DNA from: Candidatus Altimarinota bacterium
Lineage (GTDB): Bacteria; Patescibacteriota; Gracilibacteria; JBDHUY01
Reading direction: 5' to 3'
NCBI GenBank assembly: GCA_039809385.1
Contig: JBDHUY010000016.1
Coordinates: 1-37,929 of the forward strand
Length of the DNA: 37,929 nucleotides
Shown here: one piece after another, positions 1 to 37,929 of the stretch
How the letters are laid out: every line of letters starts with the position of its first letter
Numbering within the stretch: position 1 is the first letter of the stretch
Program-made: the position numbers and the translations under genes
The notes under the pieces: model-generated
Told to the model about the DNA's origin: nothing
What the model saw: only the letters and a program-made list of their open reading frames with translations
The model's database searches: none

Positions 1-121
1 GTATTGGCTTCCAATAATCACGAAAAGCAATCGCTTTAATTTTATATCGATAATATTCAACAAAGCTTCCAATTTTTATTGCCATAGAAAACATTATATA
101 AAAAATCAATTGTAAACTCGG
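1..121. repeat. Terminal direct repeat, copy 1 (identical to 37693-37813); circularisation overlap
   Basis: Direct comparison: GTATTGGCTTCC...TGTAAACTCGG is identical at both ends, and the first mismatch is at 122 vs 37814. Confidence 0.95.
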
Positions 122-380
122 GCTGGCCGGAGAGGTCTTTATCAAGCTGCCAATTCGCATCACGCAGCAGTGCTTCGATCACGGTTATTGGCTTGTAAGT
201 TGGATGCCATTCCCACAGACCGATATGTTTATCCAACGCCCGCAGCACGTGTTCAATGCGGGGGTCTTGTGGCATGCCTCCACCAACCTCGCAATAACTG
301 CAAAAAATTGCTTTTTTCAATTGCGGACACGCATCAACGATCTTCTGCCGCACAGCGGCGAGTTTTTCGGAGTGGGTCAT
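57..380 (-). CDS. Hypothetical phage protein with CxxC motif
   Basis: 107-aa ORF in the leftward early operon. The diverged copy at the window end keeps the frame with many synonymous changes, which supports coding status. Confidence 0.75.
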   Translation of the reverse strand: MTHSEKLAAVRQKIVDACPQLKKAIFCSYCEVGGGMPQDPRIEHVLRALDKHIGLWEWHPTYKPITVIEALLRDANWQLDKDLSGQPEFTIDFLYNVFYGNKNWKLC

Positions 381-396
381 ATATATTTTAAACGAA

Positions 397-582
397 TTAA
401 AACATCATCCGACGTATGTCCGTCATAATCAAGAGCTGCCCAGCACACATCGGACAAGTAATCAAACGTCGGTACGCATTATATTCGCGCTGATTGTAAG
501 CCTTCCCTTCCCCTCGACACCTCGGACACATAATTATATTCTGAAAAGAAACTCTACGCTGATTCTCTAGTACTGCCGGCAT
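397..582 (-). CDS. Small DnaJ-type zinc-finger protein
   Basis: CPRCRGEG...CPMCAG, i.e. CxxCxGxG-type motifs. Confidence 0.6.
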   Translation of the reverse strand: MPAVLENQRRVSFQNIIMCPRCRGEGKAYNQREYNAYRRLITCPMCAGQLLIMTDIRRMMF

Positions 583-636
583 AATCCTCCTGTATTACGG
601 ATACGACATTTTCTTTTACTTTTTGTATCGGGGCAA

Positions 637-1188
637 TCACAAAAAAGCCTCTCCATATTCGTTTAAAAGGCCAATACGGGTGAGCTTATCCTCCTCGCTC
701 GCGGTAATTGGCAAAATCAGCCCAGCTTTATACAGAGAGAAATAAAATTCTTCTTTTCCAAAATGGAAAAAGCTTTTATAAAATTTTAATGATTCTGCAG
801 CAATATCTGCAAAAAGAAAGTACTCTCCATTCTGCGGCATCTTGATTTTCGCAATATGCCTCTCGAGATTGAGACTGGCAACAGCACGTTTTTCTGTACG
901 TTCAATGCGCCCTTGTTCTAAGAGCTTAACCTCCCAGTCGGCCCCAGACCACTCTATTTTTTCAACTTTACCAGTATAATACCAAACCTCATCCCCTTTC
1001 TGTGGCCACGTATCCTCTATAACTTCACTAATTTCTTTGTCATATTCCTTACTCTGCTTTAGTAGAAATTCAAGCAATATAAATATATTTTGCTCGAAAG
1101 TCGTGCCCGGAAAAGGACGCTGCCCCATCCAGGTGCGTAAATCAACTAAAATCTTTTTTGCTTCCTCACATGTTTTTATTGAAAGCAT
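637..1188 (-). CDS. Hypothetical phage protein
   Basis: 183-aa ORF, AT-rich leader, packed in operon; contains a phage-typical WPQKGDEVWY segment. Confidence 0.7.
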   Translation of the reverse strand: MLSIKTCEEAKKILVDLRTWMGQRPFPGTTFEQNIFILLEFLLKQSKEYDKEISEVIEDTWPQKGDEVWYYTGKVEKIEWSGADWEVKLLEQGRIERTEKRAVASLNLERHIAKIKMPQNGEYFLFADIAAESLKFYKSFFHFGKEEFYFSLYKAGLILPITASEEDKLTRIGLLNEYGEAFL

Positions 1189-1197
1189 AAATATACG

Positions 1198-1407
1198 TTA
1201 AGAAATAGAATCTTTGGATAAATTCAGCGAAGCCACCACGTCGGACATCGGAATAAACGCGTTACACTGCATACACATGAATCCATCGGGAGCCTTCTTT
1301 TTTTTCACCCCTCCGGCGAAGTACGCCAGATAGGGGCTGCTTTTACAAGTACACGGCAGTTCCTTCTTTATCTCCGGCATGCGCCAAGGTGCGATCGTTC
1401 TAGACAT
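1198..1407 (-). CDS. Small putative zinc-binding protein
   Basis: CTC...CMQC motifs; start overlaps the upstream stop. Confidence 0.6.
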   Translation of the reverse strand: MSRTIAPWRMPEIKKELPCTCKSSPYLAYFAGGVKKKKAPDGFMCMQCNAFIPMSDVVASLNLSKDSIS

Positions 1408-1837
1408 AGAGGTGAAAATTATGAATAAAGACCTTATACGCCTCTATATACACCAGGAGATCCTCAATATCTTTAGCTTTCTTGGACAGTACCGCACTCA
1501 CACACTCTCGCTCCATTGCTACCTTGGTTTGCTCGTCAGCGCTTTCGACTTTGTCAAAATGATCGTTGATTCTTTTATCCTCTTTAACCAGAAGCTCAAT
1601 CGATTCCTGATCCAGTTTCAACTGCATTTCAAAGGCATAAAGTTTTTGCTGAAAAACTTTTTTCATTTGCTTAAAAAATCCCGCCCGTGTCCAGGCCGTG
1701 GGAGCAAAATACGGTGGTGGGATTTTGACACACAACGTTGGAATCCGATTATACAAAGATCTCTTCACCTCTCCCGGATCTTCCGAAAAACTGTTATGAT
1801 CTACCGGCTCCGATTGAGCTATATTCTGCTGTTCCAT
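1400..1837 (-). CDS. Hypothetical helical/coiled-coil protein
   Basis: 145-aa ORF, heptad-like E/K/Q-rich C-terminal half, operon packing. Confidence 0.65.
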   Translation of the reverse strand: MEQQNIAQSEPVDHNSFSEDPGEVKRSLYNRIPTLCVKIPPPYFAPTAWTRAGFFKQMKKVFQQKLYAFEMQLKLDQESIELLVKEDKRINDHFDKVESADEQTKVAMERECVSAVLSKKAKDIEDLLVYIEAYKVFIHNFHLYV

Positions 1838-2105
1838 AAATGGGGGATGCTACGAAATTAAAATACAGATATCTTTTGGTTTTCAGTGTCGGACCAGTAT
1901 CGTTTTTTATTTTGTTTTCAAGCTTATCAATCAAAGTCCGGAGTTGCTCCTCGTTCAGGCTCCGCACGCCGACCCGGTCAAAAAGAATAATGATCAGTAT
2001 CCCCAGGTGCAGGGACTCTTGCTGCTCCGGGTATTCCTGTCGGCTGTAGTATTCGCTCCACAGGGACCAGGCCGTATTTTGAAGCTCTTTACGGTTTTGT
2101 TGCAT
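1794..2105 (-). CDS. Hypothetical protein
   Basis: 103-aa ORF overlapping both neighbours in the leftward operon. Confidence 0.55.
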   Translation of the reverse strand: MQQNRKELQNTAWSLWSEYYSRQEYPEQQESLHLGILIIILFDRVGVRSLNEEQLRTLIDKLENKIKNDTGPTLKTKRYLYFNFVASPIYGTAEYSSIGAGRS

Positions 2106-2283
2106 TGAAGATTAGTATCAGGAGAGTGAGAAGAAGCAACAAAGCGGCGGCACCGAGAAACATCCAAACGATCCGCTGAAGCAAAAGTTGATAGGCATAT
2201 TCCAGCTTGTCGCGGGTACCGATCTTCCGGAACCGGCCTCGTTTGCCGCGTAAAAACGGGATTTTAACCGTTTCGATATTCAT
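2089..2283 (-). CDS. Small membrane protein (basic N-terminus, one C-terminal TM helix)
   Basis: Likely ATG at 2283 (MNIETVK...), just after the upstream stop; hydrophobic IVWMFLGAAALLLLLTLLILIF. Confidence 0.6.
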   Translation of the reverse strand: MNIETVKIPFLRGKRGRFRKIGTRDKLEYAYQLLLQRIVWMFLGAAALLLLLTLLILIFNATKP

Positions 2284-2293
2284 GACAAAAACG

Positions 2294-2644
2294 TTAAACA
2301 AATAAACCTGCCGCGCCTTCTCGTTTGGCTCGATCAATCCACAAAGCTACTTGCTCGTCTTTCGGCGTATGACCTGTATTTTCGACAAACCGCTTGATCC
2401 GGTAGGAAATCATTTCGCGCAGCGCCGGGCTTACTTTGCGCAAAAAAACATCTTCCGGCTTGGCTTTTCGAATTTTTCGAATATCCCGGGTCAGAATATC
2501 TTCTTCGTCGATGCATATGATCGCCGCCTGGACGCGAATATGCCGAATTCTTTTACAGGTTTCGTAGTCGACGACATAGAAATCGCCGTTAACCATCTCG
2601 ATGACGTACATCTGCTCGTATTGTTTGAGCGTTGCTTGACTCAT
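2294..2644 (-). CDS. Hypothetical protein translationally coupled to the replication initiator
   Basis: ATGA overlap with the rep stop at 2641-2644; 116 aa. Confidence 0.7.
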   Translation of the reverse strand: MSQATLKQYEQMYVIEMVNGDFYVVDYETCKRIRHIRVQAAIICIDEEDILTRDIRKIRKAKPEDVFLRKVSPALREMISYRIKRFVENTGHTPKDEQVALWIDRAKREGAAGLFV

Positions 2645-3459
2645 ACGGTAGTAAATTTATAAATAATAGTTTGAGAAAAATTAGTTTTTGCCTTGATTTT
2701 GAGCTGGTCGTACTGTTCCCGAAACTTCGCGGCCGACAGAATATTTGCTTTCCAGAACTTGTCGTTCTGGCACCAATTCAACAATACTTCCACATCACCG
2801 GGCGGACGGCCGTCGACCCGTAGTACCAGGTCGAACACTTCCGCCCATGCCTGCAGGCCTGCCTCCTGAATTTGGGGATCCTGCCATTTGGGCAGACAGT
2901 CGGGCGAGTTGTGACGCATGAGTTCAAAAAGCAACTGCGCCAGACGATACGGCTCCGACTCTTTTGCAAAAATTTTAAAAACTTTTTTCGGTCTTCTCCT
3001 CCCCCTGGGGGGATTATAGGGGGGTGCACCCCTGTTTAGTTCTTTACTGGTATAGTTCAGGTCGCTCTGTGCACCTACCCCCCCGTCGTCGTCGGCACCT
3101 ACGTTGTTGCTCTCTGCACCTAGGTAGTCGTTTTCGGCATCTACCTTGGCGGATGAATTCGATTGTACGCGAGGATCTTTATAGACGGTATATTTGGTAT
3201 TATCGTACTCTTGGGATCCTTCAACGAGTTTCTTCTGTCGCGAAATGAGGCCGTCCTTTTCGATCTCTTCGAGGTAGCGCAATACGGTCGTGCGATGGAC
3301 CCCCGTCTCTTCGGCGATCGTATTGAGCGAAGGGTAACACTGACCTTCGTTGTTCGAGTGGACCCACAGCCACGCCACGATCGTCTGATATATGGGGTTT
3401 TTACCCCGGACCAGCTGCGCCGGGAATATGCCGAATGTTCCTTGTTCGAGACGTTTCAT
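2641..3459 (-). CDS. Phage replication initiator (N-terminal HTH_36-like winged helix, lambda-O/DnaD-like C-terminus)
   Basis: CYPSLNTIAEETGVHRTTVLRYLEEIEKDGLI HTH; C-terminal DKFWKANILSAAKFREQYDQL motif typical of phage replisome organisers; internal DNA repeats. Confidence 0.85.
   Translation of the reverse strand: MKRLEQGTFGIFPAQLVRGKNPIYQTIVAWLWVHSNNEGQCYPSLNTIAEETGVHRTTVLRYLEEIEKDGLISRQKKLVEGSQEYDNTKYTVYKDPRVQSNSSAKVDAENDYLGAESNNVGADDDGGVGAQSDLNYTSKELNRGAPPYNPPRGRRRPKKVFKIFAKESEPYRLAQLLFELMRHNSPDCLPKWQDPQIQEAGLQAWAEVFDLVLRVDGRPPGDVEVLLNWCQNDKFWKANILSAAKFREQYDQLKIKAKTNFSQTIIYKFTTV
3061..3143. repeat. Iteron-like repeats inside rep (probable lytic origin)
   Basis: GCACCTA at 3071, 3095 and 3116 and GCATCTA at 3137 (spacing 24, 21, 21), with conserved flanks (GTCG/GTTG-N-TCT/TCG). 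Confidence 0.7.
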
Positions 3460-3469
3460 GTCCGGATAG

Positions 3470-3592
3470 TTAAAAAAGACTGAGTTGTTTTTTGCGATCG
3501 ATCTTGCGGCGCTTTGGTGCTAATTTTAGCTTTCTTATGCGTTTTCTTGGGGGGGGTGGAAAGAAAGACATTTGACCCGGGAGTTGTTTCAT
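3470..3592 (-). CDS. 40-aa basic peptide with two beta-clamp-binding-like motifs (not in ORF track)
   Basis: Manual translation MKQLPGQMSFFPPPPRKRIRKLKLAPKRRKIDRKKQLSLF*; fills the ssb-rep gap. Confidence 0.7.
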   Translation of the reverse strand: MKQLPGQMSFFPPPPRKRIRKLKLAPKRRKIDRKKQLSLF

Positions 3593-3605
3593 AGATCTTT
3601 AGTGC

Positions 3606-4001
3606 TTAAAAGAGATCCGTTTCCTCCGTTTCGCCCTGCCTGGTATTACGGCTCCCCTCTTCTGTCTGGGGTTTGCGGTCAAGCAAGATAACCCTTTCGG
3701 CGACGATCTTGATCCGGTAATGCTTGACGTCATGGTCGTCCGTCCAGTTGTCGACCTTGAGCTTGCCCTCGACATAAAGCGCGCTCCCCTTCCGGGCGTA
3801 TTGACTGACCACCTTGGCGAGTCCTCCCCACGCGACGACATTATGGAAGTCGGTCTCTTCGCGTTCCTCTCCCGCTCGGTTCTTATATCTCTCGTTTGTC
3901 GCAATCGAAAAGTTGGATACTATCTGGCCGCTTTCAAGCTCTTTCCCCTCCGGGTCGCGTGTCAGACGACCGAGGATCTGAACTCTGTTGAGTGTCTGCA
4001 T
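3606..4001 (-). CDS. ssb: Single-stranded DNA-binding protein
   Basis: LNRVQILGRLTRDPE...FSIATNE...TDFHNVVAW...KGSALYVEGKL OB-fold signature; acidic tail ending ETDLF. Confidence 0.95.
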   Translation of the reverse strand: MQTLNRVQILGRLTRDPEGKELESGQIVSNFSIATNERYKNRAGEEREETDFHNVVAWGGLAKVVSQYARKGSALYVEGKLKVDNWTDDHDVKHYRIKIVAERVILLDRKPQTEEGSRNTRQGETEETDLF

Positions 4002-4019
4002 TGGTTAAAAAATAATGAT

Positions 4020-4664
4020 TTAAAATAACAATTCTTGGCGTAGTCCTTCCCGGGCTATATCGCAGTACTTCTCTTCCAATTCGATTCCGATAAACTTCCT
4101 GCCTAGATACTTAGCTGCTATAAGCGTTGTGCCCACGCCCGCAAATGGATCCAGCACCATCTCTCCGGGATTAGAAAAGTACTTTACTAAGCCTAAGACA
4201 TGATCGATACGCCGGGGAGTGGGGTGTTTTCGTCTTTTCCGAGTAATGGGACCGTTATAACCGTTCGAGATAATTTCGCCCGGAATGAGTTTGTTTTCTT
4301 GTCTTTGCGGCAACCGGCCGAATACATAGGCGACATCGGACCCGATGAGGATCCTGCCCCGGTAAGAGGGGAAACAGTAGCGTAGCCACATGGTTCGAAT
4401 ATAGGGGAGACTCTTGGGAATTGAACCCAAGAACCGCGGATCGCTGGTACATCCCAACTGGACCACCACTGTCCGCGCGATTCTTGCAAATTCTTTGGCT
4501 GCTTTACGGAATACCTCCCAGGGATTCTTCGATCCTCGCAAACTCGGCAGAGCATTCGGCCAGACCGGGTCGGTGATGATCGTGTCGACAGATTGATCGG
4601 GGAAAGTTTTTAAAATCTTGAGGCTGTCGCCACAAATAATCTGATTGAGTTGCGTAAAAATCAT
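4020..4664 (-). CDS. DNA methyltransferase, N6-A/N4-C (beta class), orphan
   Basis: IICGDS...IITDPVW catalytic motif variant, HPTPRR, VLDPFAGVGTT SAM-binding motif, FIGIEL. Confidence 0.9.
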   Translation of the reverse strand: MIFTQLNQIICGDSLKILKTFPDQSVDTIITDPVWPNALPSLRGSKNPWEVFRKAAKEFARIARTVVVQLGCTSDPRFLGSIPKSLPYIRTMWLRYCFPSYRGRILIGSDVAYVFGRLPQRQENKLIPGEIISNGYNGPITRKRRKHPTPRRIDHVLGLVKYFSNPGEMVLDPFAGVGTTLIAAKYLGRKFIGIELEEKYCDIAREGLRQELLF

Positions 4665-4819
4665 GACAGAAATATTGCATTGATATCAGACACATGGTTA
4701 TTCCGGATCGGGCGCACGTCGAAAAGCCCGGCGGATTGTTTGTTGCGTTGCCGGTCACGGGCGGCCGCTTCGGCGCGCTCACGCAGAACATCGATCGTCA
4801 AACGAGTGGATGGTTGCAT
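4661..4819 (-). CDS. Small hypothetical protein, 52 aa (not in ORF track)
   Basis: MQPSTRLTIDVLRERAEAAARDRQRNKQSAGLFDVRPIRNNHVSDINAIFLS*; T-rich leader and ATGA overlap with the MTase start. Confidence 0.6.
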   Translation of the reverse strand: MQPSTRLTIDVLRERAEAAARDRQRNKQSAGLFDVRPIRNNHVSDINAIFLS

Positions 4820-4868
4820 AAAAAATACGTGGAAAATAAAAATAAAAAAGATACTAGTGTAGTTACTG

Positions 4869-5021
4869 TTATTCTCTATCCTTCTCTTGGGCCTTGGCGG
4901 TGTTGTACTCTTGTTTGAGTCGTTCTACCAATTGCTCATGTGAGGAGATTTTTACTTTGAGTGAGACAATCTGAGACTGATGATGACGGATACTCTTTTG
5001 GATAACTTTGGAGGAAATCAT
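4869..5021 (-). CDS. Small coiled-coil protein, 50 aa (not in ORF track)
   Basis: MISSKVIQKSIRHHQSQIVSLKVKISSHEQLVERLKQEYNTAKAQEKDRE*; heptad pattern; starts 12 nt after the upstream stop. Confidence 0.6.
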   Translation of the reverse strand: MISSKVIQKSIRHHQSQIVSLKVKISSHEQLVERLKQEYNTAKAQEKDRE

Positions 5022-5033
5022 GATAACGAGGAT

Positions 5034-5306
5034 TTAAGCAGATGTGAGGACCCCGCGGCGCCGGACGCCCGGCTTTCCCCGGACCAAGGGATTGGACACT
5101 TTGCAAAAGACCGTGGGCGGGTGCGGGTGGTTTTCGGCACACAAGTGAATCTTCAGGATGGCCGGGAGATCGATCTTGTTTTTGGCCAAGTATTCGTTCC
5201 ATAGTTTCTCACCGCCGCCGCTGACCATAAACTCGGCGATGAAGCGGGAGAAGACAATGCGCGATTGCTGGAACATGTATTCGGTGTACTGTTGAGGTTT
5301 ATCCAT
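5034..5306 (-). CDS. First gene of the leftward early operon, hypothetical
   Basis: Likely start MDKPQQY at 5306 after a pyrimidine-rich leader, directly downstream of the structured RNA leader. Confidence 0.55.
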   Translation of the reverse strand: MDKPQQYTEYMFQQSRIVFSRFIAEFMVSGGGEKLWNEYLAKNKIDLPAILKIHLCAENHPHPPTVFCKVSNPLVRGKPGVRRRGVLTSA

Positions 5307-5358
5307 GGAAAAAATGAAAATGGATAAAAAAACACACGTGTCGGTCACGAGAGCATAC

Positions 5359-5502
5359 AAAAAAGGCTCTCACGGGTGCTATTGCTTAGATAACTATCCC
5401 ATCCTTGGTTTTTATGCCATGGAAAAGATTCCGTGAGGGCCTGCAATATGTTACAGGATTTTTCCATAAAAACCAAATAAATGATAGAATAGTATCTAAG
5501 CA
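5359..5502 (-). ncRNA. Structured leader RNA, element E3 (C4/CI-like A-a-B-a'-A'-B' architecture)
   Basis: A 5483-5502 pairs with A' 5383-5403 (20 bp, 2 G-U, 1 bulge); a 5465-5476 with a' 5405-5416 (12 bp perfect); B 5431-5442 with B' 5364-5375 (11/12), followed by a U-run. Confidence 0.65.
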
Positions 5503-5507
5503 CATAG

Positions 5508-5536
5508 ACAATACGCTCTTTTAATACTATAATCAA
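5508..5536 (-). promoter_or_regulatory. Sigma70-type promoter for E3 and the early operon
   Basis: TTGATT-17 nt-TATTGT; arm A begins ~6 nt downstream. Confidence 0.6.
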
Positions 5537-5584
5537 GTTTTTTGTACTGAAATCTACTTTTTACTTTAATTATTAAAGTTTTTT

Positions 5585-5773
5585 ATGCAAGACAAAAACA
5601 AAACGGACAAATCAGACGTGAAACAAATACAGGTTTCCGTTCACAAAGAACTCTACGACCATATCCAGGAAACCAAAAAGAAGTACCTCTTCTCATCCAT
5701 GGCGGACGTACTGAAGGAGGCTTACAGAAGGACGTTTCTGAAAGAAGAGGAGAAAAACGATAAAAAAAGTTAG
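5585..5773 (+). CDS. Ribbon-helix-helix (CopG/Arc-like) transcriptional regulator
   Basis: KQIQVSVHKELYDHIQE...SSMADVLKEAYR matches the RHH beta-strand/helix/helix pattern; divergent from the early promoter. Confidence 0.75.
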   Translation: MQDKNKTDKSDVKQIQVSVHKELYDHIQETKKKYLFSSMADVLKEAYRRTFLKEEEKNDKKS

Positions 5774-5829
5774 ATTCTTATAAGAAAAAGTCTATATAAT
5801 AAGCCAATGTTATTTGCTTAATATTCAAT

Positions 5830-6861
5830 ATGAGAAAACTTTTTTTAGCAGTATCATTTCTGCTAATACCCTTATTAACTGGATGTTCGTCAGATTGGAT
5901 ATTAAAATTGGTTTCAGAAGAACAAAAACCGGCGACAACTATCGAAACTTACGATTCAATCAAATCAGGCATTAATGCTGAAAAAGCTACAACAGAATTA
6001 AAAGATGCAATAAACATTAAACTTCCCCAAAAAAATCGAACAGAAATACAAAAGGGGGACAGCTTCTTATGGATTACAAAAGACGGTCTTTCTGTAAAAG
6101 CCCAAAATACATTCTTGTTGACATACAAGATATATCTAGGAGATCAGGGGGTTTCGGGTGAGCTAGTTGAGGTGGTTAAGCAACCACAAAATCAAATTAT
6201 TATGGGAGAATTCTTGGAAGTAATGAAGAAGCTCAAATTCAATAAAAATGTCAAAAATAGTTCTGCAAATCCATCGGACGACAAATTCTATAGTTACATT
6301 AAAGCATATGAGAACGACAAAACTGTTTGTTTAATTGAGATAAGACCCGACTATTTCAGTGATAGTGAAGACAGCAAATCTCGATATCAGACAGAAATTA
6401 AATGTATTAGTAAAGAGAACCTAGAACAAGCCTACAATGAGCAGGCCCCGATTCTACGTGACCTAGGATTGACAAATGGGGAGAGTTTTATAACCATAGT
6501 GAGACAGTATGGAGACTTCATAAACTTAAATGTAAATTTTAGAGTAACAGGTTACTTTACTCTGGCCAAAAAAGAGAATGGGCACTACAAAGGTATTTTC
6601 AGCGGACAAGATAGTCCAGAATGTTCTGTACTTAGAGACAATAATGTACCCGCGGAATTCTATAATGATTGCTACGAACCAGAAAATGAACAGAAAATTA
6701 CAACACCGAGCTTTTCTAACCAGCCGTACTATATAGATGATCCTTATTATAATTGCAATATACGCCAAGGGTGTTGCTCCCATCATGGCGGAGTATCTTA
6801 CTGTGATCACAGCTTAGGAAGAGCGGTATGCAATGACGGAACTTACAGCCCCAGTTGCTAA
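5830..6861 (+). CDS. Lipoprotein with C-terminal Cys-rich RQGCCSHHGGV domain (accessory/moron)
   Basis: Signal peptide with lipobox LLTGC; C-terminal CCSHHGGV...CNDGTYSPSC motif; low GC. Confidence 0.8.
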   Translation: MRKLFLAVSFLLIPLLTGCSSDWILKLVSEEQKPATTIETYDSIKSGINAEKATTELKDAINIKLPQKNRTEIQKGDSFLWITKDGLSVKAQNTFLLTYKIYLGDQGVSGELVEVVKQPQNQIIMGEFLEVMKKLKFNKNVKNSSANPSDDKFYSYIKAYENDKTVCLIEIRPDYFSDSEDSKSRYQTEIKCISKENLEQAYNEQAPILRDLGLTNGESFITIVRQYGDFINLNVNFRVTGYFTLAKKENGHYKGIFSGQDSPECSVLRDNNVPAEFYNDCYEPENEQKITTPSFSNQPYYIDDPYYNCNIRQGCCSHHGGVSYCDHSLGRAVCNDGTYSPSC

Positions 6862-6871
6862 AGAATCAAGT

Positions 6872-7174
6872 ATGAAAAAACTACAAACCGTCTTTCTATT
6901 TTTGGCGATCTTGATTACCTTTGGCTGTCAAAAGAGTGAGCCACCAGTTGATACTGTGACTCCCAAACTAGAATCTATGGCCCAGGATATAAAAGTTTTG
7001 AATATAAAAGTAAAAGCAATCGGTGAGGAGGTTTCAGAGCATATTAATGAGATTGACGCACTAGAAAGTGATAGCGAGAGCCTGGAATCGAAAATAAGCG
7101 ACCTTGAATACCAAGTATCTGATATTGAAGATCAAGTAAGTAAACTGCAAAAAAATATTTTATACGGATATTGA
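6872..7174 (+). CDS. Small coiled-coil lipoprotein (accessory)
   Basis: Likely start MKKLQTVF at 6872; lipobox ITFGC; long acidic heptad repeat. Confidence 0.75.
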   Translation: MKKLQTVFLFLAILITFGCQKSEPPVDTVTPKLESMAQDIKVLNIKVKAIGEEVSEHINEIDALESDSESLESKISDLEYQVSDIEDQVSKLQKNILYGY

Positions 7175-7266
7175 TCAAAAAAACTTATCCCCTTTTTATT
7201 GATTTCGCTCAGGCTGGGGGTATACTCCCGGCAGCACGCTTTTTCATAATACAAGTGTGCTGTGGT

Positions 7267-7416
7267 GGGGGACGTGCCGGTTGTCACACCACGCTATCAT
7301 ATCAATGATCAGCGAAGACACGTCCTCCTCTTTCGGTAATCGGGACAAAAAATAAACCTCTTCCTTGTCTGAAGAGCTTTTTGATTGCGGACGGCCACTG
7401 ATAGAATGATGTGACA
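7267..7416 (-). ncRNA. Structured RNA element E1 (A-terminator-B-A'-B')
   Basis: A 7399-7416 pairs with A' 7282-7299 (17/18 with 2 G-U on the minus strand); B 7317-7328 with B' 7267-7278 (11/12), enclosing two hairpins. Confidence 0.6.
7347..7382. terminator. Probable bidirectional intrinsic terminator inside E1
   Basis: CTCTTC (7358-7363)/GAAGAG (7371-7376) stem with an A-tract on the left and a T-tract on the right. Confidence 0.55.
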
Positions 7417-7422
7417 GTTCCC

Positions 7423-7451
7423 AATCTAACAGGTGTTTTGTGCCAGTGCAA
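7423..7451 (-). promoter_or_regulatory. Sigma70-type promoter of E1
   Basis: TTGCAC-17 nt-TAGATT; arm A starts 7 nt downstream. Confidence 0.6.
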
Positions 7452-7491
7452 GCGCCAAAGATAAGAAATTTATAAACTTTTCGTACAAACT

Positions 7492-7613
7492 AATAAAGCG
7501 GGGCTACCAGCCTGGCAGCCCATACGGACAGCTTACGCCAATCCACATGGCAGGACATGATAGCCCCACTCTATTTGTGGATCGGATATTTTGAAAACTA
7601 CCGTATGAGCTGC
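7492..7613 (-). ncRNA. Structured RNA element E2 (A-a-B-a'-A'-B')
   Basis: A 7601-7613 pairs with A' 7515-7527 (13 bp, 1 G-U); a 7576-7585 with a' 7538-7547 (10 bp, 1 G-U); B 7558-7575 with B' 7492-7509 (18 bp, 3 G-U). All apparent mismatches are G-U only on the minus strand. Confidence 0.7.
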
Positions 7614-7619
7614 ATGATC

Positions 7620-7648
7620 AGCATAGAGGAAGTCAGCATATTATGCAA
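7620..7648 (-). promoter_or_regulatory. Sigma70-type promoter of E2
   Basis: TTGCAT-17 nt-TATGCT; arm A starts 7 nt downstream. Confidence 0.6.
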
Positions 7649-7723
7649 AATTGAAAAAGATTTTGACTATTGTAATAGTATACTGTTAGTATATTTATAT
7701 AATACTTTTTACCGAAACAGGTT

Positions 7724-8020
7724 ATGGGAGAAATAACTGGACGTGTATTGATTCAGGTTAGGGTTAATAAGATCTATCGAGACGAAGCGCGGGAGGTGCT
7801 TGACGATATCGGTATGGATGTAACCACCGCAGTTGAGATATTTCTAAAGACCGTAGCAAAAGAAAGAAAGATTCCTTTCACTCTTCGCGCTACGGATCCG
7901 CATGATTTCTATACCGAACAAGATCGCTTGGATATCCAGGAAGCGGCCCGCGAAATTGAAAAGGGCAATTTTATTACCCAAGAAGATCTGATGAAAAAAA
8001 TTAAAGCCCGTAAATCATGA
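7724..8020 (+). CDS. relB: RelB/DinJ-family antitoxin
   Basis: IQVRVNKIYRDEAREVLDDIGMDVTTAVEIFLKTVAKERKIPF is the RelB/DinJ RHH signature; ATGA overlap with the toxin. Confidence 0.9.
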   Translation: MGEITGRVLIQVRVNKIYRDEAREVLDDIGMDVTTAVEIFLKTVAKERKIPFTLRATDPHDFYTEQDRLDIQEAAREIEKGNFITQEDLMKKIKARKS

Positions 8021-8271
8021 AAGTTATATACTATCCCAAGGCTGAAGATTTTCTCCTCAAACTGACACCTAAAAAGTTTGCCGAAAGGATGATTAATAAA
8101 ATGCAGTGGTTTTCACAACAGGAAAATCCCTTGGACTTTGCCAAGCCACTGACTAATTTGCCGCCGGCAACACATCGATTCAGGATCGGGAATTATCGAG
8201 TTACTTTCAGTATCGATAAGGATCAGATCAATGTCTACAAAATTGATATTCGTAGCAAGATCTACAAATAA
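8017..8271 (+). CDS. relE: RelE/ParE-family toxin
   Basis: MKVIYYPKAEDFLLKL...HRFRIGNYRVTF...VYKIDIRSKIYK RelE signature. Confidence 0.9.
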   Translation: MKVIYYPKAEDFLLKLTPKKFAERMINKMQWFSQQENPLDFAKPLTNLPPATHRFRIGNYRVTFSIDKDQINVYKIDIRSKIYK

Positions 8272-8273
8272 GA

Positions 8274-9287
8274 TCACGCCCCCACTCCCCTCACCTGAAA
8301 ACCAGCAATTCCCGCCGAGGACTCTTCTGGGTTATTTTCTGTTTCGGGATCTTGCAGAATATCCTCAAAACTCATTTCACCATCAATGATCTGTGGTAAA
8401 TACGTTCTAGCCTTCGCATTTATGGCAGTTTCCGAAGAACTTAAAATTGCCGGTACTTCCGTCTTGGCTTTTTCTTTAAGGAATTCCCACTGATCCGGGT
8501 GCTCTTCTATCCAGGTATTCAAGATCTGGACTCGGGCCCTGTTCTGTTCTTCCTCTTTTTCTCTTCGACGTTGTTCCTGCTGTTCTTGCTCTCGTCGTTG
8601 TTGTCGTTCCTCTTCCTGTCGTTTTTCTTCCGGACGGACGTCCCAATTATCCTTGAGGGCTGAAATGATCCAAGCCTCCCGGCTGGTCTTGAACGATTCG
8701 ACCCGCCCTGATGCTTCGATCACTTCCTGAATCCGACCAGTCGGGTAATTATTGATTATTTTCTGCCCCTCTGATTTAGAGAAATGTAAATTCTGAAACA
8801 ACTCTTGTGGTTGTTCTTTTTTTGAGTATTGATCACCTGTTTGTTGTTCGTCGGAAACTGATTTCCGCTCTTGACCGGCAATAGATTTCCGAACAGGAGA
8901 GGAATTAGGTTGCCGATCGGGACCGGCAATAGATTTCCTTTCCATGATCTTGGCTTGGTATTCGGCTACAATGTCTTTTCTGGTTTGGGTAAAATCCAAG
9001 AAATGGTAGATATTTGGCCGGTTGAATCCTTGTCTTTCGATCATGATGAGCTTTTTTTTCTCCAGATCTTTCAAAATATTGCGGACCTGCCGTATACTGA
9101 TCTTCGAGTCTTGGCTTAAAGTATCCTGAGCCGGAAAAGCTTCCGGATTATGCCAGGCATAGCTTAAAAGAAGCATATACATTGCTTTTTCTTGTAGCGA
9201 GAGACTGCCAGTGTAGAGAATTACATTCGGCGTCTGGGCAAAACCGTCTCTGAGGATCGGATTGTGGAATACTGCCTTGTCATTCAT
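8274..9287 (-). CDS. Second replication initiator (HTH_36-type; probable plasmid-state Rep)
   Basis: GFAQTPNVIL...LSLQEKAMYMLLLSYAW...AFPAQDTLS...VRNILKDLEKKKLI...NRPNIY winged helix; WIISALKDNW C-terminal motif; internal iterons. Confidence 0.8.
   Translation of the reverse strand: MNDKAVFHNPILRDGFAQTPNVILYTGSLSLQEKAMYMLLLSYAWHNPEAFPAQDTLSQDSKISIRQVRNILKDLEKKKLIMIERQGFNRPNIYHFLDFTQTRKDIVAEYQAKIMERKSIAGPDRQPNSSPVRKSIAGQERKSVSDEQQTGDQYSKKEQPQELFQNLHFSKSEGQKIINNYPTGRIQEVIEASGRVESFKTSREAWIISALKDNWDVRPEEKRQEEERQQRREQEQQEQRRREKEEEQNRARVQILNTWIEEHPDQWEFLKEKAKTEVPAILSSSETAINAKARTYLPQIIDGEMSFEDILQDPETENNPEESSAGIAGFQVRGVGA
8849..8938. repeat. Four 24-bp-period iterons inside the second rep
   Basis: GACCGGCAATAGATTTCC is identical at 8873-8890 and 8921-8938, with degenerate copies at 8849-8866 and 8897-8914; semi-palindromic GG(A/C)A...TT(T/G)CC core. 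Confidence 0.8.
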
Positions 9288-10138
9288 TTAGATCCAAATA
9301 ACCATTTAAATAAACCTCTCGTATTTTTGTTTTTTTTAACTTCCTCTTTGGGATCTTCCTCTTCATGAATAACTTCCGTTTCTGGTATAATGATCTCCTC
9401 GGGAACTTTCGCGATTGCCTCAAAAATAGAACTCTGAGGAGCTTCTTGATACTCAGCATCTTCCGGCATCTGCAGATCTCCCGAGTCGGTGATCTCTGGA
9501 ATAAGTACCAGCTCCCGGGGATTTAACGCGCCTTCTCTTAGGCGGCGTACGTCTTGATTGTATCGTAAAGAGAGAATCTTGTACTTGCCTCGCAGATCGG
9601 CCAGCTGGGCTGCTGCTACGCTCGCCTCCTTAGCTAGTCGCTCTACTTCGCTGCTATGGTGTCTTTCCGCATCGACCCGGAGATCGTTCAATCTCTGGAT
9701 CTCTGCGTTGATCCGTTGACTTTCCTCTTGGGACTTCTGGAGCTCCCGCTCCATAAAATCATATAAGCGATCGTCGGTTTCTTTCGTCTCGACGGGCATG
9801 GTATTACGTTTTTGCGGTTCAGGTATTACGACCTCGGAAGGTATATTATAAATTGACTGGAAACCAGGTATTACATCACGGAATGCGTCGGGGGTGTATT
9901 CCTCAATTTTTTGGAAATCAAGTCTTACCTTGTCCGGGTGTCGCCGTGCAAATTCTCGAATCGAGCTCGCTGAAATAAAGGTCTGGGGTCGACCATTATA
10001 CTGTTTATCTTTTTTCCTAATCCCGTCGGAATAATAGCTCCATAGAGTCTTCACACTTTTTCCTATAATAGTAGCGGCTTCTGGAATCGCGTAAATATAA
10101 TCATCATCCTCACTCAGGATAGGAACATTTTTAGCCAT
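9284..10138 (-). CDS. HTH + coiled-coil protein with amphipathic C-terminal tail (pSK1 Par/RacA-like architecture; putative partition protein)
   Basis: YAIPEAATIIGKSVKTLWSYY HTH, central coiled coil, acidic disordered region, terminal RGLFKWLFGSK; ATGA-coupled to the second rep. Confidence 0.6.
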   Translation of the reverse strand: MAKNVPILSEDDDYIYAIPEAATIIGKSVKTLWSYYSDGIRKKDKQYNGRPQTFISASSIREFARRHPDKVRLDFQKIEEYTPDAFRDVIPGFQSIYNIPSEVVIPEPQKRNTMPVETKETDDRLYDFMERELQKSQEESQRINAEIQRLNDLRVDAERHHSSEVERLAKEASVAAAQLADLRGKYKILSLRYNQDVRRLREGALNPRELVLIPEITDSGDLQMPEDAEYQEAPQSSIFEAIAKVPEEIIIPETEVIHEEEDPKEEVKKNKNTRGLFKWLFGSK

Positions 10139-10409
10139 ATACGAAACGAATAATATTATGTATAAGAATATTATTCGACCTCTCTGGAATATGCAATACT
10201 ATGAAAGTAAATTGTGCTTACGTCTACTTTCTTTTGTTGCGTACTATTGCCTACATATTCGGCAATAAGCGAAATATGCTAAGTTGAAAAATCAGTATAT
10301 AAGCCAAAATATACGTAATACGTCTTCTTTCTTAATTACCGAAGTTATGTTATACTGCGAAAGAAATAGTAGGAAAAATACTTCACACAACGTAATACTA
10401 AAAACAAAA

Positions 10410-10601
10410 ATGGAAATACTAATCCTCGGATTCTTGATATTCTTTGCGAGTTTGTTCTTCTCCCACCTTCGCCGGATCGACCAGGGGGAGGAGAGTGTGC
10501 CAGACTCCTATACCGACCTTGTAGGGAGTTTTATATTTTTACAAAAACAAAATGAAAACAAAAAAAGAAACGCTCGAAAAAGTCGAGCAAACCGCCAGTG
10601 A
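10410..10601 (+). CDS. Small membrane protein (uncertain)
   Basis: ATG at 10410 after an A-rich leader; N-terminal hydrophobic MEILILGFLIFFASLFF. Confidence 0.4.
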   Translation: MEILILGFLIFFASLFFSHLRRIDQGEESVPDSYTDLVGSFIFLQKQNENKKRNARKSRANRQ

Positions 10602-11286
10602 TAGGCCCAAAACAATATTAGGTGCGGTTTACTACCGGGCCGTATCGGACGTCCTGGAACATGGAATCCAAGCTCCGCTACAGAGGGCTGTACGGGTGCT
10701 CGGTATCATGATACTGATACTCGTCCTGTCCTTCCCCTCATACATTGCTTCGGGAATGATCGCACTGTCCCGGGTGGAAGGGGGACGCTTGCAGACACTC
10801 ATACTTCTGTCGATCGCCGCACTTTTTTGGCCAAAAATAAAAAACGGAATTAAAAAGCTGCATAAAATCGTATTAGACGAATACAATCGAGTCAGGACGA
10901 TACAATATACTGGCCACCGCTTCGAAGGGATCCCAGTTCGTGACCTGATCGATTTTCTATTATCAAGCGACCCCTTCGGCCGAGATGTCTTTGAATTTCT
11001 TTTCCGGGATTTCGTAGCACATCCCCGGGAAGTTCACGCCAAGCTCAAAGAATACCTCCTGGAAGAAGGGATCCTAGTTCGTGCTAAGGAACGGGACAAC
11101 GCGATTGTGCTGAATCCCGAGATCGGGGAGGCTGCATTGATCGAATTTTTTCGGCGTCGGACGGGTGTCCTGAGCAGGGGAGAGCAGGCCCCCTCCCTCC
11201 CCTCGTTCACGATCAGAACAATTCATGGCGAAATTATGAGCGAACCGCATCCGCAAGGCACTGCAAACCAGCCGCAAACCGAGTAG
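10552..11286 (+). CDS. Membrane protein, two TM helices plus cytoplasmic helical domain
   Basis: Hydrophobic segments VLGIMILILVLSFPSYIASGMIAL and LILLSIAALFW; 244 aa. Confidence 0.7.
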   Translation: MKTKKETLEKVEQTASDRPKTILGAVYYRAVSDVLEHGIQAPLQRAVRVLGIMILILVLSFPSYIASGMIALSRVEGGRLQTLILLSIAALFWPKIKNGIKKLHKIVLDEYNRVRTIQYTGHRFEGIPVRDLIDFLLSSDPFGRDVFEFLFRDFVAHPREVHAKLKEYLLEEGILVRAKERDNAIVLNPEIGEAALIEFFRRRTGVLSRGEQAPSLPSFTIRTIHGEIMSEPHPQGTANQPQTE

Positions 11287-11390
11287 GGGAGGGGAGTACA
11301 AGCTCTACAGTTTAAAGTTGTTGACTTCCTATAAGATATGCTATATTTAGTATGTCTTTTTTTTCAAACGCCGTATTATTTTTTTCATAT

Positions 11391-11702
11391 ATGAAGAATA
11401 CGTATCAAAAAGGTCAAATCAGGACTTTAATCTTTCAACGACCTGACGGAATGTATTAGGGGGTTGTTTTTGAGTTTGGTATTGTGGAAGAGGGAGAGGA
11501 TAAATACAAGCTCTTGAAATCTTTACAGGAAGCAGCCAAGCTTTATCTGGAAACCATTGTGAAAGAAAAATGTTCCGAAGATCAACTCAATTATGAGATG
11601 GATCAGGAGTATGAAAGTTTGTGGCAAAAATCTCAAACCAAGAAACAATCATTTTTGTCGACCGACGAAGAGTCCTGGCTTTACAAATATATGAGTTTAT
11701 AG
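11391..11702 (+). pseudogene. HicB-like protein interrupted by an in-frame TAG (11457-11459)
   Basis: MKNTYQKGQIRTLIFQRPDGMY*GVVFEFGIVEEGEDKYKLLKSLQEAAKLYLE matches the HicB N-terminal fold pattern across the stop; TGcTATATT extended -10 upstream. Confidence 0.65.
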
Positions 11703-11717
11703 CCTGAGTCGATAATC

Positions 11718-11793
11718 TGGTAGCGGGCCCCGGAGTTGAACCGGGATAAGACAGGTTATGAATCTGCCAAGGTCGCCGTCCCTTCCACCCGCG
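11718..11793 (-). tRNA. tRNA with CAT anticodon (Met/fMet/Ile2), encoded CCA
   Basis: CGCGGGT-GG-AAGG/CCTT D-arm-GCAGA TTCATAA CCTGT-CTTAT-CCCGG TTCAACT CCGGG-GCCCGCT-A-CCA; 76-nt cloverleaf. Confidence 0.85.
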
Positions 11794-11964
11794 CTATTGT
11801 TTATCTTGTCTTTGCTGTTCTTTCCCAAAAAAATACCCAACGGCCAGCATCACCGCGCCGGATACTTCGGGTTGGACTTTTTTATTGACAAATAAATCGC
11901 CTGCCATGAGCAGGATTAGTGCTAACGCGATCATGAAGTGTGCAGACAATAAGGTATCTTTCAT
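11794..11964 (-). CDS. Putative holin, 56 aa (not in ORF track)
   Basis: MKDTLLSAHFMIALALILLMAGDLFVNKKVQPEVSGAVMLAVGYFFGKEQQRQDKQ*: two hydrophobic helices, GYFFG motif, charged tail, downstream of the endolysin. Confidence 0.7.
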   Translation of the reverse strand: MKDTLLSAHFMIALALILLMAGDLFVNKKVQPEVSGAVMLAVGYFFGKEQQRQDKQ

Positions 11965-12095
11965 TTTTTCAAAAAAATAATGAAATAAAATAGAAGCGCG
12001 AAATCTGCCAATAAATTAAAAATCAACAAAAATTCAAATAAAATCATAGTAGGGAAGGCATTTTACATTACTTTGTACAATAATAGTTGTGCAAA

Positions 12096-12827
12096 TTATT
12101 CTAGTAATTTAAGCCGATCGAGCGCCACTGCAAACCGTTCGCGCGTCAGTATGTTCTCAATTTTTTCGAAAGCCCCGAGTCTCTGCAAAACAATCTCCAG
12201 CATTTCATTCGTTACGATACCTTGGGGATCCTGACCGTTGAAGACTCCTTTTTTTTGGGCTTTTTCCCATGCTACGGAAGCCCATTCGCTGGGCTCGGTT
12301 TTTACAGGTTCTTTTGGGAAAAGGATATTCTCTAATTCCTGCAGAGCGACGGCACCCTCTTTTACGATTTTGTCACGTTTTTCGATATCTGAGATATCGA
12401 TCATTTCCAGCAACCAAGCTGGACACCGTGTATCCCGAATAATCCCCAGCCGGCCTTGACGTGCCGAAGTATCCGGACGGACCCAGTAGCGATCGTGGCC
12501 AAATAGATCTTTCCAGTACCGGCCGGTTACGTCTCCCTGCTTTTTTGCCCATTCGCTCCCATCAAAATAAAACACCCCGCAATCGCTGCCCGGATCCTTG
12601 TCCTCAGCATCGCAATGTAGCTCGATCAGATAGTCTTCGGGCATGATATAGCGGTTTGCATATTCGATGCGCGCGCCCAGCGCAAAAAACGGCACCGTGC
12701 GCATCCCTCTCTTTTTGCATTCATTAACGATGGCGATAGTCACCTCTCGCTCGTTTACTCCGTCTTTGCCCTGAGTCCCCGATTCTCCCGGACCCGAATG
12801 GCCGGCGCTGATCCAGAGGTTTGGCAT
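12096..12827 (-). CDS. Endolysin, N-acetylmuramoyl-L-alanine amidase (Amidase_3) with C-terminal SLH-like domain
   Basis: ISAGH...NERE...IELHCDA...LGIIRDTRCPAWLLEM zinc-amidase motifs; SEWASVAWEKAQKKGVFNG...TRERFAVAL SLH-like; likely start MPNLW at 12827. Confidence 0.9.
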   Translation of the reverse strand: MPNLWISAGHSGPGESGTQGKDGVNEREVTIAIVNECKKRGMRTVPFFALGARIEYANRYIMPEDYLIELHCDAEDKDPGSDCGVFYFDGSEWAKKQGDVTGRYWKDLFGHDRYWVRPDTSARQGRLGIIRDTRCPAWLLEMIDISDIEKRDKIVKEGAVALQELENILFPKEPVKTEPSEWASVAWEKAQKKGVFNGQDPQGIVTNEMLEIVLQRLGAFEKIENILTRERFAVALDRLKLLE

Positions 12828-12886
12828 GGGACAAAATTTAAAAAGTTGGACCGCAAATAGAACAAACCCAATCAAAAGTCAAGATT

Positions 12887-15800
12887 TTATATCCCCCCAA
12901 ATTTTTTCTTGAGCCGCTGATATGATTCTTTCTGCTCCGGCGAAAGCTTGCTATAGATCTTATCGGCTTCTTCTTTGCCATGTTCGGCTTTCACTTTCTG
13001 GATATCGACAAAAATCTGGTATGTATCCTTGTCGGTGGCCTTGGTGTCCTTGGCTTTATCCGCCGCTTTCAGCTTTTTGTAGATATCGCGCTTTTCGGGT
13101 GGGAGTTTGAAATATTCTTCGTCCGCTTTGGCCGAGTCAGTCTCTTTCATTTTTCGAATCCTCTCATACTCAGGGCGAAAAGCTTCCCTCTCATCGCGAT
13201 CTTTCTTTTCGACTTCGTCGACGGCTCGATAGTATTCGTTATCTTTATTGCCGAAACGAAAGGGTAGTTCCAGGCCGGAAAGCGCGGCTTGGGTGGCGGA
13301 AGATTTTCCCGTGGCATAATCGACCCCACTTTTTACATACGTTGGCACGACTAATTGCGAGAGCTCTCCCAGTACATTGGCGATTTGCTTTTCTATTGGT
13401 ATGTCGTTTCCATAGCGATCTTTCCCATAGATCGGCCGTCCGAGATAGTCCGTATTGGCGGCTAGATGGGTAAATACTCCCAACGGTATAGATAGCCGGT
13501 TCGATACCACCCGGAATACTCCCGACGCATCTCCTCGCATCAAGCCGACGGCGACATCCAGCGGGATCCTCAAAAAATCCACCGCGGTACCAAAGGGACG
13601 CATATAGATCGGATCGCCATTCTCGTCTTGGCCGATCTGGATTTCCCACCAGTGTTTAGGATCCTGCTCCCAGAGGTGCTTGCCATGCATAGCGTAGTTG
13701 AGCGTATCCAGTGTCGTGATGCCCAGGATCATGTTCCGCACCATTCTCCGGTAGGGCGCAAACCGCGGATTAAACCAGTTCTTGGGAGTAAATCCCCGAA
13801 TTGCGTTCGCGCCCAAGCGCACATTAGTTTCGGCCCAGTCTGGGGCTAGGATGAAAACCCTGAGAATATTCTGCATCTCGCGACTCCGTCCCCACAAATC
13901 GTAGTTTATACCGCCGAAAAGGTTGTTCGTTACTTCGGCCGCGCGTTCTTTAGCCTCGGGTACTTTGTTTTTCAGAAAATCTTTGTAAATCTCTTCGTAA
14001 GCTTTGAGCTTGAGTGCGGGCAGCATTTTTTCGAAAAGTCCGTTTTCAAACAGATGATTCTGGATCTCTCCTGCCCAGGAAGGAATCAGTTTTATTTTTT
14101 CGGCCAAGTTAAGTTTCATATTCATCGGCGCGTTTTCGAGCTCTTCTTTGGTCATCGACTCCTTGGCGCGCATCGCTTTGACGACTTCCGCATCTTTGTT
14201 GATATCCTTAATCGCTTCTGCCAGTCCCCGTTTGAGACTGGTTACCGCTTCTTTCTCGGTATTCATTTTGAGACCATGCTGAACGGCATCAATCATCAGT
14301 TCGCTTTTGTCCATTTGCAACAGATACTTTTCAGCCTCGGCCGGGCGTACCATATACCACAGACCGGTTAAAGCTTGACCGACGGGATTCTTGGCTGCTA
14401 TTACCGATCGAGCCAAAATATTAAACCCGTGCGCATTCATGGCGGTAAAGGGAACACCCGAAGACAGTACAATATTTTTCATCTTCGACGTGTAGTTGGC
14501 GAGCTTAGCCAGTGGACCCGTGGGATTATCCAGATAGTTATTGATAAACTTGGCCAGCTCGGCCGGGGCCGCATAGCGTCCGGTATAGGTGTGCTGTCCG
14601 GCGCTCGCTTCGCCGACGATCGTGGTAAAGCGCGGAAAACCGTCGCCCAGTGTTTTCCACCCGATAGGCGCGCTCTCTTCGGGTTGGATAAACCCCTCGT
14701 CTGCTAAATACTTAAACAGCGTTCGGTCTGCCAGAGCTTTCTCTAGCGTGCGCTCGTACCATCCGGCGAGCTGCGAGATACTGGTATAGCGAGGTGTGAG
14801 GCCGTATTTTATGCCCATCTGATAGGATTCGATCGTCCGATGAATGGAAAAAGACGGTTTCTGGGTAAGACGGGAAACGATCTCGTTGACCTCCTGCTCG
14901 CTGTTGCGCCATAGTTGCGGCAGGTAGTGTTTCCAGTAGCCCATCTGTATACCGGCATTCGTGGCTTTGCGTCCGGCGGCGTCGAAAAAAGCTTTGACTT
15001 CCTGATACCCGTCGATCGTCCCGGCTTGAAATTCGAGGATCCCTTCCAGTCCTTTTTTGTCGTATTTTTCGAATTCGCGCTTTCTGAGATACCCCGATGT
15101 TTTGGCGGCGGAACGGTTGTTTATCCAGCGGCGCAGTTCTTTCTGCAGATCTTCGGTAAATGCCGCAAAGCCTTTTTTCTTAATATTACCGGCTACCGCC
15201 CAGAGCGCGGCGCGCTGAACCGCTTCGGGAGAGGTATCTATTTCGATGCGCTGCACGCCTTTGAGTTCGTCTCCCGACTGTAATACTTCTCGCAACGCTT
15301 GTTCCCCTTGTTCGATGATTGCTTTCTTCTCTGCATCGGTACGGGTATCAAAGAGTTGTTCTTGTTTGACCTGCAGAGGAATGGTTTCTTCCTGGGCTTT
15401 CTTAAATGTTTCGTCCAGAGAAACCAGCGGTTTTGCTTCGCCGGACGCTTCCACGCCGCTGAGATTCATATCTTCCTGCTGCGGCTGAAATTGTGCGTTA
15501 TAGTCCTGGACATATTCGGTATAGGTCTTGAGCCGATATTGATTGCCCCGGACATGCGCACGCAAAAATTCGGGCATCATGCTTGCCCGGGCGGCGCGGT
15601 ACTTTTCGGCTAGGAGCGTATACTCGTCTTTGGTGAGTAAATGGGGCGGTTCGTTGTCTTGTTCTGGCGTATCAAAGCTCATATCTTCTTGTGGCTCGAT
15701 TGACTTTTGGGTGGATTGTGATATGCTGGTAGCAGGTGATTCACCGACGCCAGAAAGCATAGCGCGCCCCAGCTGGCTTGCAGTCCCTTCCGGAGGGAAA

Positions 15801-17932
15801 GTCGCAAGTGAGGGATGTGGCGCCCCTCCGGTCGAATCATATAAAACCTTCCCTCTCGAGAGAAGGTTTTTTACATACTTCGTTGCCTTGTTCTGGCCGG
15901 TTGGTTCGGGATTGAGGACCGTTACCGTGTAAAAGCCGTTCTCTTTCTTAGCACCGACGATGAAGTAATCATCTTCGTCTACCTTTTTTATAAAATTAAG
16001 ACCTTCGTTTTTTCGCTCGTCAAACCACTGCACGATATAATCGGGCTGATGTATAGTCAATACTGTATTTTCATTTGGAAGGCTGCCATGCTTTTGAATG
16101 ATCTCTTTAGCGTTCTCGTACTTCAATACGAGGGCTTTTTCGCTACCGATCAGTTCTTTCGGAAGGTATGCCAGGATACTAACGGCATCTTCTCCTTTCT
16201 TTACCTTGGCAATGTTTTGGACGAGCGGGGTCAGATTGTCGGGGACTTCGGCTATTGGGGCAATATTGAATACTTTGGTCTTTCCCGCCTGTGGACTGGT
16301 TTCTAGCAGAGGTTCCAACTTTGTAACCTCCTTTGAAGATCCCATGACTCCATGATAAAAATAAGTCAGCTTCTTAACCATCATCGGATTAACCCGACTT
16401 TTCGGACCCGCCAGTGCTTGAAGTTTCATCGGCAAACTTGCATCGTATGCAAGAGCCTTGCGCAAAGGAAAGTAGTAATGGAGAAGATTGCTATATGCTT
16501 GAGTGAATGCGCCGCTTTGATCTTTGCTTGTTGTTCCGGATATTTCGCGGGCTTTCCTTTTTAGGAAAGATTCAAAACCATTCTGACTGCCAAAGTCCTG
16601 CACGAAATCGTCAATACTTTTATAAAGCTGTACTTCCTTAGCCAAAGGTTCTAAATCCTTCGGAACCTTAAAAGCGCCAGAAAAATCTTTGCCGCCGCTG
16701 ACATCTTGAATACTCAATCCGGCATGGGTCTTCATGTACTGGACCGGATTGTTTAAAAATTGCTGGATACTCTCCATCTGCGTTTTCACGATTGTTCGTT
16801 TAGGTGCGGGCAAGGCTAGTCGTGTCAGATCTTGAGCAAAGCCCTCGTATACCTTCCCCGGATCGATCCGGAACTTCTTCGATACTGCCACGATACGGGC
16901 CGTCAAGGGGTTCTCTTTGAGCCACTTTATCGCACCCGTAAGTTCGGCCGATTTGCCGGCCTCTCCTAAACCCACGATATTTTTTTGAATATTTTTCGCC
17001 AGATTCTTGGCCGTTATATCAATCTCTCCGCCGCGAATTCCCAAAAGATCCAGTGATTTATCGGTAATTTTTAGGTTATTCCGAAGTCCCTGTGTCGATC
17101 CTTGTAACGCATCTTTGAGACTGATCCCCATTTTGCTCAATTCGAGCGTGGAAAAAGCAAAAGCGTCTGCCGTTTGCTTATCGCCTTCTTCTCTCGTACT
17201 TTCTATACCCCATTGCTCGTACCCTTCGGGAACCAGCTTCCCCAATGCCTTTTTCATATCGCCAGATCCCATAAAAAGTTCATGCAGCGCGGCCGGGGAG
17301 TAGTATGCTTTGTCCAGGATATCGAGAATCCCCTCCCCTACTTTGCCCACAAGTCCAAAAATAGGATAAATAGCTCGTTCGTTGAATTCTCTCGTAAGTT
17401 GTTCATCTCCTCCCGGCTTACCCATCTCCTGGTACCACCTTTGCTCTGCACGTGCTACGGACATAAAAGATTCCGGTGTTTCATCAAATCCACTAATTGC
17501 TTCCACATGCCCGGACGAATTCCCCGCTCGGGCGCCGAGCAAAGCCCCGCGTACCTCCGGCATGCTTTGTATCTGATCGAGGTACTTCTTTTTGGGTGTC
17601 ACGGGACTTCCGAAAAAGTCGGCAAGCCCCTTGCCGGCATTGTGGGCCAGATCCGATAAAACATCCGGCTCCTTATTCTTTCCTTCCCGCAGAATACTCC
17701 AGGCCTCTTTTTTATTCGGGTTACTGTTCCACCAGTCGTATTGTTGCAGATTCAGACCGCCCACGCTGCGCGCTTTTTCGGCCAACTCCGGAGCCGATAG
17801 AATTCGATTCTTTGGTTTTTCCCTAGACTTTGTCGCATTGCCGGATTTTACCAGATTCTGTAAATAACCGGCACTGTCCTGGACCGACTGGATCGGGTTT
17901 TCAAAAAAAGCAATAAGTGGGTTTTTCGCCAT
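12887..17932 (-). CDS. Very large internal virion/ejection (polyvalent) protein
   Basis: 1681 aa, last gene of the structural module; largely helical; AAEVTNNLFGGINY and DYLGRPIY segments typical of large podovirus core proteins. Confidence 0.7.
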   Translation of the reverse strand: MAKNPLIAFFENPIQSVQDSAGYLQNLVKSGNATKSREKPKNRILSAPELAEKARSVGGLNLQQYDWWNSNPNKKEAWSILREGKNKEPDVLSDLAHNAGKGLADFFGSPVTPKKKYLDQIQSMPEVRGALLGARAGNSSGHVEAISGFDETPESFMSVARAEQRWYQEMGKPGGDEQLTREFNERAIYPIFGLVGKVGEGILDILDKAYYSPAALHELFMGSGDMKKALGKLVPEGYEQWGIESTREEGDKQTADAFAFSTLELSKMGISLKDALQGSTQGLRNNLKITDKSLDLLGIRGGEIDITAKNLAKNIQKNIVGLGEAGKSAELTGAIKWLKENPLTARIVAVSKKFRIDPGKVYEGFAQDLTRLALPAPKRTIVKTQMESIQQFLNNPVQYMKTHAGLSIQDVSGGKDFSGAFKVPKDLEPLAKEVQLYKSIDDFVQDFGSQNGFESFLKRKAREISGTTSKDQSGAFTQAYSNLLHYYFPLRKALAYDASLPMKLQALAGPKSRVNPMMVKKLTYFYHGVMGSSKEVTKLEPLLETSPQAGKTKVFNIAPIAEVPDNLTPLVQNIAKVKKGEDAVSILAYLPKELIGSEKALVLKYENAKEIIQKHGSLPNENTVLTIHQPDYIVQWFDERKNEGLNFIKKVDEDDYFIVGAKKENGFYTVTVLNPEPTGQNKATKYVKNLLSRGKVLYDSTGGAPHPSLATFPPEGTASQLGRAMLSGVGESPATSISQSTQKSIEPQEDMSFDTPEQDNEPPHLLTKDEYTLLAEKYRAARASMMPEFLRAHVRGNQYRLKTYTEYVQDYNAQFQPQQEDMNLSGVEASGEAKPLVSLDETFKKAQEETIPLQVKQEQLFDTRTDAEKKAIIEQGEQALREVLQSGDELKGVQRIEIDTSPEAVQRAALWAVAGNIKKKGFAAFTEDLQKELRRWINNRSAAKTSGYLRKREFEKYDKKGLEGILEFQAGTIDGYQEVKAFFDAAGRKATNAGIQMGYWKHYLPQLWRNSEQEVNEIVSRLTQKPSFSIHRTIESYQMGIKYGLTPRYTSISQLAGWYERTLEKALADRTLFKYLADEGFIQPEESAPIGWKTLGDGFPRFTTIVGEASAGQHTYTGRYAAPAELAKFINNYLDNPTGPLAKLANYTSKMKNIVLSSGVPFTAMNAHGFNILARSVIAAKNPVGQALTGLWYMVRPAEAEKYLLQMDKSELMIDAVQHGLKMNTEKEAVTSLKRGLAEAIKDINKDAEVVKAMRAKESMTKEELENAPMNMKLNLAEKIKLIPSWAGEIQNHLFENGLFEKMLPALKLKAYEEIYKDFLKNKVPEAKERAAEVTNNLFGGINYDLWGRSREMQNILRVFILAPDWAETNVRLGANAIRGFTPKNWFNPRFAPYRRMVRNMILGITTLDTLNYAMHGKHLWEQDPKHWWEIQIGQDENGDPIYMRPFGTAVDFLRIPLDVAVGLMRGDASGVFRVVSNRLSIPLGVFTHLAANTDYLGRPIYGKDRYGNDIPIEKQIANVLGELSQLVVPTYVKSGVDYATGKSSATQAALSGLELPFRFGNKDNEYYRAVDEVEKKDRDEREAFRPEYERIRKMKETDSAKADEEYFKLPPEKRDIYKKLKAADKAKDTKATDKDTYQIFVDIQKVKAEHGKEEADKIYSKLSPEQKESYQRLKKKFGGI

Positions 17933-17950
17933 AAATGGGTCGTTAAAAGA

Positions 17951-20900
17951 CTAAGCTCCTTCGTCCTCATCTTCGTCCAGTTTCTGCCAGACCTCCGGAG
18001 GTAATTCCCAAATGTTTTTCTGGGCATATTCTGGTTTCCATACTCCCGCTTTCAAAAGTTTGACAATCTGTGGATTCGATAACTTTCTCCCTGCTTCGGG
18101 AGTAACGCTCCAGTCGTATTTAGGTTTCTCGAGAAAAGAAGAGAACTTTTCCGCAAAGTCGCGGAAAACACCGGGAGATAGCTTCTCGTATAGTTTTTCG
18201 CTCTCTCGAAACTTTTGCATGATATAATTTTTCACGACGATTTTGTTCGCATTATTAGCATATTCAAATTGATTGGTCAGCTCTTCGGCCACCTCTTCCA
18301 TTGTTTGCTTTTTATCACCCGCAGCCCAGTTCGCGTAGGCCACTGGGATGAACTTATCGACAGACGGATACCCCCCAGTCTTGGTATTTTGCATGCTAGA
18401 CGATACATAATACCCCTTGATCCGCGGATCGTTGATCGAGAGCGTTTCACGCTTGAACCTTCCGCCCGGGACGTTGGTCTGACTGATGGTTATCTTGTCT
18501 TTGGTCACTTGCTCTACATAAAATAGGTGTCCGTAATTGATTCCTGTTTCTGGATCGATCTTGCCGTAGTCCATTATGCCAACTGCACCCGGTAGCGGAT
18601 AACGCGAACCGTTAGCCCCGTTGACCAGACGATCGATTTTATTCTGAAGCGAGAGTAACCCGGACTGCGGGAACCCGGGAATGTTCAGAGAGCGGATATA
18701 TTTAACACAGTTTGATAAAATATCGGGGCTAAGGTTCGTCCCGTCGATCTGTGCCACGCTTCCCGGTACGATAGTATCCGTTCCGTCCAGGTACTGGATG
18801 GCATCGATCTTCCCGGCATTCTTTTGCATCATCATCCAGTCTTGTGCCTTCTGCGCCATTGTGGCGTCACCTTTCATTGTAGCATACATATATGCGCCGA
18901 AAGGGGTGTCGATCATTTGCATCATGGCACTCCGGTCTTTCTCGCTCATAGAGCTGGCCAGAGCGGCTATATCGAGCCCGCTAAAACCGGCCATGGAGAG
19001 GGTGCCTTCGTCTACCATAGAGAGTCCTTTGCCTCCAAAGTTTTCTACCAGGATCTTGATCGCGTCCCGCGCCTGCGTTTGCTGGTCTTTGTTCTCTTCT
19101 CTCTTTTCTTTCTTCAGGGCGATCATCTGGTTAAAATAATCGTTCAGGGCTTCCCGTTTTGCTTTTTGCAGCTCGACAGCGGTCTGCTGATCCTGGGCTC
19201 GCAGTTTCAGCATTGTATCGATGGTGCCGTTGACGGATTCCAAAATACTTTGGGCACTGTCCCGCTGGCGGCGATAGAAGTCGGCGCGTTCCATATAGGC
19301 GCGTTCCTCCTGGCTGACTCGTCCGGCGATCACGCTCATGGGGACCTGTTTGTTCAGCTCGGCATTGCGCTGCTGCCGAAAGGCGGCTTCTTCGTCGGCC
19401 AGCTGCTTATTCCAGTCCTGTACTTCGGTCTGGTACTGCTTGACGTTATAGGCATCCTGCAGCTCTTTATACATCTGTTCGAGTGTTTTGGGCGCCGGAG
19501 CATCGTCCCCCCGGGTAGGAATATCATCTTCGTCGTCTGTACTGCCGTAAGCATCGTTCAGAGCATCATAAAAGTCTTCGATCGAATCATACTGCGTAAT
19601 ATCGAAAGGATCGGTACTCGCCGATCCACTCGGTGCGGAAGACGTTGAGGTATGTTTCTTGTTATACTCGTCCCAGAGGCGATAGGCCTCTACTTGTGCA
19701 GCGGTGGGCTGACCGTTGTTATACAGGGCCATCCACTCCGGATTGCTCGGATCCGGACGGATTACCCCGTCTTTGATGAGACCAAAAAGAAGATTCGCCG
19801 ATAGGCGTCCATATTTATTGTAGGCATCCCACATGGCATAGGCTTGTTTCTGGGCCGAGGTAGCCTCGCCGTTCTGATAGAGCCCCATCCATACCGAATT
19901 AATGCTTGGATCTCTACCGGGCACGAGCATCCCGGCTTTTATTCCTTCAAAAAGTTCCTGGGCACCTCTCCCCTGCCACGGGTTCGCCATACCTCCCGCG
20001 CCGGGGCGATAGAGTATCCCCGTTTCGGGATCGCGGATCGTACGGTTATCCTGATTGGCCATGTCCTGTAAATCTTGGCGGTATCCGGGTTGATTGGTCG
20101 AGCTGTTCTGCTGAGAAGACCCTGGGGCCTCGTAATCGCGTAAATACAAATCCCGTTGTTCTGCGCTCATGGAGTTCCATTTTTCCGGGGTCATCGAAGC
20201 GGGGGCAGGCTTTTTCCCGCTGGCAGGAGGGGGGTTCCCTGCAGGAGTACCGGCAGTTCCTGCGGCAGTATTGTACGGTTGCATGCCGGAAGGCGTCCAC
20301 TGGCCGGAGGTATAGCGCTGCCACATATTCTCTCCGTACTGCGGATCGTCTCTCCGTCCGAATTGCTGTAAAAACTCTTCTTTAGAAATGTTCTGAGTAC
20401 CGGGACTGGGTGGTGTTGCTGCAACGCCGGGGGCGGGCTGGGCGGGAACGGACCCCGATTGTTTGAGAAAATCGGGTTGTCCGTGCTCTTGCGTATACCG
20501 CTCTTTCATTTCATAACTGAGAGTGTTCCACTTCTCCGATGTCATACTACCCGCCGCTTGTTTCTGCTTTTCGGCATCCACGGCACTGACTGGAACCTTG
20601 ACACCGCTCTGTGCGAGGTAGGTATCCAGCTGCTCCGGAGTGGAAAACCTTTGATCGAACGGGGTAAAATTCCCGGATTTGTAGGCCTGATAGCCTTCGT
20701 GTTTGGCGCGTTCATCCCACTTCCACGGATTCTGTAAATAGTCGTTCAATTTATCGATCGCGGCTTTTTGTAAAGCCGGGTGGGCGTTTTTGAATTTTTC
20801 AGATTGCGTAATATCCCCACCCCGCAAGAAATCATCATGTAACGCATCGGTCAGCTCCCACACACTTGGGTTGAAGCGCTTGTTATCATTCTCAAAAGCG

Positions 20901-21415
20901 CTATAACTGCCGTCCCCGGCAGCTTTGAAATTTATCACATTCGGATTGCGTGAGTCGGCGATCGTATTATTGATACCGTAACTATCTAAAAGTCTTTTGG
21001 TTATGGCATTTTTCTGCGCCGAATTCCCTGACAATCCCGTTAGGAAAGATTGTGCCCCCGCCGTATTAGTACCAAAGGACCGATTGATCCAATTCGTGAA
21101 TTCTGCAGTCTGCGTTATATCTTTGCCTTGTCCGTAATTTTGAGCAAACACGTTCTTCTCTTTTGTGTCGCGGATCATCTCTCCCATCCTCTCGTCGGTC
21201 AATTTGCGTACGCCCTGCAAATAGGCCATGTCTTGAAAACTGTTGATATTGTTCGCAATAGCAAAATCCGCCAGGCGTTGGGGATCTTTGACCAGACGAT
21301 CGACTTCTTCGGCTACGGGACGATAGCGCTCTTCTCCCCACCCTTGATGGAGCTTAGTAGGTTTCGCGCTGCGCAGGTAGGTCAGAATATCCTGGGAGTT
21401 GAGATTGTTTGGCAT
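17951..21415 (-). CDS. Internal virion protein with CHAP-type peptidoglycan hydrolase domain
   Basis: NCVKYIR...PGAVGIM...YGHLFYVEQV...ITISQTN (Cys/His CHAP pattern), coiled coil, P/A/G-rich linkers. Confidence 0.7.
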   Translation of the reverse strand: MPNNLNSQDILTYLRSAKPTKLHQGWGEERYRPVAEEVDRLVKDPQRLADFAIANNINSFQDMAYLQGVRKLTDERMGEMIRDTKEKNVFAQNYGQGKDITQTAEFTNWINRSFGTNTAGAQSFLTGLSGNSAQKNAITKRLLDSYGINNTIADSRNPNVINFKAAGDGSYSAFENDNKRFNPSVWELTDALHDDFLRGGDITQSEKFKNAHPALQKAAIDKLNDYLQNPWKWDERAKHEGYQAYKSGNFTPFDQRFSTPEQLDTYLAQSGVKVPVSAVDAEKQKQAAGSMTSEKWNTLSYEMKERYTQEHGQPDFLKQSGSVPAQPAPGVAATPPSPGTQNISKEEFLQQFGRRDDPQYGENMWQRYTSGQWTPSGMQPYNTAAGTAGTPAGNPPPASGKKPAPASMTPEKWNSMSAEQRDLYLRDYEAPGSSQQNSSTNQPGYRQDLQDMANQDNRTIRDPETGILYRPGAGGMANPWQGRGAQELFEGIKAGMLVPGRDPSINSVWMGLYQNGEATSAQKQAYAMWDAYNKYGRLSANLLFGLIKDGVIRPDPSNPEWMALYNNGQPTAAQVEAYRLWDEYNKKHTSTSSAPSGSASTDPFDITQYDSIEDFYDALNDAYGSTDDEDDIPTRGDDAPAPKTLEQMYKELQDAYNVKQYQTEVQDWNKQLADEEAAFRQQRNAELNKQVPMSVIAGRVSQEERAYMERADFYRRQRDSAQSILESVNGTIDTMLKLRAQDQQTAVELQKAKREALNDYFNQMIALKKEKREENKDQQTQARDAIKILVENFGGKGLSMVDEGTLSMAGFSGLDIAALASSMSEKDRSAMMQMIDTPFGAYMYATMKGDATMAQKAQDWMMMQKNAGKIDAIQYLDGTDTIVPGSVAQIDGTNLSPDILSNCVKYIRSLNIPGFPQSGLLSLQNKIDRLVNGANGSRYPLPGAVGIMDYGKIDPETGINYGHLFYVEQVTKDKITISQTNVPGGRFKRETLSINDPRIKGYYVSSSMQNTKTGGYPSVDKFIPVAYANWAAGDKKQTMEEVAEELTNQFEYANNANKIVVKNYIMQKFRESEKLYEKLSPGVFRDFAEKFSSFLEKPKYDWSVTPEAGRKLSNPQIVKLLKAGVWKPEYAQKNIWELPPEVWQKLDEDEDEGA

Positions 21416-21469
21416 AAATACAATGATTTATTTGGTAAATACTCAAAAAATCACCTTTTGCAAGCGATT

Positions 21470-23032
21470 TTATGAAGTTACGTTATTGTCGTTCACCGTT
21501 CCGGTGCCGGCATCGGTAAAGTTGGCGGTGGCATTGTTGAGAGCCACATTGTTCGAAACGATCGTTTTGTCGCAGCCGGATCCGACGATATGAATACCTC
21601 GGCCGCCGTTGGCAATACTTTGATTCCCGTCAATGATCGTATGATCGTTATTGTTTTCGACACGGATCCCATCGCCCGAACATCCATAGACCGAATTGCT
21701 TTGTATAATGTTTTTGTCGCCGTCTGTAATAAGGATGCCGTGATTACGACAGGCATTGACGATATTGCCTTTCATAATACTGCGATTCGACAGAGATCCG
21801 GCCGACTCTATACCGTTGTATCCTCCATTGATCAGGTTATCTATAACGATCGACATATTCCCGGAATCGAGCTTGATGGCTGCCCCGGATCCCGCACTGG
21901 TACCGCGAATATTGTTGCGTCCGACAATACATTTATACCCTACGACATTTACCGCGATAGTTCCTCCGTTTAGGATCTGGTTATCCAGAAACATATTCCC
22001 GGTACCTCCCAGGCTCACGCCAGTGCCTGTAACGTGTTTAATAAAAGAGTTCCGATAGACATTCCCGAAACTATCTTGATCAAAGTTAACAGCCCCCAAA
22101 GTGGTATACTCCGAATAAAAGCCCTCGGCTAAACAATGATGCGTTCCGATGTTATAATTAACCACTAACGCGTTTCCGTTGATATTCCTAAAAGTAGAAT
22201 TGCGGCAATATTCCGTAAAGATATAAGCATTACTGCCAAGGGTCATATTCTCGATACGCACATTCTCTTTGACGGTAGCTATCTTGTAAGCTGCTCCGGA
22301 GATAGATTCTTCGCTGAAATACGCTGCCAAAGTAATGGAAGTATTGCCGCCTACATTGCTGATTTTATAGGCTGTATCGATCGTTCGCCCGGTTTCGCCG
22401 ATGGCGGCGGCGGTAAAAAGATAATCCCCGGCCGCCGCATTGCCGGACCAGCTGGTACCGGTACCGGTGACCGAGGTACTGCCCACGGTAGTGGCAATCG
22501 TACCTGTACCGTACTTGAACGTACCCTTTATGTTAATATTGCAATTTTGCAAAACAACTCCGTCCCGGGATTCGCCGATCACTTCCGTCCCCGTCTCGAT
22601 CGTTATATTGACCGATCCTTCATTATATACGCCGTTTCTGATAAATATTCGTTTTTTCCCGGCCGTAATAGCCGCGCCCAGAGTCGTGTAGTGCCCCATG
22701 CCGCTCGCGTCCACGATCGCTTCAAAAACCTGATAACCGGCAATAACCGCGTTGCGACAGTACAGATTACCTCGCATATCGACGGCAAAGGCATTTTGCA
22801 ATGCGTCAGCAAACGTATTTTTTCCCAGCCACAAGCCTTCGCGATTAGCATGGAATGCCACGTCGCCGGCACCGACTTGGACCTCTTTCAGGTTGCGCAG
22901 GTATTGCAAAATATACGGACCGATCTGAGACATGATATTCGGATCTAGGGATGTTCCGGCCTCTTGTTGTGGGCCTGCTCCCCCCTCCTGCATAGCTTGA
23001 GGATAGGGCAGATCGGTAAAAAAGTTATTCAT
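21470..23032 (-). CDS. Tail spike/fibre with right-handed parallel beta-helix (pectin-lyase/NosD-like)
   Basis: IVDASGMGHYTTLGAAI...IFIRNGVYNE...IGESRDGVVL followed by Asn-ladder repeats (GNIV, SNSV, GNQS, NNVA). Confidence 0.8.
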   Translation of the reverse strand: MNNFFTDLPYPQAMQEGGAGPQQEAGTSLDPNIMSQIGPYILQYLRNLKEVQVGAGDVAFHANREGLWLGKNTFADALQNAFAVDMRGNLYCRNAVIAGYQVFEAIVDASGMGHYTTLGAAITAGKKRIFIRNGVYNEGSVNITIETGTEVIGESRDGVVLQNCNINIKGTFKYGTGTIATTVGSTSVTGTGTSWSGNAAAGDYLFTAAAIGETGRTIDTAYKISNVGGNTSITLAAYFSEESISGAAYKIATVKENVRIENMTLGSNAYIFTEYCRNSTFRNINGNALVVNYNIGTHHCLAEGFYSEYTTLGAVNFDQDSFGNVYRNSFIKHVTGTGVSLGGTGNMFLDNQILNGGTIAVNVVGYKCIVGRNNIRGTSAGSGAAIKLDSGNMSIVIDNLINGGYNGIESAGSLSNRSIMKGNIVNACRNHGILITDGDKNIIQSNSVYGCSGDGIRVENNNDHTIIDGNQSIANGGRGIHIVGSGCDKTIVSNNVALNNATANFTDAGTGTVNDNNVTS

Positions 23033-23033
23033 A

Positions 23034-24434
23034 TTACGTAATGGAAATTTCTACAGATTCAATCTCAGGAGCATTGTTGGCGTTCACTGCAGCCGCGATC
23101 TTGAACTGAACCGTATTCGCCTCGAGTATTTTGACTTTGGCGTATTTGCAGAGTCTCTTAGAGTCATTCACCAAATCGACGTTGGCATAAGCGGCATAGT
23201 TGACACTTTTTTGCAGCGTAATATCGCAATTAGCCGGAATAGAACGATAATTGATCTTGATATCGATAGTCTTTTGAATCGAGCGCGCCATATCGATCAC
23301 TCGTGTCTCGAAATAGGCGCTGGCATATTTGTTCGACCAATCGATTTTATCCACCCCGTAATTGCTGCCATCCTTCCAAGCCACCAAAAAGTCGTCGCCG
23401 ACCGCCTCGATCGCGCCGATCTCGATACTGCTCGTGAGATTTTGTGAAATGATATAGTCGAGCGACAATACCCGGGGGTAGTTTCTGCTATAGCTTCCGT
23501 AGCTGTAAACTCCCTGCAGAGCCGGATTCCCCGCAATATTTGACAACCCGAACAACGTTCTTTTCTGAAACAATGCCGCGGCGTTTTTGTGGACCGTTGC
23601 TTTTTTGGTACTATCCCAAGCCCCCGGCAAGCGCATAAATTGCTCTAAGCGAGCTCCCTCGTAGAGATAGAAAAAACCTTTGGTGCCGGCCGACAGGAGG
23701 ATTGTATTGTCCATGGGAATAAAACCGTTAATCCCTACCTCGGGAACATCGTCCTCGTTCGTCCAGCTCTCCGACCAGGTATTCCAGCGAATAATACGAC
23801 ACATGTTCACATTGTCGTTGATATAGGTGCCGATCAAAAGATCGTTGGTATCGATCCAAAGGGATTTGATCCGATAAGTACTGGGAATATCCAAAGCATT
23901 CCCGGTAAAAACATTCGATTCGTCGACCTGGGCAATATAGTTCTTGTCTCCGATATACAAGACGCCGTTCAATAAAAATATCGGATGAAACAAAGCGTCG
24001 GTATTCATGAAGGTAGCCCAGCTGTCGTTGCGGGTCGACCAGGCAGTGCCGATCTGCCAGCGTCCCAAGCGCGACTGCATGGAGTAGTACAGATAGCCAT
24101 TGTGTTCGGCAGCATCGAGTATGGATGCTGCTCCGGCCGCTGGCGCGGCAGTAGCTTCCAGCGTATAAGTACCTCCCGAAGTACGGGACCAGATCTTGCC
24201 GCTGGTCGAAGAAAAGAGATAACTTTTCCCGTCGCTGCAGGATCGAATTGTCTTGACCAGAGCATCGATCGTACTGCCGCTCTCTTTGGTTAGTTTTTGG
24301 TGTACTTTGAGCACTCCGGGTTCGGAATGCAGATCAAAACCGACGATCGTGGCCAGAGAGTTCTGTACTCCCTGGTACCGACTGTCGGCCAGACCTCCCA
24401 AGTTAAAGTTTTTCAGCTCAATAGTGCTTGGCAT
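23034..24434 (-). CDS. Tail tubular/stabilisation protein (beta-propeller-like)
   Basis: 466 aa, repeated short beta-strand blades (LYYS, LYIG, LLIG, ILLS, FLVA), podovirus gene position. Confidence 0.6.
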   Translation of the reverse strand: MPSTIELKNFNLGGLADSRYQGVQNSLATIVGFDLHSEPGVLKVHQKLTKESGSTIDALVKTIRSCSDGKSYLFSSTSGKIWSRTSGGTYTLEATAAPAAGAASILDAAEHNGYLYYSMQSRLGRWQIGTAWSTRNDSWATFMNTDALFHPIFLLNGVLYIGDKNYIAQVDESNVFTGNALDIPSTYRIKSLWIDTNDLLIGTYINDNVNMCRIIRWNTWSESWTNEDDVPEVGINGFIPMDNTILLSAGTKGFFYLYEGARLEQFMRLPGAWDSTKKATVHKNAAALFQKRTLFGLSNIAGNPALQGVYSYGSYSRNYPRVLSLDYIISQNLTSSIEIGAIEAVGDDFLVAWKDGSNYGVDKIDWSNKYASAYFETRVIDMARSIQKTIDIKINYRSIPANCDITLQKSVNYAAYANVDLVNDSKRLCKYAKVKILEANTVQFKIAAAVNANNAPEIESVEISIT

Positions 24435-24436
24435 AT

Positions 24437-24694
24437 TTATAGTGTTTTAGCCTCTAAGATAGCGAGACGTTTATCCAGCTCGGCCTGTCTGATCTTTATT
24501 TCGGCAATATCACTTTTAAGCTCCACGTCGGTAATACCCAGCGAGTCGATTGCTCGCAAATCCTGCGCCAAGCGCTGGTTCAACAAAGCGATATCGGTTT
24601 TCAATTCTCCAACTGTGAGTACTGAATTGACGATAATAACAACGACCGTAATGCTCAAACTCACCAAAGGGTGCATATCTTTCAGCTTACTCAT
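24437..24694 (-). CDS. Small TM + coiled-coil protein
   Basis: N-terminal hydrophobic helix followed by heptads ending in RLAILE. Confidence 0.65.
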   Translation of the reverse strand: MSKLKDMHPLVSLSITVVVIIVNSVLTVGELKTDIALLNQRLAQDLRAIDSLGITDVELKSDIAEIKIRQAELDKRLAILEAKTL

Positions 24695-24706
24695 TTGTGT
24701 ATTGGG

Positions 24707-25759
24707 TTAGAGAGTAGGTTTATTGGTTTTAGTCCACGAAGTGCTTGATTTGCTACTCTTGGACCAGTTGGTTATAGGTTTTACTTGGCCGTTCCATGAG
24801 GTTGCGGGTTTTGTGGCTTTGGAAAAAGAGACTGCGTTTTTCACTGCCTTGGACCAGTTCGTAACCGCTTTGGTAGCTCGGCTCCAGATCCCGGCAGTAA
24901 AACCGTTCAGATAAATAGTGAGCGATGTGATCAGAGAAAGAGCCTCGGATACAACCTTGCCAGGATTTTTTATCAGGCTGTCGGTTAGGCTAAGCGACTG
25001 ACTCAAAATCTTGCCGCCGGTCTTTACTAGAACATTGCCGAGAGTAATACTTTCGGTCAGGGCCCGGGCCGGCAATTTTATGACCAAGTCAAGAAATGCT
25101 AGGGATTGGATCAAAACTTTGGTGGTGCTCTTGGAAATAGTATCCGCGATACTCAGACTTTCGGTCATGATCTTCTCGCGGGCCAGATTGAGCACTTCGC
25201 CGAGGCCGATCGTCTCGCTGCAGATCCGGGTGACCGTTCGGGTAATGAAATCGGACCAGTTCAATACCTCGGTCAAAACCCGCTCGCGGGCCTTGAGCAA
25301 GGTATCGGTGAGACTCAGGCTTTCGGCCAGAGATCGGCCAGTATCCTTTACGAGTACATTTCCCAATGTAACAGTTTCGAGCAAACCTCTTCCCACTGCC
25401 CGAAAAATACTGTCGGCAAAAGCGATACTTTCGTTAAATGAAAGACCCCGTTCAAACTTTTCCGACAATGTTATGGTTTCGTTTAGTATGCGGCTAGTCA
25501 TTTTATTCAGGATATCGGAAAAAGTAATATTCTCGCTTAGGTTCCTCCCTGGAGCTTTGAGCAAAGTTTCTCCGAGAGTCAATGTTTCAGTACAGTTCTG
25601 GGTGTAACTACTGCCACTCGGCGGAAAGATATAGGCCGCCGGCGTACCGCGATCCCAGTACTTTTGTGTACCCATGTCATTGGTGGCGTTCTTTGTTCCC
25701 ATGAACGGCACTCCTCTTTCCCAGTATTGCTGCTCCCCATTGGGGTTTGCTGCTGCCAT
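24707..25759 (-). CDS. Repetitive fibre-like structural protein
   Basis: About twelve 20-aa repeats (E-S/T-L/I-S/T-L-x-D/E-x-L-x-K/R) and C-terminal 10-aa Trp repeats. Confidence 0.75.
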   Translation of the reverse strand: MAAANPNGEQQYWERGVPFMGTKNATNDMGTQKYWDRGTPAAYIFPPSGSSYTQNCTETLTLGETLLKAPGRNLSENITFSDILNKMTSRILNETITLSEKFERGLSFNESIAFADSIFRAVGRGLLETVTLGNVLVKDTGRSLAESLSLTDTLLKARERVLTEVLNWSDFITRTVTRICSETIGLGEVLNLAREKIMTESLSIADTISKSTTKVLIQSLAFLDLVIKLPARALTESITLGNVLVKTGGKILSQSLSLTDSLIKNPGKVVSEALSLITSLTIYLNGFTAGIWSRATKAVTNWSKAVKNAVSFSKATKPATSWNGQVKPITNWSKSSKSSTSWTKTNKPTL

Positions 25760-25818
25760 TTAAAATATTTTTGATAATGAATTACCCTGATTGCAAGTTA
25801 ATCCTTAATAATTGATCA

Positions 25819-28296
25819 TTAGCTGACCGACCAGTCATCCACGTTGACGTACCCCGCCGTACCGTCGAGATCGACGAAAAACTCAAGCACTGCATCGTCA
25901 GTGACGCTTGGTGAAGTACCGGTGAGTTGCTCCCATGTTCCGGTACCGACGCTCATTGTATCGATCAACGTATCGCTGCTTACGCCGGCCGCGTTGTTCT
26001 TGCGGCATACCAGTCGCGGTTGATTGCCATTATACGAGGCGTCTTTACGGACCCAGGCATTTATGGTAAACGTGGCGCCGCTGTTGACGGCTACTTTCTT
26101 GATGCCACTCACGATCTTATTACTCGCATTATTCGGCGTGATCTTCTCACTGGGTGATGCGGTTTTATAGGTAGTGGTATCGACATCGACCGTGCCGTAC
26201 GGATACCAGGCTCGGTGTAATCCTGCCGTCTGGTCGTGTCTTTGCGCGCGGATATACGAACCGTCGGCCATGTTTGACTGCCCGAGCAATTCGGTTGCAC
26301 TCGCCAGTTTGGTATTGTTCAAAAAAATCGTGACATAACAATTCCCAGCCAAATCTATATCTCTGGTATGTGCCGTCTTAATTCCCGCAGCTGTTCCAAA
26401 ATCGCCGTCATTGATTACTAAATCAACGACAGCAATAGCTGAATTGATTTCTATTCCCATCGTCGTTGAGAAAGTCGAATCCCCGTTAAGGGTCAATGCA
26501 TTGATTGTGACTCCCGCCACATGACTTCCAACAAAATGAACATTCTGCCCCGCATTTCCAAATGCAACAATCGAAGATATTGTCAAACAACGAACATTGC
26601 TACTGAAATACAATCCGGAGTTATTATTCCTCCATATAATGATATCACCGAGTACACTATTGTACACCGGAGCACTTAATACAAAACCAAACCCGCCGTT
26701 CGAGTGAGAAATAATACCATCTATCGTCCCCGATATTATCGCATTCGTCTCATTGACACTAAAACCATAATTGATTGCACCAATACTTCGGCAATCCACC
26801 CACGAGATGCCCGCATCAGCCGTATAAAATCCGTGCGTACTAGCAGCAACGACGAGCATAGACACACAACGCTCAAAAGATATATTTGATCCGGACGTTC
26901 CGGAATAAACCCCAAAAGCCCCGGCCGTTGTTCCTCCGGTAACACTGCAAAGATTGTACGCGACACAGTCTGTCATCGTAATGTTATTCGCAGAGGATCC
27001 AGTAACATAGACACCGTAGTCTTCAAAATCGTGATACGAGCATCCAACCCAGTTACTACTGCCTGTGGTTGTTCCTATCTCTACGCCTCTCTGGTTGGTT
27101 GCGTTCTGTCCTAGATAATAAAATTCAACATACTGTTCCTGAACAATTGCTGTTGGCGCCGTATATACATAAGCCACCGCTGTAGTGGTTACAACCGTTG
27201 TCTTGACATTTCTTGTGATATTGATGATCTCAGCCTGAATCGGTGCAGTTCCAGCATGCGCATTGGTCAAACCAGAACTAATCGTAATAGTAGTCCCTGA
27301 TGCATCAGAGCTCAATGTTCTCTTCTCGCATTGGGTATTGGTGCGGGTAGTAGAAGCAATACAAATCTCATCACCATTTTTCCAGCCAGTGGATACGTCG
27401 GACGTTAATGACGTTGCCGAAGCGGAAGCATCCGCCGAGAGCAGAGCCATGACATACGTCAGCGCATTACCGTATTCGTTGATAATCGATCCGTTGCGCC
27501 GTAAGAATCCAAAATCACCGTCACTTGCACAATCAAACTCAAGCTTGGCCGTAGAACTGGCCGGCATGGGCGTGCCCGACGTGCCCCGGTTCCAGGTGCC
27601 GCCGTTATAGACGATCACGAGACCCGACATGCGGAGGTTGTAGTTGGTAGAAGCACTCGTTCCCCAGGTCAGAGTGCCACGCTTGCCCACCGACAAAGAA
27701 GCCAGAGTGGTCGACCCGCCGCCGTAATCGGTCGTGGCAGTTTCGTTCATGGTTATGGTAATGTCATTCCCTGTTCCCGCACCTGTATGTTCACCGATCA
27801 CGTGCATGGTGTCCCCTGCTGCCGGGGCCTGGGTGGTCGTTGTACGCAATAATCGGGACCAGTTTCCATCTGTGGAGTCTCGATACAGGTTCACTTGTGT
27901 ACTGTTCGAGGTTTTGGCCCGGACCTGATAGTTTTTCCCGGCCGTGAGCGTGCGGTTTGTCCCGAATTTGAAGAATACCCAGCCGCCCTCATTGTTGGTG
28001 GTGCTACAAGAGGGTAGATCGGCAACATCAATCGTGACCGAGTCAACTGAGACACTATCCGTTGAGTTCCACAGCTCAATAGAGACTGTCCCGCTCGGCG
28101 ACACGGTTCGCGATGCCAGCTTGACTGCGATGCCGTCCACCGTGATCGCTCCTGGCGTGAAGTTAGCACTGGCCACATAAGAAGTGGTCAGCGCCGTATT
28201 ATTATTTTCAGAATCCAACAATGCGGTACTGTTGACCAGCGCCCAGGACCCCGAGGCCGTCCAGTTGCCGGTCGCGACTGATATGAGTGTGGCCAT
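25819..28296 (-). CDS. Large beta-helix tail spike/receptor-binding protein
   Basis: 825 aa, T/S/G/N-rich; EIINITRNVK motif followed by beta-helix rungs; C-terminal CBM-like jelly roll (TWEQLT...VNVDDWS). Confidence 0.7.
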   Translation of the reverse strand: MATLISVATGNWTASGSWALVNSTALLDSENNNTALTTSYVASANFTPGAITVDGIAVKLASRTVSPSGTVSIELWNSTDSVSVDSVTIDVADLPSCSTTNNEGGWVFFKFGTNRTLTAGKNYQVRAKTSNSTQVNLYRDSTDGNWSRLLRTTTTQAPAAGDTMHVIGEHTGAGTGNDITITMNETATTDYGGGSTTLASLSVGKRGTLTWGTSASTNYNLRMSGLVIVYNGGTWNRGTSGTPMPASSTAKLEFDCASDGDFGFLRRNGSIINEYGNALTYVMALLSADASASATSLTSDVSTGWKNGDEICIASTTRTNTQCEKRTLSSDASGTTITISSGLTNAHAGTAPIQAEIINITRNVKTTVVTTTAVAYVYTAPTAIVQEQYVEFYYLGQNATNQRGVEIGTTTGSSNWVGCSYHDFEDYGVYVTGSSANNITMTDCVAYNLCSVTGGTTAGAFGVYSGTSGSNISFERCVSMLVVAASTHGFYTADAGISWVDCRSIGAINYGFSVNETNAIISGTIDGIISHSNGGFGFVLSAPVYNSVLGDIIIWRNNNSGLYFSSNVRCLTISSIVAFGNAGQNVHFVGSHVAGVTINALTLNGDSTFSTTMGIEINSAIAVVDLVINDGDFGTAAGIKTAHTRDIDLAGNCYVTIFLNNTKLASATELLGQSNMADGSYIRAQRHDQTAGLHRAWYPYGTVDVDTTTYKTASPSEKITPNNASNKIVSGIKKVAVNSGATFTINAWVRKDASYNGNQPRLVCRKNNAAGVSSDTLIDTMSVGTGTWEQLTGTSPSVTDDAVLEFFVDLDGTAGYVNVDDWSVS

Positions 28297-28308
28297 CGGA
28301 AAATAAAG

Positions 28309-28938
28309 TTAGGAACATTGAATCCTCCAGGTAATGGTGAGGCTATCCCCGTTTACAACATTAAGGGCAGAGAAAGCCTGTCGGGCCAGCAAGGTGCCGC
28401 TCGACGAAGCATTGAACAGGCCGGCTTCGGTCACAGCCTGCGAACCGGTCACCGAAAAGGCATAGGTTACCTGGGCCGTATCGTTCGTAACCGAGGTGGT
28501 AATGCGCGAGACCGTGCCGTTTGCTCGGGATAGGCCCGATGCGGCCAGCTCCGTTTCCAGCGTCGTATTGCCAGCTGCGGGGCTGGTGGTACCCGTTCCG
28601 ACGCCAATATACGTAAATGCCGCTTCTCCTCCCGATCCGTTAATACGGCTGGCTGCGCCCGCTTTGCCGGCGCTGACGATCAGGTTTTTCAATGAAAGCG
28701 AAGTTCTCCAGCTGCCGAGTAAAAAAGGAATGCGCAAACCGCATACCGCCAGGTCTTCCCGGATCGAGTACCCCTTTGCTTTGAGATAGCGAAAAAAGCG
28801 CAAGAATAATCTGCCCAAAAAGTTATCCTGCCATAGACGTTTTACTTCCCCGTCCGGACCGCGGAGCTGATAGGTCACGTTTTCAATTGCCTTCCATTTG
28901 CCGCCGATCAATCGATTAAATTGCTGTATTGCTTCCAT
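28309..28938 (-). CDS. Virion structural protein (tail-fibre attachment-like domain)
   Basis: NLIVSAGK...YIGVGTGTT...TEAGLFN...GTLLAR...GDSLTITW motif common in phage tail modules. Confidence 0.7.
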   Translation of the reverse strand: MEAIQQFNRLIGGKWKAIENVTYQLRGPDGEVKRLWQDNFLGRLFLRFFRYLKAKGYSIREDLAVCGLRIPFLLGSWRTSLSLKNLIVSAGKAGAASRINGSGGEAAFTYIGVGTGTTSPAAGNTTLETELAASGLSRANGTVSRITTSVTNDTAQVTYAFSVTGSQAVTEAGLFNASSSGTLLARQAFSALNVVNGDSLTITWRIQCS

Positions 28939-28954
28939 AAAAAATAGTAAAAAA

Positions 28955-29269
28955 TTAAAATGTTTTTGATGTCAGTTCCTCAGCCAGCTGCTCCACTTTC
29001 TCGATCTCTTCCTGTTCATCCACCGCTTTCTCGGCCGAAAGTTCATCCTCGGCGATACTCTGCTTGATTTTTACCAACTCAGACTCAAGCGCTTCCTGCT
29101 CCATATCGATCGGAAAATGAAAAAGCCGTTCGATTGTCTTTTCGCCAAACTGCACAAGTACTCCGATTTTGAGACGGAATTGGTTTTCAAAAGTTTCCCG
29201 CGAAACTTCCGTTACCTGCAGCGATGCCGACAAAATACGTTCTGAGCCTTTTCGAGGATCTAGCTTCAT
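28955..29269 (-). CDS. Hypothetical protein in structural operon
   Basis: Likely ATG at 29269 (MKLDPRK); acidic helical C-terminus. Confidence 0.6.
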   Translation of the reverse strand: MKLDPRKGSERILSASLQVTEVSRETFENQFRLKIGVLVQFGEKTIERLFHFPIDMEQEALESELVKIKQSIAEDELSAEKAVDEQEEIEKVEQLAEELTSKTF

Positions 29270-29296
29270 AAAGTGAAGATAAAAAAATAATTTCAA

Positions 29297-30004
29297 TCAA
29301 TATTGTTCGCCCGTATCGTGCGGTAATTGGGCATAAAACTCGCGATCCATATTGGCGTTCGTAATCGAATCGAGCGCCTTCATCAGATCTTTCTCCCAGC
29401 TCATTTCCGATTCGGTCAAAGGAACCGGCTTATCCTGCGAACTTTTCCACTCGATCACTATCTTGTCGGCCAATACTTTGTGGAATTGTCGGGGAAATCC
29501 GGCTGTCGTACTCGACGGGTCGACACTCATATCGTTTGAACCGGCGAGACTGGTAAAATCGGCCGGCCATTGTATCCCCCAGAGAGAAAGTCCGTTCGTG
29601 ACATTCGAAATAGCCGAACCCGTCAGCAAATATATCGACCGATCCGTTAGTTCGTATTGGGGATAGTTGTCAGAAAAATTCTGCTGAATTGTATTCTCGT
29701 CGGTAGTTTTTTGATACAAGTTAAAATCAACCTCGGCGGCGCGCTTCCAATTCGTACCGTCAAGCTTGACTTCAACGATCTTGATCCGATTCAATATCTC
29801 GTCCGGAAAGGAATATTGTCGCTGGTTCGCCACGAGACTCGTCAGAAATTGTTTATTGAAATAATCCTCGTTCTTTTTCTCGATCTCGCGGGAGATTTCG
29901 TCTTTCCACACGTTGATCAAAACCAGCATATCCGCGTCCGGAAACGTAGTCGGATCGGTCTTAGTACGAAACCGCACGTAGGCGGCAAGTTTTACAGTTG
30001 TCAT
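29297..30004 (-). CDS. Head-tail adaptor / tail tubular protein A-like
   Basis: LVANQRQYSFPD and FPRQFHKVLA motifs; position after capsid genes. Confidence 0.65.
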   Translation of the reverse strand: MTTVKLAAYVRFRTKTDPTTFPDADMLVLINVWKDEISREIEKKNEDYFNKQFLTSLVANQRQYSFPDEILNRIKIVEVKLDGTNWKRAAEVDFNLYQKTTDENTIQQNFSDNYPQYELTDRSIYLLTGSAISNVTNGLSLWGIQWPADFTSLAGSNDMSVDPSSTTAGFPRQFHKVLADKIVIEWKSSQDKPVPLTESEMSWEKDLMKALDSITNANMDREFYAQLPHDTGEQY

Positions 30005-30021
30005 AGGAATCTTTTAAGAGA

Positions 30022-30046
30022 TCCGGGCGGTTGTCTGCCGCCCGGA
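30022..30046 (-). terminator. GC-rich intergenic hairpin (weak terminator or RNA stability element)
   Basis: TCCGGGCGG/CCGCCCGGA perfect 9-bp inverted repeat just after the 30056 stop. Confidence 0.5.
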
Positions 30047-30055
30047 AGTAATTGA

Positions 30056-30553
30056 CTAAGATACGGCATCCAGCGCCGGGTAAAAAGGATACGGGGTATT
30101 GACATAGGTTACCGTGAGAGATCCGGTATCCAATGCCGTGGTACCCCCAACGAAGTCGCTACCCGTTCCATTTTCGATAATGGCAAAGCCGATCACGGAT
30201 TCGCTATCGGGAATCGTCGGAAACACGATAGCTGCGAGCGTTGTCACACCTACTGCTGACATACGTGTTCGTAAGGTACCGGAGACGTCAACCGTAAACA
30301 CCGCCACACACTTATTCGTGGTTGGATACGTTCCCGAGAGTGCAGCCATGTCTGCCGCTGCCTTGGTGATCAGCACACCTTCCACACGGGCAGTAATAGT
30401 GTTGACGGTCTTGGCTAAAGCTGAACTTCCGGCTTTGATAGCCAGACCGCCCGAGTTTAACACGACGTTTCCCTGAAAATGCTGCACTTGGCTTATGAAG
30501 TCACGCAGCCCCTGTATCGCATTCCAGAGGGATTTTGCAATTGAGAGAGCCAT
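30056..30553 (-). CDS. Minor capsid/decoration-like protein
   Basis: 165 aa, A/G/T-rich, FVGGTTALD motif, capsid-module position. Confidence 0.55.
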   Translation of the reverse strand: MALSIAKSLWNAIQGLRDFISQVQHFQGNVVLNSGGLAIKAGSSALAKTVNTITARVEGVLITKAAADMAALSGTYPTTNKCVAVFTVDVSGTLRTRMSAVGVTTLAAIVFPTIPDSESVIGFAIIENGTGSDFVGGTTALDTGSLTVTYVNTPYPFYPALDAVS

Positions 30554-30610
30554 AAATTTTTAAATAAAAGATTAAAATACTGTGAAGTTTTTTTGTTTTT
30601 TAAAAAAGAA

Positions 30611-31153
30611 CTAAGAAACGCCGAATTCCCTGGCGGCATCTTTATTATTTTGGAGGTTCAGACGATGTCCTTGAGGAACCTTCGTCACACTCTCAACGTG
30701 CTGTTTCACCAGCTCGGCGATGGATTTAGGCACTTCGACCATTATTCCTTTCTGGATGATGTACCTATAACCATTGATCGAGACCATATCCTGAGCTCCT
30801 TCCTTCTCCCCGTTCATCAGCGGCCAGAAAACCGAGACCTTGGGTTCGGAGTCCAAAATCCTTTTGATTTCGAGTTGCTCTTCGAGATCCCGATTGATCC
30901 GGTCTTGCACTGGGTCATGAGTAGAAGAAGATTGGTCTCTTTTCAAGTTCGCAATCTCTTTTTCTTTTTGCTGATTCGATACCTTCATCTCTTGCAATTG
31001 CTCGCGCATCTCTGCCATTTGCGCAACGAGATCTTCCAGCACTGTATTAGTCGCAGAACTTTCTTCAGAATCAGCTCCTGAATCTTGCGACGGATCCTGA
31101 GAAGTATTTTCAGAATCGTCTTTTTTCAAACTTTCGGATTTAGTTGATTTCAT
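30611..31153 (-). CDS. Conserved protein downstream of N4-gp56-type capsid
   Basis: VSINGYRYIIQKGIMVEVPKSIAELV motif typical of genes following this capsid family. Confidence 0.65.
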   Translation of the reverse strand: MKSTKSESLKKDDSENTSQDPSQDSGADSEESSATNTVLEDLVAQMAEMREQLQEMKVSNQQKEKEIANLKRDQSSSTHDPVQDRINRDLEEQLEIKRILDSEPKVSVFWPLMNGEKEGAQDMVSINGYRYIIQKGIMVEVPKSIAELVKQHVESVTKVPQGHRLNLQNNKDAAREFGVS

Positions 31154-31183
31154 TTTTGAAATTTAAGGAGTAAAATTCGACAC

Positions 31184-31219
31184 TTTAAGAGAAGCAGTTT
31201 CTAGGCTGCTTCTCTTAAA
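31184..31219. terminator. Long hairpin after the major capsid gene
   Basis: TTTAAGAGAAGCAG/CTGCTTCTCTTAAA perfect 14-bp inverted repeat, 8-nt loop. Confidence 0.65.
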
Positions 31220-31224
31220 TGCGC

Positions 31225-32211
31225 TTAGGAACCGTAAGTCTCAAGCCGGGCCATGAAAGCATTATTCAAAATCAATGCCGCAAACGTGGCTTTCCACCCC
31301 ATCGTTTGGCGCTGATTCAAGGCATCGGCCGAACCGGCCGAACCAAGCGGATGAATAATCGTCTCCATGGCATGCCCGGCCACTTCTGTAGTCCCATAGG
31401 CTTCACGCGCCAAGATTAACGTAGCATAAACATCCACGCCGCCAGAGCCGCCACCAGCAAATTTTTTAGCATTCGAGCTCATAACAAAGCGAAACATACT
31501 GTACGAGCCAACCTCGCCAGGCAGTATACCCATCTGGGCACTGTACTTTTCGACTCTAGTAAAGCCGGTAAGACCTTTTAGAACGTAATAAACTCGAGGA
31601 TGGATGATCGCGACAAAACAAGCCGGAATCGGAGTCGTATTCACCTTGTCTGTCGGATTTATCATCTCAGTAATCGGTCGTGCGTTGTTTTCCAAAAGAT
31701 TCCGCTCGATCTTATCCAGCAAGGTCGTACTGATTACATCCGACGAAGTTATCTGATTGCGGTTCGTGTACGTCGAAGGTAAAAACAGATTCGTCCCCGC
31801 CACCAGTACGTCCCGGGTAACCTGATCGAGCGTATCCGCTGCCTGATCCCCCTGTAAATCGGAGGTATCCATCAGGCTCTCATTTTTCATCAAGTCGTCC
31901 GGAGTCTCCCATTCGAGTACGTCCGATATGGTGACATAGTCGCCATATTGAGCATACGTCACCTGTACTTCCGTCGTAGACAATTGGGAACCGTTAGGCG
32001 TCACTCCTTCGGTGAGCGGAGTTGTCGCGGCTGTCAAATTGCTGTAACGGCGAAATTTCACAGTGCCGGTACCGGCTTTGGTTGGGATCGATTTAACCCG
32101 GCCCCAACGATTGTGGAGAAATAAAGGGAGCGCACGCAGTAGCAGATTTTTGTCGTAAAAGTTATTGACTTCTGCCGGTACCTGCGTACGCGTGGTTACA
32201 CTAGCTGCCAT
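31225..32211 (-). CDS. Major capsid protein, N4-gp56 family
   Basis: FYDKNLLLRALP...VKFRRY...TPLTEGVTP...QYGDYVTISD...DALNQRQTMGWK signature. Confidence 0.92.
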   Translation of the reverse strand: MAASVTTRTQVPAEVNNFYDKNLLLRALPLFLHNRWGRVKSIPTKAGTGTVKFRRYSNLTAATTPLTEGVTPNGSQLSTTEVQVTYAQYGDYVTISDVLEWETPDDLMKNESLMDTSDLQGDQAADTLDQVTRDVLVAGTNLFLPSTYTNRNQITSSDVISTTLLDKIERNLLENNARPITEMINPTDKVNTTPIPACFVAIIHPRVYYVLKGLTGFTRVEKYSAQMGILPGEVGSYSMFRFVMSSNAKKFAGGGSGGVDVYATLILAREAYGTTEVAGHAMETIIHPLGSAGSADALNQRQTMGWKATFAALILNNAFMARLETYGS

Positions 32212-32237
32212 ATACTATAGAGAGCTAAAGGGATAAA

Positions 32238-32921
32238 TTATCCCCGTAACAGGCTCTTTTTATGGTCGGCGAATTCTTCCATGGACATATCCTGCCAGTT
32301 CTTCTGTTGAATATTGCCCGGGGAACCGCCTCCTGTTACGGATGCGGCCGCCTCCGCGTCAGCCTGTTTCGCCCTCTCGACACCGATACGCATGAGATCT
32401 TTCCCGGCGACTTCGTAGGCAATCGATTCGATCGGGATAGATCTGCGGCTCGTGTGCAGAGCGAACTTCTGGATCTTCTCGGCGTATGGCCTGAAAACAT
32501 CGTTTCCCGGCTGGCTTAGAAAGTCATCGACTTCCTGTTTCACCTGCTGGGTCTCTTTCTCCTTGCGGAGAGATTCAAAGACGGGCCCATATTCCTGATC
32601 CACCACCTTTCTGACAGTCGACTGTATCGGATCATCCAGATCGTCAGGATCATCACCTGATCCCTGACCTTGCGAGTCGTCCTGTTTCTTGGCTTCTCGC
32701 TTCTCCTGGCGTTCCCGATAGTAGTCCTGCGGAGTTTTCCTCACCGGTGGCTCGTCCGTTGCCGGAAGTTCAGTCGGTGGGGGTGTACCTGTCGCGGGTG
32801 GAGTAGTACTCTCGGGCTTGACAGCAGATCCCGGGGCTGGCTCATTGCCGGCAGTCGCGTCTCCTGCATTAGGAGCAGGAGGAGTCGTGACCGGATCGGC
32901 AACGGTAGGATTGTCTCCCAT
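32238..32921 (-). CDS. Capsid scaffolding protein
   Basis: Pro/acidic disordered N-terminus, helical core, terminal WQDMSMEEFA motif; immediately upstream of the capsid gene. Confidence 0.75.
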   Translation of the reverse strand: MGDNPTVADPVTTPPAPNAGDATAGNEPAPGSAVKPESTTPPATGTPPPTELPATDEPPVRKTPQDYYRERQEKREAKKQDDSQGQGSGDDPDDLDDPIQSTVRKVVDQEYGPVFESLRKEKETQQVKQEVDDFLSQPGNDVFRPYAEKIQKFALHTSRRSIPIESIAYEVAGKDLMRIGVERAKQADAEAAASVTGGGSPGNIQQKNWQDMSMEEFADHKKSLLRG

Positions 32922-33016
32922 ATATAGTCGTGGGGTTACATCGGACTAAAACGGCCCGTGCGTTTTGATCATTCATTGTGATGTGAATGGTCGGAATAAA
33001 GGACACACAGTATCCC

Positions 33017-33316
33017 CTATTCTAACGACTCAGTACCTGTATTGATTCTTTGAGGGTAAGGATCATCGGAAGCATAGACATCCTCATGCGAAGCCTGCAG
33101 AAGCACTACATGCGGTACAGAGATCAATTGTTCCAGCATCTTAAGCGTCTTTCTCTGCGCTTGCACCGATACAGGATCCGCCTCGGTTCCATAGAGCAAT
33201 TTGGACTTCAGGGTTTCTATCAGATTTTCTCGCACATATTCGGCATAGATCTTCCACGGATAGGTCGATATCAGCGATTGCATAGCTGCTGCTAGTTCTT
33301 TTTTACTGAGATCCAT
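33017..33316 (-). CDS. Small helical protein between portal and scaffold
   Basis: 99 aa; position and L...S..W pattern typical of podovirus post-portal genes. Confidence 0.65.
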   Translation of the reverse strand: MDLSKKELAAAMQSLISTYPWKIYAEYVRENLIETLKSKLLYGTEADPVSVQAQRKTLKMLEQLISVPHVVLLQASHEDVYASDDPYPQRINTGTESLE

Positions 33317-33321
33317 GACAT

Positions 33322-35265
33322 TTAAGCATTAGGAGGTAATGGGTTCGAGGGCCCTGCTCCGCTATACGAGACCGAGGGCATGCTTGCCGGCTGTTCGGCC
33401 ATCATCTGATCGCCCGGCACGGTTGCACCCTGCTGCGCGGCAAAAAGTTCGGGGCGTTGTTTCTTGGCTACGATTGCCATGCGATGCGCTTCTATATGCT
33501 TTCTTTGGGCTTCGTTCTCGTCGGCTTTCAAATGCTCCATAATATGCACCAGATCGTCGTCGGTCGGCTTGACCGGCACGTTTTTTCCCTGATTGATCGC
33601 ATCGTTCTCTTTCTGAGCCAGCAGCTCTTCGGGAGTTGCCGGCAATAATAATTCGATTTCGTATGGTTCAAGCCCCGATTCTTCGGCCAATATTTTTTCG
33701 GCATATCGTTTGTTCGCATACGGATCTTGACCAATCATCGTCATCAGATTACTGATCACCTGCAGACGATTGCGTTTCTTGGCTTCGGCCAAAACACGCG
33801 ATTCGACCGTTATGTCAGGATCCACCGCCATGATCACATTTTCCCGAGTCATCTTTTTCATCCGCTGCCCGAAAGCGCCGGTAATGCGCACAACCTTTTT
33901 ATCGATACCCTGCTTGAAATGCACCTTGTACTGACGGTACCATTGCTCCCAGAAACGCCGCTCGGACCAACCGAAGATCTTTGCACACAAAGAATAGCGC
34001 GTATCGACCTTCTGTTGGGCAATATTGAGCTCGGTCGCCGTACGTTTGTCGGCCGATAGCACACCCTGCTGAATATCAGGGGTGGCCGTAGCTTTTTGCG
34101 CCGAGACGTCGATATAATCCAAGATCCACTGCGAGGCGCCCGCCACGATATCCCGCCGAATCGGCTGTATCGCGCCCGCCACGTCTCCGTTTACTTTCAC
34201 CAGCTTATTAAAACCGAAATCCAGATCCTTGACGCTTTTTATTTTATTCACGTCAAAGGCCAATTGAGGGTAGAGACCCGATCGAATCCCTTTGACCAGC
34301 AGATTCTGCAAGACGGCACGCATCCGCTGCTTGTCTTCGAGCAGATCCGGGATCGACACGCCATCCCAGTTGTTTGCCACCGGGTAGATGGATCGATCGA
34401 CGCCAGGCCAGCGGGTAGTTTGAAACGATTCCTCGAGATTAACAAAACGGATAACCTCTTTTTTATCCGATGCCAAGGTGACAAACACCTTTTTCCCTTG
34501 ATAGTGTGTGAACCATTCGAGACACAAAAAGGTTTGATTATCAGACATCTTTTCATCACTGCCCTGCTTATAACCGACATCTTTATTCGGCTGACTGTTA
34601 AGTCCCTGATTTGTCGTGCGAATATTTTGGGCCTGATCAAACAAATTCTTCTGAGAAATATCGTCGACTTTCGTACGGGTTGGCATACGTAACACACCTT
34701 TCGATTTTTCGATATCGTATTTACTCAGGCGAATCTCTCGTCCGAAGAAACGCGCCGCTCCCCTGCCAATAAGATCGCCATTCAATGTGCGCGCCATAGG
34801 ATCCCGGAGCGTTACCATCGGATCCATAACCTCGGGTACAGGCACCATCATTTCTCTATTGAAGGTCAGCATGAGCATGATGGCCCGGCCGAAAAAGGTA
34901 GCGTTAAAGTCGTACTCGTAGTCGAGCACGTCTTTTTGCATGAGATCGTAATCATATTTCGCCATCGCATTCAGGTTTTCGGCAGTAAGACGATCTCCCT
35001 CTTCGACCTTGAGGAACTTCATCATCAAACGATCGTCGTAGAGAGCCGCCAGTACTGTCTGGTGGATCGTAAACATGAGCGGATCTCCATAACTGTCTTT
35101 ATCGCGAGTCTGGTTGTTATAGATCTTCAACCGCGTACCCCACTCGCTAAAGCGGGACTGCATAAATCGATACGCAAAATCGTACTCGGCTCTGACCTGA
35201 TCGATCAAAGATAGATACACAGTCTCCTCTATTTTTTTAGATTCCTTTTGAAGCTCTTTCTTCAT
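33322..35265 (-). CDS. Portal protein (P22-like size)
   Basis: 647 aa directly after TerL; GVSIPDLLEDKQR, RTATEL and DDDLVHIMEH motifs; Q/P-rich tail. Confidence 0.85.
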   Translation of the reverse strand: MKKELQKESKKIEETVYLSLIDQVRAEYDFAYRFMQSRFSEWGTRLKIYNNQTRDKDSYGDPLMFTIHQTVLAALYDDRLMMKFLKVEEGDRLTAENLNAMAKYDYDLMQKDVLDYEYDFNATFFGRAIMLMLTFNREMMVPVPEVMDPMVTLRDPMARTLNGDLIGRGAARFFGREIRLSKYDIEKSKGVLRMPTRTKVDDISQKNLFDQAQNIRTTNQGLNSQPNKDVGYKQGSDEKMSDNQTFLCLEWFTHYQGKKVFVTLASDKKEVIRFVNLEESFQTTRWPGVDRSIYPVANNWDGVSIPDLLEDKQRMRAVLQNLLVKGIRSGLYPQLAFDVNKIKSVKDLDFGFNKLVKVNGDVAGAIQPIRRDIVAGASQWILDYIDVSAQKATATPDIQQGVLSADKRTATELNIAQQKVDTRYSLCAKIFGWSERRFWEQWYRQYKVHFKQGIDKKVVRITGAFGQRMKKMTRENVIMAVDPDITVESRVLAEAKKRNRLQVISNLMTMIGQDPYANKRYAEKILAEESGLEPYEIELLLPATPEELLAQKENDAINQGKNVPVKPTDDDLVHIMEHLKADENEAQRKHIEAHRMAIVAKKQRPELFAAQQGATVPGDQMMAEQPASMPSVSYSGAGPSNPLPPNA

Positions 35266-35348
35266 GTAATAAAACTGAAGGTAAATCTTCAGCTAAATAC
35301 ACAGAAAAAAAGCAAAGTCAAGCGCTTTGCATAAAATAAACAGTTATT

Positions 35349-36794
35349 CTAGTTGTACGGATCCGGATCATGGTCGGATATTGTCTCTGATTGGAGCTCT
35401 ATATACGGGTTCGGATACCATTGTGGTTCGCGAATTAGTAAACGACCCAAGTTCTCGATCATATGATCGTCTTTGTCTACGGGTTTTTCTCGCAAACCGT
35501 GTTTATCGGCACTTTTACCCGTCCAGTCATCCCATCGATAATGTGTCATTTCATAGATCGTACGCTCGCAATTTTCAAAGATATAGAGCTCGGGATATCT
35601 CAAAAACTCCTCTCCGACCTGCTGGTACCCCAGAGCATCCTGTATTCGCTGGTCTGAAGTTGATCGCATTTTCGTGGCGGGCGTGTAAGCAAGATCGTAC
35701 TCCCTTAATCGGGTCATAAGCGATTTTCCGGTATGTTGGTCTTCTATGCCGGCACTGGGATCGATAATTCGTGAATCCATGCGGTACTGGGAATCTTTGT
35801 TTTTGATCCTGGTTGCCAGCTCTTCGGTCAATCCGGACATCCACAGTTCGTCGACAACGTACTTTATCCTCTGTCGATCCACCGCAACCCACAAAGCAGC
35901 ATCATTCGTTCGAGGATGTGGATCCAACGCATGGGAAACAACATAATCCGCATGATTCACATGGAAAGGTTTGATAATGTGAATTTTTGGAGAAAACATT
36001 TTAAACACCAACCCGGTCAAGTACTGAAACTTACCCTGGATACGGGCCCACTTCTCTTCTTCCGTATACTGGGAAATGATCCGTTGAATATTGTCGTGTT
36101 CCAAAAAACCCCGTACGCCGTGCTGCCGGCATGCGGTTTCGACATCGGCTTCAAGATAGGTTCTCGATCCTTCGTCATTCTCTTTATTCATAATGATCTG
36201 GTCGTACATCCAAGCCGACCCGGTCAGGGGGGTAGCCGTGATAAACATGAGTCCTCCCCCACGAAGACGTGATATACAAGCTTTATAAATTCTCTCTGGA
36301 GGGGGTTCATCCGGCCATATTAAACCGATTGTTGCTGACTCAAATTCTTTCGGATCCTGATCATACGTCATAATATCGATAGTCCAACCGGTATCTGTCT
36401 GCCATTCGTATTCATAATGTTTGCCCATCTTATTTACTTTATAACGACCTTTGGGAAACCAATAATACATTTCCTTTATTATTGTCAGATGCACAGTCGT
36501 GGGTTCGGAAACAATTCTAATCCGCTTAGGATAGGGCCAATTCAGAAAAAGAGGATGCTGAAAGTATGGATTTCCGCACGGCCAGATTAGATTAGCCAGA
36601 ATATTTACTCCGACTGCTGTTTTCCCGACCCCATTCGCCGCAGAAAAAAGCGTGATAAACCATTTGTTCGATCCGATCAGATTTATAAACTCCTCCCCTT
36701 TCCCGGTAGGAATATAGTAGCGATATCGCTCTTCGAGCATGCGTCGCGCCTTCTCCTGCTTGGCCTTCAAAACTATATCATTCGATGTTATCAT
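35349..36794 (-). CDS. terL: Terminase large subunit
   Basis: Walker A AANGVGKT, Walker B LIWPDE, ITATP motif, nuclease ALDPH and DDHMIE; likely start MITSND at 36794 overlapping the terS end. Confidence 0.92.
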   Translation of the reverse strand: MITSNDIVLKAKQEKARRMLEERYRYYIPTGKGEEFINLIGSNKWFITLFSAANGVGKTAVGVNILANLIWPCGNPYFQHPLFLNWPYPKRIRIVSEPTTVHLTIIKEMYYWFPKGRYKVNKMGKHYEYEWQTDTGWTIDIMTYDQDPKEFESATIGLIWPDEPPPERIYKACISRLRGGGLMFITATPLTGSAWMYDQIIMNKENDEGSRTYLEADVETACRQHGVRGFLEHDNIQRIISQYTEEEKWARIQGKFQYLTGLVFKMFSPKIHIIKPFHVNHADYVVSHALDPHPRTNDAALWVAVDRQRIKYVVDELWMSGLTEELATRIKNKDSQYRMDSRIIDPSAGIEDQHTGKSLMTRLREYDLAYTPATKMRSTSDQRIQDALGYQQVGEEFLRYPELYIFENCERTIYEMTHYRWDDWTGKSADKHGLREKPVDKDDHMIENLGRLLIREPQWYPNPYIELQSETISDHDPDPYN

Positions 36795-37410
36795 CCAAGT
36801 CTGTAATAGGAAAAAAATCACCGTACGGGCCAAGACCTTTTGCATCCTGTATATCTTTGACCTTGCCCTGCAGTATAGCGTCAAGCTGTTCTTCGGAGAG
36901 CTTACTAATATCATGCTCAACTTTTACTTTTTTCATAATCCGATTTTTAAGGGAGTTAAACTCCTTGATTGCACCCAGTTTTGACCTAAAATCATCATAT
37001 TGAGTCATCAAAAAGAAGAGCTGTTTATCAGCATGGAGTTCGTTAAAACCATTCATATCCAGTAACTGTGTGATCCTATTCGAGATCTTAACATTTCTTA
37101 ACAGTCGGCTCGCTGCCGCGGATGCAACATTATACCAGTTTTCATTTTTAGTATTAACATCGTATGCTTCTACGTATGACTTTACCCCATTGCCAAAAAA
37201 CTCAACGTCTGTTGCATATAATTTACAAAATTGTTCCTGCTGCAGACTCAGGCTATCTTTATTTTTTACAATAGGCACAGCAACAGTTTTCGCCTTTTTC
37301 CTCGAAGCTGATCTCTTTTGAAGCTTTCCCTTCAAAGGATTCTTCGTTTTGACCGGTGGTTTAATTTGCCGCTTCGCTTTCTTTGGCACGGCGGACTTTT
37401 TGGGCTTCAT
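36778..37410 (-). CDS. terS: Terminase small subunit with Lys-rich N-terminal extension
   Basis: LSLQQEQFCKLY...GNGVKSYVEAY...AAASRLLRNVKI TerS HTH; DISKLSEEQL tail. Confidence 0.85.
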   Translation of the reverse strand: MKPKKSAVPKKAKRQIKPPVKTKNPLKGKLQKRSASRKKAKTVAVPIVKNKDSLSLQQEQFCKLYATDVEFFGNGVKSYVEAYDVNTKNENWYNVASAAASRLLRNVKISNRITQLLDMNGFNELHADKQLFFLMTQYDDFRSKLGAIKEFNSLKNRIMKKVKVEHDISKLSEEQLDAILQGKVKDIQDAKGLGPYGDFFPITDLDDNIE

Positions 37411-37567
37411 TATCTATTTGGTTAACAATTTGTGAAATAACGCATTTTTTAAAAAAGTCAAGCTGCTCTTGAGAAACATACAGCTTCCCGTCGATCTCTT
37501 TCACTTTATGAAAATCGAAGTTGAACTTTCTTACGTATCGGACCACCCGGGCTAGATTGAGGGCCAT
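37361..37567 (-). CDS. Small hypothetical protein (possible DNA-binding)
   Basis: 68-aa ORF with ATG and A-rich leader, overlapping the terS start. Confidence 0.5.
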   Translation of the reverse strand: MALNLARVVRYVRKFNFDFHKVKEIDGKLYVSQEQLDFFKKCVISQIVNQIDNEAQKVRRAKESEAAN

Positions 37568-37642
37568 TATTTACTTTATTGAGGAACCTACATTTTGTTT
37601 TTAGTACCTAGTGAATCTGATGTGTAGAGTAGGATAGGTGGG

Positions 37643-37777
37643 TCATAGACTTACATCATAATTTATAGAATACTTTTGATAAGCCAAATATAGTATTGGC
37701 TTCCAATAATCACGAAAAGCAATCGCTTTAATTTTATATCGATAATATTCAACAAAGCTTCCAATTTTTATTGCCAT
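37643..37777 (-). CDS. Small hypothetical protein (44 aa, uncertain)
   Basis: ATG at 37777 (= position 85 in the repeat) overlapping the end of the 57-380 gene; MAIKIGSFVEYY... Confidence 0.35.
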   Translation of the reverse strand: MAIKIGSFVEYYRYKIKAIAFRDYWKPILYLAYQKYSINYDVSL

Positions 37778-37929
37778 AGAAAACATTATATAAAAAATCA
37801 ATTGTAAACTCGGACTGGCCGGATAGGTCAGTATCCAATTGCCAGTAGTCACGAAGTAATGATTCAATGACTGTAACTGGCTTGTGTACTGGATGCCATT
37901 GCCATAATCCGATCTTTTTATCCAACGTC
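37693..37929. repeat. Terminal repeat copy 2: 121 bp identical to 1-121, then a diverged homolog of 122-240
   Basis: After 37813 there are about 30 substitutions plus one 3-nt gap relative to 122-240; reading frame preserved. Confidence 0.9.

Follow-up and report, generated by a model that had tools for sequence, protein, structure and literature searches.

Does a 40-codon open frame, lodged between the ssb and rep genes of a phage, encode a peptide that docks on the sliding clamp of its host? Bacterial replication and repair centre on the sliding clamp, which is also an antibacterial target, and the phage proteins that touch it are few: MuC, reported in 2026, carries two clamp motifs, and Twort Gp168 plugs the channel. 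We analysed a stretch of 37,929 nt (the window), in which a first-pass annotation had proposed that the frame encodes a bivalent clamp-binding peptide that could inhibit or redirect host replication. Our answer, held tentatively and at somewhat less than an even chance, is that the product is a real, disordered peptide docking on the host beta clamp, with what would be a strong anchor at its C-terminus and a weaker one at its N-terminus, where the motif has F at position 4.

The open frame and its operon

The contig is a tailed phage from sludge communities, binned with a Patescibacteria (Peregrinibacteria-like) genome; the host assignment comes from the binning and from matching G+C (0.468 versus 0.434-0.468 in the other contigs). 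The region of interest contains, in the order of reading:

4020 to 4664, minus strand: N6/N4 DNA methyltransferase (PF01555, E 2.1e-19), whose last five residues are QELLF (4023-4037)
3606 to 4001, minus strand: phage SSB (PF00436, E 1.5e-34), with an acidic tail ending ETDLF, directly upstream of the peptide frame
3470 to 3592, minus strand: candidate clamp-docking peptide frame, 40 codons plus TAA, no Pfam or PHROG match
2641 to 3459, minus strand: replication initiator (rep), wHTH, DnaD/O-like (PF13730 HTH_36, E 2.8e-11), directly downstream of the peptide frame

The 40-residue frame announced between ssb and rep is real, and its translation, MKQLPGQMSFFPPPPRKRIRKLKLAPKRRKIDRKKQLSLF (window 3470-3592), is identical to the one quoted by the first-pass annotation, which had given no strand. 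It lies on the minus strand, with its ATG at 3592-3590 and its TAA at 3472-3470. The initiator also matches phrog_2514 ('DnaD-like helicase loader', 1.1e-29) and phrog_391 ('replication initiation O-like', 4.3e-27), and profile scans of the peptide against Pfam and PHROG returned 0 families at E <= 0.01.

Thirteen nucleotides separate the ssb stop from the peptide frame, and 10 nt separate the frame from the rep ATG. Without it, this same-strand, tightly packed operon would have a 146-nt hole; 10 of the 11 gene gaps listed range from -44 to +54 nt, and the remaining one, between 2105 and 2294, measures 188 nt. No terminator- or promoter-like site was found on the minus strand within the stretch from the methyltransferase through ssb and the peptide to rep (2641-4664), the two minus-strand matches of the 2400-5600 scan lying outside that stretch or inside rep. 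Shine-Dalgarno sequences were not found in the phage genes, so that they lend no backing to the choice of start codon. A non-coding reading of the region was rejected, as it has no iteron-like repeats (3460-3605), no Rfam match and no stable RNA fold (z = +1.15).

The first 9 kb of the window hold 103 ORFs of at least 30 aa. Since 40-codon open frames are common by themselves, the signal lies in the motifs and in the position of the frame, and not in its being open.

Authenticity and searches for relatives

The linker coding stretch includes a C8 run at 3549-3556. Assembly error at this run, or at the A6 or T6 runs, was rejected: the X3 contig (from another study's run, spanning 2928-4018) and the X5 contig (3062-3596) agree with the window, without any difference or indel inside the frame. 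The X2 contigs stop at 3542 and 3644, and the hole between them is uninformative. Over 2.1 kb, only 2 substitutions, neither of them within the frame, distinguish the available assemblies; these are essentially identical and yield no dN/dS.

At lengths of 22-70 aa, a word-indexed search through 5.8 billion proteins returned nothing, the peptide itself included, which means that no source had called the frame as a gene. Searching 1.84 billion representatives of any length with phmmer gave 0 matches at E <= 0.001, and the ESM Atlas gave no usable match. In a six-frame search of 401 class genomes only the peptide's own genome was significant, the next best match standing at E 0.018. Matches at E <= 1 were present in 43 of the 401; hits in four genomes (G207, G105, G140 and G231) were rejected as basic-stretch noise or a membrane protein, the motifs being present in none of the four.

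Rep found only itself among 61 related genomes and among the 5.8 billion proteins. Its pattern matches in viral contigs (4) and in genome contigs (67) yielded 0 confirmed cases, and those in metagenome contigs (104) yielded one, L006, a distant relative with 30% identity over residues 126-256 and with no comparable N-terminus or upstream ORF. For SSB, viral contigs contained a single locus (L005, 49% identity), which is not syntenic. A blastn search of the replication module against GenBank phages gave no match, tblastn of the major capsid protein gave 76 records, all below 60% identity, and in the collections searched the phage had no close relative.

Two terminal motifs and a basic linker

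The peptide divides into three segments:

3560 to 3574, minus strand: QMSFF, residues 7-11, an N-terminal, off-consensus, clamp-motif-like pentapeptide
3488 to 3559, minus strand: linker, residues 12-35 (24 residues), PPPP and then K/R-rich
3473 to 3487, minus strand: QLSLF, residues 36-40, the consensus pentapeptide for clamp binding, forming the very C-terminus

A methionine at position 2, as in QMSFF, is known from other clamp motifs. Both motifs are terminal or nearly so, one being the C-terminus itself and the other beginning at residue 7, and the peptide appears flexible, with no family or fold match and a pLDDT of ~60 in complex predictions.

As set out in a preprint (bioRxiv 10.64898/2026.05.27.728225), the clamp-binding consensus is Q-phi-x-L-F, specifically QL[S/D]LF, with L at position 4 as one of three key positions, and the M-containing QMGLF is a weak binder; a hexapeptide, Q-phi-x-L-x-L, is an alternative form of the motif. 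The C-terminal QLSLF is, as had been claimed, the exact consensus pentapeptide, placed at a free C-terminus. QMSFF fits the motif at positions 1, 2, 3 and 5 but not at position 4 (F for L). The presence of two motifs is borne out, but true bivalency is doubtful given the F at the key L position.

To judge rarity, motif counts were taken over 3,744,176 six-frame codons, that is, the whole 1.87-Mb genome. QL[SD]LF has 7 copies, and the only one that abuts a stop is that of the peptide; the looser Q[LMIV][SD][LFMI]F has 65, three of them before a stop. This ORF holds the only pair of looser-motif copies lying no more than 60 residues apart in one open frame, a count to be read knowing that the motif classes were defined after the ORF was seen and that a scan of very many windows yields an occasional chance pair. 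Among the 41 gene models of the window, only the peptide has two pentapeptide matches, and only the peptide has a terminal match. We also surveyed IMG/VR viral contigs for dual-motif mini-ORFs with one degenerate pattern (TTT-TAA ends only, 18-28 residue gap), a survey that is no evidence of absence. It gave at least 118 loci; among the matches listed, both motifs were in frame in 11, of which 10 were hydrophobic junk ORFs and the other the C-terminus of a 544-residue protein ending QLSLF, and no basic-linker case was seen among them.

These figures bear on the possibility that we are looking at a chance open frame, or at a leader coupling rep translation to ssb, whose peptide is functionless and whose motifs are coincidental in an A/T-rich spacer encoding K, R, L and F. 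Forty-codon ORFs are indeed abundant noise, the composition is of low complexity, the protein collections offered neither a homologue nor a gene call, and, in a phage that does without Shine-Dalgarno sequences, a short ORF whose end lies 10 nt upstream of an ATG could serve termination-reinitiation. A rough estimate from the genome motif frequencies is that enough windows would yield about one chance co-occurrence of two motifs and a stop overall. In a single genome, however, the expectation for QL[SD]LF followed by a stop is ~0.3, and asking for a second motif within 60 residues brings in a further factor of ~1e-3. Furthermore, this ORF sits in a replication module, on the coding strand, with an ATG start, and fills a gap; it ends in the exact consensus at a free C-terminus, as known clients do; and the adjacent methyltransferase has a related tail that recurs in other phages. 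The complex prediction described below argues, weakly, in the same direction, and we consider coincidence or a mere leader unlikely, if a real contender.

K and R make up 14 of the 40 residues, with a single acidic residue and a pI of 12.0. Such a composition would also suit a basic micro-protein with another role (an antiterminator-like RNA binder, a DNA condenser or a partner of the acidic tail of SSB, whose gene adjoins it), its hydrophobic ends being incidental. Arginine-rich phage peptides that bind RNA are known, namely the lambda N family. This explanation, however, accounts for neither of the two Q-x-x-hydrophobic-F pentapeptides at the ends, one of them an exact consensus, and the peptide matches no Pfam or PHROG family. 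We consider another role quite unlikely.

The host clamp and the predicted complex

The host DnaN (contig C5) is 368 aa long, has all three beta-clamp Pfam domains (PF00712, PF02767 and PF02768) and matches solved clamps down to E 2.7e-51. Its residues T171, D172, S173, R175, L176, P242, M363, P364, L365 and K366, which we take from E. coli to line the pocket, are invariant across 120 relatives. Judged by its sequence, the host has an ordinary beta clamp with a canonical pocket. As for its clients, QTSLF occurs in the host DnaE, at residue 967 of an open frame of 1271 residues. Host QLSLF/QMSLF proteins from a loose scan (C8, C25) were dropped as comparators, being a spurious frame and a lipoprotein-like ORF.

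Prediction of the complex between the peptide and a DnaN dimer, which the first-pass annotation had put forward as a check on clamp binding, gave a weak pass, with an ipSAE of 0.55 (runs 0.55, 0.55 and 0.52) versus 0.00 for the best of 3 controls, these being size-matched unrelated peptides. Contacts agreed between runs by at least 82%, and the partner pLDDT was at least 59. The score mark is passed by 58 of 80 solved complexes and by 2 of 110 mismatched pairs; the band up to 0.60, in which our value falls, contains 7 of the 80 solved complexes and both passing mismatches, and passes there are oftener wrong unless the interaction was likely beforehand. In addition, many clamp-peptide complexes have been solved, so the pass may reflect structures that the predictor already knew. 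The score speaks for the pairing as a whole and not for the filling of two pockets.

Among the 30 phage ORFs scanned against Pfam and PHROG, no polymerase, helicase, primase or clamp family was matched. In all probability, therefore, the phage itself depends on the clamp of its host.

Relation of the frame to the initiator

The short distance between the frame and rep raises an alternative in which the ORF is no separate gene, but an N-terminal extension of the initiator reached by a +1 shift, or part of a longer ancestral rep split by a 1-nt insertion. The site concerned is:

3469 to 3478, minus strand: CTT TTT TAA C, whose T6 run extends into the stop (possible '+1 shifty stop'), no indel in independent contigs

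In a shift, the Phe-tRNA would re-pair on the next TTT with the stop in the A site, and four codons more would lead to the rep ATG, yielding a Rep isoform of ~316 residues with N-terminal clamp motifs, a counterpart of RK2 TrfA. Several features agree with this. Relative to the peptide frame, that of rep is offset by +1, and its open stretch begins at 3519, 20 codons upstream of the rep ATG (292 = 272 + 20 codons); there is no stop between the T6 run and the rep ATG; the T run directly before the stop permits perfect Phe-tRNA re-pairing; and the two ORFs are only 10 nt apart. The 'shifty stop' principle is itself established, the prfB site being CUU UGA C. TrfA, moreover, is an initiator with a clamp motif of its own: QLSLF (residues 134-138) is required for TrfA to interact with the beta clamp (PMC8034659).

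On the other hand, three assemblies (window, X3 and X5) bear out the T6 run as genuine, so an assembly error does not account for the split between the ORF and rep. At the site no stimulatory element can be seen, and SD-like elements are unused in this phage. The prior for a +1 relation is one in three, and any stretch coding L-F-stop tends to be rich in T. Furthermore, HTH_36 begins at Rep residue 26, and the alignments to the PHROG profiles set in at residues 29-37; Rep thus begins where its family begins, and nothing is missing from it. The distant relative L006, too, is without such an N-terminus or upstream ORF. We regard a fused or split initiator as very unlikely; if true, it would be the phage counterpart of TrfA-type clamp recruitment to the origin.

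TrfA and our peptide have the identical pentapeptide, in each case tied to a plasmid- or phage-type initiator. The TrfA motif lies inside the initiator polypeptide, whereas that of the peptide belongs to a separate ORF 10 nt upstream of rep, in the +1-related frame and with its own stop, which is not the integral arrangement of TrfA. The initiator families are also unrelated (TrfA versus HTH_36/DnaD-O-like). Going by the title of a 2006 study by Kongsuwan, an N-terminal TrfA peptide is said to be toxic.

Comparison with known clamp ligands and proposed mechanism

The closest precedent for a docking peptide is MuC of phage Mu, one of the Mor/MuC late transcription activators, which is phage-encoded and has a clamp motif at each end. 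QHDLF is N-terminal and QPDLF C-terminal, MuC binds DnaN and needs both motifs, and its overexpression is toxic by soaking up clamps (PMC12867686). Only the two-motif layout is shared: MuC has ~140 residues, among them a folded domain that binds DNA, and works together with RNA polymerase at late promoters, whereas the peptide has 40 residues and nothing but a basic linker. The peptide, moreover, is encoded in the replication module and not in a late-regulation position. Homology to Mor/MuC (fold, C-terminal HTH) was not found, with 0 Pfam/PHROG families and a length of 40 residues that is too short for it.

Gp168 of Staphylococcus phage Twort acts as a dimer that plugs the DNA channel of the clamp and blocks loading (PMC8565349). 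Gp168 (and G1 ORF240) resembles the peptide in its small size, its phage origin and its target, the beta clamp of the host, which for the peptide is a prediction, but it has no clamp motif, does not use the protein-binding pocket and has no sequence similarity to the peptide. In Pol II, Pol IV, T4 gp43, gp33 and gp55 and the disordered eukaryotic PIP-box proteins p21 and p15PAF, a short linear motif at one end of the chain slots into the pocket of the clamp. Basic flanks are frequent among PIP-box proteins, and p15PAF reaches DNA by way of the ring. In cellular and T4 clients, however, the motif tethers an enzyme or regulator domain, whereas the peptide consists of a linker and a second motif only. 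The T4 clamp-client analogy is discussed in PMC12867686.

The mechanism that we propose for a clamp-docking peptide is as follows. The ORF would be translated as a phage gene of the operon formed by the methyltransferase, ssb, the peptide and rep. Its C-terminal QLSLF, with the free carboxylate, would enter the protein-binding pocket of one DnaN protomer, like the C-terminal and internal motifs of polymerases, and the N-terminal QMSFF could act as a weaker second anchor able to get to the other protomer's pocket, the linker of 24 residues having, at 3.5 A per residue, an estimated reach of at most ~85 A at full extension. Rich in K and R, the linker would pass over the ring face, where it probably contacts the DNA threaded through the clamp. 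The peptide would thus fill pockets on clamps, preferably on DNA-loaded ones, and would compete with host clients whose motifs lie further from the consensus, such as the QTSLF of DnaE. The sequence, where it lies, how rare it is, the intact clamp of the host and a weak pass in silico are observations; that the frame is translated, that its product binds at one site or at two, that it touches DNA and what it does to the cell are what we infer.

As for that effect, capture and holding of the host clamp on phage DNA, together with exclusion of host clients, may be favoured over an outright shut-off, because the phage apparently has no replicase of its own. Inhibition of host replication, as first suggested, gained no better support than use or redirection of the clamp. 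A bolder version would make the peptide, encoded by a phage of a candidate-phyla-radiation bacterium, a 40-residue 'staple' whose ends occupy the two pockets of a single DnaN ring, with the basic linker gripping the threaded DNA. It would then be the smallest natural two-site clamp ligand and part of a replication module that C-terminal hooks connect to the clamp of the host, the methyltransferase next to it having a related Q-x-x-L-F tail. We consider this version rather doubtful.

If a docking peptide is confirmed, clamp capture by motifs only, with no folded domain, would be a natural strategy of phage takeover, and clamp capture would extend to the phages of the barely studied Patescibacteria. 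Should bivalent binding be real, the natural length and chemistry of the linker would be useful as a bivalent template for the design of clamp inhibitors. Any purified beta clamp would suffice for testing, because the motif is universal.

The methyltransferase tail

The resemblance of the methyltransferase end, QELLF, to a clamp motif had been remarked on in the first-pass annotation and is upheld here; it is also more interesting than expected. If the peptide does capture clamps, it might be coordinated with a clamp-tethered methyltransferase. Among the 6 other phage homologues of the methyltransferase that were examined, a clamp-motif-like tail is present in 3.

A 40-codon frame occupies the space between ssb and rep

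The candidate clamp-docking peptide is encoded among the following genes:

4020-4664, minus strand: N6/N4 DNA methyltransferase (MTase), upstream of ssb (PF01555, E 2.1e-19)
3606-4001, minus strand: SSB (PF00436, E 1.5e-34; phrog_44)
3592-3470, minus strand: candidate clamp-docking peptide ORF, ATG-to-TAA, 40 codons
2641-3459, minus strand: winged-helix initiator, rep (PF13730 HTH_36, E 2.8e-11; phrog_2514, 'DnaD-like helicase loader', 1.1e-29; phrog_391, 'replication initiation O-like', 4.3e-27)

Retranslation of the 3592-3470 frame gives MKQLPGQMSFFPPPPRKRIRKLKLAPKRRKIDRKKQLSLF, in exact agreement with the 40-aa sequence quoted in the first-pass annotation. Contigs from two other sequencing runs, X3 (2928-4018; from another study) and X5 (3062-3596), each show 0 substitutions and 0 indels across the ORF and, since they agree, the C8, A6 and T6 runs are genuine. 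Over 2.1 kb the assemblies differ at two positions only, 2651 and 3709, neither of them in the ORF. The product is basic (8 K, 6 R, 1 D, 6 P; pI 12.0) and matched no family in Pfam or PHROG; that it is a basic peptide with a role other than clamp docking seems to us improbable.

The ssb stop lies 13 nt from the peptide start, and the peptide end 10 nt from the rep ATG. Without this ORF the operon would have a 146-nt hole between ssb and rep; 10 of the 11 intergenic gaps listed lie between -44 and +54 nt, the remaining one being 188 nt. Apart from a terminator-like match at ~2806, inside rep, no promoter-like or terminator-like site was found on the coding strand of the MTase-ssb-peptide-rep stretch (2641-4664). 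The only other minus-strand match in the 2400-5600 scan was weakly promoter-like (~5048), and neither of the two separates these four genes. We looked for repeats in the ssb-rep spacer and found none, the spacer RNA had no Rfam match, and its folding z was +1.15, with 178 of 200 shuffles folding equally well or better. The filling of the gap, together with the lack of regulatory sites and of RNA structure, favours a coding gene, short of proof of translation; none of the runs listed as carrying the sequence is an RNA run. Length is no argument in itself, as 103 ORFs of at least 30 aa are listed in 9 kb and an open frame of 40 codons is by itself within chance expectation; a chance or leader ORF is a reading that we consider rather unlikely. 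Within the low-complexity middle of rep, several direct repeats of 17-21 nt (families D1 and D3) share GCACCTA at 3061-3133. By analogy with lambda O, where the origin iterons lie within the initiator gene, these could be origin iterons.

The position of the ORF might also allow it to be read by a +1 shift into Rep, yielding a fusion that carries the clamp motifs on the initiator. Relative to the peptide frame, that of rep is +1, and it stays open from 3519; the ORF ends in CTT TTT TAA C, where the Phe-tRNA could slip by one base and pair again with the stop still waiting, and the rep ATG lies four codons past the shift site. Such a fusion would resemble TrfA (PMC8034659), with clamp motifs on an initiator. 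However, there is no stimulator, Rep is already complete without the extension, and a prior of one in three applies to this frame relation; we regard this fusion as very improbable.

The paired motifs are rare in the genome

The clamp motif consensus QL[SD]LF occurs 7 times in the 3,744,176 six-frame codons of the whole genome, and only the copy in the peptide (1/7) directly precedes a stop. The looser pattern Q[LMIV][SD][LFMI]F has 65 six-frame copies, 3 of them before a stop, and the sole pair lying within 60 residues of each other in one open frame is that of the peptide. We estimate that ~0.3 consensus-plus-stop events are expected per genome, and that a nearby second motif multiplies this by ~1e-3, for motif classes that were chosen post hoc. 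Among the 41 gene models of the window, only the peptide has two pentapeptide matches, and only the peptide has one at a terminus. The two-motif peptide noticed at first pass is confirmed as an observation, and is statistically striking.

The three neighbouring genes for MTase, SSB and the peptide all end in LF, an ending shared by 13 of the 2,224 ORFs of at least 100 aa in the rest of the genome; 2 of those 2,224 end in Q-x-x-L-F. The QELLF tail of the MTase (4023-4037, minus strand) lies outside the Pfam domain, which covers residues 141-205 of 214. We examined six other phage MTase homologues (L139, L140, L142-L145): Q-x-x-L-F stands at or near the end in two (Burkholderia phage vB_E159 and Gordonia phage Bibwit), a terminal hexapeptide of Q-x-x-L-x-F type is found in one (Gordonia phage Sampson), and the tail is absent in three (a Vibrio phage, an archaeal virus and a faecal-sample phage). 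A limited literature search found no title or abstract joining a methyltransferase and a clamp-binding motif. Such an optional but recurrent terminal motif has the appearance expected of a clamp hook, and may be one that recurs on phage MTases.

Predicted docking on the host clamp

The host DnaN (contig C5 of the source genome, 368 aa) is a standard beta clamp that matches solved clamps (best E 2.7e-51). The segments that we take to form the peptide pocket, by correspondence to the E. coli clamp, have residues invariant in 120 relatives. The phage QLSLF is nearer the consensus than the QTSLF found in host DnaE (contig C12, L141; residue 967 of a 1271-residue open frame). Another candidate clamp client is a host ORF of 132 residues (contig C2, 151050-151448) whose last five residues are QPGLF.

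In published measurements (bioRxiv 10.64898/2026.05.27.728225), QLSLF binds the E. coli clamp with a Kd of 0.64 uM and that of B. subtilis with a Kd of 3.1 uM; positions 1, 4 and 5 have the largest influence, and QMGLF is a weak binder. Judged against these affinities, the C-terminal QLSLF is a strong candidate clamp motif. The N-terminal QMSFF, with F at position 4, is doubtful and would be at best a weaker one.

We then predicted the complex of two host DnaN copies (120-row alignment) with the peptide in three runs, which scored 0.55, 0.55 and 0.52. Three controls scored 0.00 (two with unrelated peptides, 44 and 48 residues long, and one with DnaN replaced by an unrelated protein of 383 residues). 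Runs shared at least 82% of contacts, with partner pLDDT of at least 59. Among solved complexes 58 of 80 pass the mark, against 2 of 110 mismatched pairs; only 7 of the 80 pass with a score of 0.60 or less, a range that includes both of the passing mismatches. Modelling with a DnaN dimer, the check proposed at first pass, is a pass, and offers weak support for docking, be it in one pocket or in two. Solved structures include many clamp-peptide complexes, so that the predictor may have passed the peptide on familiarity with the motif.

Relatives of the peptide and its neighbours

The peptide had no match in a word-indexed set of 5.8 billion proteins, from which its own sequence was also missing; therefore, no pipeline had called its gene. 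Neither phmmer against 1.84 billion representatives nor the ESM Atlas gave a match, and a six-frame search of 401 genomes of the class gave nothing beyond noise. The phage as a whole stands isolated: Rep searches returned itself only, or one partial relative (30% identity) without an upstream peptide ORF, the SSB has one relative, which is not syntenic, and the nearest relatives of the capsid in GenBank phages are less than 40% identical. In a survey of dual-motif mini-ORFs in IMG/VR, there was no analogue among the matches listed. A 544-residue viral protein on one IMG/VR contig (L109) ends exactly in QLSLF; it is probably a replication enzyme that hooks onto the clamp by its C-terminus.

A phage that presumably uses the host replisome

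The source genome (1.87 Mb, 26 contigs, 95% completeness) has DnaN relatives that their sources label Peregrinibacteria, Gracilibacteria or Patescibacteria, and its long host genes stay open under table 11. Contig C16, the window, which was binned with this genome, is a tailed phage with small and large terminase, portal, major head protein (phrog_1357, 3.4e-66), tail fibre and amidase endolysin. No integrase or host flank was noted on 1-37929, the G+C of 0.468 falls within the 0.434-0.468 of the other contigs, and no Shine-Dalgarno-like sequence was seen at any of 35 phage gene starts. Near-identical copies of the phage occur in contigs of runs from two sludge/wastewater studies. No match to DNA polymerase, helicase, primase or clamp families was found among 30 phage ORFs scanned, so the phage presumably uses the host replisome, clamp included.

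We tentatively favour, at somewhat short of an even chance, a disordered clamp-docking peptide. QLSLF would anchor in one DnaN pocket, QMSFF could serve as a weaker second anchor, the other pocket being within reach of the 24-residue linker, and the basic linker would contact DNA. The peptide would capture clamps, or hold them, and so displace host clients from them. We lean to this reading over simple shut-off because the phage apparently relies on the host replisome and because MuC, a two-motif phage protein, can use DNA-loaded clamps as a platform and is toxic only when soaking up clamps (PMC12867686). Like MuC, the peptide has an N-terminal motif, a putative DNA-binding middle, a C-terminal motif, a phage origin and the host clamp as its candidate target; unlike MuC, to which it has no homology, it has no folded domain and, having no Pfam match, falls outside the Mor/MuC family. 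It shares with TrfA the identical pentapeptide QLSLF and the initiator context (PMC8034659), but its motif lies on a separate ORF. Twort Gp168 works on a different principle, plugging the clamp channel (PMC8565349). The peptide would then be a phage clamp binder in minimal, motif-only form. The clamp-binding reading of the first-pass annotation is plausible, with MuC as a good recent precedent and a weak computational pass, and its claimed bivalency hangs on the off-consensus QMSFF.

Other genes of the phage

A further minus-strand gene at 8274-9287 is also initiator-like (HTH_36, E 5.8e-9; DnaD_N, E 6.1e-6), so that this 38-kb phage has two such genes; a 284-residue ORF of no family lies upstream of it and overlaps it (region 8274-10138, minus strand). 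On the plus strand (7724-8271), a RelB-family antitoxin-like ORF (PF04221, E 2.2e-8) and an 84-residue ORF without a Pfam match share 4 nt, the layout of a phage-borne toxin-antitoxin pair. Two very large ORFs of the tail region, of 1681 and 1154 residues (12887-21415, minus strand), belong to no Pfam family, the smaller having a sub-threshold CHAP match.

What the first reader, a model, noticed from the sequence alone, without database searches (positions are those of the whole stretch)
5359..7648. Family of three promoter-driven RNA switches with a shared architecture but unrelated sequences (C4/CI-like RNA immunity system with orphan cassettes)
Seen in sequence: three minus-strand non-coding elements, E3 (5359-5536), E1 (7267-7451) and E2 (7492-7648). 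Each starts with a TTG-type -35, a 17-nt spacer and a -10. About 6-7 nt later comes a 13-20 nt arm A whose complement A' lies inside a downstream stem B/B' that closes two small hairpins. The order A..(a)..B..(a')..A'..B' makes the two folds mutually exclusive or pseudoknotted. Most imperfections resolve as G-U on the minus strand. The arms differ between elements (A = UGCUUAGAUACUAUUCUAUC, UGUCACAUCAUUCUAUCA, GCAGCUCAUACGG), so the scaffold is conserved while the specificity varies. Established knowledge: P1/P7 C4 and P4 CI RNAs are stem-enclosed antisense RNAs whose exposed loops pair with upstream and downstream boxes to control early or antirepressor operons. Inference: this phage uses RNA-based lysogeny control and also carries extra specificities as a cassette array, possibly RNA-guided heteroimmunity against related phages. 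No CI/Cro-type HTH repressor is evident in the genome.
Basis: partly seen in the sequence, partly recalled or inferred. Interest (0 to 1): 0.9.

Follow-up and report, generated by a model that had tools for sequence, protein, structure and literature searches.

The report
Three two-state promoter-proximal phage RNAs
A 38-kb phage genome binned with a small-genome bacterium carries three short non-coding units whose RNA can fold in two mutually exclusive ways, and one of them sits as a likely on/off leader in front of the phage's replication genes, but no relatives or RNA data exist yet to prove that they work.

Summary
E3, E1 and E2 are real minus-strand structures. E2 and E3 are the strongest structural outliers of the contig (z -4.9 and -6.2); E1 is weaker (z -2.3). 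A TTGN3-N17-TAN3T motif occurs only 19 times in the window, which is the chance level. Even so, one copy ends 5-7 nt before the 5' arm of each element, and a fourth does so before helix B inside E3. Each RNA has a second helix (B:B') that excludes the first (A:A'). Six similar structures in related phages lack such a second fold.

E3 is the only promoter-like site in front of the early operon (orphan protein, methylase, SSB, DnaD-like). Its B:B' helix is followed by U6, so I read it as a leader attenuator, with A:A' as a 5'-end antiterminator. E1 and E2 have no downstream gene.

No Rfam family matches, including the C4 and isrK types. No second target box exists. No homologues, sequence variants or RNA runs were found, so covariation and expression remain untested.

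The P4-CI-like logic is plausible for E3. Family membership and "heteroimmunity cassettes" are not supported.

Novelty: new variant of a known kind. Interest 0.58.

The parts
5508..5536 (-). P_E3: promoter-like motif. -35 at 5531-5536, 17-nt spacer, -10 at 5508-5513. It overlaps face to face with the plus-strand promoter-like site 5505-5533 of the 62-aa gene.
   Evidence: Motif match. The plus-strand site scores 11 of 12.
5483..5502 (-). E3 arm A, starting 6 nt after the -10, at about +1 of the transcript.
   Evidence: The only partner in the window is A'.
5404..5478 (-). E3 inner helix a:a' (about 5465-5477 with 5404-5416), enclosing two small hairpins. Together with A:A' this gives a Y-shaped fold 1.
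   Evidence: MFE folds. Inverted repeat I5.
5448..5476 (-). Nested promoter-like motif inside E3. -35 at 5471-5476, -10 at 5448-5453. It ends 5 nt before helix B.
   Evidence: Consensus match only; no transcript evidence.
5431..5442 (-). E3 strand B, the 5' strand of the terminator-type helix.
5383..5404 (-). E3 arm A'. It lies between B and B'. In the B:B'-closed fold its 3' end sits in a 7-nt hairpin loop.
5359..5378 (-). E3 strand B' (5365-5378) followed by a run of six U (5359-5364).
5034..5306 (-). First gene after E3: a 90-aa orphan protein. Methylase (4020-4664), SSB (3606-4001) and a DnaD-like initiator (2641-3459) follow on the same strand.
7620..7648 (-). P_E2: promoter-like motif. 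-35 at 7643-7648, -10 at 7620-7625. It is divergent from the relB promoter region.
7595..7613 (-). E2 arm A.
7558..7575 (-). E2 strand B. In fold 1 it forms the apical part of the rod.
   Evidence: Inverted repeat I8.
7515..7535 (-). E2 arm A'. Its 3' part is shared with the terminator-like hairpin at 7501-7521.
7492..7509 (-). E2 strand B'. It forms an 18-bp perfect helix with B, including 3 G-U pairs.
7423..7451 (-). P_E1: promoter-like motif. -35 at 7446-7451, -10 at 7423-7428.
7399..7416 (-). E1 arm A.
7346..7376 (.). E1 internal hairpin (7358-7376) flanked by an A run and a U run. It is a terminator-like site on both strands.
   Evidence: One search lists it on both strands.
7266..7330 (-). 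E1 helix B:B' (about 7318-7329 with 7267-7278). It encloses two small hairpins and arm A' (7282-7299).
   Evidence: The strand of this part is ambiguous.

Best explanation
E3, E1 and E2 are three transcription units on the minus strand of the phage, each driven by a sigma-70-type promoter. Each RNA begins at about +1 with an 18-20-nt arm A. This arm clamps onto a complement A' 80-115 nt downstream. A' lies between the two strands of a second helix, B:B', so each RNA has two mutually exclusive folds.

E3 is the leader of the early replication operon. Fold 1 (A:A' plus an inner helix) keeps strand B busy and leaves B' free, so RNA polymerase reads on into the operon. If arm A is kept from pairing, B:B' forms directly in front of six U residues, and transcription would stop. 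E3 would then be a transcription attenuator in which the RNA's own 5' end is the antiterminator.

The most likely agent that blocks arm A is the B-to-B' part of the same region, made as a separate short RNA. A nested promoter-like motif would start an 84-nt RNA exactly at B. Processing could also release such an RNA. That RNA closes on itself, ends in the U tail, and shows the complement of the leader's first 7 nt in a hairpin loop. It is a regulator encoded on the same strand as its target, which is the logic of P4 CI RNA.

E2 and E1 are built the same way but have no gene behind them. They most likely give short non-coding RNAs, or they gate minus-strand transcription running antisense into the plus-strand island at 5585-7174.

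Shown: the helices, their statistics, the motif positions and the gene context.
Inferred: that the promoters fire, that termination occurs at the U runs, that a short RNA exists, and that it acts in trans.
For: 1. Stability well beyond shuffles for E3 and E2, and moderately for E1. E2 and E3 are the top minus-strand outliers of the contig.

2. A second fold is significant once the 5' arm is masked: z -2.7, -3.1 and -4.6. Six comparably stable intergenic structures from related phages have none, at z -0.3 to -1.3. The two-state property is therefore particular to these elements.

3. Four of the 19 motif matches in the window end 5-7 nt upstream of a closing helix. Among 2060 motif sites in the window plus 62 related loci, E2, E3 and E1 rank 1st, 4th and 8th for pairing of the +1 arm.

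4. Strand: 11 G-U pairs among 107 pairs. All A:A' helices and E2's B:B' are 5-11 kcal/mol better on the minus strand.

5. Terminator-type features on the minus strand: U6 after E3's B'. One search lists hairpin-plus-U sites at 7521-7501 (E2) and 7376-7358 (E1).

6. Context: no other motif match lies between E3 and the 90-aa gene. The operon holds a methylase, SSB and a DnaD-like initiator.

7. The isolated B-to-B' RNAs fold with z -4.1, -6.5 and -3.9. In all three, the complement of the long RNA's first 5-7 nt is left unpaired.

8. A related phage contig (L039, TerL 52% identical) has a good promoter match followed at +1 by an arm whose complement sits in the loop of a hairpin-plus-U4 terminator. 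This is the same A..B..A'..B' order.
Against: - There is no transcript evidence: 0 of 8 listed runs are RNA.
- There is no covariation evidence. The neighbouring proteins are singletons at 90% identity, and the 90-aa protein has no homologue. The laid contigs from 4 of the 8 runs show no sequence difference from the window. The 55 + 6 TerL relatives share no early region.
- Thermodynamically, fold 1 wins at every transcript length for E3 and E2. The terminator fold therefore needs an outside agent that has not been shown.
- With only arm A masked and downstream sequence present, E3's B' pairs with a downstream segment rather than with B.
- E3's B:B' is only marginal as a helix (-17.3) and would be better on the plus strand.
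- E2's U run is interrupted, and it is absorbed into the B:B' stem.
- Only E3 has a nested promoter motif.
- All four promoter calls are weak matches to the consensus.
- E1 shows no overall strand asymmetry. Its B:B' part could belong to the plus-strand 3' UTR of the lipoprotein genes.
Confidence: 0.42

Rival explanations
1. The elements are ordinary RNA processing and stability structures. The long closing helices protect the 5' end or serve as double-strand RNase (RNase III-type) sites, as in T7-like early RNAs. The alternative folds have no regulatory role.
For: - Related phages carry many very stable rod- or Y-shaped structures on the coding strand in plain intercistronic gaps. Such structures are therefore a habit of this phage group.
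- 18-20-bp helices are the usual substrate length for RNase III (established knowledge, not tested here).
- Pairing that starts at +1 is a known way to stabilise an RNA (established knowledge).
Against: - The relatives' structures have no significant second fold, whereas E1-E3 do.
- E2's perfect 18-bp B:B' helix with 3 G-U pairs is unexplained.
- E1 and E2 precede no gene whose mRNA would need processing.
Confidence: 0.25
2. E1 and E2, and perhaps the short form of E3, are trans-acting small RNAs. Their targets lie outside this genome, in host mRNAs or in the early leaders of competing phages.
For: - They are orphan units with their own promoter motif and terminator-like ends.
- The complement of a defined sequence is displayed in loops.
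- The arms differ between the elements.
Against: - No partner above the shuffle background was found anywhere in the window.
- No partner was found in the other 25 contigs of the host assembly; the best blastn-short E-value is 0.051.
- There are 0 exact matches of the two 18-nt arms in IMG/VR.
- These searches are weak. They used exact words only, and the host assembly is incomplete.
Confidence: 0.13
3. The inverted repeats act as DNA: a replication origin, protein-binding half-sites, or cruciforms in the 550-bp gap next to a replication-initiator gene.
For: - The E1/E2 gap (7175-7723) is the largest non-coding stretch besides the 11287-12095 region.
- It lies within about 630 nt of the initiator-like gene at 8274-9287, beyond the relB-parE pair.
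- E1 has no strand asymmetry overall.
Against: - The G-U pattern makes the long helices much better on one strand.
- The promoter-motif positions fit an RNA reading.
- No iterons or repeated short boxes were found in 5200-7800.
Confidence: 0.08

Closest known systems
P4 CI RNA immunity (phage-plasmid P4)
   Same: The regulator sits in the untranslated leader of the replication operon and is encoded on the same strand as its target. It is complementary to a sequence upstream of itself in that leader. The output is premature termination. The P4 features are taken from passages of PMC4825925 read.
   Different: - P4 CI pairs with two boxes, seqA upstream and seqC downstream. E3 has only the upstream partner.
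- There is no sequence or covariance-model similarity.
- Here the target box is the very 5' end of the RNA, and it acts as an intramolecular antiterminator.
- Processing is not shown. A nested promoter-like motif is present instead.
P1/P7 C4 antisense RNA and relatives (Rfam C4, c4-2, c4-a1b1, isrK; names as given in the finding)
   Same: A stem-enclosed small RNA that exposes recognition sequences in loops and is encoded upstream of the operon it controls (recalled knowledge).
   Different: - No Rfam match at gathering, or at E <= 10 for these families.
- No paired a/b target boxes.
- The downstream genes are an orphan protein, a methylase and SSB, not icd/ant.
Antisense-RNA-mediated transcription attenuation in plasmids (pT181, pIP501, pAMbeta1, pCF10; recalled knowledge)
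   Same: A leader with an upstream antiterminator strand, a shared middle strand and a terminator. Blocking the 5' strand lets the terminator form.
   Different: In those systems the regulator is a countertranscript from the opposite strand. No convincing plus-strand promoter covers arm A here: one search places the nearest candidate start at about 5497.
Promoter-proximal terminator with a 5'-end antiterminator in related phage contig L039 (1463-1570)
   Same: Promoter match, an arm at +1, its complement inside the loop of a hairpin-plus-U terminator, and a gene downstream.
   Different: It is much smaller (about 70 nt), has no sequence similarity, and has no inner hairpins. It is itself uncharacterised.

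Membership tests
Rfam C4 / c4-2 / c4-a1b1 / isrK RNA families | Match to the family covariance model | tested here: not met
   There are 0 matches at gathering in the whole window. In 5200-7800 at E <= 10 there are only three hits, AaHKsRNA20, MIR7991 and sR084, all far below their gathering scores.
P1/P7 C4-type immunity | Loop sequences complementary to two sets of boxes in the controlled operon, with an antirepressor gene downstream (recalled definition) | tested here: not met
   Each arm has one partner only. The downstream genes are an orphan protein, a methylase, SSB and a DnaD-like protein.
P4 CI-type immunity | Regulator RNA derived from the untranslated leader of the replication operon | tested here: inconclusive
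   The position fits for E3. The existence of a separate short RNA rests on a motif match and on folding alone.
P4 CI-type immunity | Complementarity to boxes both upstream (seqA) and downstream (seqC) of the regulator (PMC4825925, passage read) | tested here: not met
   The upstream box is present (arm A). No downstream copy was found with up to 3 mismatches or by duplex energy.
P4 CI-type immunity | RNA-dependent premature termination | not testable with these tools
   Only the B:B' + U6 configuration is seen.
Intrinsic-terminator attenuator | Hairpin followed by a U run, mutually exclusive with an upstream antiterminator helix | tested here: met
   - E3: B:B' + U6, exclusive with A:A'.
- E2: a hairpin-plus-U site at 7521-7501 that shares 7 nt with A'.
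- E1: a hairpin-plus-U site at 7376-7358, which is not exclusive with A:A'.
- Function not shown.
Countertranscript (antisense) attenuation, pT181 type | Opposite-strand promoter giving an RNA that covers the leader's 5' strand | tested here: not met
   No plus-strand promoter-like site upstream of arm A would cover it.
Riboswitch or other curated cis-regulatory RNA | Match to a known aptamer model | tested here: not met
Conserved portal-scaffold hairpin RNA of the related phages (found here) | Apical motif with an invariant GG.G core at the tip of a long hairpin | tested here: not met
   The motif regex finds nothing on the minus strand in 5300-7700.

The most novel reading that the evidence does not exclude
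Each cassette is a self-contained RNA immunity module of a new design. A long RNA has a 5' end that serves as its own antiterminator. A nested short RNA on the same strand presents the complement of that 5' end in a loop and flips incoming leaders into the terminator fold. A phage of small-genome (Patescibacteria-type) bacteria would then control its replication operon with E3. It would keep two further cassettes of different specificity (E1, E2) that shut off the early transcription of competing phages.
Probability: 0.12. Interest if true: 0.85.

Novelty: new variant of a known kind. Interest (0 to 1): 0.58.

Why it matters
If the model holds, it adds a same-strand, 5'-end-sensing form of RNA-controlled transcription attenuation. 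So far that logic is known mainly from satellite phage P4 and from plasmid countertranscripts. It would sit in a phage group whose relatives are binned with Patescibacteria genomes (3 of 6 genome-collection hits), and next to nothing is known about gene regulation in such phages. Three unrelated sequences with the same two-state design in one genome would also be a compact model for how RNA specificity modules diversify. The practical value is a short, testable list of RNA ends and helices.

Tried and rejected
**Homologues**
- Phage GenBank records by DNA: no match.
- 61 genomes (60 related plus the window's own) by DNA: besides the window itself, only two 28-34-nt matches at E about 5e-4.
- 401 genomes of the class with the 90-aa protein: nothing better than E 0.0013.
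- IMG/VR with the 90-aa, 62-aa, 337-aa and 272-aa proteins: no confirmed relative.
- JGI metagenome contigs with the 272-aa protein: one 30%-identical hit on a 2.9-kb contig.
- Protein database with the 90-aa protein: only itself.
- Cluster look-up: 9 of 10 neighbouring proteins are in the collection, in clusters of 1-2 members.
- TerL relatives: 55 IMG/VR loci and 6 genome-collection loci. They share structural genes only. 0 of them match the elements, and among the other early or neighbouring genes tested only methylase (5 loci), SSB (1) and the DnaD-like gene (1, plus metagenome locus L067) gave matches, none in a shared early region.

**Expression and population variation**
- No RNA holder is listed among the 8 runs from 2 studies.
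- I laid contigs of 4 of those 8 runs. They are identical to the window, so there is no population variation to use.

**Targets**
- No trans partner in the window.
- None in the host assembly.
- 0 exact matches of two 18-nt arms in IMG/VR.

**Ideas rejected**
- The shared 9-mer of the E1 and E3 arms is at chance level: 11 matches with up to 1 mismatch, 11.1 expected.
- Small ORFs inside the elements: none looks like a type I toxin or a leader peptide with a start signal.
- An H-type pseudoknot with both helices formed at once is excluded for E2 by geometry, because only about 2 nt separate A' from B' (my reasoning).
- Hammerhead, HDV-like and other ribozymes, and phi29-type pRNA: no Rfam hit. 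The phage uses a terminase.
- Membership of the conserved portal-scaffold hairpin family of the relatives is rejected. The MAFFT alignment of that family (A1) was too poor for RNAalifold, which predicted 0 pairs. I built no covariance model.

**The 62-aa protein**
- No Pfam or PDB sequence match.
- A single-sequence AlphaFold model gave one long helix.
- My ribbon-helix-helix impression is therefore unsupported, and I dropped it.

**Literature**
- Two searches.
- I read passages of PMC4825925 and one passage of PMC10690425.
- The supplementary motif tables of PMC10690425 were not seen. They may list structures from this phage group.


Full report
**What the window is**

The window is a whole 37,929-base contig (C16) of a 1.87-Mb, 26-contig assembly. 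It encodes terminase small and large subunits, a portal, a major head protein, a tail-fibre-like protein, an amidase endolysin, SSB, a DNA methylase and two DnaD/HTH_36 replication-initiator-like proteins. It is therefore a tailed phage genome.

Nearly all genes lie on the minus strand. Three plus-strand islands interrupt them:
- a 62-aa protein plus two lipoprotein-like ORFs (5585-7174);
- a RelB/ParE pair (7724-8271);
- the stretch 10284-11286.

No integrase was found among the 24 ORFs I scanned.

The closest cultured phages share 37% or less major-head identity. TerL relatives (45-62% identity) are 36-41-kb IMG/VR contigs. In the genome collection, 3 of 6 hits sit in Patescibacteria or Parcubacteria bins. 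That fits the small genomes of the window's own class.

**The observation**

All three elements exist where stated, on the minus strand.

Long-range A:A' helices:
- E3: 5483-5502 with 5383-5404.
- E1: 7399-7416 with 7282-7299.
- E2: 7595-7613 with 7515-7535.
- They score -24.4, -22.2 and -28.4 kcal/mol.
- For comparison, 2998 random 20-nt arms give a 1% quantile of -21.0 and a 0.1% quantile of -24.7.

Whole-element folds against 300 dinucleotide shuffles:
- E3: z -6.2.
- E2: z -4.9.
- E1: z -2.3.

In a sliding scan, E2 and E3 take the three best minus-strand places of about 1080 windows.

The motif TTGN3-N17-TAN3T is no more frequent than chance: 19 matches against 20.1 expected. Three of the 19 nevertheless end 5-7 nt before the A arms. 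Among 2060 such sites (spacer 16-18) in the window and 62 related loci, E2, E3 and E1 rank 1st, 4th and 8th for pairing of the arm at +1. These promoter calls are weak consensus matches, at 7-8 of 12, and the stricter scan misses them.

**Two states**

A' lies between the strands of a second helix, B:B'.

In E2 this helix (7558-7575 with 7492-7509) is a perfect 18-bp duplex with 3 G-U pairs, at -27.8 kcal/mol. The resulting alternative fold has -48.2 kcal/mol, against -54.7 for fold 1.

In E3 and E1, B:B' is shorter (-17.3 and -19.3) and marginal on its own.

With the first 20 nt masked, the remaining RNA is still unusually stable: z -2.7, -3.1 and -4.6. As a control, I treated six equally stable intergenic structures from the related phages in the same way. 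They show no such second fold, at z -0.3 to -1.3.

For E2, only about 2 nt separate A' from B'. The two 18-bp helices therefore cannot coexist as a pseudoknot (my inference).

E1 is nearly bistable. Its minimum-energy fold flips between A:A' and B:B' as the transcript grows.

**Strand**

There are 11 G-U pairs among the 107 pairs of the seven helices. The A:A' helices and E2's B:B' are 5-11 kcal/mol better on the minus strand. Whole-element energies agree for E3 (-51.3 against -40.3) and E2 (-54.7 against -36.8).

Against this:
- The single mismatches in B:B' of E3 and E1 would be G.U on the plus strand.
- E1 as a whole is not asymmetric (-46.0 against -45.7).

E1 is the weakest of the three. 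Its B:B' part may belong to the plus-strand 3' UTR of the lipoprotein genes.

**E3 in context**

P_E3 overlaps, face to face, the best promoter-like site of the region (plus strand, 5505-5533, 11 of 12). That site would drive the 62-aa gene. Only one of the two can be occupied at a time (inference).

No other motif match lies between E3 and the 90-aa orphan gene at 5306. E3 is therefore the leader of the operon that continues with the methylase, SSB and the DnaD-like initiator.

B' (5365-5378) is followed by six U (5359-5364). B:B' plus U6 is an intrinsic-terminator configuration with a structured loop. A:A' together with the inner helix sequesters B, which makes A:A' an antiterminator built from the RNA's own 5' end.

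Folding of growing transcripts always gives fold 1. The default would therefore be read-through, and an outside agent is needed to terminate.

**A candidate agent**

A fourth motif match (5448-5476) lies inside E3 and ends 5 nt before B. An RNA starting there (5442-5359, 84 nt) folds into a B:B'-closed structure with the U tail, at z -4.1. It shows the 3' end of A' in a 7-nt hairpin loop. That stretch is the complement of the leader's first 7 nt.

The equivalent B-to-B' parts of E1 and E2 fold with z -3.9 and -6.5. They leave the complement of the first 6 and 5 nt of their long RNAs unpaired. E1 and E2 have no nested promoter motif, so a short form would need processing.

This is the logic of P4 CI RNA, as summarised in a passage of PMC4825925: a leader-derived RNA that pairs with leader boxes and causes premature termination of the replication genes.

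**What speaks against family membership**

- Rfam gives nothing at gathering. It gives no C4-type hit at E <= 10.
- Every arm has exactly one partner in the window. The second box of P4, or the a/b box sets of C4, are therefore missing.
- The downstream genes are not an antirepressor operon.
- No plus-strand promoter would give a countertranscript covering arm A, so it is not the pT181 type either.

**Comparative evidence**

None could be obtained for the elements themselves; see Tried and rejected.

The TerL relatives are useful in two ways. First, they hold many very stable coding-strand structures in intercistronic gaps. This supports a rival reading in which E1-E3 are ordinary processing or stability structures. 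Those structures, however, are single-state.

Second, one relative (L039) has a strong promoter match followed at +1 by an arm whose complement sits in the loop of a hairpin-plus-U4 terminator, upstream of a gene. This is an independent, smaller example of the same A..B..A'..B' design.

**Verdict**

The structures and their two-state design are real and unlikely to be chance for E2 and E3. E1 is plausible.

My best reading is a promoter-proximal attenuator for E3, with a possible nested same-strand regulator RNA, and two orphan units of the same build. I give this 0.42, because transcripts, termination and trans action are all inferred.

The element works like P4 CI in outline but is not a member of the C4 or CI families. 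The heteroimmunity idea remains open and untested.

Noticed in passing
L013, L020, L023, L024, L029, L031, L033, L035, L039, L042-L044, L047-L049, L051, L055, L059, L063 (e.g. L039:8392-8482, L063:3572-3672): In 19 of 47 related phage loci, the gap between the portal and scaffold genes holds a very stable long hairpin on the coding strand (z -6 to -8.6). Its apical motif is conserved around an invariant GG.G core, its stem boxes are conserved, and a second hairpin often follows. Five such loci searched against Rfam gave no match. This is a candidate conserved phage RNA family. The window lacks it.
   Followed up: partly
L027:6060-6209, L012:4112-4205, L019:4872-4975, L019:6536-6685, L030:8039-8160, L039:800-949 and 2055-2204: The related phages hold many rod- or Y-shaped structures on the coding strand in short gaps between co-oriented genes (z -4.9 to -7.2). 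They are much weaker on the other strand. The four of these that I tested are single-state in my masking test.
   Followed up: partly
L039:1463-1570: A strong promoter match is followed at +1 by an arm whose complement lies in the loop of a hairpin-plus-U4 terminator, upstream of a gene. It is a small analogue of E3.
   Followed up: partly
L055, L056, L060: The TerL match is split in two pieces in three relatives, and the major-head match is split in L060. This suggests intervening sequences such as introns, inteins or homing-endonuclease genes.
   Followed up: no
window 31081-31225: A strong structure follows the major head gene directly. It includes an 18-bp near-perfect hairpin, scores z -6.0 on the minus strand, and is also an outlier on the plus strand.
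   Followed up: partly
window 5505-5536 and 5564-5578: The promoter-like sites of the 62-aa gene and of E3 overlap face to face. A 15-nt palindrome (7-bp arms) lies in the 5' UTR of the 62-aa gene and could be an operator.
   Followed up: no
window 7668-7693 and 7724-8271: A RelB/ParE-like pair has an overlapping palindrome in its promoter region, divergent from P_E2.
   Followed up: no
window 7281-7385 (+): A plus-strand promoter-like site (7281-7309) and the two-way terminator-like hairpin (7358-7376) could give a roughly 70-nt plus-strand RNA that overlaps E1's terminator region. That would be a convergent RNA pair.
   Followed up: no
window 11718-11793 (-): A tRNA-Met (CAT) gene lies in the non-coding stretch after the endolysin gene.
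   Followed up: no
window 2641-3459 and 8274-9287: There are two separate replication-initiator-like genes (HTH_36 / DnaD_N) in one 38-kb phage.
   Followed up: no
window 5303-5315 and 5417-5429: The start region of the 90-aa gene and a stretch inside E3 are a 13-nt direct repeat (12 of 13 identical) around a CCATGG. Inside E3 it would begin a two-codon mini-ORF.
   Followed up: no

Follow-up and report, generated by a model that had tools for sequence, protein, structure and literature searches.

A strongly structured two-helix RNA candidate in a phage accessory island and its complementarity to a replication-gene junction

The window analysed here, a whole contig of 37,929 nt, carries on its minus strand an element, E2 (7492-7633), which we read as a real, strand-specific RNA element of two helices. 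In this reading, its match to a start junction in the replication operon is a product of coincidence more probably than a functional pairing; we put the probability of the reading at about one half. Most likely E2 is a small non-coding RNA, ~120-140 nt long, which would be transcribed from a promoter back-to-back with the relBE promoter in an accessory island of the phage. Helix 1 (A:A', 19 bp) would mask the 5' arm, helix 2 (X:T, 18 bp) would join the apical region to the 3' tail, and both long helices would compete with a short terminator-like hairpin. We favour coincidence because inverted matches of the same length occur at ~20 sites in the window, the junction comes only sixth in a cofold scan, a natural variant changes the target with E2 left as it is, and the pairing segment lies within a helix.

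The phage genome and the E2 element

The contig represents an entire phage genome and is one of 26 contigs in a genome bin of 1.87 Mb. Its ends are alike, the first 238 bases matching the last 235 in two blocks at 95% and 76% identity, and it probably runs once round a circle of ~37.7 kb. ORF family searches place a large terminase (35349-36920), an SU10-type portal (33322-35265), a capsid protein (31225-32211) and an amidase (12096-12875) on the minus strand. An early block on the same strand includes a DNA methylase (4020-4664) and an SSB (3606-4001), both recognized in Pfam and PHROG searches. The head of the early operon bears a long minus-strand hairpin, E1 (~5385-5503, z -4.54), and since this is the second such hairpin beside E2, long hairpins recur in the phage.

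E2 is located in a mixed-orientation accessory island (5585-11702, both strands), which holds a relB/parE-like pair and a second Rep-like gene. The relB-like antitoxin (7724-8020, plus strand; RelB E 2.2e-8) is divergent from E2 and is followed by a ParE/RelE-like toxin (8017-8271, plus strand), whose match to ParE_toxin (E 0.0041) misses the Pfam cut-off. The second Rep-like gene (8274-9287, minus strand), assigned by family search, contains iterons in the form of three 24-nt-spaced repeats (8853-8938). None of the ORFs scanned matched an integrase family.

The element itself sits within a 549-nt gap between ORFs. When 130-nt windows were folded in 15-nt steps on both strands and corrected for G+C content, E2 was the most stable window of the contig on either strand. 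Its minus-strand fold reaches -58.3 kcal/mol (z -5.27), with none of 200 shuffles as stable, against -36.8 kcal/mol (z -1.62) and 11 of 200 shuffles for the plus strand. The fold comprises 35 Watson-Crick and 8 G-U pairs; 7 of the G-U pairs belong to the long hairpin, and each of these becomes an A-C mismatch on the opposite strand. E2 is best read as a minus-strand RNA because of these seven pairs and the difference in stability (z -5.3 versus -1.6), and we consider it quite probable that it is a real structured RNA of that strand.

The five small ORFs in the gap match no PHROG at E<=1 and no Pfam family above cut-off. Two plus-strand ORFs, 7433-7594 and 7557-7736, overlap E2. Rfam gives no match at gathering score across the whole window, C4 included, and at E<=10 the region 7100-7800 matches only two eukaryotic snoRNA models, far under their gathering scores. 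The locus has no tandem repeats, and small-ORF and family searches revealed no convincing small toxin ORF beside it.

We infer the transcription and the ends of E2, along with any regulatory role, from signals in the DNA. A promoter-like site on the minus strand (7640-7669; TAGTCA, an 18-nt spacer, CATAAT) agrees with the consensus at 9 of 12 positions, and its -35 element overlaps that of the divergent relBE promoter-like site (7663-7692, plus strand). The predicted start lies ~7 nt past the -10 element. From there, a CU-rich 5' leader (7614-7633), unpaired in the minimum free energy (MFE) fold and opened at a cost of 0.8-0.9 kcal/mol, leads into arm A (7595-7613). Together with a terminator-like site in the right orientation, the promoter-like site would provide E2 with sRNA-type signals, both as consensus matches.

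Arm A pairs with arm A' (7515-7534) to form helix 1, in which 13 bp and 6 bp are separated by a 1-nt bulge, in agreement with the internal mask proposed in the first-pass annotation; as an isolated duplex, it amounts to -28.2 kcal/mol. Inside this helix, the MFE fold (7538-7585) pairs 7585-7576 with 7547-7538 in a 10-bp stem, capped by a weak apical one. Segment X (7558-7575) is complementary to segment T (7492-7509), the 3' tail with its U-rich tract. The resulting helix 2 has 18 contiguous pairs, 3 of them G-U, at -27.8 kcal/mol, and is the sole local stem of at least 17 contiguous pairs on either strand of the contig. Helices 1 and 2 have no bases in common, yet they are incompatible in a nested fold; by these models they would be either alternative folds, as in a switch, or a pseudoknot.

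A scan for sequence signals also found a terminator-like hairpin (7501-7521; 9 pairs, 6 of them G-C) followed by CGCTTTATTA. It is missing from all MFE folds. The last 7-8 nt of A' double as its 5' half and T provides its 3' half, so the hairpin competes with both helices. The next possible stop for read-through of E2 is a terminator-like hairpin at 7358-7376 that can be read both ways and would also terminate transcripts of the plus-strand genes, which end at 7174.

Other identities for the element were considered and rejected: a retron RNA (no reverse transcriptase was found), a CRISPR-repeat mimic (no match longer than 18 nt in its own genome), a known ribozyme or riboswitch (no Rfam match) and a tRNA-like element, ARAGORN reporting tRNA-Met (11718-11793) as the sole tRNA. 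An anti-Shine-Dalgarno role of the CU-rich leader was dismissed on the grounds that 45 of 46 ORF starts lack a GGAGG-type motif. A leader peptide was likewise discarded; frames of 13 and 8 codons end in arm A, with no ribosome-binding signal and no downstream gene. For a type I or type III RNA antitoxin there is neither a convincing small hydrophobic toxin ORF nor a tandem RNA repeat, and the neighbour is a protein-protein module of the relB/parE-like kind.

Complementarity to the rep/ORF116 junction

The sequence CTCATACGGTAGT is present exactly twice in the window, at 2640-2652 on the plus strand and at 7597-7609 on the minus strand within arm A; no copy of this particular word is expected from 100 shuffles. 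The minus strand of E2 reads GCAG-CUCAUACGGUAGU from position 7613. E2 and the proposed target are encoded on the same strand, ~4.9 kb apart. In the early mRNA, the minus-strand reading of 2640-2652 is ACUACCGUAUGAG, and its duplex with arm A has 14 contiguous pairs, 13 Watson-Crick and one flanking G-U, at -25.2 kcal/mol. The two copies and the length of the duplex are those given in the first-pass annotation.

The site lies where a replication gene ends and the next gene begins. The upstream gene, rep (2641-3459, minus strand, 272 aa), had been called a replication gene, and this is borne out by matches to the PHROG families 'DnaD-like helicase loader' (E 1.1e-29) and 'replication initiation O-like' (E 4.3e-27) and to Pfam HTH_36 (E 2.8e-11). 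It overlaps with ORF116 (2294-2644, minus strand), which has no Pfam or PHROG family and no usable Atlas match. The plus-strand TCAT at 2641-2644 reads ATGA on the minus strand and contains both the rep stop and the ORF116 start, as earlier described; this overlap suggests that translation of the two genes is coupled. The target spans the final three amino-acid codons of rep (Thr-Thr-Val), its stop codon, and the AUG of ORF116 plus 2 nt. After ORF116, the following gene has an in-frame ATG at 2283. A second E2 segment, ATCCACAAA, had been proposed to pair weakly with the same mRNA, and it does prove to be a mere 9-nt identity (2337-2345) within the 3' end of ORF116, away from any likely start; we give it no weight.

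Inverted matches of 13 nt are nothing unusual in this genome. They occupy 32 pair positions in the window, or ~20 distinct sites, and longer ones occur too (ten of 14 nt, one of 17 nt); the first-pass annotation had noted that a 13-mer can match by chance. The location on a start codon had been put forward as the supporting point. By exact count, perfect 13-mers joining any window position on either strand to one of the 46 start regions (each taken from -20 to +15 around the ORF start) number only 3. For a pre-named stranded segment of 142 nt, this gives a chance of 3 x 130 / 75,858, or ~0.005, a nominal value that precedes correction for the many things that might have been noticed. Energy-based nulls are less favourable. 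Start regions make up 2.1% of the scanned sequence, and the chance of so good a start-region match becomes ~0.02-0.09.

A ranking of start regions gave a similarly divided result. In a cofold test that leaves E2 free to refold, the junction ranked first of the 46 start regions at -12.0 kcal/mol when E2 began at 7614, and third at -14.0 kcal/mol when it began at 7633. In a cofold scan of the minus-strand RNA, however, it came 6th of 1,633 windows at -15.0 kcal/mol, behind five better ones; 34 windows reached -12 kcal/mol or better, equivalent to ~1 of 46 start regions by chance. An accessibility-corrected score, calculated as the sum of the hybrid energy and the opening energies of the two partners and serving as a simplified stand-in for IntaRNA/CopraRNA, was -15.1 kcal/mol for the junction, a value that one minus-strand site surpassed and no plus-strand site equalled, with five distinct sites on both strands together reaching -14. 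The verdict on chance therefore varies by yardstick, the energy-based nulls being weaker than the exact 13-mer count. Because the match was picked from everything visible in 38 kb, we regard the complementarity at the start junction as suggestive, not significant.

The fold of E2 also bears on how the match could be used. Whereas a trans-encoded sRNA is expected to offer an accessible seed, the 13-mer is buried in the 19-bp helix 1 whether the MFE or the centroid fold is taken, no single-stranded toehold is apparent, and its opening energy is ~6.6-7.2 kcal/mol. Holding arm A open changes the fold from -58.3 to -51.1 kcal/mol. This unmasking cost of 7.2 kcal/mol is cheap because E2 refolds around X:T. 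In these models, the two-helix design would fit an opening mask and an attenuator-like sensor equally.

Natural variants and relatives

The stretch was found in 8 runs, all of them DNA, that belong to two studies of wastewater and activated-sludge metagenomes; four runs, X1, X3, X6 and X7, were compared over 2000-8400. X1 is identical throughout. X3, which comes from the other study, has only two differences, 2651 G>T and 3709 T>C, the latter changing Lys98 of the SSB to Arg. The 2651 change falls within the 13-mer, where it leaves a shortened duplex of 11-12 pairs with a loss of 4 kcal/mol, and converts the third-last rep codon from Thr to Asn. The X3 contig has no difference over 7191-8164, E2 included, so the one variant available disrupts one end of the pairing and does not show the compensatory change that would be looked for in a working pair. 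Such a pattern had been named as refuting in the first-pass annotation, although most of the duplex is kept here. X6 and X7 retain G at 2651 in the pieces covering the site, parts of the stretch being without cover in both runs.

In X3 the two loci come from different contigs, which have similar depth, and are likely linked. The chance that one of the differences hits the 13-nt site is 2 x 13 / 6,401, or ~0.4%, and with this single variant the change at 2651 could hint at selection on the site rather than neutrality.

Searches for relatives of E2 returned little beyond E2 itself. A blastn search with 7000-8100 gave no match among phage records. The E2 DNA matched only itself in its own genome, apart from 14-18-nt matches at E>=0.58, and gave only 15-35-nt matches in 60 related genomes (best E 0.005). 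Exact arm patterns had no hits in viral contigs or genome contigs, and a covariance model made from the E2 self-alignment found only E2 itself in 56 sources (797,545 bases) and its own genome. Plasmid records yielded nothing by blastn of 7175-8300 or by tblastn of the second Rep.

The neighbouring and proposed target genes are similarly isolated. No relatives of rep were present in viral contigs or genome contigs; metagenome contigs contained one locus (30% identity, on a 2.9-kb contig), and 400 genomes of the class contained three weak, mostly N-terminal matches at 31-42% identity. The 343-aa neighbour and RelB had no relatives in viral contigs. A terminase search brought up 55 loci (25-64% identity), many of them on 36-42-kb contigs. 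None of these carries E2, for which blastn gave one 19-nt match at E 5.8 and nhmmer none; ORF116 was absent as well, and rep appeared in a single locus, as a weak match (36% over 88 aa). By these comparisons E2 is an orphan within the collections searched.

Competing readings and known systems

E2 might act as a trans-acting antisense sRNA, in which freed arm A would pair with ACUACCGUAUGAG and block the coupled translation of ORF116. Such an RNA might also destabilise the operon and possibly provide an immunity-like brake on the lytic replication of a plasmid-like prophage. Trans repression of the junction is a reasonable hypothesis, although we consider it unlikely. The match that underlies it cannot be dismissed trivially because start-region 13-mers are so few, the junction ranks second after correction for accessibility, unmasking is cheap and the X3 change falls where it does; that change, inside the target, could mark an escape variant. 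Since GGAGG-type Shine-Dalgarno motifs are missing from all but one of the ORF starts, the start codon region would be a plausible place to block initiation, and the setting fits, with a toxin-antitoxin pair, a second Rep with iterons and no integrase among the ORFs scanned. Set against this are the uncompensated E2 of X3, the lack of E2-bearing relatives for covariation, the seed enclosed in helix 1, the five cofold windows with better scores and a second site that is short and off any start. The benefit of silencing ORF116, a gene without a family match, is not evident, and transcription of E2 is predicted from consensus signals. We think it distinctly unlikely that E2 is a bistable or pseudoknotted riboregulator in which contact with the early mRNA flips helix 1 to helix 2 as an RNA-based immunity switch. 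The same low estimate applies to the details of such a switch, namely that helix 1 masks the 14-nt seed at rest, that coupled translation of the lytic replication genes is shut off, and that X3 is a partial-escape variant.

The overlap of the terminator-like hairpin with both helices allows E2 to be viewed as a sensor or attenuator. Helix 1 would then be an antiterminator, and an RNA bound to arm A, such as the early mRNA at its junction sequence, would free A' to form the terminator with T, yielding a short RNA of ~140 nt instead of a read-through product of ~285 nt that stops at 7358-7376. The terminator does have its 5' half (7521-7515) within A' and its 3' half within T, the MFE folds lack a canonical terminator, and folds of the growing chain complete helix 1 by 120 nt, ahead of the synthesis of T. 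This reading nevertheless appears highly improbable: the minus strand has no ATG between 7490 and 7376, hence no downstream gene to regulate, the stretch downstream of E2 is not notably structured (z -0.99), and when arm A is kept open, helix 2 is predicted, not the terminator hairpin. It also seems quite improbable that E2 is no regulator at all but a signal in folded single-stranded DNA, a hairpin for RNase III-type processing or for stabilisation, like E1, or part of a small-protein gene. Folded DNA tolerates G-T wobble, and G-T pairs would yield the same strand asymmetry; E1 provides a second long hairpin, at the start of the early operon, and the two plus-strand ORFs do overlap E2. However, E2 stands outside any operon with promoter-like and terminator-like signals of its own, neither overlapping ORF has a family match and both are on the strand that folds poorly, and no replication or transfer function using single-stranded DNA was identified adjoining it.

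We therefore retain the reading of E2 as a real two-helix RNA with a probably coincidental match. Within the phage, the rep/ORF116 junction is the best candidate target, and the true partner of E2 may be a phage RNA, a host RNA or a protein.

Antisense control of coupled genes has precedents in plasmids and phages. In plasmid R1, the antisense RNA CopA is described as blocking the tap frame, which is translationally coupled to repA, and so controlling replication indirectly (PMC5717011). The proposed E2 target resembles this system in being a putatively coupled pair in a replication operon, with an ATGA overlap. In contrast to CopA, a cis-encoded RNA that lies opposite its target and is complementary to it throughout, E2 is ~5 kb from the junction and offers 13-14 complementary bases. 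The order of genes also differs: the coupled gene in R1 is repA, whereas here rep is upstream and the downstream ORF116 would be silenced.

The c4 RNA (immI) of the phage-plasmid P1 is processed from its target operon and acts via short complementary boxes and the coupling of icd and ant. [quoted passage not shown] E2 would share with it the general outline of a small RNA that a plasmid-type prophage directs in trans against the synthesis of a lytic-cycle protein. Unlike c4, E2 is predicted to be a separate transcription unit, its target would be a replication operon instead of an antirepressor, and the Rfam C4 model does not match it. Neither encoded in cis nor matched by an Rfam family, E2 is, from its sequence, a member of neither the CopA nor the c4 type.

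Attenuation induced by antisense RNA is exemplified by pT181, pIP501 and RnaG/icsA. It is an established mechanism, named in PMC2879508. Here the possible resemblance is that occupation of a 5' segment of E2 would free a 3' segment for the terminator-like hairpin; the differences are that no regulated gene follows E2, that helix 2 is preferred over the terminator and that the trigger would have to act in trans. Phage-encoded base-pairing sRNAs have been reviewed (PMC12197685), with an example in a preprint (bioRxiv 10.1101/2024.10.31.621285), and E2 resembles this class in being a short non-coding candidate that lies among accessory genes of a phage and has a putative target mRNA. Known examples, however, were found by expression and mostly target host mRNAs by way of accessible seeds, whereas E2 is an orphan with a masked seed that was recognized from sequence alone.

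The solid result is an orphan, strongly structured RNA candidate beside a toxin-antitoxin pair, with one plausible putative target. If E2 did act on the rep/ORF116 junction, it would represent a trans-acting, self-masked version of the antisense logic of R1 and P1, in a phage whose host belongs to a poorly sampled, small-genome bacterial lineage known here from wastewater and activated-sludge runs, and it would be a compact natural RNA switch made from two alternative helices of ~18-19 bp.

Genome form and natural variants

The contig ends, 1-238 and 37693-37927, are direct repeats of one another, with 95% identity over 152 nt followed by 76% over 79 nt. This repetition points to a genome of ~37.7 kb that is circular or permuted, with an assembly that ran round it once and into the sequence of a strain variant. 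The window was compared over 6.4 kb (2000-8400) with contigs of X3, one of the DNA metagenome runs that hold this stretch, and only two differences were found, at 2651 and 3709. Both are non-synonymous, replacing Thr with Asn in the third-last codon of the replication initiator gene rep and giving Lys98Arg in SSB.

Translation starts and the early operon

A GGAGG-type Shine-Dalgarno motif precedes just one of the 46 ORF starts in the whole window (ORF 397-582); the regions upstream of the starts are instead A/U-rich. Translation in the host is therefore probably initiated without a Shine-Dalgarno sequence. The lysis and structural block is closely followed, on its downstream side, by a tRNA-Met gene with anticodon CAT (11718-11793, minus strand).

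Besides the structured RNA candidate E2, the minus strand carries a second long hairpin, E1 (5385-5503), for which a 201-nt fold gives -55.3 kcal/mol and a z-score of -4.54. E1 is located where the early operon begins, directly downstream of the divergent promoter region 5536/5585, and encloses an ATG at 5466 that begins a possible 40-aa ORF. Sequence comparison of E1 with E2 revealed no similarity.

A putative maintenance module

A second Rep-like gene (8274-9287, minus strand) contains HTH_36 and DnaD_N domains and matches a PHROG annotated as replication initiation. Within its coding sequence, three repeats with 24-nt spacing (8853-8938) resemble an internal origin. Together with the adjoining relB/parE-like pair, the gene looks like a plasmid-type maintenance module. 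The relBE promoter-like site region (7663-7693) includes the palindrome TATACT-GTT-AGTATA (7679-7693), likely an operator. On the opposite strand, the promoter-like site of E2 has a -35 that overlaps the -35 of this relBE site.

Relatives of Rep and terminase

Weak Rep-like matches come from two genomes of the same class as the source of the window and contain in-frame TGA codons, three in locus L019 (G172) and one in L020 (G310), which may mean either that part of the class uses an alternative genetic code or that these genes are broken. A further set of loci (L021-L075) represents a viral contig family with a common terminase (25-64% identity, mostly 45-62%), many of whose contigs are 36-42 kb long. 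The early and accessory genes of the window phage are not common to these contigs although the terminase is, which marks the replication and accessory region as the variable part of this terminase-sharing phage family.

What the first reader, a model, noticed from the sequence alone, without database searches (positions are those of the whole stretch)
7724..10138. Phage-plasmid lifestyle: no integrase, but second Rep with iterons, Par-like protein and RelBE
Seen in sequence: the circular genome has no recognisable tyrosine or serine recombinase. It has two distinct HTH initiators, each with its own iteron family. One lies in the lytic early operon. The other is coupled to an HTH/coiled-coil/amphipathic-tail gene and sits tail-to-tail with relBE. 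Established knowledge: P1 has separate lytic and plasmid replicons plus an addiction module, and pSK1 Par is a single-protein partition system with this domain layout. Inference: a compact (~38 kb) podovirus-like phage-plasmid, which would be notable if the host is a Patescibacterium.
Basis: partly seen in the sequence, partly recalled or inferred. Interest (0 to 1): 0.7.

Follow-up and report, generated by a model that had tools for sequence, protein, structure and literature searches.

The report
Integrase-less phage with plasmid-type par-rep cassette
A complete 37.7 kb tailed-phage genome has no integration enzyme but carries a second, plasmid-style replication gene, a membrane-tether "partition-like" gene and a toxin-antitoxin pair, so it probably persists in its small-genome host as a plasmid, though this is not shown directly.

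Summary
The window is a whole contig whose ends overlap, giving a 37,692 bp unit. It encodes terminase, portal, capsid, fibre and endolysin genes. Six-frame searches found no tyrosine recombinase, serine recombinase or rve transposase in it.

It has two unrelated HTH_36 initiators, each with four iterons inside its own gene followed by an AT-rich stretch.
- Rep1 (2641-3459) sits in the early operon with SSB and matches 467 phage records.
- Rep2 (8274-9287) matches 1 phage record. Its N-domain aligns best with pSK1 RepA.

The gene upstream of Rep2 (9284-10138, "P284") is a winged HTH, an 80-residue coiled coil, a segment aligning to DUF536 of pSK1 Par (hhalign 77-90%), and a tail like Par's KKGFWSRLFGG. 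The P284-Rep2 pair recurs in 5 of 5 distant metagenome loci (four independent), all beside conjugation-type genes rather than phage genes. RelB/RelE lies tail-to-tail with Rep2.

The phage-plasmid lifestyle is the best reading (about 0.5) but remains inferred. There is no coverage ratio, no repressor and no lysogen. The phage's structural relatives also lack integrases. A Patescibacteria host is consistent but unproven.

The parts
7724..8020 (+). relB antitoxin (98 aa)
   Evidence: PF04221 RelB 2.2e-8, 34.3 bits, above cut-off 22.4. phrog_2737 6e-12. Overlaps relE by 4 nt.
8017..8271 (+). relE/parE-like toxin (84 aa)
   Evidence: phrog_1213 RelE-like toxin 3.5e-11. PF05016 ParE_toxin 18.1 bits, below cut-off 23.
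8274..9287 (-). rep2, second replication initiator (337 aa)
   Evidence: HTH_36 5.8e-9; DnaD_N 6e-6 (26.8 bits, cut-off 27); phrog_270 3e-9. The family profile aligns to pSK1 RepA residues 31-113, prob 65%, E 5.9e-5. Weak PDB hits to RepA_N initiators.
8853..8938 (.). four 14-nt iterons, 24-nt spacing, inside rep2 (codons 117-145)
   Evidence: 7 strand matches against 1.02 expected, 0 of 100 shuffles. Rep2 homologues in 4 other loci carry 4-5 iterons with a 24-nt period at the equivalent place.
8745..8852 (.). AT-rich stretch next to the rep2 iterons (candidate unwinding element)
   Evidence: GC 32.4%, against 45.1% for the gene. The relatives have an AT-rich run after their iterons.
9284..10138 (-). 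P284: Par/RocS-like gene (wHTH, coiled coil, DUF536-like segment, basic-hydrophobic tail), in an operon with rep2
   Evidence: Directly upstream of a Rep2 homologue in 5 of 5 metagenome loci.
10147..10177 (.). perfect 11-bp inverted repeat 9-39 nt upstream of the P284 start (candidate operator or binding site)
2641..3459 (-). rep1, phage O-/DnaD-like initiator in the early operon (272 aa)
   Evidence: HTH_36 2.8e-11; phrog_2514 1.1e-29; phrog_391 4e-27. tblastn hits in 467 phage records.
3061..3143 (.). four 17-nt iterons inside rep1 (spacing 24, 21, 21), with an AT-rich stretch at 2955-2995
   Evidence: GC 29% at 2955-2995, against 50% for the gene.
3606..4664 (-). SSB (3606-4001) and N6/N4 DNA methyltransferase (4020-4664), early operon
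   Evidence: PF00436 1.5e-34; PF01555 2.1e-19.
5505..5773 (+). best promoter-like site (5505-5533) and a 62-aa gene that heads the plus-strand operon ending in relBE; divergent from the early operon
   Evidence: 11 of 12 promoter match. The gene has no family. Its ribbon-helix-helix look is my reading of the sequence only.
12096..37410 (-). lysis and virion block: endolysin, 1681-aa and 1154-aa proteins, fibre, capsid, portal, TerL, TerS
   Evidence: phrog_435, phrog_28473, phrog_1357 (3e-66), phrog_1216, phrog_10250, phrog_51. Shared at 28-54% identity with IMG/VR phages.
37693..37929 (.). end overlap with 1-238 (121 nt exact, then a variant allele)
   Evidence: An independent contig replaces 137-317 with 293 other letters.

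Best explanation
The contig is the genome of a temperate tailed phage that persists as a circular, low-copy plasmid rather than integrating.

Shown:
- A complete virion, packaging and lysis gene set.
- Closure on itself.
- No recombinase.
- Two separate initiator-plus-origin units.
- A RelBE pair.
- A Par/RocS-like gene in an operon with the second initiator.

Inferred mechanism:
- Rep1, in the early operon with SSB, fires its in-gene origin for lytic amplification.
- Rep2 binds its four 24-nt-spaced iterons in the middle of its own gene and melts the adjacent AT-rich stretch. It then recruits the host replisome for once-per-cycle plasmid replication, as pSK41-type RepA_N initiators do.
- P284 dimerises through its coiled coil and binds phage DNA with its winged HTH. 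The candidate site is the 11-bp inverted repeat at 10147-10177.
- P284 attaches to the membrane with its MinD/Par-like C-terminal helix. This tethers and distributes copies, as proposed for pSK1 Par and RocS.
- RelBE kills or arrests cells that lose the element.
- The plus-strand operon (5585-8271) that ends in relBE would be the set of genes expressed in the carrier state.
For: Phage identity and closure.

No recombinase or transposase:
- No PF00589, PF00239 or PF00665 hit on C16 at E<=1, while the same searches found 2, 3 and 1 hits elsewhere in the bin.
- No ParA/MinD-type hit on C16 among 14 hits at E<=1.

Two initiators with separate in-gene iterons and AT-rich flanks.

Rep1 is a common phage family and Rep2 is not:
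- Rep1 matches 467 phage and 78 plasmid records.
- Rep2 matches 1 phage and 5 plasmid records.

Rep2 resembles plasmid RepA_N initiators:
- hhalign to pSK1 RepA has prob 65%, E 5.9e-5.
- hhalign to Rep1 has prob 39%.
- Its layout matches pSK41 Rep, with four Rep boxes centrally in rep and the linker encoded by ori (passages of PMC5703833).

P284 resembles Par:
- HTH_17 in 6 of 11 family members.
- AF2 N-domain pLDDT about 90 and a helix at 119-201.
- hhalign to the Par DUF536 core at prob 77% and 89.6%. DUF536 covers Par 116-157.
- A Par-like tail in 9 of 11 members, by my reading of the alignment.

The pair is a conserved cassette:
- The P284 homologue is followed within 4 nt by a Rep2 homologue in 5 of 5 metagenome loci. 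Two loci are 99.86% identical, so four are independent.
- Those rep genes again carry 24-nt-period in-gene iterons.
- The motif TTCCAAC is clustered upstream of the par-like gene, with 21 of 31 copies in the 320 nt upstream.

Other support:
- RelBE.
- Tetranucleotide correlation of C16 with the rest of the bin is 0.964, within the 0.954-0.979 range of the nine other contigs of 18.6-39.2 kb (C15, C17-C25). GC is 46.8% against 43-47%.
- Contigs from independent runs bridge 7100-10799, 8457-10790 and 8383-10867 at over 99% identity, so the cassette is not an assembly chimera.
Against: - No direct evidence of a plasmid state. There is no coverage ratio to host contigs, no host-linked reads and no expression data.
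- The only host link is binning, which uses the same composition signal cited above.
- No CI/Cro/XRE-type repressor or antirepressor was recognised.
- The five structurally related IMG/VR phages, one of them 100% complete with terminal repeats, also lack integrases (0 of 5). The lineage may therefore simply be virulent. They share only the virion module.
- In the relatives, the P284-Rep2 pair lies beside Replic_Relax, a TraG/FtsK-like protein and an Xis-like HTH_17 gene. It is followed by housekeeping genes (purH, polyprenyl synthase), which is an integrated-element-like context and not a proven plasmid.
- DUF536 is not detected in P284 by Pfam's own HMM. The hhalign match covers only 32-48 columns.
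- The window shows no repeat array upstream of P284, only one inverted repeat.
- Partition genes occur in phages thought to be virulent, as in the BigBertha caveat (passages of PMC7969092).
Confidence: 0.5

Rival explanations
1. The phage is virulent, or at least not plasmid-forming. Rep2 and P284 would organise lytic phage DNA replication at the membrane: a second origin plus a DNA-membrane anchor, functionally like phi29 p16.7 (recalled). RelBE would serve as an anti-defence or host-takeover gene.
For: Structural relatives lack integrases and are almost unidirectional, like virulent podophages. No repressor was found. P284's architecture says only that it is a DNA-membrane tether, not that it partitions.
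Against: Rep1 with SSB already provides a standard phage replication module. The P284-Rep2 pair is found in non-phage mobile elements in 5 of 5 loci. The relatives that lack integrases also lack this cassette. A divergent plus-strand operon with lipoproteins and a TA pair is unusual for a strictly lytic phage.
Confidence: 0.25
2. The cassette (relBE, rep2, P284) is a recently captured or selfish piece of another mobile element (plasmid or ICE) with no role in the phage life cycle. It may be inactive.
For: The closest homologues sit in conjugative-element-like loci. Rep2 and P284 are near-orphans, with 3 and 2 proteins found by the word-indexed search. Phage relatives lack the cassette.
Against: All four genes are intact with overlapping starts and stops. 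GC (44-46%) and tetranucleotide use match the rest of the phage. The iterons are intact. The same arrangement is present at over 99% identity in runs from two studies.
Confidence: 0.1
3. The phage is temperate and integrates. It would use an unrecognised recombinase or the host's own Xer system, as CTXphi does (recalled). Rep2 would act only after excision, as in actinomycete integrative elements (recalled).
For: Relatives of the cassette lie next to chromosomal genes with an Xis-like HTH_17 gene nearby. Several early ORFs have no family.
Against: No recombinase family at E<=1. No exact match longer than 19 nt between C16 and the other 25 contigs, so no att-like identity. The contig assembles as a closed unit with no host flank. 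The unknown early ORFs are 183 aa or shorter.
Confidence: 0.08

Closest known systems
pSK1 par-rep replicon (Staphylococcus plasmid; Par = DUF536 protein, Rep = RepA_N)
   Same: - A single-protein Par-type gene sits next to a theta initiator.
- Par and P284 share the order N-terminal HTH, coiled coil, DUF536-like core, low-complexity linker and a KKGF/LxxRLFG tail.
- The Rep N-domains align, with the shared motif ERQGxNxPN-IY.
   Different: - Sequence similarity is remote: Pfam DUF536 and RepA_N HMMs do not hit.
- Here par and rep form one operon, whereas in pSK1 they are divergent.
- The N-domain is HTH_17-type.
- The carrier is a phage.
- No repeat array is seen upstream of P284 in the window.
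RocS of Streptococcus pneumoniae
   Same: wHTH, coiled coil, DUF536 and a MinD-like amphipathic helix. It tethers DNA to the membrane, and oligomerisation is needed for membrane binding (passages of PMC11500499).
   Different: RocS is chromosomal and segregates the chromosome. P284 is mobile-element-borne and coupled to an initiator. The relationship runs only through the Par comparison. RocS itself was not aligned here.
pSK41 Rep and pPR9 Rep (RepA_N-type and pfam13730-type initiators)
   Same: The N-domain binds four boxes located centrally in its own gene, and the linker is encoded by ori. pPR9 uses a pfam13730 (HTH_36) N-domain, as Rep2 does (passages of PMC5703833).
   Different: The C-terminal domain was not compared. 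No antisense-RNA control was looked for.
Phage-plasmid P1 (recalled) and integrase-less cluster A actinophages
   Same: A plasmid replicon separate from the lytic replicon, plus an addiction module. Cluster A members lack integration cassettes and carry partition genes (passages of PMC7969092).
   Different: Those use ParAB-type systems, and P1 is about 94 kb (recalled). Here the genome is 37.7 kb and carries a single-protein Par/RocS-like gene and no ParA.
Lambda O protein and ori-lambda (recalled)
   Same: Four iterons plus an AT-rich region inside the initiator gene, for both Rep1 and Rep2. Rep1 hits 'replication initiation O-like' PHROGs.
   Different: No P-like helicase loader gene was recognised next to either initiator.

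Membership tests
Phage-plasmid (as screened in Pfeifer et al. 2021, PMC7969092) | Phage virion, packaging and lysis genes | tested here: met
   TerS, TerL, portal, major head protein (3e-66), fibre and endolysin.
Phage-plasmid (as screened in Pfeifer et al. 2021, PMC7969092) | Plasmid-type replication gene | tested here: inconclusive
   Rep2 has HTH_36, in-gene iterons and a 65% hhalign match to pSK1 RepA. The plasmid-replication HMM set of that study was not available.
Phage-plasmid (as screened in Pfeifer et al. 2021, PMC7969092) | Partition system | tested here: inconclusive
   No ParA-type hit on C16. P284 is Par/RocS-like by architecture and hhalign only.
Phage-plasmid (as screened in Pfeifer et al. 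2021, PMC7969092) | Extrachromosomal maintenance in a lysogen | not testable with these tools
   Only contigs were available, not raw reads. There is no depth for host contigs.
Phage-plasmid (as screened in Pfeifer et al. 2021, PMC7969092) | No need for an integrase (often absent) | tested here: met
   No PF00589, PF00239 or PF00665 hit on C16 at E<=1.
Par (pSK1) / RocS family, Pfam DUF536 | N-terminal winged-HTH DNA-binding domain | tested here: met
   HTH_17 in 6 of 11 family members, not in the window's own protein. The AF2 N-domain has strand-helix-helix-hairpin-helix topology at pLDDT about 90. Weak Foldseek matches to Xis, MerR and BldC, none at E<=1e-3.
Par (pSK1) / RocS family, Pfam DUF536 | Central coiled coil | tested here: met
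   Single helix 119-201, pLDDT 86-97 over residues 121-180 and 84-87 over 181-210 (10-residue blocks). Only coiled-coil matches in the VIA-align search.
Par (pSK1) / RocS family, Pfam DUF536 | DUF536 domain (PF04394) | tested here: inconclusive
   Pfam HMM: no hit to P284 at E<=0.1, and PF04394 is not among the 25 of 45 families listed for the 11 members. hhalign: P284 178-225 aligns to Par 127-174 at prob 77%, and P284 179-210 aligns to Par 128-159 at prob 89.6%. DUF536 covers Par 116-157.
Par (pSK1) / RocS family, Pfam DUF536 | C-terminal MinD-like amphipathic helix | tested here: met
   The P284 tail is TRGLFKWLFGSK and the family consensus is KKRGLFxRLFG, against Par's KKGFWSRLFGG. By my reading of the alignment 9 of 11 members have the motif, and 2 of 11 have a hydrophobic tail instead. 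Membrane binding was not tested.
Par (pSK1) / RocS family, Pfam DUF536 | Centromere-like repeats upstream of the gene | tested here: inconclusive
   The relatives have 4-7 TTCCAAC copies in the 320 nt upstream. The window has one perfect 11-bp inverted repeat only.
RepA_N / pfam13730-type theta initiators with in-gene origin | N-terminal winged-HTH domain of the family | tested here: inconclusive
   HTH_36 scores 36.1 bits, above cut-off 25. The RepA_N Pfam model did not appear. hhalign to pSK1 RepA has prob 65%. PDB RepA_N chains score E 0.029-0.4.
RepA_N / pfam13730-type theta initiators with in-gene origin | About four initiator boxes centrally within the rep gene, in the linker | tested here: met
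   Four iterons in codons 117-145 of 337. The same feature is seen in 4 homologues.
RelBE type II toxin-antitoxin | RelB antitoxin followed by an overlapping RelE/ParE-fold toxin | tested here: met
   PF04221 above cut-off. phrog_1213 3.5e-11. PF05016 below cut-off (18.1 against 23). 4-nt overlap.

The most novel reading that the evidence does not exclude
P284-Rep2 is a portable 'par-rep' cassette. It pairs a single-protein, membrane-tethering segregation factor of the Par/RocS kind with a RepA_N-like initiator whose origin lies inside its own gene. The cassette would be ancient and spread across very distant hosts: Firmicute plasmids, high-GC conjugative elements, and this phage. Here it would let a small tailed phage live as a low-copy plasmid in an ultra-small (Patescibacteria-like) bacterium. 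That would be the first phage-plasmid proposed for that group and the first to use a Par/RocS-type system instead of ParAB.
Probability: 0.3. Interest if true: 0.8.

Novelty: new variant of a known kind. Interest (0 to 1): 0.6.

Why it matters
- Phage-plasmids are known, but their partition systems are ParAB, ParMR or TubZR types. A Par/RocS-like single-protein tether coupled to the initiator would be a new solution.
- It would extend a poorly understood segregation family (pSK1 Par, RocS) far outside the Firmicutes. The mechanism of that family is still open (PMC11500499).
- The conserved P284-Rep2 operon gives a compact, testable mini-replicon of about 2 kb, with its origin inside the gene.
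- If the host assignment holds, it would also be a rare handle on how mobile elements persist in small-genome, uncultured bacteria.
- My literature searches found no report of a phage-plasmid in Patescibacteria. One search returned 3 papers, none on the subject by title or abstract. One search returned 20, of which 10 were listed.
- They also found no report of a DUF536-type system in a phage. One search returned 8 papers, of which 7 were listed.
- These searches cover only the held open-access library. Supplementary files were not seen.

Tried and rejected
- IMG/VR scans with Rep2 and with the P284 alignment found no relatives.
- A genome-contig scan with the capsid protein found none.
- The second genome-contig scan, with the bin's EF-Tu, was meant to name the host. 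It returned 70-77% matches to many phyla and is uninformative.
- Rep2 was not found in 60 related genomes; the only other hit was a 19-bit chance-level match.
- The P284 profile gave only short N-terminal matches (26 bits or less) in 12 of 400 genomes of the host's class.
- The first AF2 model, from a 2-sequence alignment, was poor (pLDDT 55.7).
- Foldseek against PDB gave nothing at E<=1e-3.
- VIA-align wide returned only coiled coils.
- The profile search of PDB sequences did not find Par or RacA.
- The Atlas search gave only generic HTH_17/MerR clusters at about 0.90.
- A hydrophobic-moment calculation did not single out the C-terminal tail, and it did not do so for the known Par tail either. 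It is uninformative.
- Complex prediction for Rep2 with P284 gave no verdict. This is no evidence either way.
- Exact-match and tblastx comparison of C16 with the other 25 contigs gave nothing longer than 19 nt. The three short matches on contig C2 do not extend. So no spacer or att candidate was found.
- Pfam found no repressor among 10 small ORFs. PDB search gave nothing for the 62-aa gene.
- No family-A DNA polymerase or ParA was found in 5 related IMG/VR phages.
Gaps between Logan contigs are not interpreted.
- I considered code 25/4 reassignment and rejected it, because the ORFs close and overlap normally under table 11.

Full report
**What the window is.** The window is the whole of contig C16 of a 1.87 Mb, 26-contig bin rated 95% complete. 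Bases 1-121 are identical to 37693-37813. The remaining 116-117 nt are a diverged copy (about 74% identity) of 122-238. The assembly therefore ran once round a 37,692 bp unit and into a second allele of the small gene at 57-380. An independent run's contig replaces 137-317 with 293 other letters, which confirms that this gene is polymorphic. This shows a circular or circularly permuted genome. It does not show which.

**Gene map.** From:
- A minus-strand virion and lysis block at 12096-37410. It holds an endolysin, two giant proteins of 1681 and 1154 aa, a fibre, the major head protein (phrog_1357, 3e-66), portal, TerL and TerS.
- A minus-strand early operon from about 5536 down to 57. It holds a DNA methyltransferase, SSB and Rep1.
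- A plus-strand operon at 5585-8271. It holds a 62-aa gene, two lipoprotein-like genes, relB and relE.
- The minus-strand pair P284-rep2 at 10138-8274.
- Plus-strand genes of unknown function at 10284-11702.
- A tRNA-Met at 11718-11793.

**No integration enzyme.**
- Six-frame HMM searches of the whole bin for PF00589, PF00239 and PF00665 at E<=1 found 2, 3 and 1 hits. All were on other contigs and none on C16, so the method works and the phage lacks them.
- No ParA/MinD-type hit lies on C16 among 14 hits at E<=1.
- No exact match longer than 19 nt links C16 to the other contigs, and the short ones do not extend. There is therefore no att-like identity and no spacer match.

**Two initiators.**
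- Rep1 (272 aa): HTH_36 at 2.8e-11, with strong matches to phage 'DnaD-like helicase loader' and 'O-like' PHROGs (1e-29, 4e-27).
- Rep2 (337 aa): HTH_36 at 5.8e-9, DnaD_N at 6e-6 (just under Pfam's cut-off), and weak PHROG matches.
- They share only the HTH: BLASTP 18% identity, E 0.002; hhalign prob 39%.
- Rep2 has four 14-mers at 8853-8938 with 24-nt spacing, in codons 117-145. These give 7 strand matches against 1.02 expected, and 0 of 100 shuffles reach that. A 32% GC stretch follows, in a 45% GC gene.
- Rep1 has four 17-mers at 3061-3143. These give 4 matches against 0.07 expected. A 29% GC stretch follows.
- Both patterns were derived from the copies, so the statistics are partly circular. 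The clustering and regular spacing are plain in the sequence.
- This is the ori-in-gene layout recalled for lambda O. It is documented for pSK41 Rep: four Rep boxes centrally within rep, with the central linker encoded by ori (passages of PMC5703833).

**Which initiator is phage-like.**
- By tblastn, Rep1 matches 467 phage records, 75 of them over at least 80% of its length, and 78 plasmid records.
- Rep2 matches 1 phage record and 5 plasmid records, all weakly.
- The word-indexed search of 5.8 billion proteins finds only itself, an 87% relative and a 38% relative.
- A Rep2-family profile aligns to pSK1 RepA residues 31-113 at prob 65%, E 5.9e-5, with a shared ERQGxNxPN-IY motif.
- phmmer gives weak hits to solved RepA_N initiators, E 0.029-0.4.
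- The review also notes a staphylococcal Rep (pPR9) whose N-domain is pfam13730, the family Rep2 hits.

**The gene upstream of Rep2 (P284).**
- It has no Pfam or PHROG family of its own and only one close relative.
- A full HMMER scan of 1.84 billion representatives found 10 proteins at E<=1e-3, 6 of them at E<=1e-10, counting the query itself.
- The 11-sequence alignment shows a conserved order. It starts with an N-terminal DDYIY...HTH domain and a KYTPD motif. A coiled coil follows, then an NRDxxRLxxGxL...LSxLP block. A variable acidic or proline-rich linker then leads to a KKRGLFxRLFG tail.
- By my reading of the alignment, 9 of 11 members have that tail. The other 2 of 11 have a hydrophobic tail instead.
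- HTH_17 is detected in 6 of 11 members, best E 3.2e-5, but not in the window's own protein.
- With this alignment AF2 gives pLDDT about 90 for residues 11-95 (strand, two helices, a hairpin, a helix) and one long helix at 119-201.
- Foldseek matches are all above E 0.1 and point to Xis, MerR and BldC-type winged HTH domains.

**The Par/RocS link.**
- A literature search led to RocS. It has a wHTH, a coiled coil, DUF536 and a MinD-like amphipathic helix. pSK1 Par shares DUF536 and an almost identical tail (passages of PMC11500499).
- I fetched pSK1. Par is a 245-aa DUF536 protein, with the domain at residues 116-157 (E 3.2e-6). It ends in KKGFWSRLFGG and lies divergent from a RepA_N rep gene.
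- hhalign of the P284 family against Par aligns P284 178-225 with Par 127-174 at prob 77%, E 2e-5.
- Against a 15-sequence Par alignment, P284 179-210 aligns with Par 128-159 at prob 89.6%, E 1.9e-6. That segment is the DUF536 core.
- Together with the same domain order and the tail motif, this makes P284 a probable distant relative of Par and RocS, and certainly an architectural match.
- Pfam's own DUF536 model does not hit, so I do not file it as a member.

**The cassette elsewhere.**
- A metagenome scan with a sub-alignment found 5 loci of 58-65% GC. In 5 of 5, the P284 homologue is followed within 4 nt by a Rep2 homologue. Two loci are 99.86% identical, so four are independent.
- Their rep genes carry 4-5 iterons with a 24-nt period at nt 470-590, followed by an AT-rich run.
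- The motif TTCCAAC/GTTGGAA is concentrated upstream of the par-like gene. Counts in the 320 nt upstream are 5 of 5, 4 of 7, 5 of 9 and 7 of 10 copies per locus, or 21 of 31 in all. This recalls the repeat arrays upstream of pSK1 par (recalled).
- The flanks hold Replic_Relax, a TraG/TrwB/FtsK-like 846-aa protein and an Xis-like HTH_17 gene present in all five loci. Housekeeping or cargo genes follow: purH, polyprenyl synthase, an OPT transporter, an esterase and a TIR protein.
- No phage gene of the window other than these two has a match there.
- The cassette is therefore a maintenance module of non-phage mobile elements. Those copies look integrated, or sit at the edge of a conjugative element, and are not proven plasmids. 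No PF00589 hit was seen among the 20 ORFs scanned.

**Relatives of the phage itself.**
- The capsid protein has 91 relatives in IMG/VR.
- Two near-complete ones, 35.4 kb and 38.1 kb with terminal repeats, share only the virion module at 28-54% identity. They share nothing in the window's 1-12.9 kb region.
- None of 5 relatives has PF00589, HTH_36, family-A polymerase or ParA.
- The complete one is almost unidirectional.
- Lack of an integrase is therefore a trait of the lineage and is not, by itself, evidence for a plasmid state. What is special here is the replacement early region: a divergent switch-like promoter region, the TA pair and the par-rep cassette.

**Host and occurrence.**
- C16's GC (46.8%) and tetranucleotide profile (r 0.964) fit the bin as well as the bin's nine other contigs of 18.6-39.2 kb (C15, C17-C25) do (0.954-0.979). 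Binning uses this same signal.
- Genomes of the same class are 0.7-2.0 Mb, and ribosomal protein L30 was not found in this 95%-complete bin.
- These points are consistent with Patescibacteria, where L30 loss is recalled knowledge, but they are not proof.
- The region is held by 5 runs from 2 studies labelled activated sludge or wastewater. Their contigs bridge the cassette at over 99% identity.

**Verdict.**
- The most likely explanation is a phage-plasmid with a lytic replicon (Rep1) and a maintenance replicon (Rep2 with P284 and RelBE), at about 0.5.
- The main rival, at about 0.25, is a non-lysogenic phage that uses the cassette to organise replication at the membrane.
- The lifestyle claim needs read-level or experimental evidence.

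Noticed in passing
window 57-380 and 37814-37929: The last early-operon gene (107 aa, no family) exists in at least two diverged alleles. The contig's tail is about 74% identical to 122-238. A contig of run X3 replaces 137-317 with 293 other letters. This may be a hypervariable locus.
   Followed up: partly
window 5830-7174: Two lipoprotein-like genes sit in the relBE operon. One is 343 aa with a Cys-rich C-terminus. The other is 113 aa with a signal/lipobox-like start and a coiled coil (weak spanin-like PHROG hits). They may be surface or exclusion functions expressed in a carrier state.
   Followed up: no
window 11718-11793 (-): A phage-borne tRNA-Met (CAT) lies between the lysis genes and the unknown plus-strand genes. 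blastn at E<=1e-5 (word size 11) found no similar sequence elsewhere in the bin.
   Followed up: partly
window 10284-11702 (+): Three genes without any family are divergent from P284. One of them is a 244-aa protein with two predicted membrane helices and a soluble C-domain.
   Followed up: no
window 12887-21415 (-): Two very large virion-block proteins (1681 and 1154 aa) have no PHROG family. Only the 1154-aa protein has weak relatives in related IMG/VR phages. A contig of run X4 joins 15213 to 19359 with 24 other letters between, at higher depth (23.6). I cannot explain this.
   Followed up: no
L181-L185 (metagenome loci): High-GC elements carry the same par-like/rep operon next to Replic_Relax, a TraG/FtsK-like gene and an Xis-like gene. 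They abut purH in two different contigs. A 388-aa ORF without family lies between rep and purH (L183:12253-13419) and is frameshifted in the near-identical L182.
   Followed up: partly
G000 (whole bin): Ribosomal protein L30 was not found. The best CbiA (ParA/MinD-type) hit in the whole bin is only 25.8 bits. The bin is large (1.87 Mb) for its class, whose sampled genomes are 0.7-2.0 Mb.
   Followed up: no
window 397-582 (-): A 61-aa zinc-ribbon-like protein (weak Anti-TRAP and DnaJ CXXCXGXG matches, below cut-off) lies near the end of the early operon.
   Followed up: no
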